NCBI GenBank assembly: GCA_025454955.1
Contig: JALONL010000015.1
Coordinates: 72,230 to 136,229 of the forward strand
Reading direction: 5' to 3'
Length of the DNA stretch: 64,000 nt
Source: Bacteroidia bacterium
Lineage (GTDB): Bacteria > Bacteroidota > Bacteroidia > Palsa-965
In this document: positions 1 to 64,000 of the stretch, piece by piece
Layout: each line of letters starts with the position of its first letter
Numbering within the stretch: position 1 is the stretch's first letter
The notes under the pieces: generated by a model
What the model was told of the DNA's origin: nothing
The model's input: the letters and a program-made list of their open reading frames with translations, nothing else
The model's database searches: none
Made by a program: the position numbers and the translations under genes

Positions 1-693
1 TTTGTTGTGCATGTGTACCGACTCATGAACCACCGTTTCGAAATTGGAGAAGAGCGCAGCCTCGGCCGTGTCAATTACGGGTTTTACCAGCGAATCGTTT
101 ATTACGTGGTAGTAGCAGTCGGGACCGCAATAGCTTTCGGTGAGCACTTCATCGTAGCCTTTGGCGAATCGGCTGGCCACGCTGATGTAAAACTTTTTGG
201 CCAGGTCGCCGGCGTTGGCGGGTTGCACGTATGCAGCGGTAGCTTTGGGCGCGGGCTTTTTTACCTGCGGCACAGCCGATGATCCGCTGCCGGTAAAGGT
301 TTCGCGGGTGAGCGGGTTTACGAGCCAGTGTTGCGTAAGGCTTGCATCGCCGGCGGCTGAAGCCATTTTTGGACGGCGTCCAAACCATACATCGCTACGT
401 TTTTCGTAAAGTCCTTTGGTGGAAACGAAAAACGTTTTGCGCAGCATGGGATTGGGGCCATGCCGTTTCATGGTGGTTTTGAGTTCGAGTTTGCGGCCGT
501 TCAGTTCGTACACGCCGGTATCGCGTGTGGCTTTTTTCTTGGTGTAGGTGAGGTATTCATACACCTTATCGCTGCGCAAACGAAGCACGCGCAACGAACT
601 GCTGCCGTTTTTAATGGTATAAACCGCCGTGTAATCGGCCGCAGCAAGCGATGCCGGTAAGGCAAAGATCAGAAGGAGCACAAGGTAACGCAT
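1..693 (-). CDS. Secreted protein with HExxH zinc-peptidase-like motif (partial, runs off left edge)
   Basis: Not in the ORF track because there is no stop in the window. Manual translation from ATG at 693: MRYLVLLLIFALPASLAAADY... (signal peptide), open to base 1, ending ...FETVVHESVHMHNK. Confidence 0.7.
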   Translation of the reverse strand, partial: MRYLVLLLIFALPASLAAADYTAVYTIKNGSSSLRVLRLRSDKVYEYLTYTKKKATRDTGVYELNGRKLELKTTMKRHGPNPMLRKTFFVSTKGLYEKRSDVWFGRRPKMASAAGDASLTQHWLVNPLTRETFTGSGSSAVPQVKKPAPKATAAYVQPANAGDLAKKFYISVASRFAKGYDEVLTESYCGPDCYYHVINDSLVKPVIDTAEAALFSNFETVVHESVHMHNK

Positions 694-799
694 ACAAACT
701 GAGGAATTGGTGAGCGTATGCGTGTTTCATAATCGGTGGCGGTGGTGTTTAAAATGAAACGTGCAAGTACAATGCCATGTTGTATGCGTGGCAAAAAAA

Positions 800-2248
800 T
801 CAATCGGCGCACTCATCTACTTTTCCGCCTTTTTGTGCTTTGCCTTGTTTGCCTGCACGGTGCGGAAGCGGGAAAAGCGGAAGTTTGAGCACTATATATG
901 CATCGGCGCTGAAATTGTATTTACGCGCAAAGAGCAGTCCGAGAATATCGTTGGTGCCAAACGAAAGCGGACCAATGCGCATGCCCCCGCCCACCGCCGC
1001 CACACCCAGACGCGAAAACGACACAGGAGCCCACACACCAAACCATTCGTTTTCGTAACGCGGGGTAATGCTTACACGGGTAAGCTCATGCACACGCGCC
1101 ATGCGCGAATTGCGCAGGTAAACAGCCGAAAACACATTGCCACCCACATAAAGGCCCGGCCTGAACTGATAATCGCCATGCAGGTTGAGCGAAAGCGGCA
1201 AACGCATCCACATGGCATCCCCGGCATCGGCACCGCCGTTGCGCAACTCGAAAGTGCCATACACCGGCGCGGGGGCCGTTTGGTTTATTGGCTCGCCGTT
1301 GGTGTTCCAGTAGCTGGCACTTACGGTGTACTCGTCAGACAGTTCGCCGCGACGGAAACGGATAATGCCTAAATCCTGCAGCGCCAGTCCGATGCGGTAT
1401 TTGTACACCGCCCGCTCGCCACGCAGTCCGGGCCATACGCGGCGCTGGTCTGATTTCTTCTGTATGTCATCGGGGCGGAATTCGTAAATCAGTCCCGCAT
1501 CGAGTCCCAGCCCGGGGCTGGTGCGAAAGCCCCACGAAGGCGTGAGGGCGTTGTTGAAGGTTAGCTGGTCGCTGTGCATGAAACGCAGGGCTCCGCTGTA
1601 AAGCTGAATGATGCTGTCGTTGGGCACATTGTAGGCGGCATCGCTTAAATCGACATGCACGGCAGCCAGGCCGAAGAGGATTTTGGGACGTATGCCTGCA
1701 CTGAGGTAATGTTCGGCTCCGTTGCGCAGCACCACGGCGTAGGTAAAGGCCAGTTCGGCCCAGCTCATTGCGTTTACATTCAGGCGCTGGTTGCGGTACT
1801 GATCGTTGAACTGCGGGGGATGATCGAAACCGTAGGCAAGAAGCTGCGCCAGTTCGCTGTTTACACCATCCACATTCACATAATTGCGCAGATTCACATT
1901 AAATCCCCAGCCCGATTTTTCGTTCGACACCATCACACCCGGCCCCAGCACGGTAGCCCGCACAAAAGCCGATTTTCGTGTATTCCAGGTACGCAGTTTC
2001 AAATCTTCCACACCCAGCGTGGGCTTACGGATATCGGCCCGGCGAATGCCCACAAAATTGTTGCCTGCTTCCACGCTTGCACCGGCCACCAGAAAATCGA
2101 GGCTATACACATTATCGGCCGCCGTGGCCGGATTAAACCACAATCCCGCCGAACCCGCGTAGGGCGAGGCGCTGTACCCGGGGAAATCCTGCGCCATGCC
2201 AGCAAACGGCAAGGCTGCAAGAAGGAGTAAAAGAAAATAGCTGCGCAT
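800..2248 (-). CDS. DUF5723-like outer-membrane beta-barrel protein
   Basis: 482 aa with signal peptide, N-terminal SPYAGSAGLWFNPA-type motif and alternating amphipathic strands typical of this Bacteroidota family. Confidence 0.65.
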   Translation of the reverse strand: MRSYFLLLLLAALPFAGMAQDFPGYSASPYAGSAGLWFNPATAADNVYSLDFLVAGASVEAGNNFVGIRRADIRKPTLGVEDLKLRTWNTRKSAFVRATVLGPGVMVSNEKSGWGFNVNLRNYVNVDGVNSELAQLLAYGFDHPPQFNDQYRNQRLNVNAMSWAELAFTYAVVLRNGAEHYLSAGIRPKILFGLAAVHVDLSDAAYNVPNDSIIQLYSGALRFMHSDQLTFNNALTPSWGFRTSPGLGLDAGLIYEFRPDDIQKKSDQRRVWPGLRGERAVYKYRIGLALQDLGIIRFRRGELSDEYTVSASYWNTNGEPINQTAPAPVYGTFELRNGGADAGDAMWMRLPLSLNLHGDYQFRPGLYVGGNVFSAVYLRNSRMARVHELTRVSITPRYENEWFGVWAPVSFSRLGVAAVGGGMRIGPLSFGTNDILGLLFARKYNFSADAYIVLKLPLFPLPHRAGKQGKAQKGGKVDECAD

Positions 2249-2305
2249 GAAAGGCCTGATTCAGGGTAGAAAATTAGCCTTTTTACGCGCAGCTATGCCT
2301 TTAGG

Positions 2306-3145
2306 TTAGCAACATCCCGAACCCGGAGTGCAGCAATTATCTTTTACCCCAAATACGGTAATGCTGTAAATACCCGTGCCCGATTCCTTAAACTGCCGTA
2401 TTTCCTCGTCGCTGAGGTAGGTTTTCAGTATTTCGTCGGGAATGGTAATTGTTTTCTGCTTCTGCACGGTGATGTGCGTGAAACCTGCTTTTTCAATCAG
2501 CCCCAGGTATTCGCTTTTCTGAATGGCGCCGGAAACGCAGCCGGCATAAAGTTCGGCGGTTTTGCGGGCAGTTTCGGGCAAATCGCCTTCGAGCACAATA
2601 TCCGAAATGCTGAAATGTCCGCCGGGTTTGAGCACACGCTTAATTTCGGCAAATACGGCGGCTTTATCGGGCACGAGGTTAAGTACGCAATTGCTCACCA
2701 CCACATTGGCCACACCGCTGGTTACGGGCATTTTTTCAATATCGCCCTGGCGGAATTCCACGTTGTGGAAGCCTAATTTTTCGGCGTTTGCCCTGGCCCG
2801 CTCAATCATGGCAGGGGTAAAATCTATTCCGATCACTTTACCCGTGGGGCCTGTTTCGTGGCGGGCCACAAAGCAATCGTTTCCGGCTCCGCTGCCGAGG
2901 TCAATAACCACATCGCCGGGCTTTATGCGGGCAAATTCGGTGGGCAGTCCGCAGCCCAGACCCAGATCGGCCTCGGCTTTGTAGCCCTGAAGCTGCCCGT
3001 AATTGTCGGACATGATATTATACACCGGATCGCAGCAACCGGTAGTGGCACCGCAGCAGGATGCTGAATTGGTGTCTTTATCCTGCAAGGCTATTTCGCT
3101 GTATTTCTCGCGAACAAGTGCCTTAATTTCTTCTGAGTTGTTCAT
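2306..3145 (-). CDS. arsM: Arsenite S-adenosylmethionine methyltransferase
   Basis: LGLGCGLP, VIDLGSGAG.D SAM motif, SNCVLNL, YAGCVSGA, plus Cys-rich N- and C-termini (SCCG..GCC; NCCTPGSGCC). Confidence 0.9.
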   Translation of the reverse strand: MNNSEEIKALVREKYSEIALQDKDTNSASCCGATTGCCDPVYNIMSDNYGQLQGYKAEADLGLGCGLPTEFARIKPGDVVIDLGSGAGNDCFVARHETGPTGKVIGIDFTPAMIERARANAEKLGFHNVEFRQGDIEKMPVTSGVANVVVSNCVLNLVPDKAAVFAEIKRVLKPGGHFSISDIVLEGDLPETARKTAELYAGCVSGAIQKSEYLGLIEKAGFTHITVQKQKTITIPDEILKTYLSDEEIRQFKESGTGIYSITVFGVKDNCCTPGSGCC

Positions 3146-3154
3146 GGCAGTTTA

Positions 3155-3178
3155 ATTTATCGCAATATTACGATAAAT
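3155..3178. promoter_or_regulatory. Near-perfect 24-bp palindrome, putative ArsR/SmtB-type operator of arsM
   Basis: ATTTATCGCAATATTACGATAAAT, 12-12 inverted repeat with one mismatched pair, 9 bp upstream of the arsM ATG. Confidence 0.6.
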
Positions 3179-3303
3179 GATTTACACCCTCAAATTCCGT
3201 CACTTTTTTTTACAAACTGATTTCTATCAGCCCGCGCAATGACCTTGCTCCTGCCGTTTGCCACGGCGGTAAACGAATTTTGAAGCCTACAAACCGTCAC
3301 ACT

Positions 3304-3507
3304 ATGGAAATCAACAACCAGCCTCAGCCCATCCGCATCAGCCGCCGCGCACTGCGCCTTTTCGGCACCGGAGCTTTAGTAGTTTATCTCAGCGGACTTG
3401 CCTACTGCATTGCCTCTGAGCATTATTTCGAATCAGGTTTGCTGGGCGGTGCACTTGTACTGCTGAGCGGATTGACCTGGTGGATTTATCAGCATCTTGA
3501 AGATTAA
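3304..3507 (+). CDS. Small two-TM membrane protein
   Basis: Two hydrophobic segments in a 67-aa ORF followed by a hairpin. Confidence 0.5.
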   Translation: MEINNQPQPIRISRRALRLFGTGALVVYLSGLAYCIASEHYFESGLLGGALVLLSGLTWWIYQHLED

Positions 3508-3537
3508 TTCTTAGAAAAAATACATGCCCCGAAAATG

Positions 3538-3564
3538 ACCGGATATTACCTGATAATATCCGGT
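3538..3564 (+). terminator. Hairpin, probable terminator (or operator)
   Basis: ACCGGATATTA-cctga-TAATATCCGGT perfect 11-bp inverted repeat in the intergenic gap. Confidence 0.5.
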
Positions 3565-3626
3565 TATCTATTTTTCATCTCATTTCAATGTGAGACTGGG
3601 TATCTTTAGGCATAAATATATATGCG

Positions 3627-4004
3627 ATGAAAAAGATACTGATCCTCACGTTATGCACAGGCGGCCTGTTTTTTTCAGGATGTAAGAAAGACGGAACCGG
3701 AGGCGATGCCACATTAGGCATTACGGCCAAGCACCACGGCGCAACCATTGCAGGCACACGAATTTACATTAAGTACGGTGCAAAAGATTTTCCCGGCGAA
3801 GATGTGTCGAAATACGATGCCTCTGTGGTGGCCAACGCCAGCGGCTATGCCGAAATTCCCGACCTGCGCTATGGCAACTACTACATTTACGGGGTAGGAT
3901 TCGACAGCACTATAAACGAACCCGTAAAAGGCGGCGCACCCATAAAAATTAAATGGAGCGAACGAAAGGAAGTTCAGAAAGAAGATCTTTCTATTACCGA
4001 ATAA
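3627..4004 (+). CDS. Small lipoprotein (carboxypeptidase-regulatory/prealbumin-like fold likely)
   Basis: MKK start, lipobox FFSGC followed by KKD; GYAEIPDLRYGNYYIYG beta-sandwich pattern. Confidence 0.75.
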   Translation: MKKILILTLCTGGLFFSGCKKDGTGGDATLGITAKHHGATIAGTRIYIKYGAKDFPGEDVSKYDASVVANASGYAEIPDLRYGNYYIYGVGFDSTINEPVKGGAPIKIKWSERKEVQKEDLSITE

Positions 4005-4015
4005 ACTGATATACC

Positions 4016-4060
4016 CAATAAAAAAGGCCGGAGCAGAAATCTGCTCCGGCCTTTTTATTG
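4016..4060. terminator. Bidirectional intrinsic terminator
   Basis: A-tract-GGCCGGAGCAG / CTGCTCCGGCC-T-tract. Confidence 0.85.
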
Positions 4061-4072
4061 GGTTGAATTGAG

Positions 4073-4111
4073 TTACGAAGCCACTTTTGCCGTTAAAGCA
4101 AAATCGTTGGG
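4073..4111 (-). pseudogene. Relic 3' tip of a fatty-acid desaturase gene
   Basis: Encodes PNDFALTAKVAS*, matching the C-terminus PNDYALTAKAAA* of the desaturase at 4676-5797; the adjacent spacer and terminator are also duplicated. Confidence 0.75.
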
Positions 4112-4215
4112 CGGCTTTAGGAGACACTCTATTTTGAGCTGTGTCAGGTATAATCTGAATCGTATAACAGAATTGCTTTTTAACCAGCTCAATTAAGTAA
4201 AAGTAATGGAGTAAT

Positions 4216-4371
4216 TTTTAAACAGGCGCTGAGTTTAACAGAAACTCCGCACACAGGCAGAAAAATAATCTGGACTAATACCCCTCGCAGGTCTTCGAGG
4301 ACCTGCGAGGGGTTTGCGAGTAATTTATTTTTCTGCCTGTGTGCTGCACAAATGCGTTCGCGCTGGCAGTT
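4216..4371. repeat. REP-like nested-palindrome element, family A copy 1
   Basis: Outer 20-bp perfect IR (4249-4268/4325-4344) enclosing a 14-bp perfect IR (4280-4293/4300-4313). Confidence 0.85.
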
Positions 4372-4409
4372 ATCTGTTCGGTTGCCCTATTATTATTTTC
4401 AACAGCCGA

Positions 4410-4566
4410 TTTTAAACAGGCGCTGATTTTTAGCAGAAATCCCGCACACAGGCAGAAAAATAATCTGGACTGATACCCCTCGCAGGTCTCCAAAGACCTG
4501 CGAGGGGTTTGCGAGTTATTTATTTTTCTGCCTGTGTGCTGCGCAGATGCAATCGTGCTGGCAGTT
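4410..4566. repeat. REP-like nested-palindrome element, family A copy 2
   Basis: Direct repeat of 4216-4371 at a 195-bp offset; stems identical, inner loop differs (TTCGAG vs TCCAAA). Confidence 0.85.
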
Positions 4567-4620
4567 TGAAAATAGGCTCATCACAAACCTCAAAAACGAA
4601 TTTTAAGCAGACTATTAATT

Positions 4621-4658
4621 AAAAAAAACCGGAGCAAAAATATGCTCCGGTTTTTTTT
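4621..4658 (-). terminator. Intrinsic terminator of the desaturase gene
   Basis: A8-CCGGAGCA / TGCTCCGG-T8. Confidence 0.85.
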
Positions 4659-4675
4659 ATTGGATTTAATATGAG

Positions 4676-5797
4676 TTACGCAGCCGCTTTCGCTGTTAAA
4701 GCATAATCGTTGGGGCGACTAAAATGCCGCAGGGTGCGGAAATGCGAACGGATGGCCGAAATGAGTGAGTGATGGTTGTGGTAAGTAATGCCAAACTCAC
4801 GGGCTTTGGCTTCCACCACACGGCTCAGTTTGTAATAGTGAATGCTGCAAATATTGGGAAACAAATGGTGCTCCACCTGAAAATTAAGTCCGCCCACAAA
4901 CCAGGTAATTACCGGATTGCGCACGGCAAAATTGGCGGTGGTGTTAAGCTGGTGTACCATCCAGGCGTTTTCAATATCGCCTTTGTCGTTGGGTGCGGGA
5001 AACTCGGTTTCTTCCACAATATGCGCAAGCTGGAATACCACCGAAAGGATAATACCCATAATCATGTGCATGGCCACGAAGCCAATGAGTATTTGCCACC
5101 ACGCAAAGGGCAGCACCATCATGGGCAGGGCAATGGTGAGGAAAATGTAGATGAGTTTATACGCAAACAGGCGAACTACTTCTCTTACCGGGTGTTTTAC
5201 TTCGGGATTGGGGCTGCCGTTTCCGTTGTAGGTAATGAGTTTGTTAAAATCGGTGTAAAACACCCAACTGAGCGAAAGCAGCGAGTAAAGCGGCAGTGCC
5301 AGCCAGGGCTGTATGCGGTGTATGCGTTTCCACTGTGCCTGCGGAGTAAGACGGAGAATGCTTACGGGAGCATCAATATCCTCGTCTTTCTCGTGAATAT
5401 TGGTGAAGGTGTGGTGGCGCACATTGTGCTTGATTTTCCAGAAATAATCATTGGCTCCCAGAAAGTTGAAGGATACGCCAATGAGTTTATTTACCAGCGG
5501 ATACTTTGAGTAGGCATTATGCAGGGCATCATGCGCCACCGAGAAGCCAATACCTGTTGCTCCCAGCCCCATCACAATGGCCAGCCCCAGCGATGCCCAG
5601 GCACCGAAGTTGCCGGTCATGATGAGAATATAAGGCACTACATACAGCGAAATCATGCAAATGGTTTTGATTACCATTGCCGTGTTTGCGTAAGGTGAGA
5701 TGTTGCGGGAGGAGAAGTATTGATCGACTGCGAGGCGAAGTTCCTTTACAAAATCTGCGTTGAGACGATTGTTAAATCGGATTCGGTTCAGTTCCAT
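4676..5797 (-). CDS. Membrane fatty-acid desaturase (acyl-CoA desaturase/DesA3-like)
   Basis: Three histidine boxes HDALH, HNVRHH, QVEHH; GGLNFQ motif; multiple TM segments. Confidence 0.92.
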   Translation of the reverse strand: MELNRIRFNNRLNADFVKELRLAVDQYFSSRNISPYANTAMVIKTICMISLYVVPYILIMTGNFGAWASLGLAIVMGLGATGIGFSVAHDALHNAYSKYPLVNKLIGVSFNFLGANDYFWKIKHNVRHHTFTNIHEKDEDIDAPVSILRLTPQAQWKRIHRIQPWLALPLYSLLSLSWVFYTDFNKLITYNGNGSPNPEVKHPVREVVRLFAYKLIYIFLTIALPMMVLPFAWWQILIGFVAMHMIMGIILSVVFQLAHIVEETEFPAPNDKGDIENAWMVHQLNTTANFAVRNPVITWFVGGLNFQVEHHLFPNICSIHYYKLSRVVEAKAREFGITYHNHHSLISAIRSHFRTLRHFSRPNDYALTAKAAA

Positions 5798-5946
5798 TCG
5801 TTCCTTTTAATGTGGCCGCAAGGTACGGTTTATTCCGCCCCCTTGATAACTGATGAGCAACTATTAACATTCATTTTCGACAAAACAGAGATGATTGTCG
5901 TCAGAAAATCGACGAATCGTTGTTTTGTTTAACTTTAGTTCCACAA

Positions 5947-6363
5947 ATGGAAAAAAAATACAACAACGGTGAAATCACGGTTCACTGGAAGCCAGAAATG
6001 TGCATTCATTCGCGGATTTGCTGGACCGGACTGCGATCAGTATTCGATCCGTCGAAACGTCCGTGGATTAACCTCGAAGGTGGTTCAACCGAAGAAATCA
6101 TTGCCCAGGTGAAGAAATGCCCCTCGGGCGCAATAAGTTATACCATGAATGAAGAAACGAAGACAGAATCGGCCGCCTACGAAGTATGTGTGGCCGAAAT
6201 GGCGCCCAACGGGCCTTTGCTGGTGAAGGGCGAAATTATAGTGAAGGATGCGCAGGGCAACGAAGTGCGCAAAAGCAATGTAACGGCTTTTTGCCGCTGC
6301 GGTGCGTCTTCCAACAAGCCTTATTGCGACGGTTCACACCGCAACAGCGGCTTTACGGGTTAG
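5947..6363 (+). CDS. Divergent 4Fe-4S (YjdI-like) domain fused to CDGSH iron-sulfur domain
   Basis: CIHSRIC...CPSGAI N-terminal domain and FCRCGASSNKPYCDGSH C-terminal domain; start reassigned to ATG 5947. Confidence 0.88.
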   Translation: MEKKYNNGEITVHWKPEMCIHSRICWTGLRSVFDPSKRPWINLEGGSTEEIIAQVKKCPSGAISYTMNEETKTESAAYEVCVAEMAPNGPLLVKGEIIVKDAQGNEVRKSNVTAFCRCGASSNKPYCDGSHRNSGFTG

Positions 6364-7171
6364 GCAGTTTTTTGGCGCGGTTCCAGTATTCGTCCATTTC
6401 GGCCAGGCTCATTTCTTCGAGTTTGCGGCCGTCTTTCTGCGATTCGCGTTCGAGATACTGGAAGCGGGTAATGAATTTGCGGTTGGTTTTCTCCAGCGCG
6501 TCTTCGGGGTTTATGCCCAGGAAGCGGGCGTAGTTGATTAACGCAAACATTACATCGCCAAATTCGTCTTCGAGTTTTTCTTTGGCGGCGTGGCTGTCGC
6601 ACTCGGCTTTAAACTCGTTGAGTTCTTCGAGTACTTTGTCCCATACCTGATGCGGCTCTTCCCAGTCGAAACCCACTGCGCGGGCTTTTTCCTGAATGCG
6701 TGTGGCCTTTACCACTGCGGGCAAACCTAAGGGCACACCGGCCAACACCGAGCGGAATCCGTCGCCGGTGATGCTGTCTTTTTCCTTGAGTTTAATCTTC
6801 TCCCAGTTTTCCTTTACCTGCTCTTCGGTTTCGGCCTTTACATCGCCGTATATGTGCGGGTGGCGCGAGATGAGTTTATCGCACTGGGCGTGAATGACAT
6901 CGGCAATGTCGAAATCGCCTGTTTCGCTGCCGATTTTGGCGTAGAATACAATGTGCAGGAGCACATCGCCAAGTTCCTTTTTCACGCCCTGCATATTGCC
7001 GGTGAGTATGGCGTCGGCCAGCTCGTACATCTCTTCAATGGTAAGATGCCGCAGGCTTTCCAGGGTTTGCTTTTTGTCCCACGGGCATTGCGCACGGAGT
7101 TCGTCCATAATGGTAAGCAAACGGCCGAAAGCCTGCTGCTTTTCTTCGGGAGTGGAATTGGCCTTATTCAT
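6353..7171 (-). CDS. mazG: Nucleoside triphosphate pyrophosphohydrolase MazG
   Basis: CPWDKKQT, EEMYEL, ELGDVL, RHPHIYG, EFGDVMF tandem MazG domains. Confidence 0.95.
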   Translation of the reverse strand: MNKANSTPEEKQQAFGRLLTIMDELRAQCPWDKKQTLESLRHLTIEEMYELADAILTGNMQGVKKELGDVLLHIVFYAKIGSETGDFDIADVIHAQCDKLISRHPHIYGDVKAETEEQVKENWEKIKLKEKDSITGDGFRSVLAGVPLGLPAVVKATRIQEKARAVGFDWEEPHQVWDKVLEELNEFKAECDSHAAKEKLEDEFGDVMFALINYARFLGINPEDALEKTNRKFITRFQYLERESQKDGRKLEEMSLAEMDEYWNRAKKLPNP

Positions 7172-7233
7172 AACCGTCAAAGTTAATGCGAAACCCGGGC
7201 CGAACTGCTATCTTTATACGCGGTAATCTTTTC

Positions 7234-8325
7234 ATGAAAAAGCTTCTGTTGTTTTGTGTGCTCTGCGGCATGACCTCCCCTGCCCTTGCATTTGACCCGG
7301 GCAAGGTTTATCCGTGGACAATCCGCGCCAATGCCCACTACGGCCTGCTGCTGCCGGAGTATGGCTTCATGAATTACATTGCCGACGATTACATACGCGG
7401 TGCCGAAGTAAACCTGCTTCACCAGACCACGGGCAGCAACATCTGGCAGCAGCTGTACCGCTACCCGGCCTGGGGAGTTTCGTTTTTTTACAGCAGCATG
7501 GGCAGCGCCTCGCAGTTTGGCGATCAGTACACCATTTATCCCTACTACCGCCTGCACATTGCCGGACGGCGAAAGGTAAACCTGAGTTACCAGATGGGCG
7601 TGGGCCTTTCGTATGCCACCAAAAAGTACAATCCCGAAAATAATTTCGTGAACGTGGCCATTGCCACACACCTCAACATACACTACCACGCCGATTTGCT
7701 GCTGAACATAAAACTCAGCGAACGCATGGGCGCCAATGCCGGACTCGCCTTCAACCACATTTCAAACGCCAACCTCGGCGAACCCAACGTGGGCCTCAAC
7801 TTCGCCACAGCCTACGCCGGTCTCACCTACTCGTTTGGCGAGCCACAGGCTTTCCGCCGCGACAGCATTCCCGCATTTACTCCCGAAATGAATTACCACG
7901 TTATGGTAACCGGCGGCATCAAACACACCCGCACGTTTGAATCGTTCAAGTACCCGGCCTTCTCGGTTTCATTCAACGCCAGCCGCCGCACCGGCCATAA
8001 ATTTGCCTTTGGCGTGGGTGCCGATTTCTTTTACGACACCTCTGTGGAAGACCAGATGGTACGCCAGGAACGCGAGTTCAAATCGCAGTATGCATACATG
8101 ACTGGCATTCATTTCACGCAGGAATTCATTTACAATAAATTTTCGCTGCTCGTGCAGGAAGGCTTCTACATTGGCCTGCGCGATGAGCTGAACAACTATT
8201 TCATGTACAACCGCGCCATGGTGCGCTGGCATATTACACCCGCATTGTTTGTCAATGCATCCATGAAATCTCACCTCTACATTCTCGATTTCCCCGAAAT
8301 CGGTGTAGGCTATACATTCCGGTAA
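7234..8325 (+). CDS. PagL-like acyloxyacyl hydrolase / lipid A deacylase family beta-barrel
   Basis: Signal peptide; FNHISNANLGEPNVGLN PagL-type motif; terminal GVGYTFR strand. Confidence 0.75.
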   Translation: MKKLLLFCVLCGMTSPALAFDPGKVYPWTIRANAHYGLLLPEYGFMNYIADDYIRGAEVNLLHQTTGSNIWQQLYRYPAWGVSFFYSSMGSASQFGDQYTIYPYYRLHIAGRRKVNLSYQMGVGLSYATKKYNPENNFVNVAIATHLNIHYHADLLLNIKLSERMGANAGLAFNHISNANLGEPNVGLNFATAYAGLTYSFGEPQAFRRDSIPAFTPEMNYHVMVTGGIKHTRTFESFKYPAFSVSFNASRRTGHKFAFGVGADFFYDTSVEDQMVRQEREFKSQYAYMTGIHFTQEFIYNKFSLLVQEGFYIGLRDELNNYFMYNRAMVRWHITPALFVNASMKSHLYILDFPEIGVGYTFR

Positions 8326-9053
8326 TGCGATACAGACACCTCATCCTGATGCTGTTTACCGCGCCCCTGCTTATGCTCACGGCCTGCCGGAAAGGCGATC
8401 CGTATGATGGCTTTGTGAGTAAAACGTACAATTACAACAGCATCGACACGCTGCAAATTGAAGGCGTTTACGAAATCATTCTCATTCAGGATACCGTAAA
8501 CAAAATTGTGGTAAACGGCCCCGAACGCGTGGTAAACAAAACCGATCTTACGGTGGAAGACGGTAAAATAATTATCGACACACGCAGCAACGGACAAATG
8601 TTTCATCCGCGCGAAGCCAACACACGTTTATACGTACACGTTACAGCCATAAAACTTGTAAACGTGTATGAAACATGCAGCATACGCACACCCGAACCGC
8701 TTACCGGCTACGAAATAGGCGTGGTAAACAAAGCCCGCACCATGGATGTGGATCTGAAACTGAACTGCACCGTGTTTTACTACTGGAACAACCCGGTAGG
8801 CGGGCAAATTGTGCTGCACGGTCAGGTAAACGAACTGAAATTCTGGAACGCCGGGCTTGCCCGTGTGGACGCCAGCGACCTTCAGGCCGAATTCGCCATT
8901 GCCGACAACGGCTCGCAAAACGACTGTGTGCTCAATGCACGCCAGCAAATTACATACAGCCTTACCAGCGTGGGCAATATACTCTACTACGGAAATCCTG
9001 CGCTCGTGCGCGACAAGGTTACCGGCTCGGGGCAGATACTCCGTGCGCAGTAA
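8325..9053 (+). CDS. Lipoprotein with head GIN / DUF2807-like beta-helix domain
   Basis: Lipobox LTAC; repetitive beta-helix pattern ending GNILYYGNP..V...VTGSGQI; start overlaps upstream stop (TAATG). Confidence 0.75.
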   Translation: MRYRHLILMLFTAPLLMLTACRKGDPYDGFVSKTYNYNSIDTLQIEGVYEIILIQDTVNKIVVNGPERVVNKTDLTVEDGKIIIDTRSNGQMFHPREANTRLYVHVTAIKLVNVYETCSIRTPEPLTGYEIGVVNKARTMDVDLKLNCTVFYYWNNPVGGQIVLHGQVNELKFWNAGLARVDASDLQAEFAIADNGSQNDCVLNARQQITYSLTSVGNILYYGNPALVRDKVTGSGQILRAQ

Positions 9054-9102
9054 CTCAGGCACGATGATTGTGTTTTCCCAATCCACCCAACGGTTTTACC
9101 GA

Positions 9103-10401
9103 ATGAAAAATTTGCTTTTTGTACTGCTGTTTCTTCCGCTGCTCGGCCATGCTGCCGTGCCCGATACTACGGTGGATTATTTCTCCGATAAATCCATACG
9201 CTACGACGACCGCGTGTACGAACCGGCCATACACACCGTGATACTGAGCAGCAATCCCGGCTCGCTGAGCGATGCCACCCTGCGCCTGGGCACCGATGAT
9301 GTGCTGTATCTTTTATTCGACGATCTCGACGGCGATTTTAAAAATTACAGCTACACCGTACAGCACTGCACCTACGACTGGCAGCCGAGCAACAACCTTT
9401 CTGTGGGCGATTTCATTGACGGTTTCATGGATCAGCCCATTACCGATTATCGCTTCTCGCGCAATACGCTTCAGAAATTTACCAACTACCGCGCCAGCTT
9501 CCCGCACGATAATTTCAAGCTGCTGCTTTCGGGCAATTACCTGCTTAAAGTGTATCGCGATAATGATCCTGAAAAGCTCATCATTACCCGCCGGTTTATT
9601 GTTTCCGAAGAACTGGTAAGCATTACCGGCAGTGTGCATCCTGCCACCATTGTGGGCGACAGGAATTTTAAACAGGAAGTGGATTTTAAAATAAATACCG
9701 GTGCGGTGGTGAGTAATCCGTTTACCGAAATAAAACCGGTAATCAGGCAAAACGGGCGCTGGGATAATGCGGTAATAAACATGCAACCGCAGTTTGTAAA
9801 CGGCAGCGAAATCACCTACGACTACGAAGATGTAAATGTGTTCAGGGGCGGTAATGAATTCCGCTGGTTTGACACGCGCACGCTCCGGCTGCAGTCGGAA
9901 CGGGTGCAGCAGATAGAAATGGGCAGCGACGGCCGCAAGCATGTGTATCTGCTTACCGACGAAAAGCGCACTTACAAGCGCTACATGAACAACCCCGATC
10001 TGAACGGACGTTTCATGATTAACTCCTACGACGGCGGCGACAGCATTACCGAAGCCGATTATGTATATGTGCATTTCTTCCTGAAATGGGAATTGCCCAC
10101 CGACGAAGGCGATATATATGTATTTGGTGCGATGAGCGACTGGCAGTTCAGGCCCGAAATGAAAATGACCTACAACTACGAAAAACGCGGCTACGAGGCA
10201 AGCATACTGCTCAAACAGGGATATTACAATTACGAGTTTGTGCTGCGCCGCGACAATGTGCAGGCTGCCGACGATTTTTTTGTGGAAGGAATGCACCAGG
10301 AAACCGAAAACACGTATGTGGTGTATGTGTATCAGCGCCGCCCGGGTGCGAGGTACGACAGACTGGTAGGCATAAAACGGTTTACGACGCGGCCGCAATG
10401 A
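9103..10401 (+). CDS. DUF5103 / T9SS plug-like protein
   Basis: LLFDDL..D..NYSYTVQHC..DW, LLSGNYLLKVY, GGNEFRWFD, LKQGYYNY, ETEN.Y motifs; start reassigned to ATG 9103 (signal peptide MKNLLFVLLF). Confidence 0.8.
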   Translation: MKNLLFVLLFLPLLGHAAVPDTTVDYFSDKSIRYDDRVYEPAIHTVILSSNPGSLSDATLRLGTDDVLYLLFDDLDGDFKNYSYTVQHCTYDWQPSNNLSVGDFIDGFMDQPITDYRFSRNTLQKFTNYRASFPHDNFKLLLSGNYLLKVYRDNDPEKLIITRRFIVSEELVSITGSVHPATIVGDRNFKQEVDFKINTGAVVSNPFTEIKPVIRQNGRWDNAVINMQPQFVNGSEITYDYEDVNVFRGGNEFRWFDTRTLRLQSERVQQIEMGSDGRKHVYLLTDEKRTYKRYMNNPDLNGRFMINSYDGGDSITEADYVYVHFFLKWELPTDEGDIYVFGAMSDWQFRPEMKMTYNYEKRGYEASILLKQGYYNYEFVLRRDNVQAADDFFVEGMHQETENTYVVYVYQRRPGARYDRLVGIKRFTTRPQ

Positions 10402-10564
10402 GTTTTTGTTGAAAAACCAGGATAGTTTTCAACAGAAATACCTCACAAACAGGCGTTAACACGTATTTAACCGGTTCAATTTGTTAAATAATGTAACCTT
10501 TAGGCTGTTTTCTTGTTTATATAGATAACAGTTTTGTAAACTTGTTGAACTAAACCCTCGCCGC

Positions 10565-10951
10565 ATGGTTACGCGCGTTACTCACGGCATAAAAATTTCG
10601 GTGCAGAGCCGCTACGAAGAGGCTCATTCGCGCCCCGGACAACAGCACTATTTTTTCTCTTACCAGATTGGTATAGAAAACAATGGCGAATACACCGTGC
10701 AGTTGCTCCGCCGCCACTGGTTCATTTTCGACTCGGCCGGAATGCGGCATGAGGTGGAAGGCGAAGGCGTAATCGGGCAGCAGCCTGTGCTGGAGCCCGG
10801 CGAATCGTACTCTTACGACTCGGCCTGCAACCTTACCAGCGAAATGGGCACCATGCACGGAGCCTATATTTTCCGCCGCGAAGTGGATGGCTATCTTTTC
10901 GAAGTTCAAATTCCCAAATTTGAACTTATTGCCACACACCGCCTCAACTGA
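10565..10951 (+). CDS. apaG: Co2+/Mg2+ efflux protein ApaG
   Basis: QLLRRHWFI, GEGVIGQQPVLEPGESYSY, G.MHG.Y motifs. Confidence 0.93.
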   Translation: MVTRVTHGIKISVQSRYEEAHSRPGQQHYFFSYQIGIENNGEYTVQLLRRHWFIFDSAGMRHEVEGEGVIGQQPVLEPGESYSYDSACNLTSEMGTMHGAYIFRREVDGYLFEVQIPKFELIATHRLN

Positions 10952-11037
10952 GTGCGCGTTTCATCGCATTATTCCCTGTATTTACATTTATTAACGTCCG
11001 CTGGTCATTAATCAGTTTTTAACCCGCGGAATAACGG

Positions 11038-11045
11038 TAAATTTG
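11038..11045 (+). promoter_or_regulatory. Bacteroidota sigma-A -7 element
   Basis: TAAATTTG matches TAnnTTTG, 25 bp before the ATG at 11071. Confidence 0.6.
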
Positions 11046-11070
11046 CGCCTCAATCTGACCATCGGCCAAA

Positions 11071-13563
11071 ATGCGGTTTTCTTTTTTACTTCTTACTTTA
11101 TTTTCTCTCTGTGGTTTTGTTCATGCACAAACTCCGGCACAGCGCGATACAACCCGCAGCAAACCGGCTCAGGCAGCCAAACCACAGCAACCCAAACCGC
11201 AAATTGGCAAAGTAATTGGCATTGTGCTCGACACGGCGGGCAGCACGGCTTTGGAATACGTAACCCTTACCGCCTACAGCCTGCCCGACAGTGCATTCAG
11301 CGGCGGCGGCATTACCGATAAAAACGGACAGTTTCAGATTCCGCTTCCGGCCGGGCGTTTTTACCTCCGCATTTCATTTATCGGCTACAACACACGCTTT
11401 TCAAAGTCTTTTCTGATTACACCGCAGGCCACGCAGGCCGATCTGGGCCGCATTTACCTGAACTCCGGCGCAAAACAGCTTAATGCGGTGGAAGTATCCG
11501 ATGCCCGTTCCGATTACTCGAACAGCATCGACAAAAAGGTATATGATGTAAATCAAAACATCACCAATACCGGCGGAACGGCTACCGATATTCTGCAAAA
11601 CATTCCTTCGGTGGCAGTGGATATGGATGGTAAGGTGAGTTTGCGCGGATCTGAAAACGTGACCATTCTTATCGACGGCCGCCCTTCGGGAATTACCGGG
11701 GCCGATCGTCAGGCGGCGTTGCAGCAGGTGCCGGCGAGTATGATTGACCGTATTGAGATAATCACCAATCCGTCGGCGCGTTACGATGCGCAGGGAATGG
11801 CCGGTATTATTAACATCATTACCAAAAAAGATGCGAAACAGGGGCTAAACGGTTCGGTCACGCTGGGTCAGGGTTCGAACGGCAAATACAACGGTGCACT
11901 CAACCTGAACAACCGCATGAAAAAGGCCAACCTGTTTGCCAACTACAACTGGCGCAGCGAAGACCGCTGGATGCAACGCCAGGGCGAGCAACATACGTTT
12001 ACGGCCGACACCAATTTCTATTTCACCAACGGCGGGCGAGGATTGAATAACGATGCTTCGCACTTCGGAAAAATTGGTGCCGATTTTTACCTCAATGCCT
12101 ACAACACGCTTTCGGTATCGGGCGGTTTCAACTACAAAACAAACCGCAACAACGACAGCATTACCTATTCATTTCTCGATGCCGACCGTTTGTACTTTGC
12201 CGGTTTCGACCGCATCATTGCCGAACGTCAGAAATCGCTCGGCACCGACTGGACGCTTGATTATGCCAAGGCATTCCCCGGCAGCCAGCGCAAACTCACC
12301 GGCTCGGGTTCGTTTTCGTATGTGGACAGGCAGGATCGCAACGAGTTCCGCAATTCGCTCTCCGACGAGCTTCCTTACCAGAAAAACAATGCCGACAACA
12401 TTTTCGCCACCGGCGTGGCACAGATCGACTACACACATCCGCTTAACGACAGTCTGCGCTTTGAAACCGGTGTCAAATACTCGCTGCGCAACTACGATAA
12501 CAACCAGGCTGTACTTTTCACCGACGGCATTGGCGGCTATGTAAACGACACCCGCTACAGCGACAACTTCATTTTCAACGAGCACATTTACGCCGCCTAC
12601 GTACAGGCCGCCATGCACCGCGGCAAATTCGACTTCCAGGCCGGTGTACGTGCCGAGCAGACGCAGCTAACCGGCACCTCCACTTCCACCACTTCCGATT
12701 TTGTAAACAACTACTTCGGCATTTTCCCCAGCGTATCAGTGCGCTATTCGGTAAAGCCCGGCTACGACTGGCAGGTAAGCTACAGCCGCCGTTTAAACCG
12801 TCCCGGCAACGGCCAGTTGAATCCGTTTGTGGACATCAGCGATTCGATCAACCTTCGTTCGGGCAATCCGTTTTTGCAGCCCGAGTACATCAACTCAGCC
12901 GAGCTCAATCTCTCGCGCACCTTCGAAAATGGCATCAGCATAAGCGGCACCGCCTATTTCCGCCACACCACCGATCTTATAAACATGGTGCGTATTTACA
13001 ATATCAATACGGGAATAGCGCTGATCCGTCCCATCAACTTCACTTCCGGCAACAACTTCGGCATTGAGAGTGTATTCCGTATGCCGCTTCCCAAGCGCAA
13101 AGGCAATGTAATGCTTACGTTGAGCGGTTTCCGCAACCAGATCAACGGCGAAAATCTCGAGGCCGGCCTTCAAAGCGAGGCGCTGAACTGGTCGGGCCGT
13201 TTAATACTCAACTACCGCATACTCCCGCAAACCAACTTGCAGGTAACCGGCTTTTACAATTCGCCGTTTGTGCAGCCTGCAGGCAGTTTCATTATGGTAG
13301 GGGGTATAGATGCCGGCATCCGCCAGGACGTATTCAAAGGCCGCGGCCAGTTTACTGCCAACGTAAGCGATATTTTCGACACCAAGGAGTTCCGCATCTT
13401 CAACAAACTCACCGGCTACGAACTCACCGCCAAGCGCAAACGAGAAAGCCGCATTCTGATGATTTCCTTCACCTGGCGATTCGGCAAAGCCGAAGAAAAC
13501 CCGCAACAACGCCGCAACCGCCCCACCCAATCTATGGACGAAGGCGGCGGTGGAATGTTCTAA
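11071..13563 (+). CDS. TonB-dependent receptor (N-terminal carboxypeptidase-like domain, plug, beta-barrel)
   Basis: 830 aa; plug motifs LQNIPSVAVD.DG.VSLRG and IEIITNPSARYDAQG.AGIINI; barrel strands to SFTWRFG. Confidence 0.88.
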   Translation: MRFSFLLLTLFSLCGFVHAQTPAQRDTTRSKPAQAAKPQQPKPQIGKVIGIVLDTAGSTALEYVTLTAYSLPDSAFSGGGITDKNGQFQIPLPAGRFYLRISFIGYNTRFSKSFLITPQATQADLGRIYLNSGAKQLNAVEVSDARSDYSNSIDKKVYDVNQNITNTGGTATDILQNIPSVAVDMDGKVSLRGSENVTILIDGRPSGITGADRQAALQQVPASMIDRIEIITNPSARYDAQGMAGIINIITKKDAKQGLNGSVTLGQGSNGKYNGALNLNNRMKKANLFANYNWRSEDRWMQRQGEQHTFTADTNFYFTNGGRGLNNDASHFGKIGADFYLNAYNTLSVSGGFNYKTNRNNDSITYSFLDADRLYFAGFDRIIAERQKSLGTDWTLDYAKAFPGSQRKLTGSGSFSYVDRQDRNEFRNSLSDELPYQKNNADNIFATGVAQIDYTHPLNDSLRFETGVKYSLRNYDNNQAVLFTDGIGGYVNDTRYSDNFIFNEHIYAAYVQAAMHRGKFDFQAGVRAEQTQLTGTSTSTTSDFVNNYFGIFPSVSVRYSVKPGYDWQVSYSRRLNRPGNGQLNPFVDISDSINLRSGNPFLQPEYINSAELNLSRTFENGISISGTAYFRHTTDLINMVRIYNINTGIALIRPINFTSGNNFGIESVFRMPLPKRKGNVMLTLSGFRNQINGENLEAGLQSEALNWSGRLILNYRILPQTNLQVTGFYNSPFVQPAGSFIMVGGIDAGIRQDVFKGRGQFTANVSDIFDTKEFRIFNKLTGYELTAKRKRESRILMISFTWRFGKAEENPQQRRNRPTQSMDEGGGGMF

Positions 13564-13610
13564 ATCAAAAAAGCAAGCAAGGAAAAGCGAAAGCGGGCGA
13601 AGCGAGCCGA

Positions 13611-14024
13611 TTAACCGGCAATCCGCTGCTCCATTTCTTCATCCAGCAATTGCTGGCGGAGCCAGCCCTCTGCCGCCGAAGGCGAAGAAAACAACTTCAC
13701 CGGCACAGAAGGCCTGAAAATAGCCACATAAAGCGTAGTCACAAGGCGCGTTATCGTATTCTGCGTAATCACCGCCATCGCCACGCGATGGTGCGACTGC
13801 TCAGCCGCAAACTCCTGTGCCAGACGGGTAATCTGATGTTCTGCCGTGGCGTCAACCAGCACGGCCACGCGCACATTGCCGATCAGGCGCATGGCGGTTT
13901 CCCAGTTCTGGCGGGCCTGCTGAATATCGATACGTGCATTGGGCAGAATGGTAATGCGTAAAATCCGGTCTTCCCGGTATTCGAGCCTGATAGTGGATGT
14001 TAATGCTTCTTTAGCCATGTACAA
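13611..14024 (-). CDS. Small STAS/SEC14-like (DUF7793-type) protein
   Basis: VLVDA..., AMAVI.......L...Y..I.RP.VPVKLFSS...AE.WL pattern. Confidence 0.65.
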   Translation of the reverse strand: MYMAKEALTSTIRLEYREDRILRITILPNARIDIQQARQNWETAMRLIGNVRVAVLVDATAEHQITRLAQEFAAEQSHHRVAMAVITQNTITRLVTTLYVAIFRPSVPVKLFSSPSAAEGWLRQQLLDEEMEQRIAG

Positions 14025-14202
14025 AATGCATCTGTTGATGCTATATATTTACTAGGGGTAGTGCAAATGTAATGCTGCTTTTGCCCATTGGCTTCCTGAT
14101 ATACGCAACGGGTGCTTCCCGCTATACAGGCGGGCGTTTTAACCTTACAGGCGGCTTTTCAATTTTACCGCCGTTTCACGTCGGAAAAGGCTGATTTTGA
14201 CT

Positions 14203-14210
14203 TATCTTTG
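14203..14210 (+). promoter_or_regulatory. Sigma-A -7 element for tig
   Basis: TATCTTTG matches TAnnTTTG upstream of tig. Confidence 0.6.
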
Positions 14211-14274
14211 CCATCCGTTTTACAAAAGCCGGTGCCGCATTGGTTGTGGTGGCCGGCAAAGCTGACTAAGCATC

Positions 14275-15624
14275 ATGAACATTTCCAAAGAGCACATTGA
14301 CGAGCTTAACGCCGTTGTGAAAGTTAAAATCGGTCCGGATGATTATACCGACCGTGTAGAGAAAACCCTCCGCAACTACCAGAAGCAGGTAAGTATGCCC
14401 GGTTTCCGTCCGGGTAAAGTGCCCGCCTCGCTGGTAAAGAAAATGTACGGAAAATCGGTTCTGGCCGAGGAACTCAACAAAATCCTCTCCGACGAGCTTT
14501 ACAAATACATCCGCACCGAAGAACTCGACGTACTGGGCAATCCGTTGCCCCAGCCGCAGAACGACAATGTGGACATTGAAACCCAGTCGGAATTTGAATT
14601 CAGTTTCGACATGGCCCTCGCTCCCAAATTCGACCTGAAATTAGGCAGCGATATGCAGTTTACCGAGTACAAAGTAGCCATCGACGATAAACTCATTGAC
14701 GGTTATGTGAGCGACCTTACCCGTCGTTATGGCAGCATTGCCCCTTCGGAAAGCGCACAGTCGGGCGACCTTATTTACGGTACTTTCGTAGAGCTTGATG
14801 CCAACGGTGAAATTCTGCCCGGCGGCATTTTCAAGTCGTCAACCATGTTCCTCGACAATCCTGTGCGCGATGAGCACAAGGCGCTTGAGGGTGCAAAGGT
14901 GGATGATAAAATTATCCTTACCGCTTCGCAGATCGACAGCGACACCACTGCACTGGCGCAGAAATTAGGCATTGAGCCTCAGGCTGCCGAAGGACTGAAC
15001 AGCAGTTTCCAGTTTACCGTAACACAGGTAAGCCGCCTGCAGCCCGCCGAACTCAATCAGGAATTTTTCGATAAAATTTATGGCCCGGGTGCAGTTACTT
15101 CTGAAGAAGAATTCCGCGCCCGCATTGCCACCGAGCTCAGCGGCATGTTCAGCAACGACACTGAAAAGCGTTTGCAGAACGACATTGCCAGCGAACTCAT
15201 CGACCGCACCAACCTTACCCTGCCCGATGCTTTCCTCAAACGCTGGCTGCTTACCGCCAACGAAAAGCCCATCACTCCCGAGCAGGTGGATGCCGAATAC
15301 GATATGTATGCCCGTCAGCTCCGCTGGCAACTGATCGAAAACAAGATCATCAAGGACAACAACATTCAGGTATCGGCAGAAGAAGCCACTGAGCATGTGA
15401 AGGAACTGCTGCGCGAAAACTACCGCAAATACGGCATGAACCCCGACGAAGTGCCCGATGCAGAACTTACCGCCAATGCACAGCGTTTGCTGGGCAAAGA
15501 GGAAGAAGCACGCAAAGTGTTTGAAAACCTCTACCAGCAAAAGCTCATGACACTCTACCGCACTTCGTGCAGCATTACTTCCAAAGAAGTAAGCTACGAC
15601 GATTTCCTGGCCGGAGTGAAATAA
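14275..15624 (+). CDS. tig: Trigger factor
   Basis: GFRPGKVP ribosome-binding motif; 449 aa; directly upstream of clpP-clpX. Confidence 0.95.
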   Translation: MNISKEHIDELNAVVKVKIGPDDYTDRVEKTLRNYQKQVSMPGFRPGKVPASLVKKMYGKSVLAEELNKILSDELYKYIRTEELDVLGNPLPQPQNDNVDIETQSEFEFSFDMALAPKFDLKLGSDMQFTEYKVAIDDKLIDGYVSDLTRRYGSIAPSESAQSGDLIYGTFVELDANGEILPGGIFKSSTMFLDNPVRDEHKALEGAKVDDKIILTASQIDSDTTALAQKLGIEPQAAEGLNSSFQFTVTQVSRLQPAELNQEFFDKIYGPGAVTSEEEFRARIATELSGMFSNDTEKRLQNDIASELIDRTNLTLPDAFLKRWLLTANEKPITPEQVDAEYDMYARQLRWQLIENKIIKDNNIQVSAEEATEHVKELLRENYRKYGMNPDEVPDAELTANAQRLLGKEEEARKVFENLYQQKLMTLYRTSCSITSKEVSYDDFLAGVK

Positions 15625-15634
15625 TACCCACACG

Positions 15635-15672
15635 CTAACCGCCGCTCCTGAAAAGGTCGGCGGTTAGTTTTT
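15635..15672 (+). terminator. Intrinsic terminator after tig
   Basis: CTAACCGCCG / CGGCGGTTAG followed by T5. Confidence 0.75.
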
Positions 15673-15749
15673 GTGCCAAACTGACAGCAAAACCATTCTG
15701 GCACCGATCTTGAACAGAAACAACCTCAACGTAATAAAACCGAAAACGT

Positions 15750-16445
15750 ATGTTCGATCAAAACGAATTCCGCAAATATGCCGTGAAACACCACGGAATC
15801 AGCAGCATGACATTCGACGGCTATGCTTCGTCGATTACCTCCATGCCCCGTGGTTTGACCCCGAATATCATTGAAGAACGCCAGATGAATATTGCCGTAA
15901 TGGACGTATTCTCGCGTTTGATGATGGACCGCATTATTTTCCTCGGCACCGGCATCAACGATCAGGTGGCCAATATTGTACAGGCACAGCTTCTCTTCCT
16001 CGAGTCGGTTGATTCCAAGAAAGACATTCAGATTTACATGAATTCACCCGGAGGATCGGTGTATGCCGGTTTGGGTATTTATGACACGATGCAGATTGTA
16101 CAGCCCGATGTGGCCACAATTTGCACAGGCATTGCCGCTTCTATGGGCGCCGTACTTCAGTGTGCCGGAGCCAAGGGCAAACGCACTGCCCTGCCCCACT
16201 CGCGCATCATGATTCACCAGCCCCTCGGCGGTGCCGAAGGTCAGGCTTCAGACATCGAAATCACAGCCCGTGAGATTCAGAAGCTGAAAAAAGAACTTTA
16301 CGAAATCATTGCCAAGCACAGCGGCCAGACTTACGACAAAGTTTGGGCCGACAGCGACCGCGACTACTGGATGACCGCCCAGGAAGCCAAGGACTATGGC
16401 ATGATTGATGAAATTCTCTCCGGCAAAGGCAATAAATTAGCCTAA
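15750..16445 (+). CDS. clpP: ATP-dependent Clp protease proteolytic subunit
   Basis: MDVFSRLMMDRIIFLG, YMNSPGG, AASMG (catalytic Ser), RIMIHQP. Confidence 0.97.
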   Translation: MFDQNEFRKYAVKHHGISSMTFDGYASSITSMPRGLTPNIIEERQMNIAVMDVFSRLMMDRIIFLGTGINDQVANIVQAQLLFLESVDSKKDIQIYMNSPGGSVYAGLGIYDTMQIVQPDVATICTGIAASMGAVLQCAGAKGKRTALPHSRIMIHQPLGGAEGQASDIEITAREIQKLKKELYEIIAKHSGQTYDKVWADSDRDYWMTAQEAKDYGMIDEILSGKGNKLA

Positions 16446-16462
16446 ACACTGTTAATTTTCGT

Positions 16463-16470
16463 TACTTTTG
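16463..16470 (+). promoter_or_regulatory. Sigma-A -7 element for clpX
   Basis: TACTTTTG matches TAnnTTTG, abutting the clpP terminator. Confidence 0.55.
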
Positions 16471-16504
16471 AAAAAGCATTCCGTAGGGTTACGGAATGCT
16501 TTTT
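16471..16504 (+). terminator. Intrinsic terminator between clpP and clpX
   Basis: AAAAAGCATTCCGTA-gggt-TACGGAATGCTTTTT. Confidence 0.75.
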
Positions 16505-16528
16505 TGTCAGTTTTGACAACAAATTTCG

Positions 16529-17776
16529 ATGGCAAACAAAGAACCGCACATTCACTGCTCATTCTGCGGACGCGATAAACAGGATACACTGGTGCTGATA
16601 GCCGGCATTCAGGGGCATATCTGCGACCAGTGCATACAGCAGGCATACCGGATTGTAAAGGAAGAACAGGATTCGCGCAAGACGCAGGACGTAAGCACGG
16701 CCCTGACGCTGCTGAAACCGATGGAGATAAAACGCCATCTGGATGAGTATGTGATTGGCCAGGATCAGGCCAAGAAGGTGCTTTCGGTGGCCGTTTACAA
16801 CCATTACAAACGTATTGCCCAGAAACCTTCGACCCGCAAGGCGGAGGATGTGGATGTGGAAAAATCGAACATCATTCTGGTGGGCGAAACCGGCACGGGC
16901 AAAACCCTGCTGGCCCGCTCCATTGCCAAACTCCTCAATGTGCCTTTCTGCATTGCCGATGCCACTGTGCTTACCGAAGCCGGCTACGTGGGCGAAGACG
17001 TGGAAAGCATTCTGGTACGTTTGCTACAGGCCGCCGATTATGATGTAAACGCAGCCGAGCGCGGAATTGTGTTTATTGACGAGATTGATAAAATTGCCCG
17101 CAAGAGCGACAATCCTTCCATTACCCGCGACGTATCGGGCGAGGGCGTGCAGCAGGCTTTGCTGAAAATGCTCGAAGGCAATGTGGTGAATGTTCCGCCC
17201 CAGGGCGGCCGCAAGCATCCCGAACAGAAAATGATTCAGGTAAACACCCGCAACATTCTGTTCATTTGCGGAGGCGCATTCGACGGCATCGACCGCAAAA
17301 TTGCACGCCGCCTGCAGTCCCAAACCATTGGCTACACCGCCGGGCAGCAAAACGCCGAAATAGACAAGGAAAACATGCTGCAGTACATTGTACCGCAGGA
17401 TCTCAAGAGCTACGGCCTTATTCCCGAACTCATTGGCCGTTTGCCAGTGCTGGCGCACCTCAATCCGCTCGACCGCCAGGCACTGCGTAGTATTCTTACC
17501 GAGCCCAAAAACGCCCTCATCAAACAATACTTCCGTTTGTTTGAAATGGACAATGTGAAACTGAGTTTCGACGACGGTGTATTTGAACACATTGTGGATA
17601 AAGCCATGGAATACAAACTCGGCGCACGCGGCCTTCGCTCCATTTGCGAAGCCATTATGATTGATGCCATGTTTGAAATTCCTTCCGACAACAGCATCCG
17701 CCGCCTGAATATTACACTTGATTATGCACAGGAAAAACTGAGCAAGGCCAAGATGGATAATTTGCGCGTGGCGTAA
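16529..17776 (+). CDS. clpX: ATP-dependent Clp protease ATP-binding subunit ClpX
   Basis: C4 zinc-binding domain CSFC..ICDQC; Walker A GETGTGKT; IDEIDK; [10 protein letters not shown]; GARGLR. Confidence 0.97.
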
Positions 17777-17795
17777 TTTGTACTGAACTAAATGT

Positions 17796-17834
17796 AAAAA
17801 GCAGAGAAGTGGTAATCGCTTCTCTGCTTTTTTT
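17796..17834. terminator. Bidirectional terminator between convergent clpX and phosphatase genes
   Basis: A5-GCAGAGAAG / CTTCTCTGC-T7. Confidence 0.85.
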
Positions 17835-17860
17835 GTGTTGACCTTTCAACTCAATACATC

Positions 17861-19354
17861 TCAACTCATCCTCACCCCAATCAACAGCACATCATCCATC
17901 TGCTCGGTATTTCCGCGCCAGTCGTGCCAGAATTTTTCGAGGTGTTCTTTTCCTTCGGCGGGCGATTTTTGGGCGATAAACTGAAGTTCCTGTTTAAGCC
18001 GTTTGGTGCCGATGCGTTTGCGGGTGGTTTCGCCGATCTGGTCGGCATAGCCGTCGGTGAAGAGGTAGAAGCTGTCGCCGGGATTGAGTTGTACTTTGTG
18101 GTTGGTGAATTCTGACTTTGGGATGTCGGTGCCGCCGCCAATTGGGAAACGGTTGGCACGTATTTCCTGGAGTTCGTGGCTGCCGGTAATGACCATCGGG
18201 CGGAGTGCGCCGGCAAATTCCACTTCGCGGGTGGTGAGGCATACGGCGGCGAGGCCAATGTCCATGCCGTCGCGGTTAAAATTGCCGTCTTTGTTCATGG
18301 CGGCGGTAATTTTCTTTTCGAGCTGGTCTAAAATCTGCGAGGGTGTTTTACGCTCCTCGCTCACGGCAATTTCGGCGAGGAATGTACTGCCGATGATGCT
18401 CATGAATGCGCCCGGCACCCCATGCCCGGTACAATCTACGGCGGCAATGTAGGCCCAGCCGTTTTCTTCGGCCATCCAGAAGAAATCGCCGCTTACAATA
18501 TCGCGCGGGTGGTAGAGCACAAAACTTTGCGGGAATACCTGCGAGAGCCTGCGCGTGCCGGGCAGAATGGCATCCTGAATACGGCGGGCGTACTCAATGC
18601 TTTCGAGTGTTTCGCGGTTGCTGGCTTCTACTTTCTGCAAGGCCTCGCGCAGTTGTACGGCGGCTTTTTCTTCGGCCAGCAGCAGTTTGCGTATGGAAAA
18701 CATGAGGAAGATGCCAATGACCAGCACCACTGCAATGGTAATAAGCGAGTTGATGAGTATGGCCTTTCGTGCCCGGGCAATAAACCCGTCGAACCGCGAA
18801 TCGACCTGAATAATGCCTACCTGCTTGCCTGCACTGTTGCGTATGGGCACAAACGCCGAAAGCCAGGTGCCGTTTTCGTCGGTGTAGGTGGGCACCACGG
18901 TTCCGCGGCTGTATTCATTTACATGCTCGGGGTGAAATTTCTCCCATTCGTGCAGCCAATAACAGCCGCGCGAAAACACGGCAAATTCAAACTTGCTTTT
19001 TACCGAATCATACATCATGGTGTAAATGGCATCGGGCGGCAGCATGTTTGATTCCACCACTTCTTTAAGCTGGTTCTGAATACCGAGATACACCGAATCA
19101 TCTTCGGCTTTTTTTAAATCGTCTTTTTCATGATAGGTATTGGTAAGCCACTCGTGTTTATCGCCGCTGATGCGGGGGGCAAGGGTATAAATAATTCCTT
19201 TGAGTTTGTTGAGTTCGCCTTCTTCGTAGGCACCAAGCAGGCTGAAATAGGAATTGATGAGAAAATAAATTACAAGAAATATTCCTGCTCCGAAAACCAG
19301 AATAAGTACACGCGTAGTGGCGTTCCTGAAGGCTAACCTGAGTAAACTACTCAT
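17861..19354 (-). CDS. Membrane sensor with SpoIIE/PP2C-type serine phosphatase domain
   Basis: Two TM helices flanking a periplasmic Cache-like region; YARRIQDAIL, PRDIVSGDF, DCTGHGVPGA, DGMD, FTDGYADQ, DDVLLIG. Confidence 0.88.
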   Translation of the reverse strand: MSSLLRLAFRNATTRVLILVFGAGIFLVIYFLINSYFSLLGAYEEGELNKLKGIIYTLAPRISGDKHEWLTNTYHEKDDLKKAEDDSVYLGIQNQLKEVVESNMLPPDAIYTMMYDSVKSKFEFAVFSRGCYWLHEWEKFHPEHVNEYSRGTVVPTYTDENGTWLSAFVPIRNSAGKQVGIIQVDSRFDGFIARARKAILINSLITIAVVLVIGIFLMFSIRKLLLAEEKAAVQLREALQKVEASNRETLESIEYARRIQDAILPGTRRLSQVFPQSFVLYHPRDIVSGDFFWMAEENGWAYIAAVDCTGHGVPGAFMSIIGSTFLAEIAVSEERKTPSQILDQLEKKITAAMNKDGNFNRDGMDIGLAAVCLTTREVEFAGALRPMVITGSHELQEIRANRFPIGGGTDIPKSEFTNHKVQLNPGDSFYLFTDGYADQIGETTRKRIGTKRLKQELQFIAQKSPAEGKEHLEKFWHDWRGNTEQMDDVLLIGVRMS

Positions 19355-19534
19355 AAAAGGGATTTCGGCGTTTTACACATATACGACAAAACTGCGGGAT
19401 GGTTTTAGAATGAGTTAAAATAACAAGTTCCCGTTGAAATTTAAACGCCGGTATTAAATAAAAAACCGGCCATAGCCGGTTAGATGGCTCATTTTTATTG
19501 AGCCGGAATATGGTAAAGAAAGTTTATGCGCGAT

Positions 19535-19750
19535 TTATTTCTTCTTGCAGCAGGGCTTGGCTTCGGCCGAACCTGCGGTCATTTCGGCATTGCTGTGGCA
19601 GGAGCTGTTATCGGCCGAAACGGCGGCTTCTTTTTTGCAGCAGGAGCCGGTTTCTTTGCATTCTGATTTGCTGCCGGTGTAGGCCATTGCGGTAACACTT
19701 CCGGCCAGAGCCACAAATACGAGAAATGAGGTGATGATAAGACGGTTCAT
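19535..19750 (-). CDS. Small secreted Cys-rich protein
   Basis: 71 aa, signal peptide, mature part with C..CC, CH and terminal CCKKK. Confidence 0.65.
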   Translation of the reverse strand: MNRLIITSFLVFVALAGSVTAMAYTGSKSECKETGSCCKKEAAVSADNSSCHSNAEMTAGSAEAKPCCKKK

Positions 19751-19797
19751 GACAAATGATTTTATGTAAAGGTAAGCAATAGCGGCTTAATATGCGA

Positions 19798-20967
19798 TTA
19801 ATCCTTTTGTGTGCTTCTAGGTTTCTCGGGATCAGAAAAGCTGAGTGCGGTTACATTGGGAATGCGGTAGCAGATGGCAATTACGCCCGAAAGGTTCTGG
19901 TCGAAGTAGCTGACCTGCGGGTAAGCATTGGCCGATGGGCGGGTAGAAGTTTCAAACAGATTTTTATCGGCCTGCAGCAGACGGGCTTCGGCACGGATGC
20001 AGAAGTTTTCGTTGAAACGGTATTCGGTTCCGGCTGCCCCGCCGTAGATGTTTGCGCCAAATGCGCCAATTACCGGCTGTGAAATGAATACTGCGTCAGG
20101 ATCGAGGTATGCTTCGGCGCGGGCGGTTACCGACCAGTGTTCGTTTATATTGCCGCGATAAATAAGTGATTGCGCAAACCAGTACGACGCATTGGTTTGT
20201 GGATTGGAACCGGTTGACTGATATCCCGCATCGAACGCGAAGGTGAGTTTGTGTTTTTCGTTGGGGGAAGTGTAGCTTATCCATAAATTATGGAATGCGC
20301 GGATCAGCATGATGGGGCGTGGAATGAGTTGTCCGAAAAACGCGGAGGAGTTTATGGTGAACTGTCCCACACGCCACTGCACCTGCGTACCCAGCGAAGG
20401 GCCGGTGCGGGGCAGTGTGAAGCGACGAATGTTTTGCCAGCCGTTGAGTACAAAAAAGCCGAGATCGAGTTTCGACGATTTGTAAAGCATGCGCACACCG
20501 GTTTCGTAGTAGGGCGAATTATCGGCCATGAGTGTGCGGGTGAGCATGTCGTTGTCGATGCCTCTTGCGCTTTCCACACCAATGTGGGAATTGAAGATGC
20601 CCATGTCGATCCAGATTTCGCGGGTATTTGATACGCGCATACCGGCGTAGGCTTCGGAAACGTTGCGCAGGCCGGGAGGTTCGATGCCAAGGTTGCGTTC
20701 TACGTAGGTTCCGGCCTGTAAGCCGAGTTTGAGGCGTGTATTTCGGTTGGTGGCAAGGTAACCGTATTCGGCCTGTACGAGATTGATGGCAACTTCGTTG
20801 AGGCGATGGTGGTTTGACATAAACAGGGGTCTGTTCTGCGAAAGCGGCTGCCGCATATCCAAACCGGCATAAGCCTCGGTGTAGAACGAAAAACCGGTAT
20901 CGAATGTTTGTGCACCAAGCGTGGCAGCGGTAAACAGGGCGAGGAGTAGGAGGTTAATTTTTTTCAT
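19798..20967 (-). CDS. Putative beta-barrel porin (BBP2/DUF1597-like)
   Basis: Start reassigned to MKKINLLLL (20967); NHHRLNEVAINL, FNSHIGVES, MADNSPYYETG, LNGWQNI motifs. Confidence 0.75.
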   Translation of the reverse strand: MKKINLLLLALFTAATLGAQTFDTGFSFYTEAYAGLDMRQPLSQNRPLFMSNHHRLNEVAINLVQAEYGYLATNRNTRLKLGLQAGTYVERNLGIEPPGLRNVSEAYAGMRVSNTREIWIDMGIFNSHIGVESARGIDNDMLTRTLMADNSPYYETGVRMLYKSSKLDLGFFVLNGWQNIRRFTLPRTGPSLGTQVQWRVGQFTINSSAFFGQLIPRPIMLIRAFHNLWISYTSPNEKHKLTFAFDAGYQSTGSNPQTNASYWFAQSLIYRGNINEHWSVTARAEAYLDPDAVFISQPVIGAFGANIYGGAAGTEYRFNENFCIRAEARLLQADKNLFETSTRPSANAYPQVSYFDQNLSGVIAICYRIPNVTALSFSDPEKPRSTQKD

Positions 20968-21454
20968 AGCATATAAATGTAAATGCAAAAGCGTGTTTTT
21001 CGTCGGCCGGGTGGAATTCTTCCGATACTTTTTTCCAGAGTGTGGGGTCGGGTGCGGGGTAGAATGTATCGGCTTCGAGTTCGGTATGTACGCGGGTGAG
21101 CCAGATGCGGGTGGCGAAGTGGCGTGTTTGCGCATAAATTTCGCCGCCGCCGATAATGAAGAGTTCGGTTTCATTAAGTGTGCGGGCCAGTTCCACGGCG
21201 GCTTCAATGCTTTGCACTACGTGAGCGCCGGGGGCATCGTAGCCCGGCTGCCGGGTTACCACAATGTTGGTACGCCCGGGCAGGGGACGAAAGTTTAACG
21301 GAATGGATTCGTAGTTGCGGCGGCCGGTAACCACGCAATGGCCGGTAGTTTTTTCCTTGAAAAACTTCATATCATCGGGCAGCCGCCACAGCAGGCGGTT
21401 GTCTTTGCCGATAGCCCCGTTTTCGGCGGCGGCCACAATGTGTGTGATGTGCAT
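20954..21454 (-). CDS. folA: Dihydrofolate reductase
   Basis: Start at MHITHIVAAAENGAIG; LPDDMKFFKE, GRRNYESI, PLPGRTNIV, FIIGGGEIY. Confidence 0.95.
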   Translation of the reverse strand: MHITHIVAAAENGAIGKDNRLLWRLPDDMKFFKEKTTGHCVVTGRRNYESIPLNFRPLPGRTNIVVTRQPGYDAPGAHVVQSIEAAVELARTLNETELFIIGGGEIYAQTRHFATRIWLTRVHTELEADTFYPAPDPTLWKKVSEEFHPADEKHAFAFTFICYEKN

Positions 21455-21495
21455 AGCGGGCAAAGATAAGTCACCGGCCGCATACTCAGTGCAAA

Positions 21496-23256
21496 CTACC
21501 TGCGCGTACAGAAACCCATTGTAATGCCCATGCGCACAGCAGGCCCAAAGCGTGTGGCCTTGCGGTTTTCGAGCAGCGTGTGCATAATGGTGTGGCCGTC
21601 GCCCTCGTACTGCGCCGCACCTGTGTTGAACTGCGCATAGTACACACCCAGCCCGGTAAAGAAATCGATGTAAAAAAACTTGCGGGCCGAATACACGCCA
21701 TAGTTGAGATAAGCCGTGTATGCTTTTTCCACCGGACTGAAACGATGTTGCGAAGCCACAAACTGCCCGGCCGCATCGTTCACATCGGCCCACACGGGAA
21801 GGAAATTGCGGTTTACAATCTCGAACATAGGCCCCACATAAAACGGCGACGATGACGACTGCGCCTTTGAAATAAAACGCAGCGCAATATGCGCCCGGTA
21901 ACCGTCCCAGTACATACTTCCATCTTCCCTTGAAATGTCGCGGAATGTAAGGTCTTCCTGCAAAACGAAATTGCGGTTTATGGTTTTTCCGCCCACCTCA
22001 AGCTGAAAGCGGCTGTTGCCCACGCCCACGGCCAGGCCATAGTCGCGGTAGTGGTTGTAACGGGTAATGAGTGTGAGCGGGTATGTGGCGGTGTACACCA
22101 TAAATCCTCCGCTGCGGCGACGGTTTGCCTTTTCGCGTTTGCGCTCTTCCTCGGCGCGGAGTTTGTCGCAGGTTTTGGCCTTTTCAAGCGCCGCATTCTT
22201 ACGCGCATTGTCGTTAAACATTTCGTAGTAGCCGGCTACTTTGCGCCAGCCCTCGCAGTCTGAAGAATAGATCAGTTTTTCGTAAGCCTGCACGGCATTC
22301 AGTCCGAGCGCATTGTTGCCACGACGGTCGGCAAGCTGTATTACTTTTTCTAATTGGTCTTTTTCGTAAGGATAGTTGTATTTGAATGCTTTTTCGTAAA
22401 ACTCTTCGGCTTTGTTCAGGTCGCCTTCTTTCTGGAAAATGGCTGCGGTTTTTGCATACACCTCGCCATTGCCTATAAGCGAAGGGTTGGCCGCAAACAC
22501 ATCGTTAATGCGGTTGTAGGAAGTAATGAACGTGGGATAATTATTTTCTTTTACTGTTTTGCGGTAGCTGCTGTCTAATTGCGAATACTGCACGGCCAGT
22601 TTTACAGCCATATCCAGCATTTCCTTATCCAGTTGATTAAGTTTTTTCTTCTCGCCAATTACTTTGGTAATGGCAATGTAGCGGTACCAGCTATACGACG
22701 AACTCCCTTCGGTCATCTGAATGGTTTTGCGCGAGCAGGAAAGCGATTTTTCGCTGCGGCTTGTATTGGCGCATACTTCGCCATAGCCGGTGTAATACTC
22801 TATGTAAGTGCTCTGAAAATTTTCGTATTTAATGGAATAGTTTTTCCCGTCAAACAAATATCGCAGCGGAAAAATGGAAGGATTTCCAAAATAGTCGAAA
22901 TCGTTTTCAATGGTCGCCATAATTTTGTAGGCATCCTCGTTGCGGCCTTTCATGCCATACACAAAAGCCTGCTGATAGTAAAAATTGGCTCTGAAATAAC
23001 GGGCCACGCGGCGTTCTTCGCTGCTTTCGGGCAATACACGCAGGAGCGAGTCGAGTATGCTTACACCTTTTGCGGTGGTTCGTTCCACGTAGGCAATCTC
23101 TGCATCAGTAAGCGTACCCGGTTTAAACGTATCAACCGAGTCTCTTTCGCGGTTATATATTTTCACGGCATATTCCAGCCTTGCGGCGGTTGATGCCTGT
23201 GCCGCACACACTGTGGCGGCGAAAGAAAACAGCAGGGTAAACAGCAGGGATTTCAT
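21496..23256 (-). CDS. Secreted hypothetical protein, TPR-like helical region plus C-terminal beta-barrel-like region
   Basis: 586 aa; signal peptide; helical A/Y-rich repeats; ends MGITMGFCTRR. Confidence 0.7.
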   Translation of the reverse strand: MKSLLFTLLFSFAATVCAAQASTAARLEYAVKIYNRERDSVDTFKPGTLTDAEIAYVERTTAKGVSILDSLLRVLPESSEERRVARYFRANFYYQQAFVYGMKGRNEDAYKIMATIENDFDYFGNPSIFPLRYLFDGKNYSIKYENFQSTYIEYYTGYGEVCANTSRSEKSLSCSRKTIQMTEGSSSYSWYRYIAITKVIGEKKKLNQLDKEMLDMAVKLAVQYSQLDSSYRKTVKENNYPTFITSYNRINDVFAANPSLIGNGEVYAKTAAIFQKEGDLNKAEEFYEKAFKYNYPYEKDQLEKVIQLADRRGNNALGLNAVQAYEKLIYSSDCEGWRKVAGYYEMFNDNARKNAALEKAKTCDKLRAEEERKREKANRRRSGGFMVYTATYPLTLITRYNHYRDYGLAVGVGNSRFQLEVGGKTINRNFVLQEDLTFRDISREDGSMYWDGYRAHIALRFISKAQSSSSPFYVGPMFEIVNRNFLPVWADVNDAAGQFVASQHRFSPVEKAYTAYLNYGVYSARKFFYIDFFTGLGVYYAQFNTGAAQYEGDGHTIMHTLLENRKATRFGPAVRMGITMGFCTRR

Positions 23257-23361
23257 GGGATAAATTTCTGTTTTTAGGCATATAGATACAATACGACAAA
23301 TGCCGTATTGACTTGTTGTTTTTACTCAGTTATGCCAATAGAAAAACCAATGCAGGAGTAC

Positions 23362-24096
23362 CTACATTTTCTTTTCTTCCACCATTTGTCCGCGTACAAA
23401 TTCCTGCACGGCCACTAATTTCCCCTGCTCGTCATAAACTTTCCAGCTGCCTTCTTTCATCACATCACTCACCTCGGCATTGAACTGCATGGTGCCTTCT
23501 TCTTCTACTTTTCCGTTTTCGTAGTAGGAAACGTAGCTGTACCGGAGTTTCTTTTTATCGGTAAGTTCGAGCAGGCTTTGGGGGCTGTTTTTGGCGTAGT
23601 AGAATTTGCGGATAACCGGGTATTCGTTCTTTTTGGCATTTTCTTCTATAAACTCGGGGCTTCCGTCTTCGAAGTATTCGTAGGTGGTTTCGGGTTCGCC
23701 CTGGTAGTAGATAATGTCGGAACGAATCTGACCATTTTCGTAGTAAATGGTCATCTGGCAGCGGTTGTTATCGGTGTGGCGGAAATTGCGTTCGAGTTTT
23801 CCGCTTTCGAAATAGTTTTTGTAGATGCGCAGTTGTCCTTCCACGTAAAAGCCTTCGTGAAGAAGCTGGCCGTTGCTGTAATAATCCTGCCACCAGTTTA
23901 CCGCCGCATAGCCCGACACACCGTTTCGCACCGAATCGCCGCCGAGGGCCGAATTGAGTTTTTCGTAAATGAAAATGCCCAGCGTGGAATCATACACCTG
24001 CGCCTGAGCGTAGTACTGCTTTGTGTTTTTTTGTTTGCCCAGCTGGGCGCACAATTGCAGCGGCAAAAGCAGGATAAGGGCAAAAACGAGGCGCAT
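23362..24096 (-). CDS. Secreted MORN-variant repeat protein (YwqK-like)
   Basis: Repeated YY.NG.L..EG / YFESGKLE / YYENGQI / YYENGKVEEEG units with signal peptide. Confidence 0.8.
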   Translation of the reverse strand: MRLVFALILLLPLQLCAQLGKQKNTKQYYAQAQVYDSTLGIFIYEKLNSALGGDSVRNGVSGYAAVNWWQDYYSNGQLLHEGFYVEGQLRIYKNYFESGKLERNFRHTDNNRCQMTIYYENGQIRSDIIYYQGEPETTYEYFEDGSPEFIEENAKKNEYPVIRKFYYAKNSPQSLLELTDKKKLRYSYVSYYENGKVEEEGTMQFNAEVSDVMKEGSWKVYDEQGKLVAVQEFVRGQMVEEKKM

Positions 24097-24186
24097 GAAT
24101 GAGTATAGGTTTGGGCTTTTTACGACGAAGCACAGCCGGAGGTTGCTCCGGCTGTGACTGTATTTTACACAAAAGGTAACTACCTG

Positions 24187-25146
24187 TTAATGAATACCTT
24201 TTGCAGTAAGGTAGCGTTCGGCATCGAGTGCGCCCATGCAACCGCTTCCGGCGGCGGTAACGGCCTGGCGGTAAATTTTATCCTGCGCATCGCCCACGGC
24301 AAACACGCCTTCCACATTGGTTTTGCTGGTGCCGGGCGTGGTAACGATATAGCCCTGATCGTCCATGTCGAGCCAGCCCTTGAAAATATCGGTGTTGGGC
24401 TTATGGCCGATGGCCACGAAGAAACCGTAAATATCAATTTTGCGCTCTTCGCCGGTGAGGTTGTTGGTAATGAGTGCGCCGTTTACGCCGCTGTCGTCGC
24501 CGAGCACTTCCTTAGTTTCGGAGTGCCAGAGGATTTCGATATTGGCGGTGTTTTCCACGCGGTGCTGCATGGCTTTGGAGGCGCGCATTTCGCCCTGGCC
24601 CTTGCGCACAATCATATATACTTTGCGGCAGAGTTTGGAGAGGTAGTGGGCTTCTTCGCAGGCGGTATCGCCGGCACCCACAATGGCCACGTCTTTGCCG
24701 CGGTAGAAAAATCCGTCGCACACCGCGCAGGCCGACACGCCGCCAATGCTGCGGTATTTCTGCTCCGACTCAATGCCCAGCCATTTGGCCGAAGCGCCGG
24801 TGGCCACAATTACGGTATCGGCATGTATTTCGGTCTTGCCGTCGTCAACCCATACTTTATGCACCGGGCCGCTGAAATCCACTTTCGACACCCAGCCGTA
24901 GCGGATATCGGTGTTAAAACGTTCGGCCTGGGCTTTAAACTGCTCCATCATTTCTGGGCCCTGAATGCCTTTGGGATAGCCCGGGTAGTTTTCCACTTCG
25001 GTGGTAATGGTAAGCTGTCCGCCGGGTTCCGGGCCCATATACATAACAGGCTTCATATCGGCACGGGCCGCGTAAATGGCCGCCGTGTAACCGGCAGGGC
25101 CTGAACCGACAATGAGACAGCGGTGGTGTTCGGGTGTGTGGCTCAT
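24187..25146 (-). CDS. trxB: Thioredoxin-disulfide reductase
   Basis: GSGPAGYTAA, GGQL, CAVCDG redox motif, GAGDTA, GDAQD, QAVTAAGSGC; start at MSHTPE (25146). Confidence 0.96.
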   Translation of the reverse strand: MSHTPEHHRCLIVGSGPAGYTAAIYAARADMKPVMYMGPEPGGQLTITTEVENYPGYPKGIQGPEMMEQFKAQAERFNTDIRYGWVSKVDFSGPVHKVWVDDGKTEIHADTVIVATGASAKWLGIESEQKYRSIGGVSACAVCDGFFYRGKDVAIVGAGDTACEEAHYLSKLCRKVYMIVRKGQGEMRASKAMQHRVENTANIEILWHSETKEVLGDDSGVNGALITNNLTGEERKIDIYGFFVAIGHKPNTDIFKGWLDMDDQGYIVTTPGTSKTNVEGVFAVGDAQDKIYRQAVTAAGSGCMGALDAERYLTAKGIH

Positions 25147-25182
25147 AAAGAGAGGTAAAGTTTGTGTGGTGTTGTGCGGGGG

Positions 25183-25190
25183 CAAAGGTA
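25183..25190 (-). promoter_or_regulatory. Sigma-A -7 element for trxB
   Basis: TACCTTTG on the minus strand. Confidence 0.6.
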
Positions 25191-25449
25191 CGAAGTATGG
25201 AATCAACATTTTTATATCCCGAATCAAACTACGCAATTCGGACTTAGTAAATTGAAAAACAACCGATTAACACAAAACCCAATCACTGTTTCCTCATTTC
25301 GATGCAAGGATGTGGACAAATTATCAAAATAACTTGTCAGTAGAAATCACTACCCTTATTTTTGACAGAAATCAGATTCTGTAAATATCTTGTTCTCCCT
25401 CAAGTAATAATCTGAGTAATATCATTCAAGATCAAACTGCTGTCTGCAA

Positions 25450-26364
25450 ATGAATATTGATAAGAGTATCAGAAATAACAAGAAAGCGCTTTTAGCATAT
25501 TTCAGAGACAGAGCCAGCGAGTTTTTAACAGAAGTCAGAAAAAATTTTGCCGATACCCAGGCGGATAAGCGGGCAAGAGCCATAAACGAGAACCTGAATA
25601 AGACTAAGGATAACCTGATAGCCACATTGCTTCAGAAAGCCGAAAAAGAAAAATGGCACAATAAAGAAAAACTGGAAGCCCTTTTATTGATTACTTACTG
25701 CAATATTGTTGTAATGATTGAAAGCCGTAATTCAGTTAGACCGTATGAATATATGGATTTTTCAAGGCGGATTGGCGAACTTTGGGATCCTTTCTGCAAA
25801 TTGTGTTTTAATTATCCGATAAATGATGTGGCATTATTTATTCCCCCGTTATTTTCGGAGGTAAAAAAGAAACTCACAAAAGAGATTACCGAATACATTG
25901 ACAATCTTCCGATCCCTGCTTTAGAAAAAACTGAGTTAAAATCCTACTATGACAAAGTATGGAGTATGGTTACGTCAGGAGAAATTCAGTTAGAACTTGA
26001 TCTGCATTTTACTTTTAGCGGCAATAATTATGTGGTTGATTTCAAAAGCGGGTTCGGCTCTAATGAAAAAGGAAATACAAACCGGTTATTACTTGTGGCC
26101 ACAGTTTACCAAAATCTCGAAGCTAACTACAAATGCCTCTTATTGGTAAGATCAGAAGAAAATAACAGTTATTTCAATACGCTTAAAAATTCGGGAATTT
26201 GGGAAGCATACTGTGGCAACGAGGCTTACCGCAAAATACATGAGTACTCTGGCTATGATCTGAAAAAATGGATCGACTCTAATATTAACTGGGAATATGA
26301 TTTCTCAGCAGAAACAACTCAACATCTAACTCAGAATAACCTGATTGAATATCTTAAATGGTAA
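25450..26364 (+). CDS. Putative type II restriction endonuclease (PD-(D/E)xK-like)
   Basis: AT-rich 304-aa ORF overlapping an m6A MTase gene; ELDLHF...VVDFKSG fits a D...(D/E)xK catalytic pattern. Confidence 0.6.
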   Translation: MNIDKSIRNNKKALLAYFRDRASEFLTEVRKNFADTQADKRARAINENLNKTKDNLIATLLQKAEKEKWHNKEKLEALLLITYCNIVVMIESRNSVRPYEYMDFSRRIGELWDPFCKLCFNYPINDVALFIPPLFSEVKKKLTKEITEYIDNLPIPALEKTELKSYYDKVWSMVTSGEIQLELDLHFTFSGNNYVVDFKSGFGSNEKGNTNRLLLVATVYQNLEANYKCLLLVRSEENNSYFNTLKNSGIWEAYCGNEAYRKIHEYSGYDLKKWIDSNINWEYDFSAETTQHLTQNNLIEYLKW

Positions 26365-27872
26365 TGTTAAGTGAAGCTAAAACATATCAGGCATATTATA
26401 CCAGGTCGGCTCCTATAGTTGACTATATGGTTAATATGCTTTCCCTAAAACCTGCCGACAGGATATTTGAACCTTGCGCAGGCGATGGTGTTTTTGTCGA
26501 TGCCCTGCTTAATCTATATCCGGATTCTGAGATTGATGTTTGTGAACTGAATACTCAGTCGGTTAAGGAACTCTTAACCAAATTTTCTGCTTACCCGAAT
26601 GTTCATATCAGAGAATGTGATACTCTTCTTGATGAAGACCTGAACCTCAATTCTTGTTTTGGAGGTATTTATGATAAAATCATTGCGAACCCACCTTATG
26701 GTGCGTGGCAAGATTATTCGAAAAGAACCGTTCTGAAAAAAATTTATCCCGACTTATACATAAAAGAAAGCTATGCCCTTTTTCTTTACCGAAGCATAGA
26801 ACTATTAAAGGAAGATGGGATATTAAGTTTCATTATTCCCGATACATTTTTGAATCTACATACACACAAAGCACTCAGGGAACACATATTATCGAAAACA
26901 CAAATTATTGAATTGGCACTTTTCCCCTCCTCTTTCTTCCCTGGCGTTAATTTTGGATATGCCAACCTTTCAATAATTACACTCAGGAAAAAGAGCGCCC
27001 CAAACGAGTGCATGAACAATACTTTTCCCGTAATTAAAGGATTTAACAATGTTAATCAACTCTACAATATACACAAACAGGAGTTAAGCATAACCACCTA
27101 CAAACAAGGAGATATTTTTCATAACCCCGATCATGCGTTCTATATTTCAGACAATAACAATCTGCTGTACCTGATTAACCATGCAGAGACAAGAATTGGC
27201 GATATAGCTGAGTGTGTAACCGGGTTTTATTCCGGTGATGATAAGCAGTATTTACGCGTAAGTAGCCCCGATCTTCGCAACGGGAAAAATTATGAAGTTA
27301 TCAGTGCTGATTATATCAATAATGACTATTCAAAAATACCGAACGTTCTAAATGGAATTGAGGGGAAAAAATGTTTCATTCCAATAGTGAAAGGAGGGAA
27401 TGCTAAATATATTAAACCCGAAAACTGGTACATGAACTGGAGCAGCGAAGCTGTATATCATTACAAAACCGACAAAAAAGCAAGATTTCAAAACCCGAGG
27501 TATTATTTCCGTTTCGGGATTGGTGTACCCATGATTAGTTCTTCGAGTATAAGTGCTTCACTGATTGAAAAAAAACTATTTGATCAGAGTATTGTGGGTG
27601 TTTTCCCAAAAGATGAAAGCATTACCTATTATCTTCTGGCTTTCTTCAACTCTCCTACCTGTAACAAACTGATCAGAACAATAAACCCATCGGCAAATAA
27701 CCCTGCAAACTACATAAAGAAAATCCCATTTATCATTCCGGAAAAAAGTATTCTAAATTACATTTCTGAAAAGACAATAGGTATAATTGATTCTATTAAA
27801 ACCAGCAATTCTTATGATGAAAATACTGAATTTGAGATTTGGGAAATAATTAAAAACATCTATAAAATTTAG
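26358..27872 (+). CDS. N6-adenine DNA methyltransferase, gamma class (TaqI/Eco57I-like)
   Basis: Motif I FEPCAGDGVF precedes motif IV IIANPPYG; YALF, LSFIIPDTFL; C-terminal TRD-like region. Confidence 0.9.
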   Translation: MVMLSEAKTYQAYYTRSAPIVDYMVNMLSLKPADRIFEPCAGDGVFVDALLNLYPDSEIDVCELNTQSVKELLTKFSAYPNVHIRECDTLLDEDLNLNSCFGGIYDKIIANPPYGAWQDYSKRTVLKKIYPDLYIKESYALFLYRSIELLKEDGILSFIIPDTFLNLHTHKALREHILSKTQIIELALFPSSFFPGVNFGYANLSIITLRKKSAPNECMNNTFPVIKGFNNVNQLYNIHKQELSITTYKQGDIFHNPDHAFYISDNNNLLYLINHAETRIGDIAECVTGFYSGDDKQYLRVSSPDLRNGKNYEVISADYINNDYSKIPNVLNGIEGKKCFIPIVKGGNAKYIKPENWYMNWSSEAVYHYKTDKKARFQNPRYYFRFGIGVPMISSSSISASLIEKKLFDQSIVGVFPKDESITYYLLAFFNSPTCNKLIRTINPSANNPANYIKKIPFIIPEKSILNYISEKTIGIIDSIKTSNSYDENTEFEIWEIIKNIYKI

Positions 27873-27918
27873 AAGCTGTCAATATTACATTTTAACTTGA
27901 CGCTTAATTGATTGCCCC

Positions 27919-28794
27919 CTACGGCCTGCACACCAACGTATCCAGCGTAGGCGCATACCCGCAAAAAATCCCCAGCCCGCCCTGCACATTGGTTTCCACC
28001 ACACCCGGCGCGGCAAACGGATTGCCCTGATTGCCCACAATACTTTCATACGACCTGAAAAACTCCACCTCGGCCGTACCAATGGCGCAGAACTTTACCA
28101 CCACCGTATCGCCCAGCCTGAAGCGGCCGCGCTCGGGGCCGTTGTCGTCGGGGGCGGTGCTGCCGGGTTCCATGCCGCGGGTGTAGCCAAAGTCGAAATC
28201 CTGCCCGTCAATGAACTTATCGAAAAACGCCGAGCCGAAAGGTGGCAGGTAACGATCATCGCGGCCTATGCGTTTGGCAAACCAGCGGTAGCCGTTGCCC
28301 AAACCTGCGGGCTCGTTGAGGTTGGCCCAGATGAAGCCGAGACTGTCGTTGGTGTTGTCGGTATCGAGTTCGTACCAGAGGCTGTCTAAAGCCACCGGCT
28401 GCGGAATGGTGGTGCTGGCCGTTACCGTTTCGCCATTGGCCACCACGGTAAGCCAGTAGGTGCGGCCCACCTGCCCCTGAATAACCGAGCCGCGATACAC
28501 CAGCGGAATGGGCATGGTTAAATCAACCGTGGGGCGCAGCGTATCGGTCTGAACACCGTCGGTGAGCGTAACCACGGCATTGGTAATGAGATAGCCGGCC
28601 AGCGAAGCCGAATCGACCGGATCGAAATAACCGGCGCTGTTGGTGAGTGTAATTTGTGCGAATTCGCCGGTAAAAATGCCGCCGTCCACCACCACTTTCG
28701 ATTCCACTTCGGGCAGGTCGATGGTTATTTCTTTCGTGCAGCCGGCCAGCAGCGCGGCAGTGCAAAGAAGCGGGAGGAAAAATCGTGTATTCAT
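27919..28794 (-). CDS. DUF4249-family lipoprotein
   Basis: Lipobox LAGC followed by TKEI.IDL; C-terminal TNVQGGLGIFCGY; downstream of a TonB-dependent receptor as usual for the family. Confidence 0.8.
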   Translation of the reverse strand: MNTRFFLPLLCTAALLAGCTKEITIDLPEVESKVVVDGGIFTGEFAQITLTNSAGYFDPVDSASLAGYLITNAVVTLTDGVQTDTLRPTVDLTMPIPLVYRGSVIQGQVGRTYWLTVVANGETVTASTTIPQPVALDSLWYELDTDNTNDSLGFIWANLNEPAGLGNGYRWFAKRIGRDDRYLPPFGSAFFDKFIDGQDFDFGYTRGMEPGSTAPDDNGPERGRFRLGDTVVVKFCAIGTAEVEFFRSYESIVGNQGNPFAAPGVVETNVQGGLGIFCGYAPTLDTLVCRP

Positions 28795-28799
28795 CGCGC

Positions 28800-31178
28800 T
28801 TAAAAGTTAAAGTTCCACGTAATGGAAGGAAGTATGGGAAACAGCGATACCTGCTTGGCGGTAATGTCGAGGTTGCCTTCCTGTATGCTTCCTTCATTAT
28901 CGAAATAAATGAAGAACGGATTCATGCGGTTGTAAATATTGTACACCGCAAAATTCCAGTTGCTCTGGTAAGGCAGTTTGCCAAACAGCTTTTTCTTGCG
29001 GCAGGTGTAGGTAACCGACACATCGGCACGGTGATAGGGCACCATGCGGAAACTGTTTCGCGGGCCGTATTCGTCCACAATGGTTCCTTCTATGAGGTAA
29101 CGCGCCACGGGCAGTGTAATGGCGTTTCCTGTGCCATACACAAACACGCCGCCAAAACTCAGCCGCTCGTTGAGGTCGTACACGAGCACTACCGAAACAT
29201 CGTGACGGCGGTCGTACCGGGCGGGGAAACGCTCGGCGCTGATGTCGGGGAAATAGCGCCATGTCCACGACAGCGTATAGCCCACCCAGCCATTGAGTTT
29301 GCCAATGCGTTTTTTGAAGAAGAATTCAGCGCCGTAAGCCTCGCCGGTGCCGAATACGAAGTTGTTGTCGGTATTGTTGTTTACGTTGTCTTCGGGCAAA
29401 GCCGAGGGGGCAAACTCAATCTGGTTGTACATCTGCTTGTAATACACTTCCACCGAAGCCTCAAACATATTCTTGTAGAAGTTGCGGAAATACCCGGCAG
29501 CATACTGGTAGCCAAGCTGCGGTTTCACCACGTCGGAACACGGCACCCAGATATCGGTGGGCAGCGAAATGGGCGAAAGCGTGGCCAGATGCACATACTG
29601 GTAGTTCTGCGTGAACGATGCTTTTACCGACGATTTTTCGTTAATCAGGAAACGCATCGAAAGGCGCGGCTCGAATCCGCCATAGTCGGCCACTTTTTGG
29701 CCACGGGCGTAAGAAATGGTGTCTACCACCGTTTGCGTCACATCCTGCACAAACCTGTCGAACGCTCCTACCTGCATGAAATACGAGTAACGCAGACCGA
29801 TACTTACCAGCAGCCGGTCGGTCACATTCCAGTCGTCGTTAATATACACGGCTGCTTCGTGGGCAAACTGGCGTTTCAGTCCGCCGAGGTCGAATTCAAT
29901 ATCATCCTGCCGGGCCGAGGCATTGTTGGGTGTAAAAATGTGCCAGGTATAATTTACCCCGAAACGCACATAGTGTTTGGTATTGGGCACCCAGCTGAAA
30001 TCCACTTTCTGGTTAAAATCGCGGATGCCGGAAAACAGTTTGAACGCAAAACCATCCTGCCCGGCCTCAAACGCAAACTGATAATCGCTGAACACCGAAG
30101 TGGCATTCATAAACAGCCTCGGCCCGAAGAGGTGGTTCCAGCGCAGCGAGCCGGTGGCATTGCCCCAGGGAATATTTACGGCAAAATCATCGCCCGAATT
30201 GGAAAAGGTAAACACATCGCGCCCGAAATAACCGCTCAGAAACACGCGGTTTTTGCTGTTGATGTTCCAGTTTACCTTGGTATTGAGGTCGTAGAAATAA
30301 TAGCCCGAACCTTTAAACGGCGAATCGTCTTTTATAAACGGCTCGGCCAGCACATCAATATACGTGCGGCGGCCGGAGATGATAAAGGAAGCTGTGTCTT
30401 TCTTTATCGGCCCCTGCACGGTAAGGCGCGAGGCAATTACCCCGATTCCGCCATCCACATCAAACTGCTGGCTGTTTCCGTCTTTCATGGAAATGTCGAG
30501 CACACTGGCCAGTCGGCTGCCGTACTGGGCGGGCATACCGCCTTTTATGAGGCTGAGGTCTTTTACCGCATCGCCGTTAAATACCGAGAAAAAGCCGAAA
30601 AGGTGACCGGCATTGTACACCGTGGCCTCGTCGAGCAGGATCAGGTTCTGGTCGGGACCGCCGCCGCGCACGTAAAAGCCGGAGTTTCCTTCGCCCGCGC
30701 CTTTTACCCCGGGCGTAAGCTGTATGGTTTTGAGAATATCCACCTCGCCCATGAAAGCCGGAATTTGTTTCACCTGCTTCATATCGAGCCGCACGGTGCT
30801 CATTTGCACATCCTGCACGTTGGCATCGGCCTTCTGATCGGTAATTACCACCTCTTTCATATCGGTGGTTTTGGCTTTCAGCTTAATATCGAGCGTGGTG
30901 TTGGTGGTAAGCCTGATGGTTTGGGTATGAGTTTCGAGGCCGAGAAATTGTACCTGCAGGGTGTAGGTTCCGGTATCCACCGTGAGGCTGTAAAACCCGT
31001 AGGTATTGGAGGTAGTTCCGGCCGTTGGGCTTCGCAGCGAAACCGTGGCACCGATAATGGCTTCGCCGGTGGCCTCTTCCTTTACGTAGCCGCTCAGCGT
31101 ACACCGCGCGCGGGTATTTTGGGCCGAAAGGGAAAAAACGGCGGGAAAAAGGCATAAAAACAACAAAAATCTAATCAT
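28800..31178 (-). CDS. TonB-dependent receptor
   Basis: SGYVKE..TGE.IIGA, SNTYGFYSL, GEVDILKTIQLTPGV, VRGGGPDQNLILLD, terminal ITWNFNF; start at MIRFLL (31178). Confidence 0.92.
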   Translation of the reverse strand: MIRFLLFLCLFPAVFSLSAQNTRARCTLSGYVKEEATGEAIIGATVSLRSPTAGTTSNTYGFYSLTVDTGTYTLQVQFLGLETHTQTIRLTTNTTLDIKLKAKTTDMKEVVITDQKADANVQDVQMSTVRLDMKQVKQIPAFMGEVDILKTIQLTPGVKGAGEGNSGFYVRGGGPDQNLILLDEATVYNAGHLFGFFSVFNGDAVKDLSLIKGGMPAQYGSRLASVLDISMKDGNSQQFDVDGGIGVIASRLTVQGPIKKDTASFIISGRRTYIDVLAEPFIKDDSPFKGSGYYFYDLNTKVNWNINSKNRVFLSGYFGRDVFTFSNSGDDFAVNIPWGNATGSLRWNHLFGPRLFMNATSVFSDYQFAFEAGQDGFAFKLFSGIRDFNQKVDFSWVPNTKHYVRFGVNYTWHIFTPNNASARQDDIEFDLGGLKRQFAHEAAVYINDDWNVTDRLLVSIGLRYSYFMQVGAFDRFVQDVTQTVVDTISYARGQKVADYGGFEPRLSMRFLINEKSSVKASFTQNYQYVHLATLSPISLPTDIWVPCSDVVKPQLGYQYAAGYFRNFYKNMFEASVEVYYKQMYNQIEFAPSALPEDNVNNNTDNNFVFGTGEAYGAEFFFKKRIGKLNGWVGYTLSWTWRYFPDISAERFPARYDRRHDVSVVLVYDLNERLSFGGVFVYGTGNAITLPVARYLIEGTIVDEYGPRNSFRMVPYHRADVSVTYTCRKKKLFGKLPYQSNWNFAVYNIYNRMNPFFIYFDNEGSIQEGNLDITAKQVSLFPILPSITWNFNF

Positions 31179-31208
31179 AACCCCCTGCTTAGGTATTTTT
31201 TCGAGCTG

Positions 31209-31216
31209 CAAAGGTA
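31209..31216 (-). promoter_or_regulatory. Sigma-A -7 element for the TonB-dependent receptor
   Basis: TACCTTTG on the minus strand. Confidence 0.55.
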
Positions 31217-31297
31217 CTGAAAGCCAATGCGCTGTTTACTTTTAGCATATTTTTAGACGTGAAAATGTGTTAAAGTTGCGCGAAAAGAGAAAGTTCT

Positions 31298-31305
31298 TAC
31301 ATTTG
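31298..31305 (+). promoter_or_regulatory. Sigma-A -7 element for tRNA-Pro
   Basis: TACATTTG upstream of the tRNA. Confidence 0.6.
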
Positions 31306-31362
31306 CACTCCCGCTAAGACGTTGGAAACGGTAAAATGTTCACCACCTGGCGGAAATAAAAT

Positions 31363-31435
31363 CGGGGTGTAGCGCAGTTGGTAGCGTACCAGCATGGGGT
31401 GCTGGGGGTCGTGAGTTCGAGTCTCGCCACCCCGA
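31363..31435 (+). tRNA. tRNA-Pro (GGG)
   Basis: Cloverleaf: acceptor CGGGGTG/CACCCCG, anticodon stem CCAGC/GCTGG with loop ATGGGGT, T-loop TTCGAGT; CCA not encoded. Confidence 0.95.
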
Positions 31436-31440
31436 CTTTT

Positions 31441-31472
31441 AGAAAGGCCTTTCAAGGGCCTTTCTTTTTTTT
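31441..31472 (+). terminator. Terminator after tRNA-Pro
   Basis: AGAAAGGCC / GGCCTTTCT followed by a T-tract. Confidence 0.8.
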
Positions 31473-31577
31473 GCTCAGTCCCGACTTTGTATATCTGCTT
31501 TCTTTGGCTTTTTGGTAAAAGTTGCACTTCCCTTTTGCTTTCCACAATACAGCATAAGGCGGTCTGAAGAACGGATC

Positions 31578-31619
31578 GTCAGTCAACAATCAAAATTCAA
31601 CAATCTTCAATCAACAATC
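31578..31619. repeat. Degenerate heptamer tandem repeat
   Basis: ..AACAATC AAAATTC AACAATC TTCAATC AACAATC; TCAACAATC recurs at 31583, 31597, 31611. Confidence 0.6.
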
Positions 31620-31628
31620 CAAGCGGCT

Positions 31629-32780
31629 CTAAGGACTTACCAAATTCAAGCTAATAGTAAAATAAAGAGGATTGGTCAATTGGTTTACCATCACGTAAGG
31701 AGCGTCGTTTACAAGACCAAAGCCACGATAAATTTCAGCTCCGTCTGCTAAACGATCCACATCATAACGATAGTTGATGCGATAGCCGGCTTGCACCGAC
31801 ATCCAAACGAAACCTTTCAGGGAAAATTCATACATCAAACGTACACGAATTTCACCGCGACGAATTTCCAAATCTTCACGTCGCATATCGAAATTCGCTG
31901 ACGGTTCATTATTGCGATACAAACGGTAACTCTGTCCTTCCAGTTCGTAGCCTGCAAACACCATATTACGACTGTTGATGGTTCTGCGCACATGAGCACG
32001 GGCCGGGAATAAAATTTCAGTGCCCCATTTGTTGGAAGCATCGGTCCAGTTGAATAACACTATCGGGATATAATTCATTTCCCCGACCCGGTACGTTCTG
32101 GATACACCAATCCCCCACTGCTTGCGCTCTGTAGGTCGTTTACCCCAAATAGCAGCAGCAGAATATTTTAAATATCTGGCAGGCATTAATTTCGATAGTT
32201 GAAAATCACCGCTCATATCCACAGAACCTTGAAACAACAAAAACTGTTTGTCGTTAAGTGGTTTAAATACGGTGGTGTTTATGCCCATGGTGCGCAAGCC
32301 GTTATCGCGCAAGGCCGTCAACATCGGATTGCTTAACGAATTGCCATCTTTAAATTCGTATTTCTGCTCCCAATAGTTCGCGCCCAATTGCCAAACCAGG
32401 CTCGTTTTGGAAACTACCGGTATGTTGCAGGCTAAACGCAAGCCATGCGAATAAGCTACTTCGCCGGTATCGGGATTAAAATTTCCCCAGGGTGCAAAGG
32501 GCGACTGCGACCGCAAAGAGTCTGCGATCATTTGATAACCCATTTGGTAATCGTAACCGACGGAAATTAATTTCGCCGGACTCAAACCTTCTATTTTCGG
32601 ACTGCAGAAACGCTTTGCGCCATCGTCGGCAAAACCAACGTTATCATACTGACCGTAATCTTCATCGTCCGCGGCACCACCTGTAGTATCTACTTGTGCA
32701 TGAAGCGAAGAGCAGGACAATGCCAATAATGCCGCACACCACGTACGCGTGATGTGGACTGAGTAGCGTTTTAACATCAT
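31629..32780 (-). CDS. DUF6268-like outer-membrane beta-barrel protein
   Basis: Signal peptide, amphipathic strands, YIPIVLFNW and EILFPA motifs. Confidence 0.6.
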   Translation of the reverse strand: MMLKRYSVHITRTWCAALLALSCSSLHAQVDTTGGAADDEDYGQYDNVGFADDGAKRFCSPKIEGLSPAKLISVGYDYQMGYQMIADSLRSQSPFAPWGNFNPDTGEVAYSHGLRLACNIPVVSKTSLVWQLGANYWEQKYEFKDGNSLSNPMLTALRDNGLRTMGINTTVFKPLNDKQFLLFQGSVDMSGDFQLSKLMPARYLKYSAAAIWGKRPTERKQWGIGVSRTYRVGEMNYIPIVLFNWTDASNKWGTEILFPARAHVRRTINSRNMVFAGYELEGQSYRLYRNNEPSANFDMRREDLEIRRGEIRVRLMYEFSLKGFVWMSVQAGYRINYRYDVDRLADGAEIYRGFGLVNDAPYVMVNQLTNPLYFTISLNLVSP

Positions 32781-32782
32781 GA

Positions 32783-33244
32783 CTATTTCTTAACGACCAA
32801 TCGTTTCCAAATGTCGGTACGTCCCAAAGCTGAAACACCGATATAACCGCGAATTTCCAAGGTATTCTCGTCGGTCATATTAATAGTACAACTGTAGGTA
32901 CTGCCGTTCAACGGATCGTAAATGGTTCCGTCAGCCCATTCGTCTTTGCCTTTGTACACGAAGTCTTTCAGCATACGGTAACCTTTCAAAGGCACATTAC
33001 GCAAGCCCGGATCAGGGTTATTTATATCTGTTTTGGGCTGATTGGTTTTCGGATCCATTGGTTCCTTTAGCCACACTATTTTCCCGTAATACTTCGTACC
33101 GATTTTTTCCACTTTCACACGGGCACGTCCGTTACTGGGTTCCCAAACACCTAAAAGACGATCTCCGTCTTTCGTGTCTTGTACAAATCCCGAAAACAAT
33201 CCTCCGAAGAGAATAATGACCATGGCTACAATAAACTTTTTCAT
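32783..33244 (-). CDS. DUF2147-family protein
   Basis: GVW, YYGKIVWL, W..GTIYDP.NG.TY, L.IRGYIG.S.LGRT..W.R. Confidence 0.88.
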   Translation of the reverse strand: MKKFIVAMVIILFGGLFSGFVQDTKDGDRLLGVWEPSNGRARVKVEKIGTKYYGKIVWLKEPMDPKTNQPKTDINNPDPGLRNVPLKGYRMLKDFVYKGKDEWADGTIYDPLNGSTYSCTINMTDENTLEIRGYIGVSALGRTDIWKRLVVKK

Positions 33245-33306
33245 TCTTGCTGGATTTTAGTTTGACGAATAAGATCTGTTATACAAATTGTATTCCCAAA
33301 TTTCGT

Positions 33307-33819
33307 TTAGTGGTAAGTAAGTTCAAATTCGAACGTACCCTTAAAGGTGATGTCCCCCTCAATATCCGCCGCCAAACCCGCGTCCACCACAATGTAGAAT
33401 TGTTTTTCCTTAAAATAATCATCGGCATTTGCCTCCAAAGAAGGTTTTAAAGTTACCTTAGTTGACCCCGGCGCTATGGGATTGAGCACTGCCAATTCCA
33501 CCATTTTAAGATTAGGATTATCACCCGCCAGACTTACTACAAAAGAATTGATACCATCAAAATTCGCAGAGTCCGCAGCTGTAATTTGAGCAGATTTGAG
33601 CACTGCTCCGGTAATTTCTGAACCGTCAGCGTATTTGTCGCCGAGAATAGATTTTAAATCAACTGCGTACGTGTATTGCGCAGGATTTGAACCTTCGAAC
33701 AAAGGTCCGCTCAGCGTAAATTCCACGTTCTCAATTTTGTATATTGTTTTTTCACCACCACCGCAGCCAGCGAATACAGCAGCAAAAAGTAAGATTAAGG
33801 TGTAAATAATTTTTTTCAT
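33307..33819 (-). CDS. Hypothetical lipoprotein
   Basis: Start at MKKIIYTL; lipobox FAGC. Confidence 0.7.
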   Translation of the reverse strand: MKKIIYTLILLFAAVFAGCGGGEKTIYKIENVEFTLSGPLFEGSNPAQYTYAVDLKSILGDKYADGSEITGAVLKSAQITAADSANFDGINSFVVSLAGDNPNLKMVELAVLNPIAPGSTKVTLKPSLEANADDYFKEKQFYIVVDAGLAADIEGDITFKGTFEFELTYH

Positions 33820-34472
33820 GCTGCAATATATTAAATATTCAACCATCCGGGTCAGGAATTTCATGCCGCCGGAAATCTTTTTCATGGCTTCCGGCCTCAG
33901 AGGCTGTCAGGTATTTTTCTTTCAATTGTTTTTGAACGATGCTTACCAACACATCGTTGTTCTTTTCGCCGGCCCCGACGATACTGCCGGAACAGGTATC
34001 GCCTCAAAAACTGCCTCAATCTGACAAAAATCCTTCAAAAACAAAGCGTAAAAAAACCTGATAGTTTCTGATTTATTTGTTCGGCAATACTATTTTTTAG
34101 ATACGCTGACATTAATTTAGGATTATAAACTGATGAAAATTAACCCATTTAACATTAAAATAAATCTATTATTTTTTGCAATTAAACGTCTGTTAATAAA
34201 AAAAATATCAGATAACGTGTTGTGACTTTCTATTTAATAATATAAATGTTTTAAATAATAAAATATTTAATCTTCATTATTTACAGCTAAAATGGACACA
34301 AATAATCTATCCGGAATATTTTTAATTTAAATTAAATCCACCCTAATTCCATTTATAAACATTTACAAACGGATAAATATATTTTTAATAATTTATTTTA
34401 ATTATAAACTATATGATTGATAGTAATTGATGCGGTAGTTTAGCCGCTCTTAAATCTCAAAAAAACAACTCC

Positions 34473-37400
34473 ATGAAATCAAAATCCTTACGCAGGCTTT
34501 TTAAGCTGGTAATTGGCACTGCCATGACGGTGCTGCCAATTACGTCCGTGGCACAAGTAATTAATGTGTCCCCAATCGGTTCTCCTTGTGTTGACCCGCC
34601 GTTGTGTATAGTAAACGGCGATCTTGGTTCAATTGCCACCGGAGACATGAATTCAAATGCAGCTACAACAGTAAATGGCTGGTATGTATCACACGGGGAT
34701 CCTACCATTTTTGGTAACGATGCCCCCACAGGCAGCAATTCACGTTCGGTGTGGATGTGGTCTTACCTGCACTCGTCGGGTACACAGCGGGGTGAAGGTG
34801 TTTATACGTGTTACAATTTTCAGGAGCACCAGCAATACACCGTGTGCCTCTGGGTGCGCAACACCAATGGTGTGAGCGATGGAAACCTGCGTGTGGTGGC
34901 CGCAAGCGGGCTTACCAACATAGGCCCCACATCATGGTCGCCGATAGCCAATCCTGCTTCGCAGCAATTAATTTCAAGTGCGTTTTCGCACAGTGCCACC
35001 TGGGTACAACTGACTTACACGTTTACACCTTCGCAAAACTTCACGCAACTGTGGATCTATCCGTTTAAGCCCACACAGCCCGTAAACGGCCAGCAGTATG
35101 AGTTGCAGATAGACGATATCCGGGTTACTCCCGGAGCAGCGGGTGCAACGCCGGGAATCTCGGCCAGCCAATCTGTAATAAACTGGTGTGGCAGCAGCAC
35201 ACTTTCGGTGTCAAACGTGCCGCCGGGAGCTACAGTAACATGGGCACCGGCTATCGGACTCAGCTCTACTACCGGCGCTACCGTAACAGCCAGTCCCTGC
35301 GCAACTACAACCTACACCGCAACCATTACACCGGGTATAGGCTCAGGCTGCCCCACCTGCGGCATGACTACGCCAATGTCTTTGACGCAGCAGGTGCTGG
35401 TAGTACCTCCGGCGGTGGGCATTACAGGCAATACATCAGTACAGTGCGGCGGTACACTTAACCTTACCGCTGTGCCTTCACTTAATTGCGGCGCGGTAAC
35501 TTACTCATGGACAGGTCCCGGAGGTTTTACAGCAACCGGCCAGTCTATTTCAATTCCCAACGTAAACTCGGCACGCGCCGGCACCTATAATCTGGTGGTG
35601 AGCAATGCCAACGGCGGATGCCAGGTACCCATTTCGGTAAACGTAACCATTACCAACTGCCCGCTTTGCGAATTACCTCCCAACTGTATTCAAAATGGCA
35701 CACTTGCTTCAAACGGCACCGGCGATCTTAACTCGCCTGTAGTGGTAAGCGGCTGGAATGTTTCGCACGGTTCGCCCACGGTGTTTGGTAATGATGCACC
35801 TACCAACACCACAAACAGTTCAATATGGATGTGGTCGTACTCCGGTGCGGGCGAAGGTACCTATACCTGCTACAATTTTGAGGAGCACAAACAATACACC
35901 GTGTGTTTCTGGGTGCGCAACACCAACAGCATAGCCAACGGCGGACAGTTGTTTGTACGTGCGGTAAATGGTTTTAGCAACATTGGCCCCACAAGCACTA
36001 CTGTTCCCAACCCTGCATCGGTACAAACCATTGGTACCAACCCGGGCAACAACCAAACCTGGCAGCAAATTACCTACACGTTTACAGCCAATGCCAACTA
36101 CACACAACTCTGGTTTTATCCCCTCATGCTCAATGGCCCGGTAAACAACCAGCAGTATGAATTGCAGATAGACGATATTCGTGTAACTCCGGCCTTAAAC
36201 CCGGCTTCGTTAAGTATTTCGGCAAGCCCCACAGCTATTACCTGGTGCGGCAGCAGCACACTTTCTGTAGCGGGTGTACCTCCCGGATCAACAGTTACCT
36301 GGGCTCCCGCTCTTGGATTAAGCTCTACCACCGGCGCAACTGTAACGGCAAGTCCCTGCGCAAGCACCACATACACTGCCACCGTTACACCACCGGTACT
36401 GGCAAACTGCCCTGCCTGCACAAATGCCGGCCCGGTAACCTTAACACAACAGGTACTGGTTATTCCTCCCGCCATCGGCATTACAGGAACCACAACCCTG
36501 GACTGCAAGGACACGCTTAATCTTACGGCTGTACCTTCGCTTAATTGCAGTGCGGTATCATACGACTGGACCGGCCCCAACGGTTTTATAGCTCATGGCC
36601 AGTCTATTTCAATTGCCGGTGTAACCGAACTAAATGCCGGCGTATACACCCTCACTGTTTCAAACGCAAACGGCGGTTGTATAGAGACGATTTCTGTAAA
36701 TGTGATTATAGCGAAATGTCCGTGCGAAGCCAAACCCGAATTTAAAACCGACGGCTGCAATCCTGTTTCATTCGAGGGAGGAAACAACAGCACCTCACAG
36801 GTCATCAGCTGGTTCTGGGAATTTGGCGATGGTAACACATCGACCTTGCAAAACCCGGTAAATTTCTACGCTGCGGCAGGTTCATACGAAGTGTGTCTGA
36901 CCATTGTGGCAAAAAACTCAGATGGTGAAATCTGCTGCGAACGGGTATGTAATAAAATAGAAGTATGTGGTCCGCCCAAGTGTGGCATTGTGGCCCGTAT
37001 TCTCACATCGCCCGATAAAGCTAAACCGCTTACTGTAAACTTTACAGATGCTTCGGCCACCGTGGTTGGCGGTTCGGTTTGCTGGTATGAAATAAACTAT
37101 GGCGATGGCTCGCCCGCTTACGCCGGATCATCTTTACCTTCAAGTTACACGTACGCCACAGCCGGAAGTTATGAAGTATGCTATGAAGTTACTGTATGTA
37201 TTTATGATGCTAATGGCAACGTTAGTGAGCGGTGTACCGATAAATATTGTGAAAAAGTGGAAGTTAGCGGAAGTAAGAAATCTTCGGCAAGAATGGGCCA
37301 ATCAACAGAAACAGAAGAAACCGGTAGCATTAAAGTATTCCCCAATCCGGCAAACAACAACCTGTTTATTAATATCGAAAATATGGAACAGGCCACCGTA

Positions 37401-37559
37401 CAGATTTTCAATGTAAATGGCCAGGAAATGAGCGCTCCCACACTCACAGCCAAAAACGTATGGCAGGCCGATGTATCGGCATACAGCCCCGGCATTTATG
37501 TGGTTGTGGTAAGAGATAGCAATGGAAAAGTGGAAAGAAATGTATTCGTGAAAGAGTAG
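34473..37559 (+). CDS. T9SS-secreted protein with two tandem ~353-aa repeats, Ig-like and PKD domains and type A CTD
   Basis: Internal duplication (QQYELQIDDIRVTP twice, 1059 bp apart); PKD motifs WFWEFGDG and INYGDG; C-terminal KVFPNP...PGIYVV CTD. Confidence 0.88.
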   Translation: MKSKSLRRLFKLVIGTAMTVLPITSVAQVINVSPIGSPCVDPPLCIVNGDLGSIATGDMNSNAATTVNGWYVSHGDPTIFGNDAPTGSNSRSVWMWSYLHSSGTQRGEGVYTCYNFQEHQQYTVCLWVRNTNGVSDGNLRVVAASGLTNIGPTSWSPIANPASQQLISSAFSHSATWVQLTYTFTPSQNFTQLWIYPFKPTQPVNGQQYELQIDDIRVTPGAAGATPGISASQSVINWCGSSTLSVSNVPPGATVTWAPAIGLSSTTGATVTASPCATTTYTATITPGIGSGCPTCGMTTPMSLTQQVLVVPPAVGITGNTSVQCGGTLNLTAVPSLNCGAVTYSWTGPGGFTATGQSISIPNVNSARAGTYNLVVSNANGGCQVPISVNVTITNCPLCELPPNCIQNGTLASNGTGDLNSPVVVSGWNVSHGSPTVFGNDAPTNTTNSSIWMWSYSGAGEGTYTCYNFEEHKQYTVCFWVRNTNSIANGGQLFVRAVNGFSNIGPTSTTVPNPASVQTIGTNPGNNQTWQQITYTFTANANYTQLWFYPLMLNGPVNNQQYELQIDDIRVTPALNPASLSISASPTAITWCGSSTLSVAGVPPGSTVTWAPALGLSSTTGATVTASPCASTTYTATVTPPVLANCPACTNAGPVTLTQQVLVIPPAIGITGTTTLDCKDTLNLTAVPSLNCSAVSYDWTGPNGFIAHGQSISIAGVTELNAGVYTLTVSNANGGCIETISVNVIIAKCPCEAKPEFKTDGCNPVSFEGGNNSTSQVISWFWEFGDGNTSTLQNPVNFYAAAGSYEVCLTIVAKNSDGEICCERVCNKIEVCGPPKCGIVARILTSPDKAKPLTVNFTDASATVVGGSVCWYEINYGDGSPAYAGSSLPSSYTYATAGSYEVCYEVTVCIYDANGNVSERCTDKYCEKVEVSGSKKSSARMGQSTETEETGSIKVFPNPANNNLFINIENMEQATVQIFNVNGQEMSAPTLTAKNVWQADVSAYSPGIYVVVVRDSNGKVERNVFVKE

Positions 37560-37573
37560 TTTAGTAAATCTAT

Positions 37574-37619
37574 AAAATCAAAACGGCAGCTCTTTATACA
37601 GGGCTGCCGTTTTGATTTT
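37574..37619. terminator. Bidirectional terminator
   Basis: AAAATCAAAACGGCAGC / GCTGCCGTTTTGATTTT, 17-bp inverted repeat. Confidence 0.85.
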
Positions 37620-37632
37620 GTAATGTGGCAAA

Positions 37633-38262
37633 TTACTTTTTGCCTGCCGAAAAAAGGTTACCCAGGTTGTAGCTTACACCAATTTCCACCATTGAATTGG
37701 CATTAAGGATTCTGTATCGCGGAAATTTATTAAAAAGCGAGTATTTGGTATATACGGTAATGGGCAGCGGACGTTTGGCGGTTGAAAAATCTTTCCCCAC
37801 TCCAAACGATATTCCTGTTATCAGGTTGCGGGTTCCGTTTCGGTTAATAAGGCCCGGCAGGTTGCTGTTTTCGCCCTCAGTGCCGAAAGAACGCTGTACG
37901 CCAAGCATGGGTTCGAGGGTGGTAAACCAGCCTTTTTCGTTCATTTTATGAAACTGGTAACCTGCCGTAAACATGCGGTTGGGCTCGTTGAAGTTTCGAT
38001 AGAAATAAGCGTAGTTTAACGTGACCAGACGGCTTTTCACAAAGGTTTTTGAGGGTTTGCCGGCTTTGCCGGTTTCTGTGAGTTTGCTGGTGAGTACATA
38101 ATCGGCACCCACTTTCAATCCGTTCCAGCGGCTCAGGCCAATATCCGACAAATGCAAAATCACATCGCCGGGCTTTGCAGACGAAACGGTTTGTGCAGAA
38201 AGGGCGGTAAACGACAATGCAGCGGTAAACAATGCAAGTGCAAGGGTGTAAGAGGTTTTCAT
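37633..38262 (-). CDS. Secreted/outer-membrane hypothetical protein
   Basis: Signal peptide and 8-strand-like amphipathic pattern ending VEIGVSYNL. Confidence 0.65.
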   Translation of the reverse strand: MKTSYTLALALFTAALSFTALSAQTVSSAKPGDVILHLSDIGLSRWNGLKVGADYVLTSKLTETGKAGKPSKTFVKSRLVTLNYAYFYRNFNEPNRMFTAGYQFHKMNEKGWFTTLEPMLGVQRSFGTEGENSNLPGLINRNGTRNLITGISFGVGKDFSTAKRPLPITVYTKYSLFNKFPRYRILNANSMVEIGVSYNLGNLFSAGKK

Positions 38263-38407
38263 GACTATAATTTTTACTTGTTTAATGCATAGACAGGGTG
38301 GCCGGGCCTCCCCCCCTATGCATCGTTAGATTTTTTTTAGGCGGGTTTATTTAACAAGTGTGGATAAGGTGTACAACTGGTGCAAAAGCGTATCCTTGTA
38401 CTATACT

Positions 38408-39748
38408 ATGACATCAACCGCAAATTTTCCGCTCAGGCTTCAATTGGTGTATGCATCGGGCATGGCGGGATGGAGTATTCTGGTCAATCTTATTGGTGTG
38501 CTGCTGCCCTATTTTTATTTGCCTCCTGACAATGCGGGCTGGCAACCACTGCTGCCGCAGATAATGGTGCTGGGCGTGTTTAGCCTGCTGGCGGTAATTA
38601 CTTCGGCGGGGCGTTTGGGCGATGCGGTGTATGATCCGCTCATCGGGCAGTGGAGCGACAGGAGCACACACCGGCGCGGGCGGCGTATTCCGTTTATGAT
38701 GTGGAGCATTTTGCCTTCGGTGGTGACCTGTGTGCTGGTGTTTATGCCTCCGCACGAAACGGCTTCGGCAGCCAATGCGTGGTGGCTGGGCATTTCGCTG
38801 GTGTTGTTTTTTGTATCGTCAACCACGTATATCATTCCCTGCAATGCCCTGCTGCCCGAACTGGCGAATACGCCCGAGGCGCGGGTGCGGCTTTCCACCT
38901 TGCAGCAGGCAGGGTTTACGCTGGGCATTGTGGTTTCGGCTTCGAGCAACAACCTTGCAGCGGGGCTTTTCGAGTGGCTGCATCTGGGCAGCCGCCGCGA
39001 GGCGTTGCAGGTGGCCATTGCCATACTGAGTGTGCTGGCGGGCGTGTTTTTGCTGCTGCCCGTACTTTTTATCGACGAGCGCAAATACTGTACGGCACAG
39101 CCTGCGCACCAGCCGTTGTTTAAAGCCATACGTTCGGCGCTGGGCAATGCCTCGTTCCGCATTTATATTGTGGCCGATTTTGCCTACTACATGGCACTGT
39201 ACATTATTACCAGCGGACTGCTGTATTATGTAACCGTGCTTACCGGCCAGCCCGAGTCGTTTGGCGTGGTGCTCATGGCTTCGATGGTGGGCGTATCGCT
39301 GCTGTTTTATCCGCTCATAAACATGCTGGCGCGCCGCATAGGCAAGAAAAAATTAGTGCTGGCCGCATTTGCGGTGCTGGCAGGCGTGTGCGCGAGTGTG
39401 TACGGGCTGGGGCATTTTCCGGCGCAGGCTAAGGTGCAGTTGTTTGCCTTTGCCGCATTGGCCGCTTTTCCGCTGGCGGCGCTGGGCATTTTACCGCCCG
39501 CCATTCTGGCCGACATTGCCCGCCGCGATGCCGAACTTACCGGCGAAAACCGCGAAGGACTTTACTTTGCCGTAAAATACTTTGTGGTAAAACTGGGCCA
39601 GACTTTGGGCATTGCCGTATTTGCCACGCTGGCCGTTCTGGGCAAAGATCCCGGCAACGACCACGGACTGAGACTCACAGGAATTGCAGGCGCAATACTT
39701 TGTGTAATGGCGTTGCTGGTATTTCTGCGTTTCCGCGAGAAAGAATAA
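38408..39748 (+). CDS. MFS transporter, GPH (MelB-like) family
   Basis: DAVYDPLIGQWSDRS.HR.GRR.PF, ALLPEL, ILADIA..D....G..REGLYF; about 12 TM segments. Confidence 0.88.
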   Translation: MTSTANFPLRLQLVYASGMAGWSILVNLIGVLLPYFYLPPDNAGWQPLLPQIMVLGVFSLLAVITSAGRLGDAVYDPLIGQWSDRSTHRRGRRIPFMMWSILPSVVTCVLVFMPPHETASAANAWWLGISLVLFFVSSTTYIIPCNALLPELANTPEARVRLSTLQQAGFTLGIVVSASSNNLAAGLFEWLHLGSRREALQVAIAILSVLAGVFLLLPVLFIDERKYCTAQPAHQPLFKAIRSALGNASFRIYIVADFAYYMALYIITSGLLYYVTVLTGQPESFGVVLMASMVGVSLLFYPLINMLARRIGKKKLVLAAFAVLAGVCASVYGLGHFPAQAKVQLFAFAALAAFPLAALGILPPAILADIARRDAELTGENREGLYFAVKYFVVKLGQTLGIAVFATLAVLGKDPGNDHGLRLTGIAGAILCVMALLVFLRFREKE

Positions 39749-39749
39749 C

Positions 39750-39920
39750 TCAGGCCGCAGCAGTGGCGCCGGGCTGTACAAGTGTGTCGCGGAGTACGGG
39801 GCAATCGGTTTCCATTCCGGCAACGTCGGTGTAATCTTCCACTTTTACCTCGTAAGGCAGAAAGGCAAGAGCCAGTATGGCAAGGCAAACAAAAGCAAGA
39901 ATAAGTGCGGAGAGTAACAT
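39750..39920 (-). CDS. Small single-TM protein
   Basis: 56-aa ORF with hydrophobic N-terminus filling the gap between MFS and acpH. Confidence 0.4.
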   Translation of the reverse strand: MLLSALILAFVCLAILALAFLPYEVKVEDYTDVAGMETDCPVLRDTLVQPGATAAA

Positions 39921-39991
39921 GGTTCGGGTGGTTTGCACGCAAATATCGCCCGGCAAAATGAAGTGCATATCAACACCAAATTATCTTAATA

Positions 39992-40579
39992 TTACATTGC
40001 TTCTTCCCTGAAGACACGCGTATGTTCAACCAATGTGGGGAAGAAAATATCGAAATCCTGCTTGTATAAAAGGTAATCGCGTTCGAGAAACTGCGCCGCT
40101 TCTTCCATGTGCGATACAAAGGCCGTACGCCGGGCCATGCCGCTCAGCGCACGGTGTATGCCCTGAACGTGTGCGTAGCCCAGCAGCCAGTTGTTTTGTT
40201 TCATGTAGGGAAACATAAACTGAATGCGCGGCGGAAAAAGCAGCCAGTGCCTTTCGAGCAAACCGTAAATGCGATGCACATACGTTTCGAGTGGCTCGTC
40301 GGAATAATCGTTCCAGTTGCGGGCCAGGATATGGTCGTAAAACACATCGGTAATTACACCGGCGTAATGGTTAAACTTAGGACGCAGCCGGTCTTTGCTT
40401 TTAGACACTGCCGGGTGCGTATCGGTAAAATAGTCGATGGCGCGGTGCATACGTATTCCCTGCTGCACGGGCTCGGGAAAAGCGGCCAGGCTGCGGCCTT
40501 TTACGGCATCGCCTATGAGGTTGCCTACCAGTAAAGGTTCGCTGTTGCCCGAAAGATAGAAGTGTGCGAGGAAATTCAC
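39992..40579 (-). CDS. acpH: Acyl carrier protein phosphodiesterase
   Basis: GTG start giving (M)NFLAHFYLS; GNLIGDAVKG, GIRMHRAID.FTD.HP, DVFYDHILA. Confidence 0.9.
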   Translation of the reverse strand: MNFLAHFYLSGNSEPLLVGNLIGDAVKGRSLAAFPEPVQQGIRMHRAIDYFTDTHPAVSKSKDRLRPKFNHYAGVITDVFYDHILARNWNDYSDEPLETYVHRIYGLLERHWLLFPPRIQFMFPYMKQNNWLLGYAHVQGIHRALSGMARRTAFVSHMEEAAQFLERDYLLYKQDFDIFFPTLVEHTRVFREEAM

Positions 40580-40702
40580 TGTGTTAAAGGTAAGCAACAC
40601 GACATTAAGTGTGGCAACGAATTACTTTAATTTACTCCGGCGCAAATGGCACAGGTGATTTACTACTTTTACGCGAAACAGTAACCACCTTACACGCCTC
40701 CC

Positions 40703-41284
40703 ATGCCCGAAACTCATTTCCTGAATACAATATTCACCCCCGAAAACTTTGAGACTGAACAGCACCAGCTTATTCTCAGTCAGTTTAAACACCACACATT
40801 TAACAAAAACGATTTTCTGATTCCTTACGATCAGGTGGCGGGCTATTACTTTTTTCTGGAATCGGGCTATGCCCGCTCTTATGCCATGAATCCGGAGGGC
40901 GACGATATTACCACCAAATTTTTTGGGCCCGGCGATATTGTGATTGACTGGCACTCTTACTTTTTAAAATCAAAAAGCCGCGAGTCGATACAGGCCATTA
41001 CAAAATGTACGGCGTGGAAAATACATTTCGAAGACTTTATGAAACTCTTCAAGATAGAAGCGTTCAGGGAAGTGGGCCGCACCCGTTTGGTAAACAATTA
41101 TTTTGAACTGAAAAGTCACTCGGTTTCCATGATTGCCGATCCGGCCAAAGAACGCTACATGAATCTGGTAAAAGCCAAACCCGATATTGTGCAAAGTGTA
41201 CCGCTCAAACAAATAGCCACTTACCTCGGCGTTACCGATACTTCGCTGAGCCGTATCCGCAAAGAAATTGCCAAAACAAAATAA
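40703..41284 (+). CDS. Crp/Fnr-family transcriptional regulator
   Basis: cNMP-binding-like domain (FLESGYARSY) and C-terminal HTH QIATYLGVTDTSLSRIRKE. Confidence 0.88.
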   Translation: MPETHFLNTIFTPENFETEQHQLILSQFKHHTFNKNDFLIPYDQVAGYYFFLESGYARSYAMNPEGDDITTKFFGPGDIVIDWHSYFLKSKSRESIQAITKCTAWKIHFEDFMKLFKIEAFREVGRTRLVNNYFELKSHSVSMIADPAKERYMNLVKAKPDIVQSVPLKQIATYLGVTDTSLSRIRKEIAKTK

Positions 41285-41288
41285 GTCT

Positions 41289-42005
41289 ATGTGGTTAACT
41301 GAATTTCCGTTCGCACTTTCAATCCTGTTCTTACTTGCCTTTACTGCACCCGTATATATGCTGGCCAGGCTGTTCAGTTCGGCTGTGGACGAAAAGCGGC
41401 GAATGATGATTGGCGTGGTGCTTATCATTCTTTCTGTATTTTATCTCAGCTATGTTTCCATAGCCTGCTTCAACGGGCTATTTGCAGAAAACACATTGCC
41501 GCCCCGCATTTTGCAGCTTTCCACCCTGCCGCTCATTTTCGTATTGCTGGTGCTGGTGTTTAATATGCCTTTTTACAAACGCATAAATGCTACACTCACC
41601 ACCGAAGCTTTAGTGCGTGTGCATATTTTCAGGCTCATTGGCAGTTTCTTTCTCATACTGGCATTTTACAGGCAGCTTCCGGCAGTGTTTGCCTGCGTGG
41701 CAGGTATTGGCGACCTGATTACTGCAATCGGAAGTATATATGTGGCCAAACAAATTAAACTAAAAGGCACAAAAGCCAAAACACTTGTGCTCGTCTGGAA
41801 CACCTTCGGGTTGCTCGATATACTGGCCACCTCATCAATGGCATTTGCCTTTACGCGTCTGGCCATTGAAACGGGCCAACAGGGCGTAGAGGCACTGGGA
41901 GCATTTCCGTTCTGCTTTATTCCCGCATTTGCTCCGCCGGTTATCCTGTTTCTCCACCTTTCGGTGTACCGTAAGGTGCTGGTAAAGAAATATGCCGATA
42001 CCTGA
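41289..42005 (+). CDS. Multi-pass membrane protein
   Basis: Six to seven TM segments; VHIFRLIG, GIGD, WN.FGLLD, FPFCFIPAF motifs. Confidence 0.75.
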   Translation: MWLTEFPFALSILFLLAFTAPVYMLARLFSSAVDEKRRMMIGVVLIILSVFYLSYVSIACFNGLFAENTLPPRILQLSTLPLIFVLLVLVFNMPFYKRINATLTTEALVRVHIFRLIGSFFLILAFYRQLPAVFACVAGIGDLITAIGSIYVAKQIKLKGTKAKTLVLVWNTFGLLDILATSSMAFAFTRLAIETGQQGVEALGAFPFCFIPAFAPPVILFLHLSVYRKVLVKKYADT

Positions 42006-42023
42006 TCTTTAGTATATATCCGC

Positions 42024-42062
42024 AAAAAAACCTCTGCCCGGCTTCTGGCAGAGGTTTTTTTA
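42024..42062 (+). terminator. Intrinsic terminator
   Basis: A7-CCTCTGCC / GGCAGAGG-T7. Confidence 0.85.
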
Positions 42063-42074
42063 TGCGTTTTTGAT

Positions 42075-42094
42075 TTCTTGCCATAGGACAAGAA
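42075..42094. promoter_or_regulatory. FNR-like palindromic box upstream of yciI-like/SRPBCC genes
   Basis: TTCTTGCC-ATAG-GACAAGAA (TTGnn-N4-nnCAA geometry), 19 bp upstream of a TAGTTTTG -7 element at 42114-42121. Confidence 0.6.
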
Positions 42095-42167
42095 TCGGGT
42101 GAGTGGCGGGCAATAGTTTTGCCTCATCAAATAACAACAAACACTAATCACTAAAAAACAAAACATC

Positions 42168-42515
42168 ATGTCACAAGCCAAAGAATTCATGCTCCTGTTC
42201 CGTTTCGATGCCACACAAAACTACCAGCCCACCGAAGCCGAACTGGCCGAACAGCATCAGCAGTGGGGACAATTTATCGGCCACATTGCCATTCAGGAAA
42301 AACTGGTAAGCACATACCAGCTTGGCTTTACCGGAAAACTTGTAGCCACCGACAAAACCACTACCGACGGTATTTATATGGCACAGAATGAAGCATTGGG
42401 CGGCAACATGGTAATCAAAGCCAACTCCATAGAAGAGGCTGCCGAAATGGCTAAAAACTGCCCCATCCTCGCTATGGGCGGCCATGTAGAAGTACGCGAA
42501 ATTTTACCCATGTAA
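42168..42515 (+). CDS. YciI/DGPF-family protein
   Basis: FMLLFR, W..F, DG.Y, LGG.M.IKA.S.EEA.E.AK.CP.L..GG.VEVR. Confidence 0.85.
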   Translation: MSQAKEFMLLFRFDATQNYQPTEAELAEQHQQWGQFIGHIAIQEKLVSTYQLGFTGKLVATDKTTTDGIYMAQNEALGGNMVIKANSIEEAAEMAKNCPILAMGGHVEVREILPM

Positions 42516-42589
42516 TTTCTGCCACCAATTATTCTCACAAAACACTTCATCACTCCTCATTTTTACTCACTCCAAAAACAAACATCGTT

Positions 42590-43123
42590 ATGAAAATCAC
42601 ACTCCTTATCCTCGGCATTGCACTGGTTCTGTTTATTGGCTACGGACTCTATAAGGCCAGCCAGTTAAAAACCATCCGTATCGTAAAATCGGTTACCATT
42701 AAATGCCCGCGCGAAGAGGCTTTTTCCATGATTGTGGAACTAAAAAATTTCCCAAAATGGTCGCCATTTCTCAAGCAGGATCCATCGCAGAAATACGAAG
42801 TAAAAGGAACCGACGGAAAAGTGGGCGCACAATACCACTGGGTTGGAAACGGCGGTAAAGACGTGGGCTATCAGGAAATAACCGAAATCGACTCGCTGAA
42901 GTTGGTACGCACAAAATGCCATATCGAAAAACCTTTTGTGGCTCACCCCGACTTTGTATATACCCTTTCAGAATCTCCGGCGGGTGTAACCGTTACACAG
43001 GATTTCAAGGTAGAATCGGATCTGATGAGTGCATTTTTTATGTGGATGGGCGGAGCAAAAAAGGAAATGGAGAAAACCAACGAGCAGGGATTGCAATTAC
43101 TGAAAGAAGTTCTCGAAAAATAA
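42590..43123 (+). CDS. SRPBCC/START-family protein with N-terminal anchor
   Basis: WSPF..QDP, G.DG.VGA.Y.W.GN, VG.QEI, E.GL..LK.VLE. Confidence 0.85.
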   Translation: MKITLLILGIALVLFIGYGLYKASQLKTIRIVKSVTIKCPREEAFSMIVELKNFPKWSPFLKQDPSQKYEVKGTDGKVGAQYHWVGNGGKDVGYQEITEIDSLKLVRTKCHIEKPFVAHPDFVYTLSESPAGVTVTQDFKVESDLMSAFFMWMGGAKKEMEKTNEQGLQLLKEVLEK

Positions 43124-43480
43124 CCGGCGGCAAGGGTTAATTTCCCGTAAAAAAAGATGAAGTGTTTTATATAGTTTATACTGAAAAGAATTTGATAAAC
43201 CGCTGATTGATTATTTATTCCAAAGCTCATTTCCTTTGCTCAGGCATGGGAAATTTGCTTTTTGTAACGGGCAAAAACAGGCGGCAAAAATTGTATCAGC
43301 CCGGATATTTCCACCTTGCTTACCGGTTCCCTGCCAAACCGTGATTTTTCGGAAATATTGAAACGGATGGAAGGGTTGATTAAAGGCATTAGTTGGGTTT
43401 TTGCCGGATAAAAATCAAAAAAACGTCTAAAATCATATTGCTAAACACCCGGCTTTTCTGCCCGAACCGTGGTTTTGAGT

Positions 43481-43488
43481 TACATTTG
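43481..43488 (+). promoter_or_regulatory. Sigma-A -7 element for the tolC-adaptor-(ATPase-nuclease)-tsaB run
   Basis: TACATTTG 20 bp before the TolC ATG. Confidence 0.6.
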
Positions 43489-43508
43489 CACACATCTGTC
43501 TATTGCCC

Positions 43509-44954
43509 ATGTATCGACTGTTTCTATTATTCAGCGTACTGTCTTTCCTCGCCCCGGCGTTAAGTTGTGCGCAAACCACTTCATCCGCGCCCGCTGCCGG
43601 GCAGCCGTGGAATTTGCAGCAGTGCATTGAGTATGCACTCACGCACAACATACAGGTGCAGCAAACGCGCCTCAATGCCGATCTGGCGCAGGCCAATTTG
43701 CAACAAAGCAAGGCCAATGTGCTGCCCAACCTCAATGCCACGGCGGCGCACAGCTACCAGTTTGGCCGGACGGTTGACCGCTTTACCAACACTTTTGCCG
43801 ACGGCACCGTGCTTTCGCAAAACTTTTTTGTGAGCAGCAACATTACTCTCTTTGCCGGCGGCCAGAACTACAATACCATACGCCAGAACCAGTATGCCGT
43901 GCAGGCCGGTCAGGCGCAGGTGGCACAAACGCAAAACGACATCAGCCTTAACGTGGCCACCGCCTACCTCAATGTGCTTTTTGCCGAAGAGCAGTTTGCC
44001 GTGGCCGAAGACCAGGTGGCACTTACGCTTACTCAGGTTGAACGCCTCCGCAAATTAGTGGATGCCGGTGCCAGCGCCAAAGGCCCGCTCCTCGACCTGC
44101 AGGCGCAGTTGGCGCAGGAAGAACTTACCCGCGTTAACTCGGGCAACAACGTCACAATGGCCTACCTGAGCCTCACCCAGCTCATGAACTTAGACAGCAC
44201 CGAAGGCTTCCGCATTGTAAAACCCGAAATGCCCATGCCCTCCGAAAACATTGCGGCCAGCTCGTCGGGACAAATTTACCAGACGGCTCTGGGCACCATG
44301 CCCATGATTAAAAAAGCCCAGCTCGACCTGCGCGGTGCCGAACGCGGACTGAAAATTGCCTACGGTGCGCTGAGTCCGCGGCTGAGTGTACAGGGCTCGC
44401 TGGGCACAGGTTACTCGGGGCTGGCGCGCGATATTCTGAGCACTTCGGTTACCGGAAACAATGCCATTGGCTTTACCTCGGCCGGCGATGTGGTGTTTGT
44501 GCCGCAATTGGCCTACGAAACACGGGTTACGCCTTACATGGATCAGTACCGCAACAACGTAAACCGTGTAATCAGTTTCCAGCTAACGGTGCCTATTTTC
44601 AACAACCTGCAAACGCACACCGCCATAACCCGCGCCCGCATACAGCAGGAAAACGCACGCCTCACACTCGAACAGCAGGAACAGCAGTTGCGCCAGCAGG
44701 TGGACAAAGCCTACACCGACGCACAGGCCGCGCTGCAACGCGTAAAAGCCTCGGAAGCCGCCCTCAACGCCGCCAACGAAGCATTCGTCTATGCGCAGAC
44801 ACGCTTTGAAGCCGGTGCCATACAGGCCATAGACTACGGCACCGCCAAAAACCGCGTGACACGCGCACAGGCCGATTTGCTGCAGGCGCGTTTCGACTAC
44901 ATTCTCAAACTCAAAGTCCTCGACTTTTATCAGGGCAAACCACTTACCTTCTGA
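43509..44954 (+). CDS. TolC-family outer-membrane efflux protein
   Basis: W.LQQCIEYAL..N; two OEP repeats; RF.AG; A..DYILKLKVLDFYQG. Confidence 0.92.
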   Translation: MYRLFLLFSVLSFLAPALSCAQTTSSAPAAGQPWNLQQCIEYALTHNIQVQQTRLNADLAQANLQQSKANVLPNLNATAAHSYQFGRTVDRFTNTFADGTVLSQNFFVSSNITLFAGGQNYNTIRQNQYAVQAGQAQVAQTQNDISLNVATAYLNVLFAEEQFAVAEDQVALTLTQVERLRKLVDAGASAKGPLLDLQAQLAQEELTRVNSGNNVTMAYLSLTQLMNLDSTEGFRIVKPEMPMPSENIAASSSGQIYQTALGTMPMIKKAQLDLRGAERGLKIAYGALSPRLSVQGSLGTGYSGLARDILSTSVTGNNAIGFTSAGDVVFVPQLAYETRVTPYMDQYRNNVNRVISFQLTVPIFNNLQTHTAITRARIQQENARLTLEQQEQQLRQQVDKAYTDAQAALQRVKASEAALNAANEAFVYAQTRFEAGAIQAIDYGTAKNRVTRAQADLLQARFDYILKLKVLDFYQGKPLTF

Positions 44955-44969
44955 TTCCAAATTCGCACC

Positions 44970-46340
44970 ATGAAACGCTTTCTGATTATCAGCGGAATTT
45001 TACTCGTCGTACTCATAGTGGTAGTGATGATTGTAAAAGGCGACGGCAGCAAGGCCATACGCGTGGCTACCGAAAAAGCCTCGCGCCGCAGCATTACCGA
45101 ACTGGTTTCGGCCAGCGGAAAAGTACAGCCCGAACAGGAAGTGAAAATTACTTCCGATGTATCGGGGCAGATTGTGGAACTGCTGGTGAAGGAAGGCGAC
45201 ACTGTGAAGAAAGGCCAGTTGCTGCTGCGCATTAATCCCAACGTATATGAATCGGCCGTGGAGCGGATGCAGGCAATGGTAAACGGTGCCCGCGCCAATC
45301 TGGCCACCAGCCAAGCGCGACTGGCCCAGTCGAAAGCACAATTGGCAAACACCGAACTGGCCTACAACCGCAACAAAAAACTGCACGACCAGAAAGCCAT
45401 TTCGGATGCCGAGTATGAAACCGCCAAAGCCCAGTACGAAAGCGCCAAAGCCGATGTACAGGCCGCAAGCGAAAGCGCCCGCAGTGCCGATTTTAACGTG
45501 AGCAGCAGTGCCGCATCGCTCAAAGAAGCCAACGAAAATTTAACGCGCACCAGCATTTACGCGCCCGTATCGGGCACCATTTCGAAATTGGCCAAACGCA
45601 AAGGCGAAAGCGTGCTGGGCAATGCGCAAATGGCCGGCGAAGTTATTTTAACCATTGCCAACCTGCTGGAAATGGAAGTGCAGGTGGATGTAAACGAAAA
45701 CGACATTCTCCGCGTTCACCTCAACGACACTGCGCTTATAGAAGTGGAAGCGCACGACAATCGCAAGTTCAAAGGCATTGTAACCGAGGTGGCCAACTCA
45801 GCCACTTCCACCGGACTCAACACCGATCAGGTCACCAATTTCTCGGTGAAAGTGCGCATACTGCGCGAGTCGTACAAAGACCTGATGAAAACCGAACGCC
45901 CCAATGAATATCCGTTTCTGCCGGGCATGTCGGCCACGGTGGATATTCAAACGCGCTCGGTGCAAAATGCCATTGCCGTGCCCATCCAATCGGTAACCAC
46001 CCGCACCGACACCGCCGCCAAAACCGGCACCGGCGAAGACTTAGCCAAAGGCAGCGATGCCGGAGGCCCCCCGCCCGCCCTGCAAACCGGCGACAAACGC
46101 GAAGCCAAAACCGAAACACCCGAGCCGATTGAGTGTGTGTTTGTACTACGCGATGGAAAGGTGAAACTGATTGCGGTAAAGACAGGTGTACAGGACAATC
46201 AGTATATTGAAATAGTTTCGGGTTTGAAGGAAGGCGATGAAGTGGTGAGTGCGCCGTTTAGTGCGATACGTACCAAGCTGTACAATGGTGCATCGGTAGA
46301 GAAAGTGTCGAAAGACGATCTGGTGGCGGATACGGAATAA
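44970..46340 (+). CDS. Efflux periplasmic adaptor (HlyD/MacA-like)
   Basis: ASGKVQP..EV.I.S.VSG.I.EL.VKEGD.V.KGQLL; APVSGTI; LPGMSA.V.I; VSGL.EGDEVV. Confidence 0.92.
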   Translation: MKRFLIISGILLVVLIVVVMIVKGDGSKAIRVATEKASRRSITELVSASGKVQPEQEVKITSDVSGQIVELLVKEGDTVKKGQLLLRINPNVYESAVERMQAMVNGARANLATSQARLAQSKAQLANTELAYNRNKKLHDQKAISDAEYETAKAQYESAKADVQAASESARSADFNVSSSAASLKEANENLTRTSIYAPVSGTISKLAKRKGESVLGNAQMAGEVILTIANLLEMEVQVDVNENDILRVHLNDTALIEVEAHDNRKFKGIVTEVANSATSTGLNTDQVTNFSVKVRILRESYKDLMKTERPNEYPFLPGMSATVDIQTRSVQNAIAVPIQSVTTRTDTAAKTGTGEDLAKGSDAGGPPPALQTGDKREAKTETPEPIECVFVLRDGKVKLIAVKTGVQDNQYIEIVSGLKEGDEVVSAPFSAIRTKLYNGASVEKVSKDDLVADTE

Positions 46341-46357
46341 TTTTAACTTAATATGCT

Positions 46358-47632
46358 ATGGAAAAATTAGTGATTACCAAGTTCGGGCAGTTGGAGAATA
46401 TCACGTTTGACGTGAAAGACTTTACTGTGCTTATTGGGCCGCAAGCGAGTGGGAAGAGTACGATAGGAAAACTAGTATATATATTCAAATCAGTATTTCA
46501 AGCATTATCTCTTTATACAGTAAATAGAATTTCTCTGAATGAAGAAATATCATTTAAAGATTTTACCTCATCTAATATTAGACAAAATCTTGACCGCTTA
46601 TTTACTTCTTCCTCATACAGGAAAAACACAAAAATAACATTCTACTATCAGTCAGATTTTTATATCGACATTGAAAATAAAGGAGATATAAATATAGTAA
46701 CGTTTTCCAGTGCTTTTGAGAGCAAATTAGACTCTATTGAAGATAAATACTATGAAATAATTAACTCAACAAAGTTCATTGAAAACTCTAAATCCAAAAA
46801 TAGATTTGAATTTATTGTGGATTTTTTATGGGATTTCATTCCAAGTGAATTTGAATTTAGTAGTAGTAAATATCAAGACGTTTTATATATACCATCAGGA
46901 AGGAGTATAGTATCAGTATCGCCAGACTTAACCCATGATTTTAAAAACATACATAACAATCCAATAATTGATCATTTTATACAGAGAGTGTCGATTTACA
47001 GAAATGAATTTTCTAATAATTTAGAATATTTAGCCAAAAAAAACAATATCAACCTACAAGAAAACCTTATAATCCAAACTGCAATAAATAAAATAAAATC
47101 AATACTTTCTGGAGAATTTAAATATGACAATAATGGCGGTGAAATAACATCGGGAGATGCCAAAGTAATGATCAGTCAGGCATCTTCCGGTCAACAAGAA
47201 TCATTATGGATATTACTATTAATATATATACAATTTATTTACAACAAATCACAGAATTGCTTCTTGATAATTGAAGAACCGGAAGCAAATTTATTCCCAA
47301 AAGCTCAAGTAGAAATTGCGGAATTAATTGCACTACTTGCCAATAATAGCAATACAAAACTATTCATCACAACACACAGTCCGTATGTTTTAGCCAGTTT
47401 TAACAATCTTATTTATGCATATCAAAAAAGCAGGATAGATCCGGTAAAGACCGACAAAATTGTCCCCAAATCACTTTGGCTGAATATTGAGCATGTTTAT
47501 GCCGGTTATCTCGAAAATGGCAAGTTGGAGGACATTATTGACACCGAAATAAATCAGATTAAAAACGAGATGGTGGACACTGCTTCTAGGAAAGTGAATA
47601 ATAGCTATGATCAGTTATTTGATATAGATTAA
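46358..47632 (+). CDS. ABC-type ATPase (AAA_15/AAA_21-like), AT-rich
   Basis: Walker A GPQASGKS, signature-like ASSGQQ, Walker B LIIEEPE, H-loop ITTHSPY; no TM partner. Confidence 0.88.
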   Translation: MEKLVITKFGQLENITFDVKDFTVLIGPQASGKSTIGKLVYIFKSVFQALSLYTVNRISLNEEISFKDFTSSNIRQNLDRLFTSSSYRKNTKITFYYQSDFYIDIENKGDINIVTFSSAFESKLDSIEDKYYEIINSTKFIENSKSKNRFEFIVDFLWDFIPSEFEFSSSKYQDVLYIPSGRSIVSVSPDLTHDFKNIHNNPIIDHFIQRVSIYRNEFSNNLEYLAKKNNINLQENLIIQTAINKIKSILSGEFKYDNNGGEITSGDAKVMISQASSGQQESLWILLLIYIQFIYNKSQNCFLIIEEPEANLFPKAQVEIAELIALLANNSNTKLFITTHSPYVLASFNNLIYAYQKSRIDPVKTDKIVPKSLWLNIEHVYAGYLENGKLEDIIDTEINQIKNEMVDTASRKVNNSYDQLFDID

Positions 47633-47642
47633 ATATATATAT

Positions 47643-48110
47643 ATGGCACCTAAACAGACAGATTGTTTTTTATTTGGAAAAGATTGGGTTGACGTAAAAA
47701 ACAGCCAGAATATTTCATTAAAAGAAAAAAAAGAAAGTTCCATCTATCAAATAAAGAATCCTGATCTTATCGATCTTTATATATACAAGGTAGATGGCGG
47801 AATAAGTAAGTCAAAAAATGAAAAATGTGACTATCTTATACTGAAATGTACTACAGAAAAGCCTGATGCTTATTTTATTGAACTAAAGGGAAATGATTTA
47901 TTGAAAGCCGTTGACCAGATTACCGCTACTATTGATAATTACAAGAATGATCTGAAAGAACACAGGATTTATGCCCGGATAGTGGTTAGTAGAGTCATAT
48001 CTACACACATTTATGATAGCCGTTATAAAAAACTGAATGTCAAGATAAAGGAGCTTCGTGGTGATCTGAAAACACAAAGCCAGAAAATGATTGAAACAAT
48101 CCGCGCATAA
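47643..48110 (+). CDS. Small PD-(D/E)xK-like putative nuclease, AT-rich
   Basis: 155 aa with KCDYL...YFIELKG...AVDQI pattern; 10 bp downstream of the ATPase. Confidence 0.6.
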   Translation: MAPKQTDCFLFGKDWVDVKNSQNISLKEKKESSIYQIKNPDLIDLYIYKVDGGISKSKNEKCDYLILKCTTEKPDAYFIELKGNDLLKAVDQITATIDNYKNDLKEHRIYARIVVSRVISTHIYDSRYKKLNVKIKELRGDLKTQSQKMIETIRA

Positions 48111-48115
48111 ACAAT

Positions 48116-48808
48116 ATGCTCATCCTCCACATAGAAACCGCCACCGGCGTATGCGCTGCAGCCCTCTCCGATGGCTCAAAACTGCTGGCCAGACGCACGG
48201 TAAACGAAGCCAACGTACACGCCGAAAAACTCACACTTTTTTGCGAAGAAATAATGCGCGAAACCGGCGTACAGTTTTCGCAGTTGAATGCGGTGTGTGT
48301 GAGCAAAGGGCCGGGATCGTACACCGGATTGCGCATAGGCGTATCGGCGGCAAAGGGATTTTGTTATGCACTAAACATTCCGCTGCTGGCCGTGAATACG
48401 CTGGAGGCATTGGCCTACGGCATGAAAGCCGAAGCAGAGCCGGGCACTTTGCTTTGCCCCATGCTGGATGCGCGGCGCATGGAAGTGTATTATGCCGTGT
48501 ACAACGACAAACTGGAAGAAGTACAGCCCACTGAGCCGTTGGTAGTGGAGGAAAATAGTTTTGCCGCGCTGCTCGAAAAACAGCCGGTACTTTTTGCGGG
48601 CGACGGAATGCCCAAATGCCGGACAATATTGGAAGCATATACCAATGCCCGTTTCAGCACGGTTTTGCCTGCGGCGGAGCATTTGATTGAACCTGCGCTG
48701 AAAAAACTGGCTGCCGGCGATACGGAAGATATTGCGTGGTTTGAGCCGTTTTACCTGAAAACGTTTCAGCCCGGGCCGATGCGTTCGTCGGGGGGCGGGG
48801 GCGCGTAA
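48116..48808 (+). CDS. tsaB: tRNA threonylcarbamoyladenosine biosynthesis protein TsaB
   Basis: LHIETAT, HAEKL, VSKGPGSYTGLRIG, DARRMEVY, EPFYLK. Confidence 0.95.
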   Translation: MLILHIETATGVCAAALSDGSKLLARRTVNEANVHAEKLTLFCEEIMRETGVQFSQLNAVCVSKGPGSYTGLRIGVSAAKGFCYALNIPLLAVNTLEALAYGMKAEAEPGTLLCPMLDARRMEVYYAVYNDKLEEVQPTEPLVVEENSFAALLEKQPVLFAGDGMPKCRTILEAYTNARFSTVLPAAEHLIEPALKKLAAGDTEDIAWFEPFYLKTFQPGPMRSSGGGGA

Positions 48809-48843
48809 GTTTGTTTGGAATACCTGACGTAACTTATTCCAGC

Positions 48844-48958
48844 CGGGATTGCAGCGGAAACCCGGCAGCAGTAAAACAGCAGTGCCCAACTCTTCGAGGT
48901 TTTCGGAAACCTCGAAGAGTTGGGGTTTATTATTTTTTCTGCTGCCGCGTTGCAGCGG
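48844..48958. repeat. REP-like nested-palindrome element, family B copy 1
   Basis: Inner 40-bp palindrome 48885-48924 (CCCAACTCTTCGAGGTTTTC/GGAAACCTCGAAGAGTTGGG) within outer IR GGCAGCAG..AAAA/TTTT..CTGCTGCC. Confidence 0.85.
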
Positions 48959-49023
48959 AAAGCACGTACAGGTGATTGTGAATTGCCGCTAAAGGTTCGC
49001 TCCAAAAAATTTTTTCTCCCCGT

Positions 49024-49050
49024 CGAAGGATTTTTCCGGTAAACTCGTCT
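49024..49050 (+). promoter_or_regulatory. Putative ECF promoter P1 (sigma gene, autoregulation)
   Basis: CGAAGG-N15-TCGTCT. Confidence 0.7.
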
Positions 49051-49105
49051 CACCCGTGAGACGAGTTTTAGTTATCTTTTCATTCCCAAACCACACCGCT
49101 GCCGC

Positions 49106-49654
49106 TTGAATCTGGAGGAGCTTTATCATCAGTATAAAAACATGGTGTATAACCTGGCGCTCCACTATGTGCAAAACGTGGAGGACGCAGAGGAAATTAC
49201 ACAGGATGTTTTTCTGGCCGTGCATCAGTCGATAGACGGGTTTGAGCAGCGCGCGGCGGTGAGTACGTGGATGTACCGGATTACGATAAACAAATCGCTT
49301 GACTTTATTCGCAGCCGCAAGCGCAAGAAACGGTTTGCGTTTATTACCTCGCTGTTTGGCGAAGACGGTCGCGAAAACGTGCAGATATACTCGAATTTTA
49401 ACCACCCGGGCGCGGCACTCGAACAGAAAGAGGCCATGCAACGCATTTTTGCCTGCATCAATTCGTTGCCCGACAGCCAGAAAACGGCGTTGATACTGAT
49501 GAAAATAGAAGGCCGCAGCCAGCAGGAAACCGCCGAAATTATGAATACCACGGCAAAGGCCGTTGAATCGCTGGTGCAGCGGGCCAAGGTGAGTCTGGTA
49601 AAAAAATTAGAGGCGGCCGAAGGAAATGCTAACGGAAGTCGTTTAACCCAATAA
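49106..49654 (+). CDS. ECF RNA polymerase sigma-70 factor
   Basis: TTG start; DAEEITQDVF, TWMYRITINKSLD (region 2), LPDSQKTA..L...EG.S..ETAEIM (region 4). Confidence 0.93.
   Translation: MNLEELYHQYKNMVYNLALHYVQNVEDAEEITQDVFLAVHQSIDGFEQRAAVSTWMYRITINKSLDFIRSRKRKKRFAFITSLFGEDGRENVQIYSNFNHPGAALEQKEAMQRIFACINSLPDSQKTALILMKIEGRSQQETAEIMNTTAKAVESLVQRAKVSLVKKLEAAEGNANGSRLTQ
49618..49644 (+). promoter_or_regulatory. Putative ECF promoter P2 (inside the 3' end of the sigma gene)
   Basis: CGAAGG-N15-TCGTTT, 21 bp before ATG 49666. Confidence 0.7.
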
Positions 49655-49665
49655 TTGATACCGCA

Positions 49666-49911
49666 ATGAAAACCGACCTTGAACTTTTAAGTACTCTGCA
49701 GCGTGCCGAAGTATCGCCGTTTTTGTGGACACGCATACAGGCCCGCATACAGGCCGGTGCGGTGGCCAGGGTAAAACCTGCGCTGGCCTGGGCCGCGCTG
49801 GGTGCTGCAATGGTGGTGCTGGCGGTAAACATTGCTTTTGTGGCGGTGCAGCCTGCGCAAAACGAAAGTGCAGGAATGCCCTCTACGCTCAATAACCTGT
49901 ACAATGAATAA
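49666..49911 (+). CDS. Small single-TM protein, probable anti-sigma factor
   Basis: 81 aa directly after the ECF sigma; EVSPFLWTRIQARI cytoplasmic segment, one TM helix, LNNLYNE tail. Confidence 0.65.
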   Translation: MKTDLELLSTLQRAEVSPFLWTRIQARIQAGAVARVKPALAWAALGAAMVVLAVNIAFVAVQPAQNESAGMPSTLNNLYNE

Positions 49912-50368
49912 AAGCAAACTCTTCGTCGCACTCATTGTACTGCTGCTGCTGGCCAACGTGGTGCTGCTGGTGTTTGCCTTTGGCGACCGCCCCGGGTCCC
50001 GCGAACGACGTGGCGCACTGAGAGAGCGGATAATTAATCAACTGCATTTTGACCAGGCACAGGCCGACAAATACGAACTGCTGATACACGAACACCGCAG
50101 TACGGTAGATGCCAAAAGCGACGAAATTTCGCAACTGCGCCGGCAAATGTATGCCGCTCTCAAAACCGGCGACAGTGCCGCAAACGACTCGCTACGCCAC
50201 GAAATTGGCAAACTGCAGATTGAAACAGAACTGGTGCATTACAACCATTTCAAAGGCATACGCGCCCTGTGCCGCCCCGATCAGTTACCGGCCTTCGACA
50301 CCATGCTGCCCGAATTAGCCAAAGCATTCAGCCATCAGAAACCTCCGCGACCGCCGCAAGGCCACTAA
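49904..50368 (+). CDS. Spy/CpxP-like (periplasmic heavy-metal sensor) helical protein
   Basis: N-terminal anchor LLLLANV, helical body, HF..IRALC.P.Q...F motif; start at MNKSKL. Confidence 0.7.
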   Translation: MNKSKLFVALIVLLLLANVVLLVFAFGDRPGSRERRGALRERIINQLHFDQAQADKYELLIHEHRSTVDAKSDEISQLRRQMYAALKTGDSAANDSLRHEIGKLQIETELVHYNHFKGIRALCRPDQLPAFDTMLPELAKAFSHQKPPRPPQGH

Positions 50369-50370
50369 CC

Positions 50371-51054
50371 ATGAAAACGTTTTACCTGCTGCTGCTTTGT
50401 ATTTGCTGCCGCGTGGCCGTTACAGCCCACACGGTGCAGGTAAATTTTACGCCGGTGTTTGGCTCACAGATACTGAAGCCAGGACAAACCCATTACCACA
50501 CTTCCACTGCCGACAGCATACGCATTGAGGTTTGCCGCTTCTACATTTCGCACATAAAGTTTATGCACGATAAAAATGTGGTGTTTGATGCCGCCGCACA
50601 GGTGTATCTCATAGACATGGCCGATACGGTTTCGCAGCAACTGCAATTTACTTTGCCCGATGGCGTAAACTGGAATGCCATTTCGTTTTGCCTCGGCACC
50701 GACAGTGCGACCAATGTATCGGGCGCGCTGGGCGGAAGCCTCGACCCGGCAAACGGCATGTACTGGGCCTGGCAGAGCGGCTACATAAATTTTAAACTCG
50801 AAGGCAGTTCGCCGCGATGCACCGCGCGCAAGCATGAATTTCAGTTTCACTTAGGCGGATATGCCAGCCCGTTTGCCACTTTGCAGCAGATTCGTTTGGA
50901 TTGTGTACAAAGCAGCAACATAAATGTGGTGTGCGATACCGCAAAGTTTTTCGATTACACAGATGTAAAAACCACCGCAGCCATAATGTCGCCGGGAGCG
51001 CGGGCGGTGGAATTGTCGGTTGCGGCGGCGGGGTTGTTTGCAGTGAAGCCATGA
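50371..51054 (+). CDS. MbnP-like protein
   Basis: Signal peptide; FYISHI, LG.DS..N.SG...G.LDP.NGMYWAWQSGYINFKLEG with WxW motif (50764-50772); FHLGGY. Confidence 0.8.
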   Translation: MKTFYLLLLCICCRVAVTAHTVQVNFTPVFGSQILKPGQTHYHTSTADSIRIEVCRFYISHIKFMHDKNVVFDAAAQVYLIDMADTVSQQLQFTLPDGVNWNAISFCLGTDSATNVSGALGGSLDPANGMYWAWQSGYINFKLEGSSPRCTARKHEFQFHLGGYASPFATLQQIRLDCVQSSNINVVCDTAKFFDYTDVKTTAAIMSPGARAVELSVAAAGLFAVKP

Positions 51055-52103
51055 GGAAAAGCACACTCATACTCGGCCTGCTTGGCGTGGTGATACTGGC
51101 TTTCAGAAGCTGGAATCCGGGGCCGGCAACGCCTGCGCATTTTCCGAAGCCGGTGTATGATTTTGCACGCAATCCGCTGCGCAGCGAAACCGTGCAGCTT
51201 GGCCGTGCGCTGTTTTACGATCCGCTGCTGTCGGTAAACAACGGTATTTCCTGCGCCTCGTGCCACTCGCAGTACAACGGCTTTGCACATGCCGACCATG
51301 CCCTGAGCCACGGCATTTTCGATTCAATAGGCACACGCAATGCTCCGGCGCTGATGAACCTTGCCTGGCAGAAGAGTTTTATGTGGGATGGTGCCGTTAA
51401 CCACCTCGATGTGCAGGCACTGGCACCCATTACACACCCCAAAGAAATGGGCGAAACGCTGAACGGTGTAATTAAAAAACTCAATGCCTCGGTCATTTAT
51501 CCTTCGCTGTTTTACAATGCCTTTGGCGACTCTGCCATTACCGGTCAGCGTGTGTTGCTGGCTCTTTCGCAGTTTCAGCTTACGCTCATTTCAGCCAATG
51601 CAAAGTACGACAGTGTGAAAGCAGGCAAAGCCGTTTTTACACCTCAGCAGCAACGCGGCTATGCCCTGTTTAAAACGCACTGCAACACCTGCCACCGCGA
51701 ACCGATGTTTACCACAGGCGCATTCAGCAGCAACGGTTTACCGGTAGATACTACGCTGAACGATTACGGCCGCGGTGCCATTACACACCGCAGCGCCGAC
51801 TCGCTGCTGTTTAAAATTCCCACCCTGCGCAATATTGAGTTTACCTACCCTTACATGCACGACGGGCGTTTCACACGGCTTTCGCAGGTACTCAATCATT
51901 ACACCTCGGGCATTGTGCCGCATAAAAACCTGCCAGCCGAACTTCAAAAACCCATCTCACTCAGCCCCGAAGAAAAGGTAGATCTCACCGCATTCCTGCT
52001 CACACTCACCGATAAAAAATTCCTTTACAATCCCGCCTATTCCTATCCGAAAGAAATTTTTTCGCGAGGCCGAAGGAATCCGGCTTCACTCTCGTCTCAG
52101 TAA
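51051..52103 (+). CDS. Di-haem cytochrome c peroxidase, MbnH/MauG-like
   Basis: Two CxxCH motifs (CASCH, CNTCH), LGRALFYDP.LS, RNAPAL.NLAW, FKIPTLRNI, PYMHDGRF; start at MRKSTL (51051). Confidence 0.9.
   Translation: MRKSTLILGLLGVVILAFRSWNPGPATPAHFPKPVYDFARNPLRSETVQLGRALFYDPLLSVNNGISCASCHSQYNGFAHADHALSHGIFDSIGTRNAPALMNLAWQKSFMWDGAVNHLDVQALAPITHPKEMGETLNGVIKKLNASVIYPSLFYNAFGDSAITGQRVLLALSQFQLTLISANAKYDSVKAGKAVFTPQQQRGYALFKTHCNTCHREPMFTTGAFSSNGLPVDTTLNDYGRGAITHRSADSLLFKIPTLRNIEFTYPYMHDGRFTRLSQVLNHYTSGIVPHKNLPAELQKPISLSPEEKVDLTAFLLTLTDKKFLYNPAYSYPKEIFSRGRRNPASLSSQ
52071..52097 (+). promoter_or_regulatory. Putative ECF promoter P3 (inside the 3' end of the peroxidase gene)
   Basis: CGAAGG-N15-TCGTCT, 22 bp before ATG 52120. 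Confidence 0.7.
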
Positions 52104-52119
52104 ATAAATCCAAACCCGA

Positions 52120-53472
52120 ATGACACGCTACACTCCTCTACTCGCTTTGCTGCTTGCGCCGTTTGCGGCCAATGCACAGGGCCCGGCCATTACAAGCTGG
52201 CTGCAGAACACCACCATTACCGGCCAGTATTACGTGCAAAGTAATCCTACGCCCATTAACAACAACATTGTGGCCAATGTGCAAACCGTACAATATTCCA
52301 CCAGTTGGGTATATGTAAGCACACACGGTATTCCCACATACATCACCGGCCCTTACCTCGACGGAAATCCGTCCATTGCCAGCGACCAGAACGCCATTTT
52401 CCGTTTCCCGCTCAGTCCGCAGCCCAACACCGGCACACCCACCAGCACTGTGCCTGCCAACATTGGCGTATTCATAAACGGTGTGGCGTTGTTTGATTAT
52501 CGCGATGGTGTTTCGTGGCGCAATGCATCGGGCACCGAGCAGGGCGGCCCCATTCCCGGCCCTCCCGGCGATGGCGTATGGAACCGCGATGCCATTGTGG
52601 CCGAACTCACGGGATTCGACTGTGCAAAAGGTCACCCGGCTATGGGCAATTATCACCATCACCAAAACCCTTCGGCGTTTGATCTCGACCTGAATGTAAT
52701 TTCCACCATCTGCTCTACGTATGATGCCGACGGACTTTACATTATAGACAGCACCGTACACTCGCCCCTGCTGGGTTTTGCCTACGACGGTTATCCGATT
52801 TACGGTGCATACGGCTACCTGAACACCAACGGCACCGGCGGCATTGTGCGCATGAAATCGAGCTATCAGTTGCGCAACATTACCGTGCGCACACACTACG
52901 CCGACGGAAGCGATGTAACCGATGGCCCGCCCGTGAGCACCACCTATCCGCTTGGCCGCTACCGCGAAGATTACGAATACATTGCCCACCCCAACGATCC
53001 TGATTACTTAGACGAGCACAACGGCCGCTTCTGCATCACCCCCGAATATCCGAATGGTACGTATGCTTACTTCTGCACGGTGGATGCCGGCTGGAACTCG
53101 GCCTATCCGTATGTGATTGGGCCTACATTTTACGGCATTGTATCGGCCTCGGAAGTAACCAGCATTAACGAGCCTACAACGGTGTACAATGCGCCTTCGG
53201 GAATGAGTGAGCAGGATTTCGGGCAATTGCGTTTTTCGCTTTACCCAAACCCTTCTTCCGAATTTGTAATGGTGCAGGCCGGTAATATGGTTACTGATAA
53301 TCTATCGGTAAAGGTGTTTGATGCTTCGGGACGAATGATTCAGCAAACACAGATTTACCAGGGAAGTACATTGGCCTATATTGATACGCGAACCATGTAC
53401 GACGGAATTTATTTTGCCGAAATTTCAAACGGCGATCACAAGGAAGTGCTGAAGTTTGTGGTAGCGCATTAA
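52120..53472 (+). CDS. YHYH-domain protein with T9SS type A C-terminal domain
   Basis: IGVFINGV, GHP..GNYHHHQ (YHHH variant), HSPLLGFAYDGYPIYG, LDEHNGR, YAYF; CTD LYPNP...GIYF.EI. Confidence 0.85.
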   Translation: MTRYTPLLALLLAPFAANAQGPAITSWLQNTTITGQYYVQSNPTPINNNIVANVQTVQYSTSWVYVSTHGIPTYITGPYLDGNPSIASDQNAIFRFPLSPQPNTGTPTSTVPANIGVFINGVALFDYRDGVSWRNASGTEQGGPIPGPPGDGVWNRDAIVAELTGFDCAKGHPAMGNYHHHQNPSAFDLDLNVISTICSTYDADGLYIIDSTVHSPLLGFAYDGYPIYGAYGYLNTNGTGGIVRMKSSYQLRNITVRTHYADGSDVTDGPPVSTTYPLGRYREDYEYIAHPNDPDYLDEHNGRFCITPEYPNGTYAYFCTVDAGWNSAYPYVIGPTFYGIVSASEVTSINEPTTVYNAPSGMSEQDFGQLRFSLYPNPSSEFVMVQAGNMVTDNLSVKVFDASGRMIQQTQIYQGSTLAYIDTRTMYDGIYFAEISNGDHKEVLKFVVAH

Positions 53473-53610
53473 CCTATATTACATCCCCCCGGAATATCCA
53501 GCTGCATCTGAATGGTGTGGCCGGATTTTTTATTTGGTGATTGATGTGTGTGAAAAGTAGTTTGTAAACTGGAAACGGGGGGATTGAATACCAGGCGAAG
53601 TTTATAATAG

Positions 53611-53632
53611 CCCCGACAAAAAAATGTCGGGG
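53611..53632 (+). terminator. Short hairpin after the cassette
   Basis: CCCCGACA-aaaaaa-TGTCGGGG. Confidence 0.5.
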
Positions 53633-53637
53633 CAGGC

Positions 53638-53754
53638 TGGGATTGCAGCGGAAACCCGGCAGCAGCAAAAACAGCAGGGTGCCCAACTTTCCGAGGTTTC
53701 CGGAAACCTCGGAGAGTTGGGGTTTATTATTTTTTGCTGCTGCCGGGTTGCAGC
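53638..53754. repeat. REP-like nested-palindrome element, family B copy 2
   Basis: Same orientation as 48844-48958; outer 19-bp perfect IR 53653-53671/53731-53749, inner 40-bp palindrome 53682-53721. Confidence 0.85.
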
Positions 53755-53832
53755 CAACGCTTCGCGTCCGATTTTTTACGCTTCGCGTATTTGCAGATTG
53801 AAAGAAAGAAATCCACAGCCCATTTTTGCAGC

Positions 53833-54246
53833 ATGATATTCAGCTCAAACACCCAGCTCATGTGCGGAATACTGCTGATAACAGTTCCCACCATAGCCTA
53901 CGGCGGAAGTTTTTTGCTTCGTGTGCTTTCTGGGTCGATAGCCATGCCGTTTACGGCTTTTCAGAAATCCATGTTCAGGGCCGGACATGCGCACGCGGGT
54001 GTGCTGGTGCTGCTGGCCTTAATTGTGCAGCCGCTTATTGAAGCTGTGGGCTATCCGTTGTTTACCGAATGGTTGCTGCGCGCTTCTTTTGGCGCAGCGG
54101 CGATGCTGGTGAGCGGGGGATTTTTTGCCGCCGCCGGACATAAAAACGCCGAAAAGCCCAACAAATGGATTATGCTGGTGTGGATTGGCGCGGTGCTGCT
54201 TTCGGTGGCGCTGTTCATACTTGGACTTGGATTAATACTCAATTAA
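53833..54246 (+). CDS. Four-TM membrane protein
   Basis: FRAGHAHAGVLV motif and four hydrophobic helices; start at MIFSSN. Confidence 0.7.
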   Translation: MIFSSNTQLMCGILLITVPTIAYGGSFLLRVLSGSIAMPFTAFQKSMFRAGHAHAGVLVLLALIVQPLIEAVGYPLFTEWLLRASFGAAAMLVSGGFFAAAGHKNAEKPNKWIMLVWIGAVLLSVALFILGLGLILN

Positions 54247-54274
54247 AACGCTTTTAATAACTTCATTCCCGAAA

Positions 54275-56335
54275 ATGAAATACCTGCACTACTTCCTGTT
54301 TCTCTTTTTGGCGCTGCCTGCAATTTCGGCGGCCCAAACACCTTCGCAAACCGTGCGCGGAAAGGTGGTTGACAATCAAACAAAATCGGTACTGCCCGGT
54401 GTGGTGGTAATTCTTGGCGACAGCGGCGCGGCACTGCGCACCACGGCCACCGATGCTTCGGGCAATTTCCGTTTCGAAACGGTTGAAGTGGGCCGCCGAC
54501 TGCTGCGGTTTAAACTGCTCGGCTACCGCGAACGTGCCATGAACATTGTGGTGAGCGCCGGAAAAGAAGTAGTGTTAACGATAGAACTCGAAGAATCGGT
54601 AGTGCAGGCGAAAGAAGTGGTGATTACTGCACAGGACCAGAAAGGCAAGCCGAATAACGAAATGGCCACCGTGAGTTCGCGCTCGTTTTCTATTGAAGAA
54701 ACACAGCGTTTTGCAGGAAGTCTGGGCGACCCGTCGCGCATGGCTGCCAACTACGCAGGCGTGAGCGGCGCACAGGATTCGCGCAATGATGTGGTGGTGC
54801 GCGGAAATTCGCCGTTAGGTGTGCTGTGGCGTTTAAACGGACTTGATATTCCAAACCCCAACCACTTTGGTTCGTTTGGAAGCACCGGCGGCCCGGTAAG
54901 TATTTTAAACAACAACGTGCTCGACAATTCCGATTTCATGTCGGGCGCTTTCCCGGCCGAATACGGTAATGCCACGGCCGCCGCTTTTGATCTGAAACTG
55001 CGCAACGGAAACAACGAGAAGTTTGAGTTTCTGGGCCAGGTGGCGTTTAACGGATTTGAAGGCGGTATTGAAGGGCCATTGAGCAAAAAGCACAATGCTT
55101 CGTTTCTGGTCAACTACCGCTATTCCACACTCGGACTTTTCAATCAGCTTGGAATAAACTTTGGCACCGGAACAGCCGTGCCGAAATATCAGGATCTTTC
55201 GTTTAAACTTAATTTCCCTACCGAAATGCTGGGCACATTTTCGGTATGGGGCATTGGCGGACTGAGCTACATTGAACTGCTCGACAGCAAACGCGATACC
55301 ACACAGCTTGATCTTTACACCATTGGCGGATTTGATACGTATTACGAAACGCGCATGGGTGTGGGCGGGTTTACACACATTATTTCATTCGGCGATCGCA
55401 GCTACGGACGGTTGAATATTGGCATGACCACGCAGCAAAATTTCGTGCGCCTCGATTCGGTTTCATTTTCCGACAATACATTCTGGCCCAGCTACGGCAG
55501 TAAATTCACTCAAACACGCATTACCGGAAATTACACCGTAGTTACCAAATTCAACTCGCGCAATACCCTGAAATCTGGAGTATATGCCGATCTGCTCAAC
55601 TTCCTGCTGCTCGACAGCACCAACATTACACCCACCACATTCCGCCGCCTGCGCGATACCGACGACGGCACCGAACTGCTTCAGGCATACACACAATGGC
55701 AGCATAAATTTACCGACCTGCTTACACTCAACACCGGCATTCATTACCAGCAACTGCTGCTCAACAATTCGGTAAGTATTGAGCCGCGTGTAGGTTTGCG
55801 CTGGCAGTACGACGAGAAAAACGCATTTAGCTTTGGTTCCGGCCTTCACAGCCAGATGCAGACCATTTTCACCTACTTCAACCAAACCTATCTGCCCGAC
55901 GGCTCGTACCTGCGCACCAACGAAGAACTTGGTTTTACACGCAGCATTCACGCCGTGCTGGCCTGGGATCGCACGCTGGGCAAAAACGCCCGCTTGAAAG
56001 TGGAAACCTACTACCAGCATTTGTACGATGTGCCCGGATTAGAACGCGTGTCGATATACTCCGGCCTGAATGAAGGTGCCGATTTCAATTCGCCCAACAC
56101 CGACAGTCTGGTAAACAACGGCACCGGCCGCAACTACGGAATAGAACTTACTGCCGAGCGTTTTTACAATAAGGGCTGGTATTTCCTCACCACAGTATCG
56201 TTGTTCGAATCGAAGTACACCAGCTTTGGCAGCAGCGAACGCAACACGGCATTCAACGGCAACTATGTGGTGAATGTGCTGGGCGGCAAGGAAATAAAAT
56301 TCGGCCCCAAAGATAGTAACTTATCCACTTTGTAG
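54275..56335 (+). pseudogene. TonB-dependent receptor, 3'-truncated
   Basis: Normal N-domain and plug (DPSRMAANYAGV, VVRGNSPLGVLWRL) but the barrel stops at NVLGGKEIKFGPK followed by DSNLSTL*; no terminal aromatic strand; composition drops abruptly at about 56310. Confidence 0.75.
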
Positions 56336-56513
56336 AACGCTCTTATTTTCAATAGGTTAAGAGGTAAAAATAAAAGGTGGAGTAACGTATAAGTAACAAA
56401 AACGAGGGAAAGCACTGTTTTGTGCTGTTTTTGCATATACCAGACTTATGCTTGTAGATTTTGCATTATGTCTCGATCATTACAAAGAACTATATACAAA
56501 TATAGGATTTTCT

Positions 56514-56572
56514 CTAAAATAAGTAAGCCGATTTTACAGAAAGTTACTTCGTCAAAATCGGCTTAATTTTAG
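56514..56572 (-). terminator. Hairpin ending the minus-strand island genes
   Basis: TAAGCCGATTTT (56524-56535) / AAAATCGGCTTA (56554-56565), extended by CTAAAAT/ATTTTAG. Confidence 0.6.
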
Positions 56573-56594
56573 GAGTACATCAATTATTCTTTAG

Positions 56595-56966
56595 CTATGT
56601 GGTTGAATTTATTTTCCACGAGTTTATAAGTAAGATAATTATTACCCCGGCCATAGCACCAGCCCATATTTGAAGTAAATCATTCATAGGCATTGCTTCT
56701 TGATTTTGCTGATACCAAACCATTCCAGTAAGGCAAATTAAGGGTAGCAACGTTACAAATAAAGGCAATGGCTGAAATGATTTCATAAATTTTGAGAGTA
56801 GTAAAAATAATCCAATCCCACCTATGAAGGAGGGGTAAATCATAGGCAAATTCGGTAATGACAGTGGCCAAATCATAAAGCAAAACGTAATTAACACTGA
56901 TGATACCAAAAGTACCACGTATCCAATAGGTGAATGTGAAGCTGGAGAAATCGTTTTTGTTTTCAT
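56595..56966 (-). CDS. Small four-TM membrane protein
   Basis: Hydrophobic ORF; start reassigned to MKTKTI to avoid overlap. Confidence 0.6.
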   Translation of the reverse strand: MKTKTISPASHSPIGYVVLLVSSVLITFCFMIWPLSLPNLPMIYPSFIGGIGLFLLLSKFMKSFQPLPLFVTLLPLICLTGMVWYQQNQEAMPMNDLLQIWAGAMAGVIIILLINSWKINSTT

Positions 56967-57015
56967 GTGCTTTAATAATGAGGTTAGTATTTCTTGATAT
57001 ATTTTTTTATGTATG

Positions 57016-57483
57016 TCAAGGCGTTTTATGAAAGTATAATTCACAATAAACGCTATCAGTATTTTGAGGAGCTTGGTTTCTATACCCTCTCGTTCTTAAT
57101 GCAAGTGAATCATCTGAAATATACTTTATGTAAAAAAGTGAATCACTAAATTCAGAACAGGTATCATAACTTAAAATAATTCCACCATTAATCTCCCTAT
57201 ATGTTGTGTGATAAATTTCACATTCTGTGATCGAATTACCGACAACCGCATTCATTGCAACAACCGCATTCCCTTGACTTGGTAGGTATAAAAAGCGTCC
57301 CGTTCTATACATTAAAGGATAGTCATTGCCGCCAATTTCATATTTACCACCTTTATAGTACCAGAATTTATGAAGACGATTAATAGCTGGTGTTGAGTTT
57401 GTTTGTATTGGCTCTACTTCATCATTTCGTTTGCATCCAAACAGAATTATGGTGAGCATGAATGATACTATGATATATTTCAT
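57016..57483 (-). CDS. Lipoprotein (lipocalin-like fold possible)
   Basis: Lipobox LFGC followed by KR; FWYY.GG.Y, Y.S.DSL.LRTRG motifs. Confidence 0.75.
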   Translation of the reverse strand: MKYIIVSFMLTIILFGCKRNDEVEPIQTNSTPAINRLHKFWYYKGGKYEIGGNDYPLMYRTGRFLYLPSQGNAVVAMNAVVGNSITECEIYHTTYREINGGIILSYDTCSEFSDSLFYIKYISDDSLALRTRGYRNQAPQNTDSVYCELYFHKTP

Positions 57484-57540
57484 TGTTGTATTTGTTGAAG
57501 GTTTAAAAAAATAATTAGGTTTTACGCCCGTATTTCAATC

Positions 57541-58007
57541 TTAATTTTCAGCATAGAAGTAGTACTCATAATATATGCTATCAGGATTATTATTCATATT
57601 ATTATGAGCAATACCGCGTGTTCGTAATACTAACGAGTCTTGAGATAAATAAGTGACATATAGTAATGAATCTGTTAATCCTGGTAGGCAAGCATTATAG
57701 CGCAAATAAATTTTATCGTTGAATCTTCGATATGTCGTTTGATACACTGAACAACCCGACGGTGTATTTGTAAATAATTCGGCTAAACCAACATTGGCTA
57801 TACCTTCAGAAGTCAGATGCAAGAATTGATTTGGGGGATTTAAAAGAGTATCTGTGTAATTTCCCCATTCGTAATGTCCTCCTGTATAATACCAGAAATT
57901 GCATATCAAATCAGGAACGGGAGCAGGAGTTGATAACGAGGGTTCAATTTCTTCTGTTCGCCTACAACTGATTTGTAAAGCGATTGGGTTAGTGATAATT
58001 TAGGCAT
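57541..58007 (-). pseudogene. Paralogue of the 57016-57483 lipoprotein with a broken signal peptide
   Basis: Frame contains LQISCRRTEEIEP...FWYYTGGHY...LRTRG, but an in-frame TAA (58002-58000) lies 12 codons upstream of the Cys; the nearest ATG (58007) is out of frame by one base. Confidence 0.6.
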
Positions 58008-58066
58008 GGGCGTGGCCGGGGATGATAGTTCGTCCCATTTTTAATCATGATATGGTTTGTTATTGG

Positions 58067-59005
58067 TTAGTTACTCCAGTAGATTTTTTGAGAGAAATGG
58101 AGACCTGATGGATGGGTTAGTTTAATCAAATACACTCCTGTATTTTGAAGAGAGTTTGGAAACGATGAACCCGGTTTCACATCATTAATTTTTGAAATGC
58201 TTCTTCCTGTGAGATCAAAAAACTCTATACTTATTGGTGTTTGATCGTTTAGGTTTGATTGTAAAGTGAATTGATTTTGATTTACTGAAAGCAAATAAGG
58301 ATTAAAAGTATTTATTGTTGATGCTGAATTTTGAACAGAATTAGGAGGTGGCATTTGTGAACAATTATTGCCATAAATCTGTACACCGTTTTGACTATTA
58401 CAAACTAAGCTATAAGATGGGTCGATTGAACATGAAATTATGCTTATGGGTTCTTCAATTGAGCCAACACCTTCAATTAAATAAAGTGAAGATGGATAAG
58501 CCTGATTATTTGATGTAAGGTAAAATCGTTTTGTATATCCGAATCCAAGTAAAACGGAATCAATATAACTAACCTGAAAGCCATATACACCAGTGCATAC
58601 ACTTGAATTAATGAACATATATATCATGTCGCCGAGGTTTAAATTGAAATTGTATAATGGTATGTCTGCATTTCCGTTCCACATTAAAACTACTTTATTT
58701 GGTATTTCCTCTCTCAAACAATAAATAGTGTCTAAAATCGGATTACCATTTTGCTTAATAATTTTCTTGTAGCCAATATTATTTATAGTTGTGTCACCTA
58801 TTGTTGTGTATGAATAATAATTATTAAGATTAAAAAATGTAACATTTACATTCCAATAAGATTCATTTAAAAAGGGGTGATATACAGATGTCTGAGATAT
58901 ACCCAAGTTTTGAAATAGTCCCAAAAGTAGAACCAATAAGCTGGTGTTTAAAATTGATCTCTTTTTAGACTCAATAAGTATATTAGAATTATAAAATAAG
59001 TCCAT
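58067..59005 (-). CDS. Secreted protein with degenerate T9SS type A CTD
   Basis: GDTTINN.GYKKI, LYNFNL.LGD, LIEGVGS motifs; tail FDLTGR...GVYLIKL. Confidence 0.75.
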   Translation of the reverse strand: MDLFYNSNILIESKKRSILNTSLLVLLLGLFQNLGISQTSVYHPFLNESYWNVNVTFFNLNNYYSYTTIGDTTINNIGYKKIIKQNGNPILDTIYCLREEIPNKVVLMWNGNADIPLYNFNLNLGDMIYMFINSSVCTGVYGFQVSYIDSVLLGFGYTKRFYLTSNNQAYPSSLYLIEGVGSIEEPISIISCSIDPSYSLVCNSQNGVQIYGNNCSQMPPPNSVQNSASTINTFNPYLLSVNQNQFTLQSNLNDQTPISIEFFDLTGRSISKINDVKPGSSFPNSLQNTGVYLIKLTHPSGLHFSQKIYWSN

Positions 59006-59062
59006 CTTTTTGTTAATTGAATTAATAAAATATTGGATTTACTTAATAAGAAGATCGTTATA

Positions 59063-60187
59063 CTACCGCACCAGAAGTAATTTACTCTGATGTAATACTT
59101 CACCTTCTTTGCGAATAACAGCCATATAAATACCGGCAGTTAATTCGTTCAGGGCATAATTCCCAGAATCATTACCCGATCTAAACACAGTTCGCCCACG
59201 CATATCGTACAACACCAGTTCAGCACCTGTTGGGAAACTAACTATTTGCAAGGGGTGCCCGATTTGCAACACCGTAGGTATGAAATAAGGCTTCGGGATT
59301 ACTGTAACCGTAACAGAATCAACTTGTGAGCAACCGAGCGTATCGCTAACCGTAACGGTATAGGTTGTAGAGGTTTCTGGCTTCACAAACGGATTAGAGC
59401 AGTTAATACAACTAAGGCCAGCGGAAGGCTGCCAGTAATACGTAATGCCACCTGTGGCCTGTAACTGCGTACTGTCGCCCTGAGTAATACTAACATCTAC
59501 TCCAGCATTGGGTTCTGGAACAGCCGTTATTGAAATCATGTCCACCCAATAGTAGGCGTACGGTTGATTTGGTGAAGTTGCAGTATAAACCTGTGTCGTT
59601 TGCGCATTCGTCCACATATTACCCAGCACCAGAAACTGTTCTCCTCCCTGCGCGATGAATGAGCCTTCGATCTTCACCCAGTTGACGGTGTCGAATATCA
59701 CACTATCACAGGCGAAGGTGGGCGTTTTGCCAACAAAGTCGGCAGGGTTATAAGAGTATTCGATAGCACTGTCTGCAAAAAGGTAAATACTAATTCCGTT
59801 TGAAGCATAATCGGTGCGTTCAGGTTTGGAAACGTAGTAGCTGATGCAATACTTCCTACCCGCTACGAGCGGTTGCAGGAGTTTTGCGAGGAGCATCTCA
59901 CGTAAAATAGGATTTACATAAGTGGCAAATCCCACAAAGCCGAACCCATGAAATGGAACTTGGCTACCTATAACGTTATTGGTTGTAGGTGGACAAAGCC
60001 CCGGCATATAGACATCGCTAAAATAATCTGAGGAGTAAAGGGACTTCCATCCAATCGCCGGAAAATCCGGGTCAGGAGGATAACAGCAAACCGTATCCTC
60101 AAACGACGGATTAGGCACAAGATTGACCTGTGCGATGCCATATAGGTTCGCTGCAAAGATTATCAACATGAGCAATAGTTTTTTCAT
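59063..60187 (-). CDS. Secreted protein: CBM-like domain (NLVPNPSFE), Ig-like module, T9SS CTD
   Basis: Signal peptide; L..PL.AG.KYCISY; W.PSAGLSC..CSNP...P..STTYTVTV; YDMRGR...AGIY. Confidence 0.8.
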   Translation of the reverse strand: MKKLLLMLIIFAANLYGIAQVNLVPNPSFEDTVCCYPPDPDFPAIGWKSLYSSDYFSDVYMPGLCPPTTNNVIGSQVPFHGFGFVGFATYVNPILREMLLAKLLQPLVAGRKYCISYYVSKPERTDYASNGISIYLFADSAIEYSYNPADFVGKTPTFACDSVIFDTVNWVKIEGSFIAQGGEQFLVLGNMWTNAQTTQVYTATSPNQPYAYYWVDMISITAVPEPNAGVDVSITQGDSTQLQATGGITYYWQPSAGLSCINCSNPFVKPETSTTYTVTVSDTLGCSQVDSVTVTVIPKPYFIPTVLQIGHPLQIVSFPTGAELVLYDMRGRTVFRSGNDSGNYALNELTAGIYMAVIRKEGEVLHQSKLLLVR

Positions 60188-60195
60188 GTGAATTA

Positions 60196-60232
60196 ACCCG
60201 TAACCTTACCTAAAGGTAGTAAGGTTACGGGT
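60196..60232 (-). terminator. 14-bp hairpin between the two large minus-strand genes
   Basis: ACCCGTAACCTTAC / GTAAGGTTACGGGT. Confidence 0.65.
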
Positions 60233-60243
60233 ATTTTCAATTT

Positions 60244-63200
60244 TTAATCATTAAGTATAATACGCCCGGCATCCGTAAATTCGTTATTTACGAATATCCG
60301 GTACATATATACGCCCTGCGCGTAGCCCGACAAATCAAGCGGTGCAAGATTAGCCCCCGCGTAGAGCGGTACGCTAAATAAACGTTGACCAGTAAGGCTT
60401 AACACTTCCACAAAACCGGTCTGTTCCTCACCGAGCGTAATTTCTAACACGGCATCGCCGGTAGTAGGGTTCGGATAAACCCGGCTTGGATGAACCGGAG
60501 CAGTTGCAGCCTCCGTAGCCATACGTGCCTGTCCGTTATCAAAATCCAACACGTCCAGATCGAGCATTACCCGCGCATCGTAAACGGCAGTGCCACCGGT
60601 TTTTATGTGTTGCAGAGCAATGTTATAGAGTAGTGTAGAATCGAGCGGAGTAAACTCAATCACACCCAATGCCCAGGAACGCAGGTAAATTTGATACACC
60701 TGCTTACGGTTGTCTTCCATGAGCGAAGTAGTGCCCGAACTACTCACCAACTGCGAAGCAGTACCGTTGTTGCCTTGCGAAGTTTCGTAAGCGGCAATAG
60801 AAAGCTGTCCGGTAGCACTCTGATAAAGGCTGTCGTAATATACCTGCAAGACGGCATCGTAAGCCGTGCCTTTGTAGAGCAATGAACTGTCTTGCATTAT
60901 CTCGTAGAACGCCTGTTCGTCGTATGCCCTTAACTCATCTTCGTACATCCCATCAAACGGACTATTCCGCAAAGCAAGACCGGCCAATTTAGCCTGACGG
61001 CAGTTGGAGATATTACCGCCGCAATCACTGGCGCAGGTTTGGGGTGCGTTAGGGAATGCGCCAGTGAATGAATAAAATCCTGTCGGAAATTGAGAAACAA
61101 TTATGGGATTTGTTGTCGGCATTGTGTTTGATTGCACTGTTCGCGAATACCAATTCGCCGTTGGGCTACCTGTCTGATAAAGTGTTCTATGTGCATTAGG
61201 AAAACCAATAAATGTCCACACATTATCATGCACCACCCCATTACCAATAGTCGAACCCTGGTCGCCAATAAACGAACTGGTAAACCTTGCCCCCGCCATA
61301 TTCCACGTCATGGTATTGCAACTCATGGTAGCCGGGAAATTCCCCCCCCACGCAAACTCAATGCCTGTGCCGAGGCGCATTACCCCGTTATTGCTCACTA
61401 CCGAGTTAAGACAACCTGTTTGCATAGAAATACCATACAGATTATCGCGGAGAAGTACATCGTTGTTTGGGTTTTGACCACTACGCACAATGGCGTTACC
61501 ATCCACCGTAGTATTGCGACTGTTCTGCACACGAATACCGTATTCAGGTGTAGTTGGTGTAGCCGAGCCAAACCAAATAGAATTGGTTTCATTGATAAAG
61601 GCATCCTTGTACGAAGTTAGCCATACACCCGTTTTGCAACGGTAAATCGTGTTAGCATACACCTGTGTACTATCTGTGCTGCTTGTAGCAACGGCAGTTT
61701 GCAAACGGATGGCATTTGTGCCAAAATTGCTGTTGCTACCCGCGTTAAACCGGTTGTTGCCTATTTTGATTCCGCATTTATTCTGTTGTAAAACGCGAAC
61801 ACCATTTACAAACTTGTCAATGTCGTTTTCGCGTATCAGAATTGTACAATGGTCAGTGAGTTGAGTAACAAAACCTTGCACTACGTTAAATACTGTATTT
61901 GAATCAATGATGATTACACCCAATGTATCGCGTAGCACCCAAACACCTGCTGACGGAATTGAAGGGGTGTTGTTGTTTGTTAGGTTTTGGAATGTATTGC
62001 CGGTAATGTGAAGTGATGCTGCACCTTCGGCTTTCACACCTATGTTTACATCATTAAATGTAACCGCTTCGTATGGCAACCCGTTATTGTTGCGCATCCA
62101 CAAACGGCCAGCAACTTGGTGAATAGCTGTGCCAGTTGGAGGAGGATTACAGATTGCCGGATTAGTACAGTTATTTAATGAGCAACAAACAGGAATTGGA
62201 GTCGGTGCAGTAGTACGTTTAATGTTGTTCAACAACATATTTGTATTTACGACATTACTCCGTTCAATTTTCATCCCTACTTGAACTCCAAAAACGGTGT
62301 TTGCATTATTGGTACTTTGGGTAAAACCAGACTGACCAAAAATTATACTATCTACATCCGTAACCTCAATGCCATACAGCGTTCGAGTTCCAACATACGG
62401 AGATAGTGTAAGTGCTCCACCAGTAATGTGATTGAAATAAAACACACCGGGATGATAACCCGCATAAGGTTCTACGATTAGATTTCTGTAATTATTGAGC
62501 AGAGTAGATTTAATAATTGTGTATGGCGCACCACTCTGAATTGTCACCGCTTCAATCGCATCACGAATCACAGAACTATTGATTACTGTTATTGTTGCTG
62601 AAGGCTCTACAATAATTCCCTGCCACATACCAACACCACAGGCTTTGAGCATTGAATTGTCTATTGTAAGATTCGCGCCATTTTGAACAACGATTGTTGC
62701 ATTGGGAGCAAGCTGTACCGAATTTGTTCCGTTATAGTTAACAATACTGAAATTATTATTCACGTAAAACGTTCCGTTAATTCGCACAGGGACTGGTGTT
62801 GCAGCAAAACTGCTTCCGTAGCTATTGCTCTGCTGCTGGTCGATTGTATTAACCCCTGTAACAACCGGCGCACAGCACTGAAGCACATTGACAAAACCGG
62901 TGTCGGTATTGCCGCAACCCACTACCGGGTCGAAGTAATAATAATACACCGGAAATGTACCTGCACCAGTAAGTTGCGGATTAAACAAGTTGGTCGAAAC
63001 AGCATTACCAAAGAAATTACCGCCAGTAGGTAAGCCATAAGGTAACAAGTTAAGTGGAGAGCCATTGTCGCAAATGGAAGGCAGCGAACTGATTGTAACC
63101 ACCGGAGCAGGTGCATTGCTCAACATGATTTGAACTGTATCAGACGATAAACATCCGTTTGCATCCATTACGGTTGCAATGGCGGTAAAGGGAGCGGTTA

Positions 63201-64000
63201 TGCTTGGTGCAACCGGATTTGATACATTGCTTTGAATAAATGCCGAAGGTGGCGACCAACTGTATGTGTAGGGAGGTGTTCCTCCGGTAGCTGAAACGCC
63301 AAGATTTAACGAGCCTCCTGTACAGGCGATGAGCGTATCGGCTCCGGCATTAGCTACCGGACGCTGATTTACCGTAACGGTAAGAACACTGGTGGAAACA
63401 CAAGTACCTACATATTGCACACAGGTAAGCGTAAACGTTCCGGTGGCATTCACCTGAATACTGTTATTTGTGTTAGGCGTGGTTATGGTTGCGCCACCGG
63501 CCACTGTCCATAAATACGAATTGTAACCTGGAGGCACGGAGTATGCGGCATTGCCGGCACATATCACACTTGACCCTGCAATGGGGTTTGTGGTGATGAT
63601 GGGATTAACTACTACTGTACCGGTGTACACAACTACGTTGTTGGAAAGTACATTCACTGTAACCGTGTAAGCCCCGGTAGCTGTATAGGTAGCCGTGGGA
63701 TTTTGCAGGGTGCTGGTAGTGCTGTTTCCGAAATTCCACTGATAGGTGGGATTGTCAAAACAGCCCTGAATATTAAATTGTACCTGTCCGCAGTTGAGGT
63801 AGTTGTAACTTAGAATCGGATTGGGATAAGAAATTGGTCGAGCTTCAATAAGATTTGGCATACCTGTAAATCCACCTAAACCAGGCAAAGCGGCAAACTG
63901 TACTTGATTATACACATACATTGAAAGTGACGGATTGTTGGGATTATTGATGCAGCCCATAAACTGTCTATTTCTATGTGCAAAATATATCAAGCTATCA
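60244..64000 (-). CDS. Very large T9SS cargo protein (PKD, Ig-like, parallel beta-helix, type A CTD); 5' end outside the window
   Basis: Frame is open to the window edge (DSLIYFAH...INNPN resembles the end of a propeller domain); YQWNFGN..TSTLQNP PKD; N-rich beta-helix repeats; RVYPNP...QGVY.YRI CTD. Confidence 0.85.
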   Translation of the reverse strand, partial: DSLIYFAHRNRQFMGCINNPNNPSLSMYVYNQVQFAALPGLGGFTGMPNLIEARPISYPNPILSYNYLNCGQVQFNIQGCFDNPTYQWNFGNSTTSTLQNPTATYTATGAYTVTVNVLSNNVVVYTGTVVVNPIITTNPIAGSSVICAGNAAYSVPPGYNSYLWTVAGGATITTPNTNNSIQVNATGTFTLTCVQYVGTCVSTSVLTVTVNQRPVANAGADTLIACTGGSLNLGVSATGGTPPYTYSWSPPSAFIQSNVSNPVAPSITAPFTAIATVMDANGCLSSDTVQIMLSNAPAPVVTISSLPSICDNGSPLNLLPYGLPTGGNFFGNAVSTNLFNPQLTGAGTFPVYYYYFDPVVGCGNTDTGFVNVLQCCAPVVTGVNTIDQQQSNSYGSSFAATPVPVRINGTFYVNNNFSIVNYNGTNSVQLAPNATIVVQNGANLTIDNSMLKACGVGMWQGIIVEPSATITVINSSVIRDAIEAVTIQSGAPYTIIKSTLLNNYRNLIVEPYAGYHPGVFYFNHITGGALTLSPYVGTRTLYGIEVTDVDSIIFGQSGFTQSTNNANTVFGVQVGMKIERSNVVNTNMLLNNIKRTTAPTPIPVCCSLNNCTNPAICNPPPTGTAIHQVAGRLWMRNNNGLPYEAVTFNDVNIGVKAEGAASLHITGNTFQNLTNNNTPSIPSAGVWVLRDTLGVIIIDSNTVFNVVQGFVTQLTDHCTILIRENDIDKFVNGVRVLQQNKCGIKIGNNRFNAGSNSNFGTNAIRLQTAVATSSTDSTQVYANTIYRCKTGVWLTSYKDAFINETNSIWFGSATPTTPEYGIRVQNSRNTTVDGNAIVRSGQNPNNDVLLRDNLYGISMQTGCLNSVVSNNGVMRLGTGIEFAWGGNFPATMSCNTMTWNMAGARFTSSFIGDQGSTIGNGVVHDNVWTFIGFPNAHRTLYQTGSPTANWYSRTVQSNTMPTTNPIIVSQFPTGFYSFTGAFPNAPQTCASDCGGNISNCRQAKLAGLALRNSPFDGMYEDELRAYDEQAFYEIMQDSSLLYKGTAYDAVLQVYYDSLYQSATGQLSIAAYETSQGNNGTASQLVSSSGTTSLMEDNRKQVYQIYLRSWALGVIEFTPLDSTLLYNIALQHIKTGGTAVYDARVMLDLDVLDFDNGQARMATEAATAPVHPSRVYPNPTTGDAVLEITLGEEQTGFVEVLSLTGQRLFSVPLYAGANLAPLDLSGYAQGVYMYRIFVNNEFTDAGRIILND

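What the first reader, a model, noticed from the sequence alone, without database searches (positions are those of the whole stretch)
46358..48110. Candidate unnamed two-gene anti-phage system: ABC-ATPase plus small PD-(D/E)xK protein
The sequence shows a soluble ABC-type ATPase (GPQASGKS, ASSGQQ, IIEEPE, TTHSPY) paired with a 155-aa protein carrying CDY...FIELKG. It is established that ABC-ATPase plus nuclease pairs form defence systems such as PARIS (AriA/TOPRIM AriB), Septu (PtuA/HNH PtuB) and AbiL/RloB-type pairs. The effector here looks like neither TOPRIM nor HNH, and I do not recognise the combination as a named system. By inference it is an ATPase-gated nuclease toxin released on sensing a phage protein, possibly targeting tRNA or DNA.
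Basis: partly seen in the sequence, partly recalled or inferred. Interest (0 to 1): 0.75.

Follow-up and report, generated by a model that had tools for sequence, protein, structure and literature searches.

The report
WonAB-type ATPase-nuclease phage defence pair
The two genes are real and do look like an anti-phage system, but it already has a name: they are a divergent Bacteroidota-type copy of WonAB, an ABC-ATPase plus small nuclease pair shown in 2025 to stop phage infection in Vibrio cholerae.

Summary
46358-47632 (+) encodes a 424-aa soluble OLD-type ABC ATPase. Ten bases downstream, 47643-48110 (+) encodes a 155-aa protein with the motif D51...C62-D63...E80-x-K82...Q92.

The claim that the system is unnamed does not hold. 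Both proteins are homologues of V. cholerae WonA and WonB (Adams et al. 2025, PMC12137116). The ATPase is 30% identical to WonA over 371 aa (E 3e-30). The small protein is 40% identical to WonB over 85 aa (E 7e-12; profile match 99.2% probability). Profiles built only from published WonA/WonB hits pick out exactly these two ORFs in the window. All five residues whose mutation abolishes WonAB defence are conserved. The same family is PADLOC's candidate PDC-M29 and, according to PMC12137116, the "OLD-ABC ATPase + novel REase" operon of Krishnan et al. 2020.

The small-protein family is large (2251 cluster representatives). In 74 of 74 testable genome loci it sits directly behind its ATPase.

Here the pair is a 1.77-kb low-GC insertion between an efflux adaptor gene and tsaB. 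Distant relatives have the empty site.

One new detail: compared with a syntenic congener, ATPase residues 46-275 (the Insert 1/2 region, the presumed sensor) are essentially unrelated, while both ends are 70-91% identical.

Verdict: a new member of a known kind, of modest interest.

The parts
46341..48115 (+). The whole 1.77-kb low-GC two-gene insertion between the efflux adaptor (MFP) gene and tsaB.
   Evidence: GC is 31-38% against about 52% in the flanks. In 16 of 16 more distant Bacteroidota-like metagenome loci that carry the MFP gene, it is followed directly by tsaB, with a gap of about 35-160 nt.
46358..47632 (+). wonA-like gene: a 424-aa soluble OLD-type ABC ATPase.
   Evidence: Pfam AAA_15 E 3.7e-26 and AAA_21 E 3.2e-18. 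PADLOC PDC-M29A E 3.9e-21 and PD-T4-4_A E 1.4e-23. 30% identity over 371 aa to V. cholerae WonA, E 3e-30. 254.9 bits, E 3.9e-73, against a profile of published WonA hits.
46436..46459 (+). Walker A motif GPQASGKS (aa 27-34). K33 corresponds to WonA K34.
   Evidence: WonA K34A abolishes defence (PMC12137116).
46493..47182 (+). Insert 1/2 region of the ATPase (aa 46-275), GC 27%, hyperdivergent. It is the presumed infection-sensing module and contains R182 (= WonA R182).
   Evidence: Against the syntenic congener L001 this region shows 7-27% aa identity per 25-aa bin (43% in bin 226-250) and 52.6% nt identity. aa 1-45 are about 90% identical and aa 276-424 are 70% identical.
47180..47197 (+). 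ABC signature motif ASSGQQ (aa 275-280).
   Evidence: aligned to WonA ASSGQQ.
47267..47284 (+). Walker B motif IIEEPE (aa 304-309). E307 corresponds to WonA E300.
47369..47386 (+). H-loop TTHSPY (aa 338-343). H340 corresponds to WonA H333.
47405..47629 (+). C-terminal extension of the ATPase (aa ~350-424), the presumed docking surface for the nuclease.
   Evidence: The best stretch of the PDC-M29A match covers aa 299-424. The last 50 aa are 79-84% identical to the L001 allele. In WonAB, the AlphaFold3 model of PMC12137116 places WonB on the dimerised C-terminal extensions. The complex was not modelled here.
47643..48110 (+). wonB-like gene: a 155-aa divergent PD-(D/E)xK (restriction-endonuclease-fold) protein.
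   Evidence: 40% identity over 85 aa to V. cholerae WonB, E 7e-12. Family profile against WonB: 99.2% probability, E 1e-19. 94.8 bits, E 9.6e-25, against a profile of published WonB hits. AF2 model pLDDT 93.6. The weak top Foldseek hits are mostly REase-fold nucleases.
47829..47888 (+). Catalytic core, from D63 (47829-47831) to E80-L-K82 (47880-47888). K82 corresponds to WonB K71.
   Evidence: D63, E80, K82 and Q92 are invariant in 104 family members. K82 aligns with WonB K71, and K71A abolishes both defence and toxicity. In the model D63 immediately precedes strand 64-68, E80 lies in strand 75-81, K82 follows it and Q92 lies in helix 86-100.
44970..46340 (+). Left flank: RND/efflux membrane-fusion (periplasmic adaptor) gene. 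It is context, not part of the system.
   Evidence: Pfam families recorded for the identical gene in L006. 90.6% aa identity to L001.
48116..48808 (+). Right flank: tsaB (TsaD-family Pfam hit), 5 nt after the small gene. It is context.
   Evidence: 85.5% aa identity to L001.
48885..48924 (+). First strong intrinsic-terminator-like hairpin downstream (18 pairs). None lies between 43503 and the end of tsaB, so the pair may be co-transcribed with its neighbours.
   Evidence: a consensus scan only.

Best explanation
The locus is a WonAB-family two-gene abortive-infection defence system carried on a small, horizontally acquired low-GC insertion. By homology with V. cholerae WonAB, the likely mechanism runs as follows. 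The ATPase forms a head-to-head ABC dimer. It probably holds the small nuclease on its C-terminal extensions and monitors an infection cue through its variable Insert 1/2 region. ATP binding or hydrolysis is needed to license the PD-(D/E)xK nuclease. Once active, the nuclease shuts down translation, probably by cutting an rRNA or tRNA rather than bulk DNA. The infected cell stops growing and the phage cannot progress to structural-protein assembly.

Shown here: homology of both proteins, conservation of every experimentally essential residue, the nuclease-like fold, strict conservation of the gene pairing, and the insertion and empty-site structure.

Inferred from the V. cholerae work: complex formation, the abortive-infection phenotype, translation arrest and the RNA target. 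That the insert region is the sensor is my own inference.
For: Direct homology:
- ATPase against V. cholerae WonA: 30% identity over 371 aa, E 3e-30.
- Small protein against WonB: 40% over 85 aa, E 7e-12. Family profile against WonB: 99.2% probability, E 1e-19, 123 aligned columns.
- HMMs built only from the published Supplementary Table 4 sequences (7 WonB, 6 WonA) hit only these two ORFs among 255 window ORFs: 94.8 bits (E 9.6e-25) and 254.9 bits (E 3.9e-73).
- With V. cholerae WonA or WonB as the query, the window proteins rank in the middle of the published hits.

Essential residues: WonA K34, R182, E300 and H333 and WonB K71 correspond to K33, R182, E307, H340 and K82 here.

PADLOC: V. 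cholerae WonA and WonB hit PDC-M29A and PDC-M29B (E 3.7e-23 and 1.2e-9). 61 of 104 small-family members hit PDC-M29B, and the window ATPase hits PDC-M29A at E 3.9e-21.

Fold: the AF2 model has pLDDT 93.6 and the strand-strand-helix-strand core order expected for D...ExK...Q. The top Foldseek hits are mostly REase-fold nucleases: MUS81, XPF, FokI, N.BspD6I, NucS and BamHI.

Pairing: 74 of 74 genome loci with room upstream carry a homologous ATPase directly upstream, usually overlapping by 4 nt (scored as gap -3) or separated by a few bases. The hosts span Bacteroidota, Cyanobacteria, Firmicutes, Planctomycetota and others.

Insertion: low GC and empty sites in relatives.

Context: some immediate neighbours of family loci match defence models, including PDC-S28, PLD-helicase, ShosA, SspH, HEC-01A and MADS genes.

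Mechanism: taken from PMC12137116, sections 7-9.
Against: - There is no experimental evidence for this locus or for any Bacteroidota homologue.
- The window small protein itself does not reach any PADLOC or Pfam model. Foldseek gives no match with E<=1e-3, so the nuclease assignment rests on motif, topology, weak fold hits and homology to WonB.
- The WonB substrate and the WonA trigger are still unknown even in V. cholerae.
- The locus is not in a defence island. The nearest recognisable defence system, a type II R-M, is 20 kb away.
- The neighbourhood defence count across family loci has no matched control.
- The ATPase insert region is unlike that of any sampled relative. Specificity, or even function, of this allele therefore cannot be extrapolated.
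Confidence: 0.85

Rival explanations
1. It is a PD-T4-4-like or restriction-like system in which the ATPase-nuclease complex cuts invading phage DNA directly, with no abortive translation shut-off.
For: The ATPase hits PD-T4-4_A as strongly as PDC-M29A (E 1.4e-23 against 3.9e-21). PD-T4-4 is also an ABC ATPase plus PD-(D/E)xK pair. Most PD-(D/E)xK enzymes, and the weak Foldseek neighbours found here, act on DNA.
Against: The small protein has no PD-T4-4_B hit, and only 2 of 104 family members hit it faintly. The validated homologue WonAB leaves genomic DNA intact, allows phage DNA replication and blocks translation.
Confidence: 0.1
2. It is a selfish addiction or toxin-antitoxin-like module, or a decaying remnant, that persists at this site without providing phage defence.
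For: It is a small, low-GC, horizontally acquired two-gene cassette. WonB is toxic when overproduced. No other defence genes adjoin it in the window.
Against: Both ORFs are intact with all catalytic residues. The pair is held at the same site in two congeneric lineages whose flanks differ by about 15-20% at nucleotide level. In V. cholerae, WonA is required for WonB toxicity rather than neutralising it, which argues against a simple TA logic. The strict pairing across phyla implies function.
Confidence: 0.04
3. It has a housekeeping role tied to its neighbours, such as efflux or tRNA t6A modification by TsaB, or acts as a RecF/SbcC-like repair ATPase-nuclease.
For: The intergenic gaps are tight (17, 10 and 5 nt). 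The genes are co-oriented, and no terminator is predicted until after tsaB. There is a weak SMC_N/RecF-type Pfam hit.
Against: MFP and tsaB are directly adjacent, without the pair, in 16 of 16 more distant relatives. Homologous pairs sit in unrelated contexts, for example after a GntP permease gene in L004 and in varied neighbourhoods in L009-L088. The GC content marks the pair as foreign.
Confidence: 0.01

Closest known systems
WonAB (V. cholerae WASA-1 prophage; Adams et al., Nat Microbiol 2025, PMC12137116)
   Same: - Same two-gene order and sizes: an ATPase of roughly 420 aa or more followed by a nuclease of about 140-155 aa.
- Both proteins are homologous.
- Same OLD-type ABC motifs, with the essential K, R, E and H residues conserved.
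- Same D...ExK...Q nuclease motif, with the essential lysine conserved.
- The published WonAB hit list already includes Bacteroidota such as Runella, Paraflavitalea soli, Chryseobacterium lactis and Bacteroides xylanisolvens.
   Different: - Only 30% (A) and 40% over 85 aa (B) identity to the V. cholerae proteins.
- Chromosomal mini-insertion between housekeeping genes rather than prophage cargo downstream of a regulator.
- The ATPase insert region is unlike that of any sampled relative (best about 26%).
- No functional data exist for this branch.
PADLOC candidate system PDC-M29 (PADLOC-DB v2.0.0)
   Same: V. cholerae WonA and WonB, 61 of 104 family members, and the window ATPase all hit the PDC-M29A or PDC-M29B models. 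The 72%-identical orthologue of the window small protein hits PDC-M29B at E 4.3e-4.
   Different: The window small protein itself scores below E=1 against PDC-M29B. A PADLOC run would probably leave this locus uncalled, or would label only the ATPase, whose top hit is a generic 'AriA' model.
'OLD-ABC ATPase + novel REase' operon of Krishnan, Burroughs, Iyer & Aravind, NAR 2020 (as cited in PMC12137116)
   Same: According to PMC12137116, homologues of this operon encompass all WonAB homologues and occur in 0.96% of genomes. [quoted passage not shown]
   Different: I could not read the primary paper or test against its alignments. The link is through PMC12137116 Supplementary Tables 4 and 5.
PD-T4-4 (Vassallo et al. 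2022) and the PADLOC HEC-02 and PDC-M47 models
   Same: PD-T4-4 and HEC-02 pair an ABC ATPase with a PD-(D/E)xK-superfamily nuclease (NERD in HEC-02). PDC-M47 is linked here only through weak HMM hits. The ATPase hits PD-T4-4_A (E 1.4e-23), PDC-M47A (E 2.1e-16) and HEC-02A (E 1.3e-12).
   Different: The B proteins are different families. No hit for the window protein, and only 1-8 of 104 family members give weak hits. Insert and C-terminal regions of the ATPases differ.
PARIS (AriA/AriB), Septu (PtuA/PtuB), Gabija (GajA/GajB), AbiL, OLD
   Same: All use an OLD-type ABC ATPase sensor coupled to a nuclease effector. Several give an abortive outcome by RNA cleavage (PARIS AriB and P2 OLD cleave tRNA; literature).
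   Different: Their effectors are TOPRIM (AriB, GajA, OLD), HNH (PtuB) or RloB-like. None is present here. The 424-aa ATPase has no fused nuclease domain, and the partner is a PD-(D/E)xK protein.

Membership tests
WonAB | Two-gene operon: an ABC ATPase gene immediately followed by a small nuclease gene on the same strand. | tested here: met
   The gap is 10 nt in the window. The same arrangement occurs in 74 of 74 family loci with room upstream.
WonAB | WonA: an OLD-type ABC ATPase with Walker A, signature, Walker B and H-loop motifs. K34, R182, E300 and H333 are essential. | tested here: met
   K33, R182, E307 and H340 align with them. Pfam AAA_15 and AAA_21 match. The Q-loop and D-loop were not mapped individually.
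WonAB | WonB: a variant PD-(D/E)xK fold with clustered acidic residues and catalytic lysine K71. | tested here: met
   K82 aligns with K71. D63, E80, K82 and Q92 are invariant in 104 members. The AF2 topology (pLDDT 93.6) fits the REase core. Foldseek support is weak only (best E 4.6e-3). Spatial clustering of the residues could not be measured because no coordinates were available.
WonAB | Significant sequence similarity of both proteins to the published WonA and WonB hit set (MacSyFinder, Supplementary Table 4). | tested here: met
   Profiles built from the published sequences score 254.9 and 94.8 bits. The window proteins rank mid-list when V. cholerae WonA or WonB is the query. The authors' own HMMs and MacSyFinder model were not available.
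WonAB | WonB docks on the dimerised C-terminal extensions of WonA. | not tested
   A C-terminal extension is present (aa ~350-424) and is conserved with L001.
WonAB | Both genes are needed for anti-phage abortive infection. WonB toxicity needs an active WonA. Translation is arrested. | not testable with these tools
   These are wet-lab phenotypes, known only for V. cholerae WonAB.
PADLOC PDC-M29 | Adjacent hits to both the PDC-M29A and PDC-M29B HMMs. | tested here: inconclusive
   A is hit at E 3.9e-21. B is not hit by the window protein at E<=1. B is hit by its 72% orthologue (E 4.3e-4), by V. cholerae WonB (E 1.2e-9) and by 61 of 104 family members.
PD-T4-4 | Hits to both PD-T4-4_A and PD-T4-4_B. 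| tested here: not met
   A is hit partially (E 1.4e-23, aa 211-382). There is no B hit for the window protein, and 2 of 104 family members give faint hits.
PARIS | AriA ABC ATPase plus AriB TOPRIM (DUF4435) nuclease. | tested here: not met
   Only the generic AriA (AAA_15-like) model matches. There is no TOPRIM or AriB match in either protein.
Septu | PtuA ATPase plus PtuB HNH nuclease. | tested here: not met
   There are weak PtuA hits only (E 7e-11), and no HNH domain or PtuB hit.
Gabija / class 1-2 OLD | ATPase fused to a C-terminal TOPRIM domain (plus a UvrD-like helicase in Gabija). | tested here: not met
   The protein is 424 aa with no TOPRIM domain. GajA and Old models match only around the Walker B/H-loop region. 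No helicase gene is adjacent.

The most novel reading that the evidence does not exclude
WonA-type sensors may diversify by cassette-like replacement of the Insert 1/2 region (aa 46-275) within an otherwise conserved frame, which consists of the ATPase core and the effector-docking C-terminus. Two congeneric genomes carry, at the same chromosomal site, alleles whose sensor modules are essentially unrelated, while the nuclease partner stays 72% identical. If so, this pair of alleles is a natural specificity-swap experiment. It could reveal what WonA senses, which is still unknown because no phage escape mutants could be isolated in V. cholerae.
Probability: 0.4. Interest if true: 0.5.

Novelty: new member of a known kind. 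Interest (0 to 1): 0.25.

Why it matters
The main value is corrective. The locus should be annotated as a WonAB-family (PDC-M29-type) defence system, not reported as a new one.

It also shows a practical gap in detection. The small effector of this Bacteroidota branch escapes Pfam, NCBIfam, PADLOC and PDB sequence searches. The ATPase's best PADLOC hit is a generic "AriA" model. Automated pipelines will therefore either miss the system or mislabel it as PARIS-like.

The mosaic ATPase is the one new lead. Its ends are conserved and its insert region is unrelated between two syntenic congeners. This points to where specificity may reside in a family whose trigger is unknown, and it suggests a simple chimera experiment.

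Tried and rejected
- The word-index homologue search with the small protein returned only 4 relatives, which at first suggested a very rare protein. The exhaustive profile search showed a large family, so rarity was rejected.
- AF2 with 4 sequences gave an unusable model, pLDDT 48. Repeating it with 104 sequences gave pLDDT 93.6.
- Foldseek against PDB and BFVD gave no hit with E<=1e-3. The weak hits are used only as consistency evidence.
- PDB sequence searches with the protein and with the family profile found nothing.
- The genome scan with the 104-sequence alignment failed because it had no conserved stretch. It worked with 14 closer sequences.
- The IMG/VR scan found no viral copies of this branch. 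tblastn found one unannotated 'Bacteriophage sp.' contig and one mobilizable Muribaculaceae plasmid, so there is little evidence that this branch is phage-borne.
- The TsaB scan for an empty site found only distant relatives (40-49% identity), with no strain-level presence/absence.
- 'PDC-M29' occurs in no searchable paper. Krishnan et al. 2020 is not held.
- The sigma-70 promoter scan is not meaningful for a Bacteroidota-like host and was not used.
- PARIS, Septu, Gabija and AbiL membership were considered and rejected because the effector type is absent.
Full report
**1. What is in the sequence**

A 424-aa protein is encoded at 46358-47632 (+). A 155-aa protein is encoded at 47643-48110 (+), 10 nt downstream. 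The quoted motifs are all present. In the ATPase these are Walker A GPQASGKS (aa 27-34), signature ASSGQQ (275-280), Walker B IIEEPE (304-309) and H-loop TTHSPY (338-343). In the small protein they are C62-D63-Y64 and F78-I-E80-L-K82-G83. The pair occupies a sharp GC trough, 31-38% against about 52% in the flanks. The ATPase matches Pfam AAA_15 (E 3.7e-26) and AAA_21 (E 3.2e-18). Its only PDB sequence relative is an OLD-family nuclease, matched around the Walker B/H-loop region. The small protein has no hit in Pfam, NCBIfam, PADLOC, PHROGs or PDB sequences.

**2. The small protein belongs to a large family that is always paired with the ATPase**

A word-index search found only four relatives. 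An exhaustive profile search of 1.84 billion cluster representatives found 2251 at E<=1e-3 and 908 at E<=1e-10, nearly all 140-165 aa long. In an alignment of 104 members, D63, E80, K82 and Q92 are invariant. N39, D51, C62, L65, L81, G83, A89 and R112 are nearly so.

With that alignment, AlphaFold2 gives a confident model (pLDDT 93.6, pTM 0.89). D63 immediately precedes strand 64-68. E80 lies in strand 75-81, and K82 follows it. Q92 is in helix 86-100, and R112 is in strand 108-115. This is the beta-beta-alpha-beta order of a PD-(D/E)xK core, preceded by a four-stranded N-terminal sheet.

Foldseek finds nothing with E<=1e-3. Its best weak hits are mostly restriction-endonuclease-fold nucleases: MUS81, XPF, FokI, N.BspD6I, NucS/EndoMS, BamHI and PaqCI. 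Single family members give faint Pfam hits to HSDR_N, SduA_C and NucS_C. The fold assignment is therefore reasonable but divergent.

In 80 genome loci recovered with the family, every locus with sequence upstream (74 of 74) has a homologue of the window ATPase directly upstream on the same strand. Usually the two genes overlap by 4 nt (scored as gap -3) or are separated by a few bases. The hosts include Bacteroidota, Cyanobacteria, Firmicutes, Planctomycetota, Desulfobacterota and Campylobacterota, plus one archaeal MAG contig. The ATPase itself has more than 4800 relatives of similar length at about 34% identity.

**3. It is a WonAB homologue**

Scanning the 104 family members against PADLOC showed 61 hitting the candidate model PDC-M29B. 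The window ATPase hits PDC-M29A at E 3.9e-21, with the best stretch covering the C-terminal extension.

A literature search on the related PD-T4-4 system led to Adams et al. 2025 (PMC12137116), who describe WonAB from the V. cholerae WASA-1 prophage. WonA is an OLD-type ABC ATPase and WonB is a variant PD-(D/E)xK nuclease. Both are required for defence against phage ICP1. Defence is abolished by WonA K34A, R182A, E300A or H333A and by WonB K71A. Their Supplementary Table 4 prints the sequences of the WonAB hits.

Direct comparisons with those sequences gave the following results.
- The window small protein is 40% identical to V. cholerae WonB over 85 aa (E 7e-12), and K82 aligns with K71.
- The 104-member family profile aligns to WonB at 99.2% probability, E 1e-19, over 123 columns.
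- The ATPase is 30% identical to WonA over 371 aa (E 3e-30). K33, R182, E307 and H340 align with K34, R182, E300 and H333.
- Profiles built solely from the published hits (7 WonB, 6 WonA) pick out only these two ORFs among 255 window ORFs, with 94.8 and 254.9 bits.
- With V. cholerae WonA or WonB as the query, the window proteins rank in the middle of the published hits, which already include Runella, Paraflavitalea soli, Chryseobacterium lactis, Bacteroides xylanisolvens and Geobacillus.
- V. cholerae WonA and WonB themselves hit PDC-M29A and PDC-M29B (E 3.7e-23 and 1.2e-9), so PDC-M29 and WonAB cover the same family.
- PMC12137116 states that WonAB falls within the 'OLD-ABC ATPase + novel REase' operon class of Krishnan et al. 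2020, found in 0.96% of genomes. I could not open that paper.

**4. How it most likely works**

Everything in this section is taken from the V. cholerae work. WonAB protects at low MOI and arrests growth at high MOI, which is lysis-independent abortive infection. Phage DNA replication proceeds nearly normally, but capsid assembly fails. WonB overproduction is toxic only when an ATPase-competent WonA is present, so this is not a simple toxin-antitoxin pair. Genomic DNA stays intact while translation stops, and the authors suggest an rRNA or tRNA target. WonB is Lon-labile. AlphaFold3 places WonB on the dimerised C-terminal extensions of WonA. The trigger is unknown, and no escape phages were obtained.

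For the window locus, homology, the catalytic residues, the fold and the pairing are shown here. Complex formation, ATP-dependent licensing, translation arrest and the defence phenotype are inferred.

**5. Genomic setting**

The pair is packed between an efflux operon and tsaB. The operon is OEP 43503-44954 and MFP 44970-46340, and tsaB is at 48116-48808. The gaps are 17 and 5 nt, and no terminator-like hairpin is predicted until 48885-48924.

A syntenic congener (L001-L003) has an orthologous pair at the same site. Identical copies occur in three other metagenome samples. A 39%-identical pair sits in an unrelated context after a GntP permease gene (L004).

In 16 of 16 more distant Bacteroidota-like metagenome loci that retain OEP-MFP-tsaB or MFP-tsaB, MFP is followed directly by tsaB. 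The 1.77-kb module is therefore an insertion.

It is not part of a defence island. The nearest recognisable defence genes are a low-GC type II R-M pair at 25450-27872. Among 128 nearest-neighbour ORFs of 33 family loci, a minority match defence or candidate models strongly: PDC-S28, PLD-helicase, PDC-S23, ShosA, SspH, HEC-01A and MADS genes. This suggests co-localisation, but I had no matched control.

No copies of this branch turned up in IMG/VR. One unannotated phage-labelled contig and one mobilizable plasmid carry a relative.

**6. One new observation: a mosaic ATPase**

Between the window and L001, the flanking proteins are 85-91% identical and the small protein is 72% identical. The ATPase is only 45% identical, and the divergence is localised.

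| Segment | aa identity to L001 | nt identity to L001 | GC in window |
|---|---|---|---|
| Flanking genes (OEP, MFP, tsaB) | 85-91% | 80-86% | 0.53-0.56 |
| ATPase aa 1-45 | about 90% | 84% | 0.39 |
| ATPase aa 46-275 | 7-27% per 25-aa bin (one bin 43%) | 52.6% | 0.27 |
| ATPase aa 276-424 | 70% | 71% | 0.33 |
| Small gene | 72% | 76% | 0.33 |

The divergent stretch is the region between Walker A and the signature motif, where ABC ATPases carry Inserts 1 and 2.

The window's insert region is no closer to its syntenic orthologue than to any other family member; its best match is about 26% identity, E 5e-11. The L001 insert is typical of the family (34%, E 1e-40).

Across 143 other ATPase pairs with C-terminal identity of 60-80%, median insert identity is 54% and the 5th percentile is 38%. 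The window-L001 pair, at 22%, is lower than all of them. Only three other pairs, from Saprospiraceae and Chitinophagales MAGs, come close (23-30%).

This fits replacement of the insert module by recombination with an unsampled allele, or extreme diversifying selection on the presumed sensor. The published suggestion is that inserts set specificity in ABC-ATPase defence systems. The two explanations cannot be separated with the data in hand.

**7. Verdict**

The functional inference is largely right. The novelty claim is refuted. This is a new, divergent member of the known WonAB / PDC-M29 / 'OLD-ABC ATPase + novel REase' family. Its small effector is missed by standard profile libraries. Interest is modest and lies mainly in the annotation lesson and in the insert-region mosaicism as a handle on the still-unknown trigger.

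Noticed in passing
window 25450-27872 (+): A second low-GC island (37-40% GC) encodes a type II restriction-modification pair. The 304-aa ORF hits PADLOC REase_II at E 1.5e-100. The overlapping 504-aa ORF hits Eco57I/N6_Mtase methylase models.
   Followed up: partly
window 56595-60187 (-): A third low-GC island (31-39% GC) carries five minus-strand ORFs of 149, 155, 122, 312 and 374 aa. None has a Pfam, PADLOC or PHROGs hit apart from a sub-threshold PrgI match. Its nature is unexplained.
   Followed up: partly
window 33307-35000: Another GC dip (38-42%). The 192-aa ORF at 33307-33885 (-) has no family hit, and the neighbouring 153-aa ORF is DUF2147. The 1028-aa ORF at 34473-37559 was not examined.
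   Followed up: no
window 46493-47182 compared with L001 8817-9545: The ATPase insert region (aa 46-275) is essentially unrelated between two syntenic congeners, although the gene ends and the flanks are conserved. Similar mosaicism appears in L012/L035, L044/L065 and L025/L044.
   Followed up: yes
window 46358-47632: The ATPase's top PADLOC hit is a generic 'AriA' model (PDLC02979, E 4.8e-33) whose length and matched range mirror Pfam AAA_15. V. cholerae WonA behaves the same way. This could cause mislabelling as PARIS, although no AriB is present.
   Followed up: partly
small protein family: The word-index protein search returned 4 relatives, whereas the exhaustive HMM search returned 2251. 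Apparent rarity in the fast search was an artefact of low word sharing in a short, divergent family.
   Followed up: yes
L037 (CAZMYQ010000092.1, 2.6 kb): A complete ATPase-plus-small-gene pair lies on a short contig binned as an 'uncultured archaeon' MAG. This could be a genuine archaeal copy or a mis-binned contig.
   Followed up: no
L004 6414-8178: In this distant homologous pair, the called ATPase and small genes overlap by 53 nt (6414-7733 and 7681-8178), not by the few bases seen elsewhere. The start of the small gene may be mis-called.
   Followed up: no
window 48885-48924 and 49041-49068 (+): Two strong terminator-like hairpins (18 and 12 pairs) lie between tsaB and the ECF sigma-factor gene. 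None was predicted within the OEP-MFP-wonAB-like-tsaB run.
   Followed up: no
window 50269-52103 and downstream: According to the Pfam families recorded for the identical contig L006, an ECF sigma factor (49106-49654) is followed by an MbnP-like protein, a MauG/cytochrome-c peroxidase and a YHYH protein with a T9SS Por_Secre_tail. This is consistent with a Bacteroidota host.
   Followed up: no

What the first reader, a model, noticed from the sequence alone, without database searches (positions are those of the whole stretch)
49024..52097. Three matching ECF-type promoters define the cassette's regulon from sequence alone
CGAAGG-N15-TCGT(C/T)T occurs at 49024-49050, 49618-49644 and 52071-52097 with identical spacing, each shortly upstream of a start codon (sigma; anti-sigma/Spy/mbnP/mbnH; YHYH). 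Two copies are embedded in the last codons of the preceding gene. ECF sigmas are known to autoregulate through such -35/-10 pairs with a CGT-containing -10. The motif was defined post hoc, but 11 fixed positions repeated three times in 3 kb is hard to attribute to chance. The dedicated promoter marks the secreted YHYH protein as a main output.
Basis: partly seen in the sequence, partly recalled or inferred. Interest (0 to 1): 0.75.

Follow-up and report, generated by a model that had tools for sequence, protein, structure and literature searches.

The report
Conserved ECF sigma promoters, copper cassette
The three matching sequence boxes are real and are almost certainly the target promoters of the neighbouring ECF sigma factor, because two of them recur at the same two gene junctions in about 80 other Bacteroidota genomes; this is a solid but ordinary kind of regulatory element in a family nobody has studied experimentally.

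Summary
**Observation confirmed.** CGAAGG-N15-TCGTYT occurs only at 49024, 49618 and 52071, all on the + strand; shuffles give 0.

**Independent test.** I built a weight matrix from the orthologous sites of 74 other genomes, without the window. It ranks these three sites as the top three in the 64-kb window (20.2, 16.1 and 12.6 bits; next best 7.1).

**Conservation across 80 Bacteroidota loci that carry the same cassette** (sigma, small membrane protein, Spy-like, MbnP, MbnH, YHYH):
- The site at the sigma gene's 3' end (P2) is present in 76-80 of 80 loci.
- The site at the mbnH 3' end (P3) is present in at least 44 of 66.
- Both sit in different reading frames or beyond the stop codon, so the constraint is on DNA, not protein.
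- Hits are 136 on the cassette strand against 1 on the other strand. That one lies before a divergent yhyh.

**Geometry.** GAAGG-N16-CGTC has the bipartite, fixed-spacer, CGT-containing form typical of ECF promoters.

The upstream copy (P1, autoregulation) is lineage-specific, seen in about 9 of 80 loci. In most relatives the sigma gene is not preceded by the motif.

**Outputs.** P3-type sites drive YHYH and, in some genomes, a secreted multicopper oxidase, which points to a copper/envelope response.

**Limits.** There is no transcription-start or sigma-dependence data. A whole-genome regulon scan was not possible.

**Verdict.** New member of a known kind; moderate interest.

The parts
49024..49050 (+). 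P1: ECF-type promoter upstream of the sigma gene (-35 CGAAGGA at 49024-49030; -10 TCGTCT at 45-50). Predicted start about 49055-49058 (inferred).
   Evidence: Exact pattern match. It is the third-best weight-matrix score in the window, 12.6 bits. The closest relative L001 keeps a copy with a 17-nt spacer. An upstream copy passes the matrix in only 8 of 80 loci.
49041..49068 (.). Perfect 12-bp palindrome AAACTCGTCTCA-CCCG-TGAGACGAGTTT followed by a T run. Its left arm is the -10 box of P1.
   Evidence: Flagged as terminator-like. Centroid fold -17.2 kcal/mol. A 7-bp version, CGTCTCA-TTGCA-TGAGACG, is kept in L001. Its role is unknown.
49106..49654 (+). ECF sigma factor gene, TTG start. The database protein P0001 starts at the ATG at 49142.
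   Evidence: Sigma70_r2 and Sigma70_r4_2. TIGR02937 at 94.6 bits, above its cut-off. Residues 1-12 are conserved in homologs, with Y7 invariant.
49618..49644 (+). P2: ECF-type promoter inside the last codons of the sigma gene, driving the anti-sigma-like, Spy-like, mbnP and mbnH genes. Predicted start about 49649-49652 (inferred).
   Evidence: Best weight-matrix score in the window, 20.2 bits. Orthologous site strict in 65 of 80 loci, relaxed in 76 of 80; the other 4 have a variant -10 (AGTCTA or CGACAA). Frame 0 in 50 loci, frame 2 in 19, frame 1 in 1, after the stop in 6.
49666..49911 (+). Small single-pass membrane protein, the presumed anti-sigma factor.
   Evidence: Sits at position +1. 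Weak NCBIfam 'antisigma' hit, 23 bits against a cut-off of 100. tblastn matches in about half of the loci. The assignment is inferred.
49904..50368 (+). Spy/CpxP-like periplasmic protein (Metal_resist). Overlaps the previous gene by 8 nt.
   Evidence: PF13801, E 1.4e-6, 29.0 bits against a cut-off of 29.2. Present in nearly all loci: 78 of the 80 had a tblastn match.
50371..51054 (+). MbnP-family copper-binding protein with a WAW (WxW) motif.
   Evidence: PF20243 at 143 bits. The motif is visible in the translation. The role of the WxW tryptophan is taken from PMC11951088.
51051..52103 (+). MbnH di-haem MauG-like peroxidase (CASCH and CNTCH motifs). Overlaps mbnP by 4 nt.
   Evidence: PF03150 at 172 bits. 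TIGR04039 at 207 bits, below its cut-off of 363. The haem motifs are visible in the translation.
52071..52097 (+). P3: ECF-type promoter inside the last codons of mbnH, driving yhyh. Predicted start about 52102-52105 (inferred).
   Evidence: Second-best weight-matrix score in the window, 16.1 bits. Orthologous site at 12 bits or more in 44 of 66 loci: frame 2 in 25, after the stop in 17, frame 0 in 2.
52120..53472 (+). Secreted YHYH-domain protein with a T9SS C-terminal sorting domain.
   Evidence: PF14240 at 190 bits and PF18962 at 49 bits.
48842..48953 (+). Left copy of a roughly 115-nt structured repeat. It holds an 18-bp-stem terminator-like hairpin (48885-48924) and ends the upstream tsaB unit.
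53636..53754 (+). Right copy of the same repeat, with a terminator-like hairpin at 53682-53721. It probably ends the yhyh transcript.
   Evidence: There are only two copies in the window.

Best explanation
**Claim.** The three boxes are cognate promoters of the ECF sigma factor encoded at 49106-49654. RNA polymerase carrying this sigma would recognise a -35 element (A-R-C-GAAGGA) and a -10 element (TCGTCTAA-like, with the ECF-typical CGT), with 16 nt between GAAGG and CGT.

**What each promoter does.**
- P2 overlaps the sigma gene's last codons. It transcribes a tightly packed, partly overlapping operon: a small membrane protein (presumed anti-sigma), a Spy-like chaperone, MbnP and MbnH.
- P3 overlaps the last codons of mbnH. 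It gives the secreted YHYH protein its own start.
- P1 lies upstream of sigma and adds positive autoregulation in this lineage.

**Proposed mechanism.** When the signal inactivates the membrane anti-sigma, free sigma fires P2 and P3. The signal is most likely periplasmic copper or envelope damage, judging from the MbnP/MbnH, Metal_resist and multicopper-oxidase partners. Firing P2 and P3 makes the protective proteins and, through P2, more anti-sigma (negative feedback). Firing P1 makes more sigma.

**Shown.** The motif, its statistics, its conservation, its strand and position bias, its independence of reading frame, and the gene identities.

**Inferred.** That the boxes are promoters, the start sites, that this sigma reads them, the anti-sigma role and the copper signal.
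For: **The motif in the window.**
- The exact pattern occurs 3 times against 0 in shuffles.
- A matrix built from 74 orthologous sites in other genomes ranks the three window sites first, second and third (20.2, 16.1, 12.6 bits; next 7.1).

**Conservation.**
- The cassette is conserved in 80 Bacteroidota loci.
- P2 is present in 76-80 of 80 loci and P3 in at least 44 of 66.
- GAAGG falls in frame 0 (codons Glu-Gly), in frame 2 (Lys-Asp or Lys-Glu), in frame 1, or after the stop codon. This is a DNA-level constraint.
- Information content is 1.3-2.3 bits at the box positions and 0.05-0.6 bits in the spacer and flanks.

**Strand and position.**
- In 978 kb of loci there are 136 hits on the cassette strand and 1 on the other. 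That one lies upstream of a divergent yhyh in L018.
- The distance from CGT to the next ATG has a median of 22 nt for P2 and 34.5 nt for P3.

**Downstream genes elsewhere.** The motif precedes a T9SS multicopper oxidase, short YHYH lipoproteins and anti-sigma-like genes.

**Precedent and background.**
- E. coli has a sigmaE-dependent promoter, rseA P3, inside rpoE (PMC8595263).
- ECF sigmas commonly have group-specific promoter motifs that can be predicted from sequence (PMC7826278).
- From my own knowledge, the GAAGG-N16-CGT geometry equals that of B. subtilis SigW (TGAAAC-N16-CGTA).
Against: - There is no transcription-start, RNA-seq or sigma-dependence data for any carrier.
- P1 is not conserved in the family. 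It passes the matrix in 8 of 80 loci, plus L001. It is the weakest site: a score of 12.6 bits or more is expected 0.19 times per 128 kb by chance. Its -10 box is buried in a 12-bp palindrome of unknown role.
- The -35 core GAAGG differs from the usual ECF 'AAC' core.
- The anti-sigma assignment rests on gene position and a sub-threshold hit.
- In a metagenome scan, about 75 of 130 exact matches were singletons away from the cassette. The pattern alone is therefore not specific in very large databases.
Confidence: 0.8

Rival explanations
1. The boxes are real regulatory DNA, but they are read by something else: another ECF sigma encoded elsewhere, or a two-site DNA-binding regulator. The neighbouring sigma would not be the reader.
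For: No experiment links the motif to this sigma. Bacteroidota carry many ECF sigmas, about 22 per genome (PMC7826278). In most loci the sigma gene is not preceded by the motif, so the classic autoregulation argument is missing.
Against: All 80 loci found through the sigma carry the motif, or a near variant, at the sigma's own 3' end. In the metagenome scan the recurrent contexts are again the cassette genes. A few lineages have added a copy in front of the sigma gene. Two short boxes with a fixed 16-nt unconserved spacer, on one strand only, 20-35 nt before start codons, is sigma-like rather than regulator-like.
Confidence: 0.08
2. P2 and P3 are genuine, but P1 in this window is not a working promoter. 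It would be a chance match or a decayed duplicate of P3. The palindrome there would act as a terminator or operator, and sigma would be expressed from a housekeeping promoter as in most relatives.
For: - P1 is absent from about 70 of 80 loci.
- It has the lowest score, 12.6 bits.
- Its -10 box is the left arm of a 12-bp hairpin followed by Ts, which looks like a terminator.
- P1 and P3 share AARAAATTTTTTC upstream, TCCGG in the spacer and the unusual TCGTCTCA -10 box.
Against: The chance of such a score in the 150 nt upstream of the sigma gene on the correct strand is about 2e-4. The closest relative L001 (76% identical sigma) keeps both a P1 box pair and the hairpin. Independent P1 copies exist in Chryseobacterium and in L021, L033 and L080.
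Confidence: 0.2
3. The conservation reflects protein or RNA constraints and not promoters. Examples would be a conserved C-terminal Glu-Gly of the sigma, a translational-coupling signal, or an RNA processing site.
For: Sigma homologs end in a conserved 'EG(K/N)'. The A/T tract before P2 and P3 encodes conserved KKL and YPKEIF residues.
Against: GAAGG is kept in three reading frames and also after the stop codon. In most loci the TCGTCTAA box is intergenic and is still 96-100% conserved at CGTC. The same motif occurs at P1 and before divergent or unlinked yhyh and oxidase genes, where no upstream coding sequence is shared. The spacer is unconserved, so no RNA structure is maintained.
Confidence: 0.03

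Closest known systems
Group-specific ECF sigma promoters (for example B. subtilis SigW TGAAAC-N16-CGTA; the motif-prediction approach of Staron 2009 and Casas-Pastor 2021, PMC7826278)
   Same: A bipartite -35/-10 pair with a CGT-containing -10 box and a 16-nt gap. It sits next to the sigma/anti-sigma genes and can be predicted from sequence and conserved neighbourhood.
   Different: The -35 core is GAAGGA, not an 'AAC' core. The family-wide conserved copy is at the 3' end of the sigma gene, not upstream of it. A search limited to the region upstream of the sigma gene would find a motif only in a few lineages.
E. coli rseA P3, a sigmaE-dependent promoter inside rpoE that transcribes rseABC (PMC8595263)
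   Same: A promoter inside the sigma coding region, presumably read by that sigma, gives the anti-sigma operon its own sigma-dependent start alongside an autoregulated upstream promoter.
   Different: - rseA P3 starts 228 nt before rseA and has a long, sRNA-regulated leader. Here the -10 box is about 20 nt from the start codon and overlaps the sigma stop codon.
- Here the internal promoter is the universal one and the upstream one is optional.
- Dependence on the sigma is untested.
Metal-associated ECF groups ECF281 and ECF290 (formerly ECF20) of ECF classification 2.0
   Same: An ECF sigma with a heavy-metal-resistance (Metal_resist) protein at position +2.
   Different: Those groups have zinc-finger or RskA-like anti-sigma factors. 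Here position +1 is an 81-aa protein with no cysteine and one membrane helix. Group assignment could not be tested because the ECF Hub models and supplements were not available.
MbnIRT/FecIRA-type regulation of MbnPH in methanotrophs (PMC3621798)
   Same: MbnP/MbnH pairs are encoded near an ECF sigma factor and are linked to copper.
   Different: There the sigma is FecI-like and works with a FecR sensor and a TonB-dependent transducer. Here there is no FecR, and the sigma is paired with a small membrane protein and a Spy-like protein.

Membership tests
ECF (group 4) sigma-70 factor | Only the sigma-2 and sigma-4 domains are present, with no region 3 or 1.1 | tested here: met
   PF04542 (residues 6-73) and PF08281 (112-163) in a 182-aa protein. 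TIGR02937 at 94.6 bits against a cut-off of 42.9.
ECF (group 4) sigma-70 factor | A cognate anti-sigma factor is encoded next to the sigma | tested here: inconclusive
   Position +1 is an 81-aa single-pass membrane protein. It has no Pfam hit, and its NCBIfam 'antisigma' hit is 23 bits against a cut-off of 100. tblastn finds it in about half of the loci.
ECF-type promoter | Conserved -35 and -10 boxes, with CGT in the -10 box, at a fixed spacing of about 16-17 nt upstream of target genes | tested here: met
   GAAGG-N16-CGTC in all three window sites. It recurs in 76-80 of 80 P2 orthologs and at least 44 of 66 P3 orthologs. The spacer is 16 nt in nearly all and 17 nt in a few.
ECF-type promoter | Transcription starts a few nt downstream and depends on the cognate sigma | not testable with these tools
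   No transcription-start or expression data are available. 5'-end mapping and sigma deletion or overexpression are needed.
Autoregulated ECF sigma (classic model) | The cognate promoter lies upstream of the sigma gene itself, conserved across the group | tested here: not met
   The window has P1, and L001 has a copy with a 17-nt spacer. Only 8 of 80 loci pass the matrix upstream of sigma. The feature holds for the window but not for the family.
rseA P3-type internal promoter | A promoter with the cognate motif inside the sigma coding sequence that transcribes the anti-sigma operon | tested here: met
   P2 lies in sigma codons 171-180, 21 nt before the next ATG. The position is met. Dependence on the sigma is untested.
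rseA P3-type internal promoter | A long structured 5' leader under sRNA control | tested here: not met
   The distance from CGT to ATG is 26 nt here, with a median of 22 nt across loci. In E. coli the leader is 228 nt.
ECF281 / ECF290 (ECF classification 2.0) | A Metal_resist protein at position +2 | tested here: inconclusive
   PF13801 at E 1.4e-6 and 29.0 bits, just under the 29.2 cut-off.
ECF281 / ECF290 (ECF classification 2.0) | A zinc-finger (ECF281) or RskA-like (ECF290) anti-sigma factor at position +1 | tested here: not met
   The +1 protein has no cysteine and no zf-HC2 or RskA hit.
ECF281 / ECF290 (ECF classification 2.0) | A match to the group's own HMM | not testable with these tools
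   The ECF Hub models are not available, and no supplementary files are held for the paper.
MbnP/MbnH pair | MbnP with a WxW motif next to a di-haem MauG-like MbnH with two CxxCH motifs | tested here: met
   PF20243 at 143 bits and PF03150 at 172 bits. WAW, CASCH and CNTCH are visible in the translations. The genes overlap by 4 nt. The NCBIfam equivalog cut-offs are not reached (46 against 140; 207 against 363), so these are divergent members.

The most novel reading that the evidence does not exclude
In this widespread Bacteroidota ECF family the ancestral, near-universal design would be an un-autoregulated sigma gene whose own stop-codon region is the cognate promoter for the anti-sigma and effector operon. 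That gives output plus pure negative feedback.

- The promoter dictates the sigma's (and MbnH's) last amino acids: EG, KD, or read-through tails such as EGNANGSRLTQ, where 'RL' is the CGTCTA box.
- Positive autoregulation (P1) would have been added independently in a few lineages, including this one, possibly by copying P3.
- A motif search that looks only upstream of ECF genes would find a motif in only a few lineages of this family.
- The shared promoter ties the uncharacterised YHYH domain to MbnPH and multicopper oxidase in one copper-response regulon.
Probability: 0.55. Interest if true: 0.6.

Novelty: new member of a known kind. Interest (0 to 1): 0.5.

Why it matters
**A ready-made experiment.** The work gives a sequence-defined, phylum-wide promoter consensus (A-R-C-GAAGGA-N14-TCGTCTAA) for an unstudied ECF sigma family of Bacteroidota. 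It also gives a small, testable regulon: anti-sigma-like protein, Spy-like protein, MbnP/MbnH, YHYH, and in some genomes a secreted multicopper oxidase.

**A functional lead for YHYH.** The secreted YHYH domain has unknown function. Here it falls in the same response as proteins known or suspected to handle copper.

**Two general points.**
- A promoter embedded in coding sequence can masquerade as conserved C-terminal residues.
- The conserved target promoter of an ECF sigma need not lie upstream of the sigma gene, which matters for automated motif prediction.

**Possible use.** The promoter/sigma pair could serve as a regulatory part for Bacteroidota.

Tried and rejected
1. **Protein-level explanation of the conserved 'EG' sigma terminus.** Rejected: the DNA motif is kept in three frames and after the stop codon.

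2. **Three copies as recent duplicates.** The spacers differ completely between P2 and the other two sites. P1 and P3 do share an upstream A/T tract, TCCGG in the spacer and a TCGTCTCA -10 box. I kept this only as a weak hint that P1 was copied from P3.

3. **UP-element reading of the A/T tract 10-22 nt upstream of the -35 box.** This cannot be separated from coding constraint. The tract encodes KKL in sigma and YPKEIF in MbnH. The related genomes are AT-rich anyway.

4. **Extra regulon members in the window.** None found. The fourth-best score is 7.1 bits, and the 2-mismatch scan is at chance level. The downstream membrane-protein and TonB-receptor-like genes lie behind a terminator-like hairpin and have no motif.

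5. **Metagenome-wide scan with the consensus to find other targets.**
   - 45 of 130 matches are at cassette junctions.
   - About 10 more lie before multicopper oxidase, short YHYH, CotH-LTD or anti-sigma-like genes.
   - The rest are singletons with no recurrent downstream gene, which I treated as chance in a very large database.

6. **Assignment to a numbered ECF group.** Not possible, because the supplements and HMMs were unavailable.

7. **Literature on this family, or on YHYH plus ECF.** Nothing found.

8. **Standard sigma-70 promoter scan.** Uninformative: 5 sites found against 5.6 expected, and the wrong consensus for Bacteroidota.


Full report
**1. The observation.** The pattern CGAAGG-N15-TCGTYT matches exactly three times in the 64-kb window, at 49024, 49618 and 52071. 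All three are on the + strand. None of 100 dinucleotide-preserving shuffles gave a match.
- Allowing two mismatches adds six scattered sites, against 7.45 expected, so there is no halo of weaker copies.
[C/G]TCGTYT[C/A]A.
- Their positions are as described. Site 1 ends 55 nt before the TTG start of the sigma gene. Site 2 lies in sigma codons 171-180 and ends 21 nt before the next ATG. Site 3 lies in the last 11 codons of mbnH and ends 22 nt before the yhyh ATG.

| Window position | Product | Evidence |
|---|---|---|
| 49106-49654 | ECF sigma | Sigma70_r2 + r4_2 only; TIGR02937 at 94.6 bits |
| 49666-49911 | 81-aa single-pass membrane protein | sub-threshold 'antisigma' hit, 23 bits against 100 |
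| 49904-50368 | Spy-like protein | Metal_resist, 29.0 bits against a cut-off of 29.2 |
| 50371-51054 | MbnP | 143 bits; WAW motif |
| 51051-52103 | MbnH/MauG-like di-haem enzyme | 172 bits; CASCH and CNTCH motifs |
| 52120-53472 | YHYH protein | 190 bits; T9SS sorting tail |

- The four genes after sigma overlap or abut (8-nt and 4-nt overlaps, 2-nt gap), which fits one operon.
- The T9SS tail and the homologs place the organism in Bacteroidota.

**3. Related loci.** The sigma has thousands of homologs (2393 at E of 1e-20 or better).
- A scan of one genome per species returned 80 loci from Chitinophagales, Saprospiraceae, Flavobacteriales (including Chryseobacterium), Cytophagales (Dyadobacter) and others.
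- tblastn with the window's proteins shows that the order sigma, small protein, Spy-like, MbnP, MbnH, YHYH is kept in most of them.

**4. Conservation of the motif.**
- *P2 (sigma 3' end).* GAAGG-N16-CGT is present in 65 of 80 loci in strict form and 76 of 80 in relaxed form (one mismatch, spacer 15-17). The remaining four have the same -35 box with a variant -10 box, AGTCTA or CGACAA.
- *Reading frame.* GAAGG is read as Glu-Gly in 50 loci, as Lys-Asp or Lys-Glu (frame 2) in 19, and in frame 1 in one. It lies after the stop codon in 6. So the 'EG(K/N)' terminus seen in the protein alignment is a by-product of a DNA constraint.
- *Consensus.* The 74 sites with a 16-nt spacer give A-R-C-GAAGGA-(A/T-rich spacer)-A-TCGTCTAA. 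Information content is 1.3-2.3 bits at the box positions and 0.05-0.6 bits elsewhere.
- *Independent test.* That matrix contains no window sequence. It ranks the three window sites first, second and third on either strand: 17.9, 10.2 and 8.0 bits with all columns; 20.2, 16.1 and 12.6 with the box columns. The next best scores are 1.5 and 7.1. This removes the 'defined post hoc' objection.

**5. Strand and position bias.**
- At 12 bits or more, the 978 kb of related loci hold 136 hits on the cassette strand and one on the other strand. The single exception, in L018, lies upstream of a divergently oriented second yhyh gene.
- The cassette-strand hits fall into few classes: 78 at the sigma end, 44 at the mbnH end, 2 directly before yhyh, 8 upstream of sigma and 4 others.
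- Three of the 'others' follow the Spy-like gene in loci that lack mbnPH. One of these precedes a short YHYH protein.
- P3 is found in 44 of 66 loci that contain the mbnH end. It is in frame 2 in 25, after the stop in 17 and in frame 0 in 2. Several further loci have near variants.
- The distance from CGT to the next long-ORF ATG has a median of 22 nt for P2 and 34.5 nt for P3. That fits short leaders.

**6. What the promoters drive.**
- Where a gene lies between mbnH and yhyh (L013, L025, L029, L043, L061), it is a multicopper oxidase with a T9SS tail, and in four of them (L013, L025, L029, L043) it starts about 30 nt after the P3 -10 box; in L061 the first long ORF begins about 140 nt after it.
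- I scanned metagenome contigs for the consensus CGAAGGA-N14-TCGTCTAA and found 130 matches on 120 contigs.
  - 45 sit at the known cassette junctions.
  - About ten more precede a multicopper oxidase, a short YHYH lipoprotein, a CotH-LTD protein or an anti-sigma-like gene.
  - The remaining roughly 75 are singletons without a recurrent downstream gene. I take these as chance matches in a very large database.
- MbnH converts a tryptophan of the MbnP WxW motif into kynurenine, which is needed for copper binding (PMC11951088).
- Together with Metal_resist and the oxidase, this points to a periplasmic or extracellular copper response. That signal is an inference from gene content.

**7. P1 and autoregulation.**
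- Upstream of the sigma gene the motif is found only in a few loci: the closest relative L001 (spacer 17), five Chryseobacterium loci, L021 and L033 (GAAGT variant) and L080 (GAGGG variant). About 70 of 80 loci have nothing recognisable there.
- The family-wide design is therefore a sigma gene without its own cognate promoter, followed by a cognate promoter for the anti-sigma and effector operon.
- In the window P1 is probably functional. The chance of a score of 12.6 bits or more in a 150-nt upstream region is about 2e-4, and L001 keeps it.
- It is nevertheless the weakest site. Its -10 box forms the left arm of a perfect 12-bp palindrome followed by Ts (49041-49068), and L001 keeps a 7-bp version of that palindrome. 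A transcript starting after the -10 box would lack the left arm. The hairpin is therefore more likely an insulator or terminator for upstream read-through, or a protein-binding site. I could not decide between these.
- P1 and P3 share AARAAATTTTTTC upstream, TCCGG in the spacer and the lineage-specific TCGTCTCA -10 box. This hints, weakly, that P1 arose as a copy of P3.

**8. Mechanism proposed.** When the signal removes the membrane anti-sigma, the sigma directs polymerase to P2 and P3, and here also to P1.
- P2 yields the anti-sigma (negative feedback) together with the Spy-like protein, MbnP and MbnH.
- P3 gives YHYH, and in other genomes the oxidase, an independent and possibly stronger start.
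- P1 adds positive feedback in this lineage.
- Structured repeats with terminator-like hairpins bracket the unit at 48842-48953 and 53636-53754.
- *Shown:* the motif, its statistics, its conservation, its frame independence, its strand and position bias, and the gene families.
- *Inferred:* promoter function, start sites, the identity of the sigma that reads the boxes, the anti-sigma role and the signal.

**9. Comparison with known systems.**
- The two-box geometry equals classic ECF promoters. From my own knowledge, SigW is TGAAAC-N16-CGTA. Predicting ECF promoters from conserved neighbourhoods is standard practice (PMC7826278).
- A sigma-dependent promoter inside the sigma gene that transcribes the anti-sigma operon is known from E. 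coli rseA P3 (PMC8595263). That one has a 228-nt regulated leader, whereas here the promoter overlaps the stop codon.
- Groups ECF281 and ECF290 share the Metal_resist protein at position +2, but they have other anti-sigma types. The group could not be assigned.
- I found no paper on this family, or on YHYH together with an ECF sigma.

**10. Verdict.**
The correction is that autoregulation is a lineage-specific addition.
- It is a new member of a known kind (ECF promoters and regulon) with a noteworthy layout.
- Interest is moderate. It makes an unstudied, widespread Bacteroidota stress circuit and the YHYH domain directly testable, but it does not overturn anything.

Noticed in passing
window 49041-49068: A perfect 12-bp palindrome (AAACTCGTCTCA-CCCG-TGAGACGAGTTT) followed by a T run. 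Its left arm is the -10 box of P1. The closest relative L001 keeps a 7-bp version with a different loop. It could be a terminator or insulator, an operator, or nothing.
   Followed up: partly
window 48842-48953 and 53636-53754: Two direct copies (84-94% identical) of a roughly 115-nt structured repeat. Each holds an 18-bp-stem hairpin with a T run, nested in a second inverted repeat. These are the only two copies in the window, and they bracket the 4.8-kb cassette exactly. They may be REP- or MITE-like terminators, or possibly marks of cassette mobility.
   Followed up: partly
window 49618-49654 and 52071-52103: The C-terminal tails of the sigma (AAEGNANGSRLTQ*) and of MbnH (GRRNPASLSSQ*) are translations of the promoters. 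In several sigma homologs the tail keeps 'RL' at the same spacing, which is the CGTCTA box read as codons (alignment A1).
   Followed up: yes
window 49106 vs 49142: The database protein identical to the window's sigma (P0001, 170 aa) starts at the ATG at 49142. The 12 residues upstream are conserved in homologs (Y7 invariant), and many orthologs also begin with TTG or GTG at this position. The TTG at 49106 is therefore the likelier start.
   Followed up: partly
window 49899-49911: In the window the small membrane protein ends in ...LYNE*; endings of this kind (LYNE*, LYDE*, LY*) turned up in the few loci where the sigma-frame read-through happened to reach that stop codon, and were not surveyed across all loci. 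The Spy-like gene's start (ATGAATAA) is embedded in those codons, which suggests translational coupling.
   Followed up: no
window 46358-48110: A low-GC island (27-32% GC against about 52% around it) with two genes. One is an AAA_15/AriA-like ATPase (PADLOC AriA, E 5e-33). The other is a 155-aa protein with no family hit. This may be a horizontally acquired PARIS-like or related anti-phage defence pair, inserted between an efflux membrane-fusion gene and tsaB.
   Followed up: partly
L013, L025, L029, L043, L061 (about 10000-12000 in each): In these relatives a multicopper oxidase with a T9SS tail sits between mbnH and yhyh. In four of them (L013, L025, L029, L043) it starts right after the P3 promoter; in L061 the first long ORF begins about 140 nt after it.
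   Followed up: yes
L097, L136, L142 (metagenome contigs): The consensus motif precedes a 700-780-aa CotH + lamin-tail-domain protein with a T9SS tail. In L136 this lies directly after a truncated sigma-like ORF. It may be a further target class.
   Followed up: partly
window 53734-56335; L001 4732-7282: A 170-aa multi-pass membrane protein and a TonB-receptor-like protein (CarboxypepD_reg + Plug) follow yhyh, both here and in the closest relative. They have no motif and lie behind a terminator-like hairpin. Whether they belong to the same function is open.
   Followed up: no

Follow-up and report, generated by a model that had tools for sequence, protein, structure and literature searches.

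A conserved linkage of MbnP- and MbnH-like genes with the gene of a YHYH protein carrying a T9SS domain in Bacteroidota: a candidate envelope metal-handling operon

In a 64,000-nucleotide stretch of Bacteroidia DNA (hereafter the window), the genes for an MbnP-like periplasmic protein and an MbnH-like di-haem enzyme directly precede the gene of a YHYH-domain protein with a T9SS C-terminal domain, and the same three genes are found together in many other genomes. They belong to six tightly packed genes of the + strand at 49106–53472, encoding in this order an ECF sigma factor, a putative anti-sigma, a Spy-like protein and the MbnP-like, MbnH-like and YHYH proteins. We give about an even chance to the reading that these genes form a single operon for envelope metal handling, modular in build and conserved in Bacteroidota, in which the MbnH-like enzyme would mature the MbnP-like protein and the latter, as a Cu(I) protein, would serve the T9SS-exported YHYH protein. 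The module is probably controlled by an envelope signal, and its metal is probably copper. The features are as follows.

49106..49654, + strand: ECF-type sigma-70 factor, 182 aa, TTG start (Sigma70_r2 E = 1.2e-18, Sigma70_r4_2 E = 5.9e-13)
49666..49911, + strand: putative anti-sigma, single-pass membrane protein, 81 aa (position directly behind the sigma gene; one hydrophobic helix, ALAWAALGAAMVVLAVNIAFVAV)
49904..50368, + strand: membrane-anchored Spy/CpxP/LTXXQ-like periplasmic protein, 154 aa (PF13801 Metal_resist, 29.0 against a cut-off of 29.2)
50371..51054, + strand: MbnP-like periplasmic protein, 227 aa (PF20243 E = 1.1e-41, profile positions 3–188 of 189)
51051..52103, + strand: MbnH/MauG-like di-haem enzyme, 350 aa (CCP_MauG E = 1.7e-50)
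52120..53472, + strand: YHYH-domain protein with T9SS type A C-terminal domain, 450 aa (PF14240 E = 6.8e-56; Por_Secre_tail PF18962 E = 6.6e-13)
53501..53529, + strand: terminator-like hairpin and T-run (hairpin 53501–53521, 8-bp stem with 4 GC pairs, then CGGATTTTTT)

The genes for the anti-sigma-like and Spy-like proteins share 8 nt and mbnP and mbnH share 4 nt, the start ATG of mbnH overlapping the stop of mbnP (ATGA), and the intergenic gaps measure 2–16 nt. The hairpin just past the YHYH stop codon is the probable end of the transcription unit; terminator-like sites are no commoner in this region than in shuffled sequence, and 53501..53529 is to be read as a consensus match only. No P-type ATPase was found among the window ORFs of at least 586 aa, in agreement with the initial annotation, which had noted the absence of a Cu-ATPase, and genes for the MbnA precursor or for MbnB/MbnC turned up neither next to the operon nor in 126 related loci.

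It is clear that the operon arrangement is far beyond chance, since an identical gene order is found in dozens of independent genomes. In an unbiased survey anchored on YHYH orthologues, MbnP-MbnH adjoined the YHYH gene in 34 of the 43 species-level genomes with enough flanking sequence, and in a second unbiased survey, of 30 metagenome loci anchored on MbnP, a YHYH orthologue followed in 29, the remaining locus having a YHYH paralogue. The co-occurrence of YHYH and MbnPH, for which the initial annotation had suggested a neighbourhood survey, is thus borne out in other genomes. At 54 of the 57 positive YHYH-anchored loci, MbnP-MbnH stood directly upstream in the same orientation. Clustering of the neighbours at 126 loci gave as recurrent partners only MbnH (108), MbnP (100), the Spy-like protein (49), sigma (38) and anti-sigma (29), with no transporter conserved in the module, and the MbnP-MbnH pairing was kept in 100 of the 108 loci carrying MbnH. 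The MbnP-MbnH-YHYH triad is conserved across orders of the Bacteroidota, including many uncultured relatives, and its order and spacing are kept even at loci without the sigma module. The three sub-modules occur in every pairwise combination, that is, sigma-Spy-YHYH without MbnPH (locus L057 and a Chondrinema plasmid), sigma-Spy-MbnPH without adjacent YHYH (Nemorincola) and MbnPH-YHYH without sigma (about half of the loci). Around one fifth of the YHYH orthologue loci have no MbnPH within 6 kb; GH3/CBM glucan genes or CotH are adjacent there, the neighbours including GH3, CBM30 and a giant CBM48/CBM20 protein.

The MbnP-like protein is a full-length match to its family PF20243 (143.3 bits, cut-off 27), and the WxW motif recognised earlier as YWAW was located at W132-A-W134 (nt 50764–50772) within 'GMYWAWQ'. 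W132, W134 and H160 (nt 50848–50850) are invariant across 49 MbnP orthologues and M130 is kept in at least 90% of them; relatives of the protein carry the NCBI name 'MbnP family protein'. Since it scores under the cut-off of the equivalog TIGR04052 (MbnP_like_WxW; 46.3 bits against 140) and did not match the PDB MbnP chains, either as a single sequence or as a 49-sequence profile, its sequence assigns it to a distant subfamily of MbnP. The copper site of solved MbnP has kynurenine, His, Met and water as ligands (PMC11951088). W132, W134, H160 and M130 are predicted to fit these ligand types, no alignment to solved MbnP having been obtained, and kynurenine formation and copper binding by the window protein should be regarded as extrapolations.

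The MauG-like di-haem enzyme, proposed initially from two CxxCH motifs and PYMHDG, was confirmed, its haem motifs being C68ASCH72 (nt 51252–51266) and C211NTCH215 (nt 51681–51695). Besides P267YMHDG272 it has the inter-haem W112 and the axial-ligand Tyr284 (nt 51900–51902), and both CxxCH motifs, W112 and Tyr284 are invariant among 62 MbnH orthologues. Its alignment with OB3b MbnH 6E1C covers the whole length (E = 3.6e-36), and the Tyr and the C-terminal motif are kept. Because Tyr284 is aligned to the Met ligand of the bCcP 3O5C and to the Tyr in 6E1C, the enzyme is, judged by its sequence, of the MauG/MbnH type and not a plain peroxidase. The MbnH family model TIGR04039 is its best-scoring NCBIfam model (206.7), yet under the cut-off of 362.85; the TTQ MauG model gave 192.9.

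The histidine-rich YHYH protein matches PF14240 with 189.7 bits (cut-off 25) and has the motif as the variant Y178-H-H-H181. Both this variant and the fused T9SS domain had been noted in the initial annotation, and the latter extends over residues 374–448 (nt 53239–53463), as judged from PF18962 (49.2 against 27) and TIGR04183 (42.4 against 23). The N-terminus is hydrophobic and forms a signal peptide, with an invariant Gln20 at the predicted mature N-terminus; from the signals that it carries, the protein is predicted to be a T9SS type A cargo. The window holds T9SS cargo besides this protein. Among the YHYH orthologues, identity across orders is 58–87%, and H172, Y178, H179, H181, H214, D223, D284 and D298 are invariant, as are W154, Y228, Y315 and Y317 (full-protein numbering). 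Four His and three Asp are invariant family-wide over 50 diverse multidomain members, and all seven are matched by the window protein. Its AF2 model (pLDDT 93.2) found no fold match in the PDB, and the viral proteins that it resembles in fold are structural and baseplate proteins of phages. Some members are fused to extracellular partner domains, three of the 50 to a sulfatase. The His/Asp site, taken alone, is no sign of copper; a copper role of the protein is suggested by the neighbouring genes only.

The first gene does encode a sigma factor, as initially annotated, and with regions 2 and 4 only and a TIGR02937 score of 94.6 (cut-off 42.9) it belongs to the ECF type. The 81-aa protein directly behind it matched no Pfam family and gave a weak match to an NCBIfam anti-sigma model (E = 5.9e-05, far under the cut-off); it is a putative anti-sigma from its gene position. 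In the Spy-like protein His64 is invariant and His115 and Cys123 are near-invariant. Its 18-orthologue profile matches E. coli Spy (3OEO, E = 0.0026), in line with the likeness to Spy drawn in the initial annotation, and its Chondrinema counterpart matches LTXXQ (E = 0.0018). Unlike Spy, it retains an N-terminal membrane helix. With its membrane anchor and invariant His, it would suit the part of a sensor working with the sigma/anti-sigma pair better than that of a free chaperone, which the comparison would imply. The trio is present at about half of the loci, a sigma orthologue standing upstream of MbnP in 17 of the 34 triad loci whose flanks are complete. A promoter motif common to the loci was not found; control of the operon by the ECF sigma factor is plausible from the gene arrangement.

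The genes, their motifs and their linkage across many genomes are observed directly; how the proposed metal-handling operon works chemically, which metal it handles, which way this metal moves (supply or detoxification) and how the genes are regulated we infer as follows. From the architecture of the trio, the small membrane anti-sigma would hold the ECF sigma factor, and the membrane-anchored, His-bearing Spy/LTXXQ-like protein would act as the periplasmic sensor; a signal from the periplasm, with a metal or envelope stress as the likeliest, would free the sigma factor and switch the operon on. By homology with MbnPH of Methylosinus trichosporium, the di-haem enzyme would be brought by peroxide to a high-valent state and would oxidise W132, the first Trp of the WxW motif, to kynurenine, which together with H160 and M130 would form a periplasmic Cu(I) site in the MbnP-like protein. 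The YHYH protein would be exported by Sec and would fold in the periplasm, since the T9SS moves folded cargo, and there, as the gene linkage suggests, it would receive metal, most likely copper, from MbnP, or alternatively exchange metal with it. The T9SS would carry it via its C-terminal domain to the cell surface or the medium, where it may work through its invariant His4/Asp3 site either as a metalloenzyme or as a metal-capturing protein.

Several accessory partners recur around this core. A multicopper oxidase with a T9SS domain lies between MbnH and YHYH at four loci (L043, L105, L109 and L137) and within the same operon at L032, TlpA/AhpC-like thioredoxins occur at 6 loci, and HupE_UreJ_2 membrane proteins follow YHYH paralogues in Bacteroidota and YHYH orthologues in Deinococcus, Hydrogenophaga and three MAGs. 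These recurrent partners point to metal handling. Multicopper oxidases such as CueO and PcoA are classic copper-resistance partners in Proteobacteria. Their presence inside the operon at some loci, the resemblance of the Spy-like protein to the 'heavy-metal resistance' family PF13801 and the lack of a conserved importer in the module would suit the reverse direction, a copper-stress (detoxification) operon in which the trio senses excess metal in the periplasm, MbnP sequesters Cu(I), the multicopper oxidase, if present, oxidises Cu(I), and the YHYH protein is a surface metal sink or a protective enzyme. We consider this unlikely, as neither an efflux pump nor a Cu-ATPase belongs to the conserved module, YHYH is so highly conserved as to suggest an enzyme over a passive sink, and MbnPH and the analogous MopE/CorA are tied to copper acquisition and are copper-repressed in methanotrophs (PMC3621798).

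A different role for the YHYH protein follows from Iyer et al., who forecast the domain as a His-triad/Asp Zn hydrolase with phage tail protein fusions (PMC7824862). The protein might work outside the cell as a hydrolase that depends on zinc, or at any rate not on copper, with a glycan, a cell-wall polymer or a sulfated compound as its substrate, and its linkage to MbnPH might reflect no more than shared regulation by an envelope-stress sigma factor, without a common pathway. The viral fold matches to phage structural and baseplate proteins, the glucan-related neighbours at the MbnPH-free loci and the recurrent links to sulfatases (the three fusions, T9SS sulfatases adjoining at 5 loci and sulfatases near YHYH at two other-phylum loci) agree with such a role. 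It is nevertheless improbable, since MbnPH and YHYH are linked at 29 of 30 and 34 of 43 loci, their order and spacing being kept even without the sigma module, which exceeds what co-regulation alone would lead one to expect, and since the multicopper oxidase, HupE_UreJ_2 and TlpA-like partners indicate metal handling. Very unlikely is a third view, that the YHYH protein too is a substrate of the MauG-like enzyme, which (with MbnP possibly as adaptor) would install an oxidised aromatic residue in it as a protein-derived cofactor before T9SS export, as MauG does for methylamine dehydrogenase: the near-obligate order of MbnH then YHYH, a second MauG-like gene directly behind YHYH at two loci (L004 and L034), the invariant Trp and Tyr residues of YHYH and the modification of separate folded proteins by MauG-family enzymes (PMC11951088) speak for it, but MbnP with an intact WxW, the known substrate type, is always there, and the YHYH proteins of other phyla and of the Chondrinema plasmid have no MauG-like neighbour, so that the domain has no general need of one.

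The closest known system is MbnP/MbnH of Methylosinus trichosporium OB3b (PDB 7L6G, 6E1C), in which a WxW periplasmic protein and a di-haem enzyme of the MauG-like kind are likewise encoded side by side. The window operon differs in that its MbnP has no sequence match to the PDB chains, that both proteins fall under the NCBIfam equivalog cut-offs, that neither methanobactin machinery nearby nor a conserved MbnT-type TonB transporter was seen, and that the constant third partner is a T9SS-exported YHYH protein. CnrH-CnrY-CnrX of Cupriavidus, an ECF metal-sensing module, resembles the trio: beside metal-handling genes, its ECF sigma factor is accompanied by an anti-sigma of very small size with a single membrane pass and by a helical periplasmic protein that is anchored in the membrane and has conserved His. 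However, the gene order differs, no similarity of the Spy-like protein to CnrX was detected, its orthologue profile matching Spy instead, and the sensing role of the trio is putative. The YHYH-HupE_UreJ_2 pairs of Deinococcota and Pseudomonadota, to our knowledge uncharacterised, share the domain with the same invariant His/Asp set, envelope signalling and a metal-permease-like membrane protein, but they are without MbnPH and the T9SS domain, and a two-component system replaces the ECF sigma factor. A surface-exposed or secreted metal-binding protein beside a MauG-like periplasmic maturase is also found in MopE/CorA and their di-haem partners (MCA2590/CorB) of Methylococcus and Methylomicrobium, whose kynurenine-containing copper site is linked to copper acquisition (PMC3621798; PMC11951088). 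In contrast to MopE/CorA, the exported YHYH protein, unrelated to them in sequence and with no PDB fold match, takes the T9SS route, and a separate periplasmic MbnP is additionally present.

MbnPH pairs outside methanobactin operons have reportedly been described by Manesis in 2021. Such pairs are already documented (PMC3621798), and the methanobactin independence pointed out in the initial annotation is therefore not new in itself. Of the MbnPH-YHYH linkage, no description was found in the searchable literature. This linkage ties MbnP and MbnH, known from methanotrophs, to the YHYH proteins and gives a route to study both.

The segment 49106-53472 is occupied by six open reading frames that all run in the same direction:

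49106-49654, plus strand, ECF sigma factor (Sigma70_r2 and r4_2; TIGR02937 above its cut-off)
49666-49911, plus strand, putative anti-sigma factor of 81 aa with a single hydrophobic helix and without a Pfam family
49904-50368, plus strand, Spy-like protein of 154 aa (PF13801 Metal_resist, 29.0 bits versus a cut-off of 29.2)
50371-51054, plus strand, MbnP-like protein of 227 aa (PF20243, E = 1.1e-41)
51051-52103, plus strand, di-haem MauG/MbnH-like protein of 350 aa (CCP_MauG, E = 1.7e-50)
52120-53472, plus strand, YHYH protein of 450 aa with a Por_Secre_tail domain (PF14240, E = 6.8e-56; PF18962, E = 6.6e-13)

The anti-sigma and Spy-like genes overlap by 8 nt and mbnP and mbnH by 4 nt, the remaining gaps measure 2-16 nt, and a terminator-like hairpin lies 3' of the YHYH stop codon; the simplest reading is that the six genes form one putative transcription unit. 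All the motifs named in the initial annotation were located, namely YWAW at residues 131-134 of MbnP, C68ASCH, C211NTCH and PYMHDG in MbnH, and Y178-H-H-H181 in the YHYH protein. The public gene call for MbnP (50371-51054) starts at an internal Met and yields a product of 163 aa, or 72% of the 227-aa form; the longer form, which carries a signal peptide, is backed by all relatives.

Relatives of the YHYH protein number in the thousands; the best 120 among them are all of about 450 aa, combine the YHYH and T9SS domains and share 63-87% identity with it. An alignment-based scan of one genome per GTDB species, anchored on YHYH, returned 80 loci, all from metagenome-assembled genomes (MAGs) and belonging to Flavobacteriales, Chitinophagales, Sphingobacteriales, Saprospiraceae, Crocinitomicaceae and unclassified Bacteroidia. 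In most of them, tblastn with the window proteins located both partners upstream of YHYH and co-directional with it, MbnH at a distance of about 1.05 kb and MbnP at about 1.7 kb. The initial annotation had made its proposal depend on YHYH genes accompanying the MbnP-MbnH pair (MbnPH) in other genomes, and they do so: both partners lie within 6 kb of YHYH in 34 of the 43 YHYH-anchored loci with at least 4.5 kb of flank on each side. From the opposite direction, these MbnPs were aligned and used to scan metagenomes, which added 80 loci; a YHYH orthologue follows MbnH in 29 of the 30 with enough flank. The thirtieth (L137) was considered as a locus without YHYH and rejected as such, as it carries a YHYH paralogue; its order is sigma, Spy, MbnP, MbnH, multicopper oxidase (T9SS), TlpA-like thioredoxin, divergent YHYH (T9SS) and HupE_UreJ_2. 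The triad MbnP-MbnH-YHYH is therefore a conserved module.

When all neighbouring open reading frames of 126 loci were clustered, the recurrent partners were MbnH (108 loci), MbnP (100), the Spy-like protein (49), the sigma factor (38) and the anti-sigma factor (29); no sixth was found, every other neighbour cluster being confined to seven loci or fewer. The sigma/anti-sigma/Spy trio was counted in 17 of 34 triad loci, or about half, and MbnPH-YHYH without sigma makes up the other half or so. Sigma-Spy-YHYH without MbnPH occurs at L057 and on a Chondrinema litorale plasmid, and sigma-anti-sigma-Spy-MbnP-MbnH without an adjacent YHYH is found in the cultured Nemorincola caseinilytica. The three sub-modules are thus encountered in each pairwise combination, as is to be expected of parts of a single pathway, and the six genes very probably constitute one functional module.

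Several other features of the window were noted. The small membrane protein at 53833-54246 was tried as a HupE/UreJ-like protein and rejected, having neither a match to a six-protein HMM nor a Pfam family; both it and the adjoining TonB-dependent-receptor-like gene were left out of the system because they co-occur in the closest relatives only. That receptor-like frame, with a CarboxypepD_reg domain (54275-56335), encodes 686 aa here versus 788 aa in close relatives, and synteny with the closest relative, L002, ends inside it at 56315, beyond which GC falls to about 0.36 in a stretch reaching to about 60000 and small minus-strand frames without assignment replace the histidine kinase and LytTR regulator of the relatives; the gene looks 3'-truncated by insertion or replacement. 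The operon is bracketed by a direct repeat of about 125 bp (48838-48960 and 53632-53760), both copies of which contain a near-perfect hairpin with an 18-bp stem followed by a T-run. No further copies were found in the window, the intergenic segments holding them do not align with L002, and the repeat may be a MITE/REP-like element or a shared terminator. Upstream, a 1.8-kb two-gene insertion (46340-48114, GC 0.345) between a membrane-fusion-protein gene and tsaB encodes a 424-aa AAA_15/AriA-like AAA ATPase (PADLOC AriA, E = 4.8e-33) and a 155-aa protein without a known family; it is missing in L002, where the flanking genes abut, and may represent a mobile defence cassette. A protein with an Eco57I-type N6-DNA-methylase domain, encoded at 26358-27872, likewise lies in a low-GC stretch (0.367 at 26-28 kb), which is possibly a restriction-modification island.

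The window MbnH aligns end to end with MbnH of Methylosinus trichosporium OB3b, whose structure is known (6E1C; E = 3.6e-36), including the C-terminal region that is absent from ordinary peroxidases. Its Tyr284 aligns to a Tyr of 6E1C and to the Met axial ligand of the canonical cytochrome c peroxidase 3O5C, and is invariant in 62 MbnH orthologues together with both CxxCH motifs and the inter-haem Trp112. The top NCBIfam model is 'MbnH family di-heme enzyme', with a score of 206.7 that lies under its cut-off of 362.85. A second MauG-like di-haem gene lies directly 3' of YHYH, besides the upstream MbnH, in L004 (11341-12513) and L034; the L004 locus moreover has a CotH-LTD-T9SS protein gene that separates MbnH from YHYH.

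The MbnP of this operon is remote from its characterised namesake. The window protein matches the Pfam MbnP family over its full length and reaches only 46 bits on the NCBIfam equivalog (cut-off 140), and neither it nor a 49-sequence profile recovered an MbnP chain in the PDB, even at E <= 10. In this subfamily all sequences keep W132, W134 and H160, and at least 90% of them keep M130. The solved MbnP copper site consists of a kynurenine derived from the first Trp of the WxW motif, a His, a Met and a water (PMC11951088), and the residue types of the window MbnP would fit such a site, the match being one of residue type and not of aligned position.

At the front of the operon, the Spy-like protein retains an N-terminal membrane helix and contains a pair of LxxxQ-type repeats; its His64 is invariant, and its His115 and Cys123 are nearly so. 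A CnrX homologue was considered and rejected, since the profile gave only weak matches to Spy (E = 0.0026) and none to CnrX. The CnrH/CnrY/CnrX type is a metal-sensing system, and the trio, with its Spy-like protein and very small anti-sigma factor, may be likened to it by analogy, in architecture only. When the regions preceding 35 sigma genes and 53 mbnP genes without sigma were searched for dyad motifs, no shared ECF promoter rose above shuffled controls.

The YHYH family comprises about 2,175 clusters at 50% identity, and the domain occurs in bacteria, cyanophage baseplates and phage tails, giant viruses and diatoms. All of 50 diverse multidomain members share the same four His and three Asp, which in window numbering are H172, H179, H181, H214, D223, D284 and D298. 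The fusion partners are extracellular (T9SS CTD, FG-GAP, SprB, Ig, dockerin and cadherin), and a sulfatase is fused to YHYH in three of the 50. An AlphaFold2 model built with 13 close orthologues (pLDDT 36.7) was replaced by one from a diverse 51-sequence alignment, which is mainly beta and confident (pLDDT 93.2, pTM 0.92). Foldseek found no PDB match to it at E <= 0.001 (best TM-score 0.10), and in a viral library it retrieved other YHYH proteins only, from cyanophage structural or baseplate proteins and giant viruses; the fold therefore yielded no functional clue. The sole functional statement on YHYH (PF14240) found in the searchable literature predicts a Zn-dependent hydrolase (Iyer et al. 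2021, PMC7824862). Along similar lines, the YHYH protein could be a non-copper hydrolase that is co-regulated with MbnPH and no more, which we consider unlikely.

Hints as to the metal and the function come from the neighbours. In L043, L105, L109 and L137, MbnH and YHYH are separated by a multicopper oxidase that carries a T9SS domain of its own, and one is also present within the operon of L032; this is an undoubted copper enzyme that shares both operon and export route with YHYH. Among the surveyed loci, extra genes encode TlpA/AhpC-like thioredoxins (6), T9SS Cys-type sulfatases (5) and arylsulfotransferase-like proteins (6), and in some loci a T9SS CotH protein. YHYH paralogues of Bacteroidota are followed by HupE_UreJ_2 membrane proteins. 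Furthermore, there is a second, equally well conserved YHYH orthogroup (about 320 aa). In each of the five loci examined (L165, L167, L168, L169 and L170) it forms a YHYH-HupE_UreJ_2 pair next to a two-component system, with a sulfatase adjacent in two of them; the orthogroup includes a Deinococcus plasmid, Hydrogenophaga sp. PAMC20947 and MAGs that bear a Pseudomonadota or Deinococcota label. Where HupE_UreJ_2 has its long form, a conserved 'HLMVAQ(K/R)GT' makes up the predicted mature N-terminus; its first residue, His, could be a metal-binding N-terminal histidine. Four YHYH loci without MbnPH (L022, L038, L049 and L068) belong to a glucan-utilisation context, with a conserved set of a GH3 glycosidase, a CBM30 protein, a 276-aa family-less protein and a giant protein of about 1,400-1,580 aa that combines many CBM48/CBM20/X25 starch- or glycogen-binding repeats with a 'Cu-binding_MopE' motif match. 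Because of these neighbours taken together, YHYH appears to be an extracytoplasmic metal-site protein that is repeatedly wired to envelope signalling and metal-handling partners, and its metal context in Bacteroidota is presumably copper.

In the mechanism proposed, the ECF sigma factor would be released on a periplasmic signal and MbnP matured by MbnH to a kynurenine-type Cu(I) protein, which would supply metal to, or exchange it with, YHYH folded in the periplasm, and would also serve the T9SS multicopper oxidase where present; the loaded YHYH would then be exported by T9SS. Loading is placed before export because the protein is exported already folded. Drawn from gene content and homology, this chain as a whole stands evenly balanced in our judgement. 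The remoteness of the window MbnP from characterised MbnP and the lack of MbnPH in about 20% of loci weigh against it. Identical parts might instead be used for copper detoxification, which seems improbable. That YHYH is itself the MbnH substrate and receives an installed cofactor is the least likely explanation, with very little probability assigned to it. Returning to the copper-loading chain, its boldest form, in which YHYH represents a new class of secreted copper-dependent protein of unsolved fold and MbnP/MbnH a periplasmic route dedicated to the metallation or cofactor maturation of T9SS cargo, T9SS multicopper oxidases included, is offered tentatively, as a rather doubtful possibility.

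Parts of this picture were already known. Some of these Bacteroidota proteins bear the NCBI name 'MbnP family protein'. The copper chemistry of MbnPH pairs was reportedly shown in a 2021 study. This chemistry is summarised in PMC11951088, and the occurrence of such pairs 'far beyond' methanobactin producers has been noted since 2013 (PMC3621798). A T9SS-exported YHYH as a constant third partner of MbnPH was not found in the searchable literature; the neighbourhood figures of Manesis 2021 and Kenney 2019, which fall outside it, may list YHYH. Nor did that literature mention the sigma/anti-sigma/LTXXQ front end, or the pairs that YHYH forms with HupE_UreJ_2 in other phyla.

Two questions meet in this operon, namely the role of the widespread MbnP/MbnH pair beyond methanobactin producers and the function of the 'enigmatic' YHYH domain, and the near-obligate gene linkage provides a concrete, testable hypothesis for both. 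It also raises the general question of how T9SS cargo acquires metals before export in the folded state. A copper-loading pathway for T9SS cargo, if true, would give MbnPH a physiological role outside methanotrophs and YHYH its first function. Furthermore, since Bacteroidota of freshwater, soil and wastewater commonly carry the system, it may, if copper is involved, matter for copper cycling or for oxidative polymer breakdown by its carriers.
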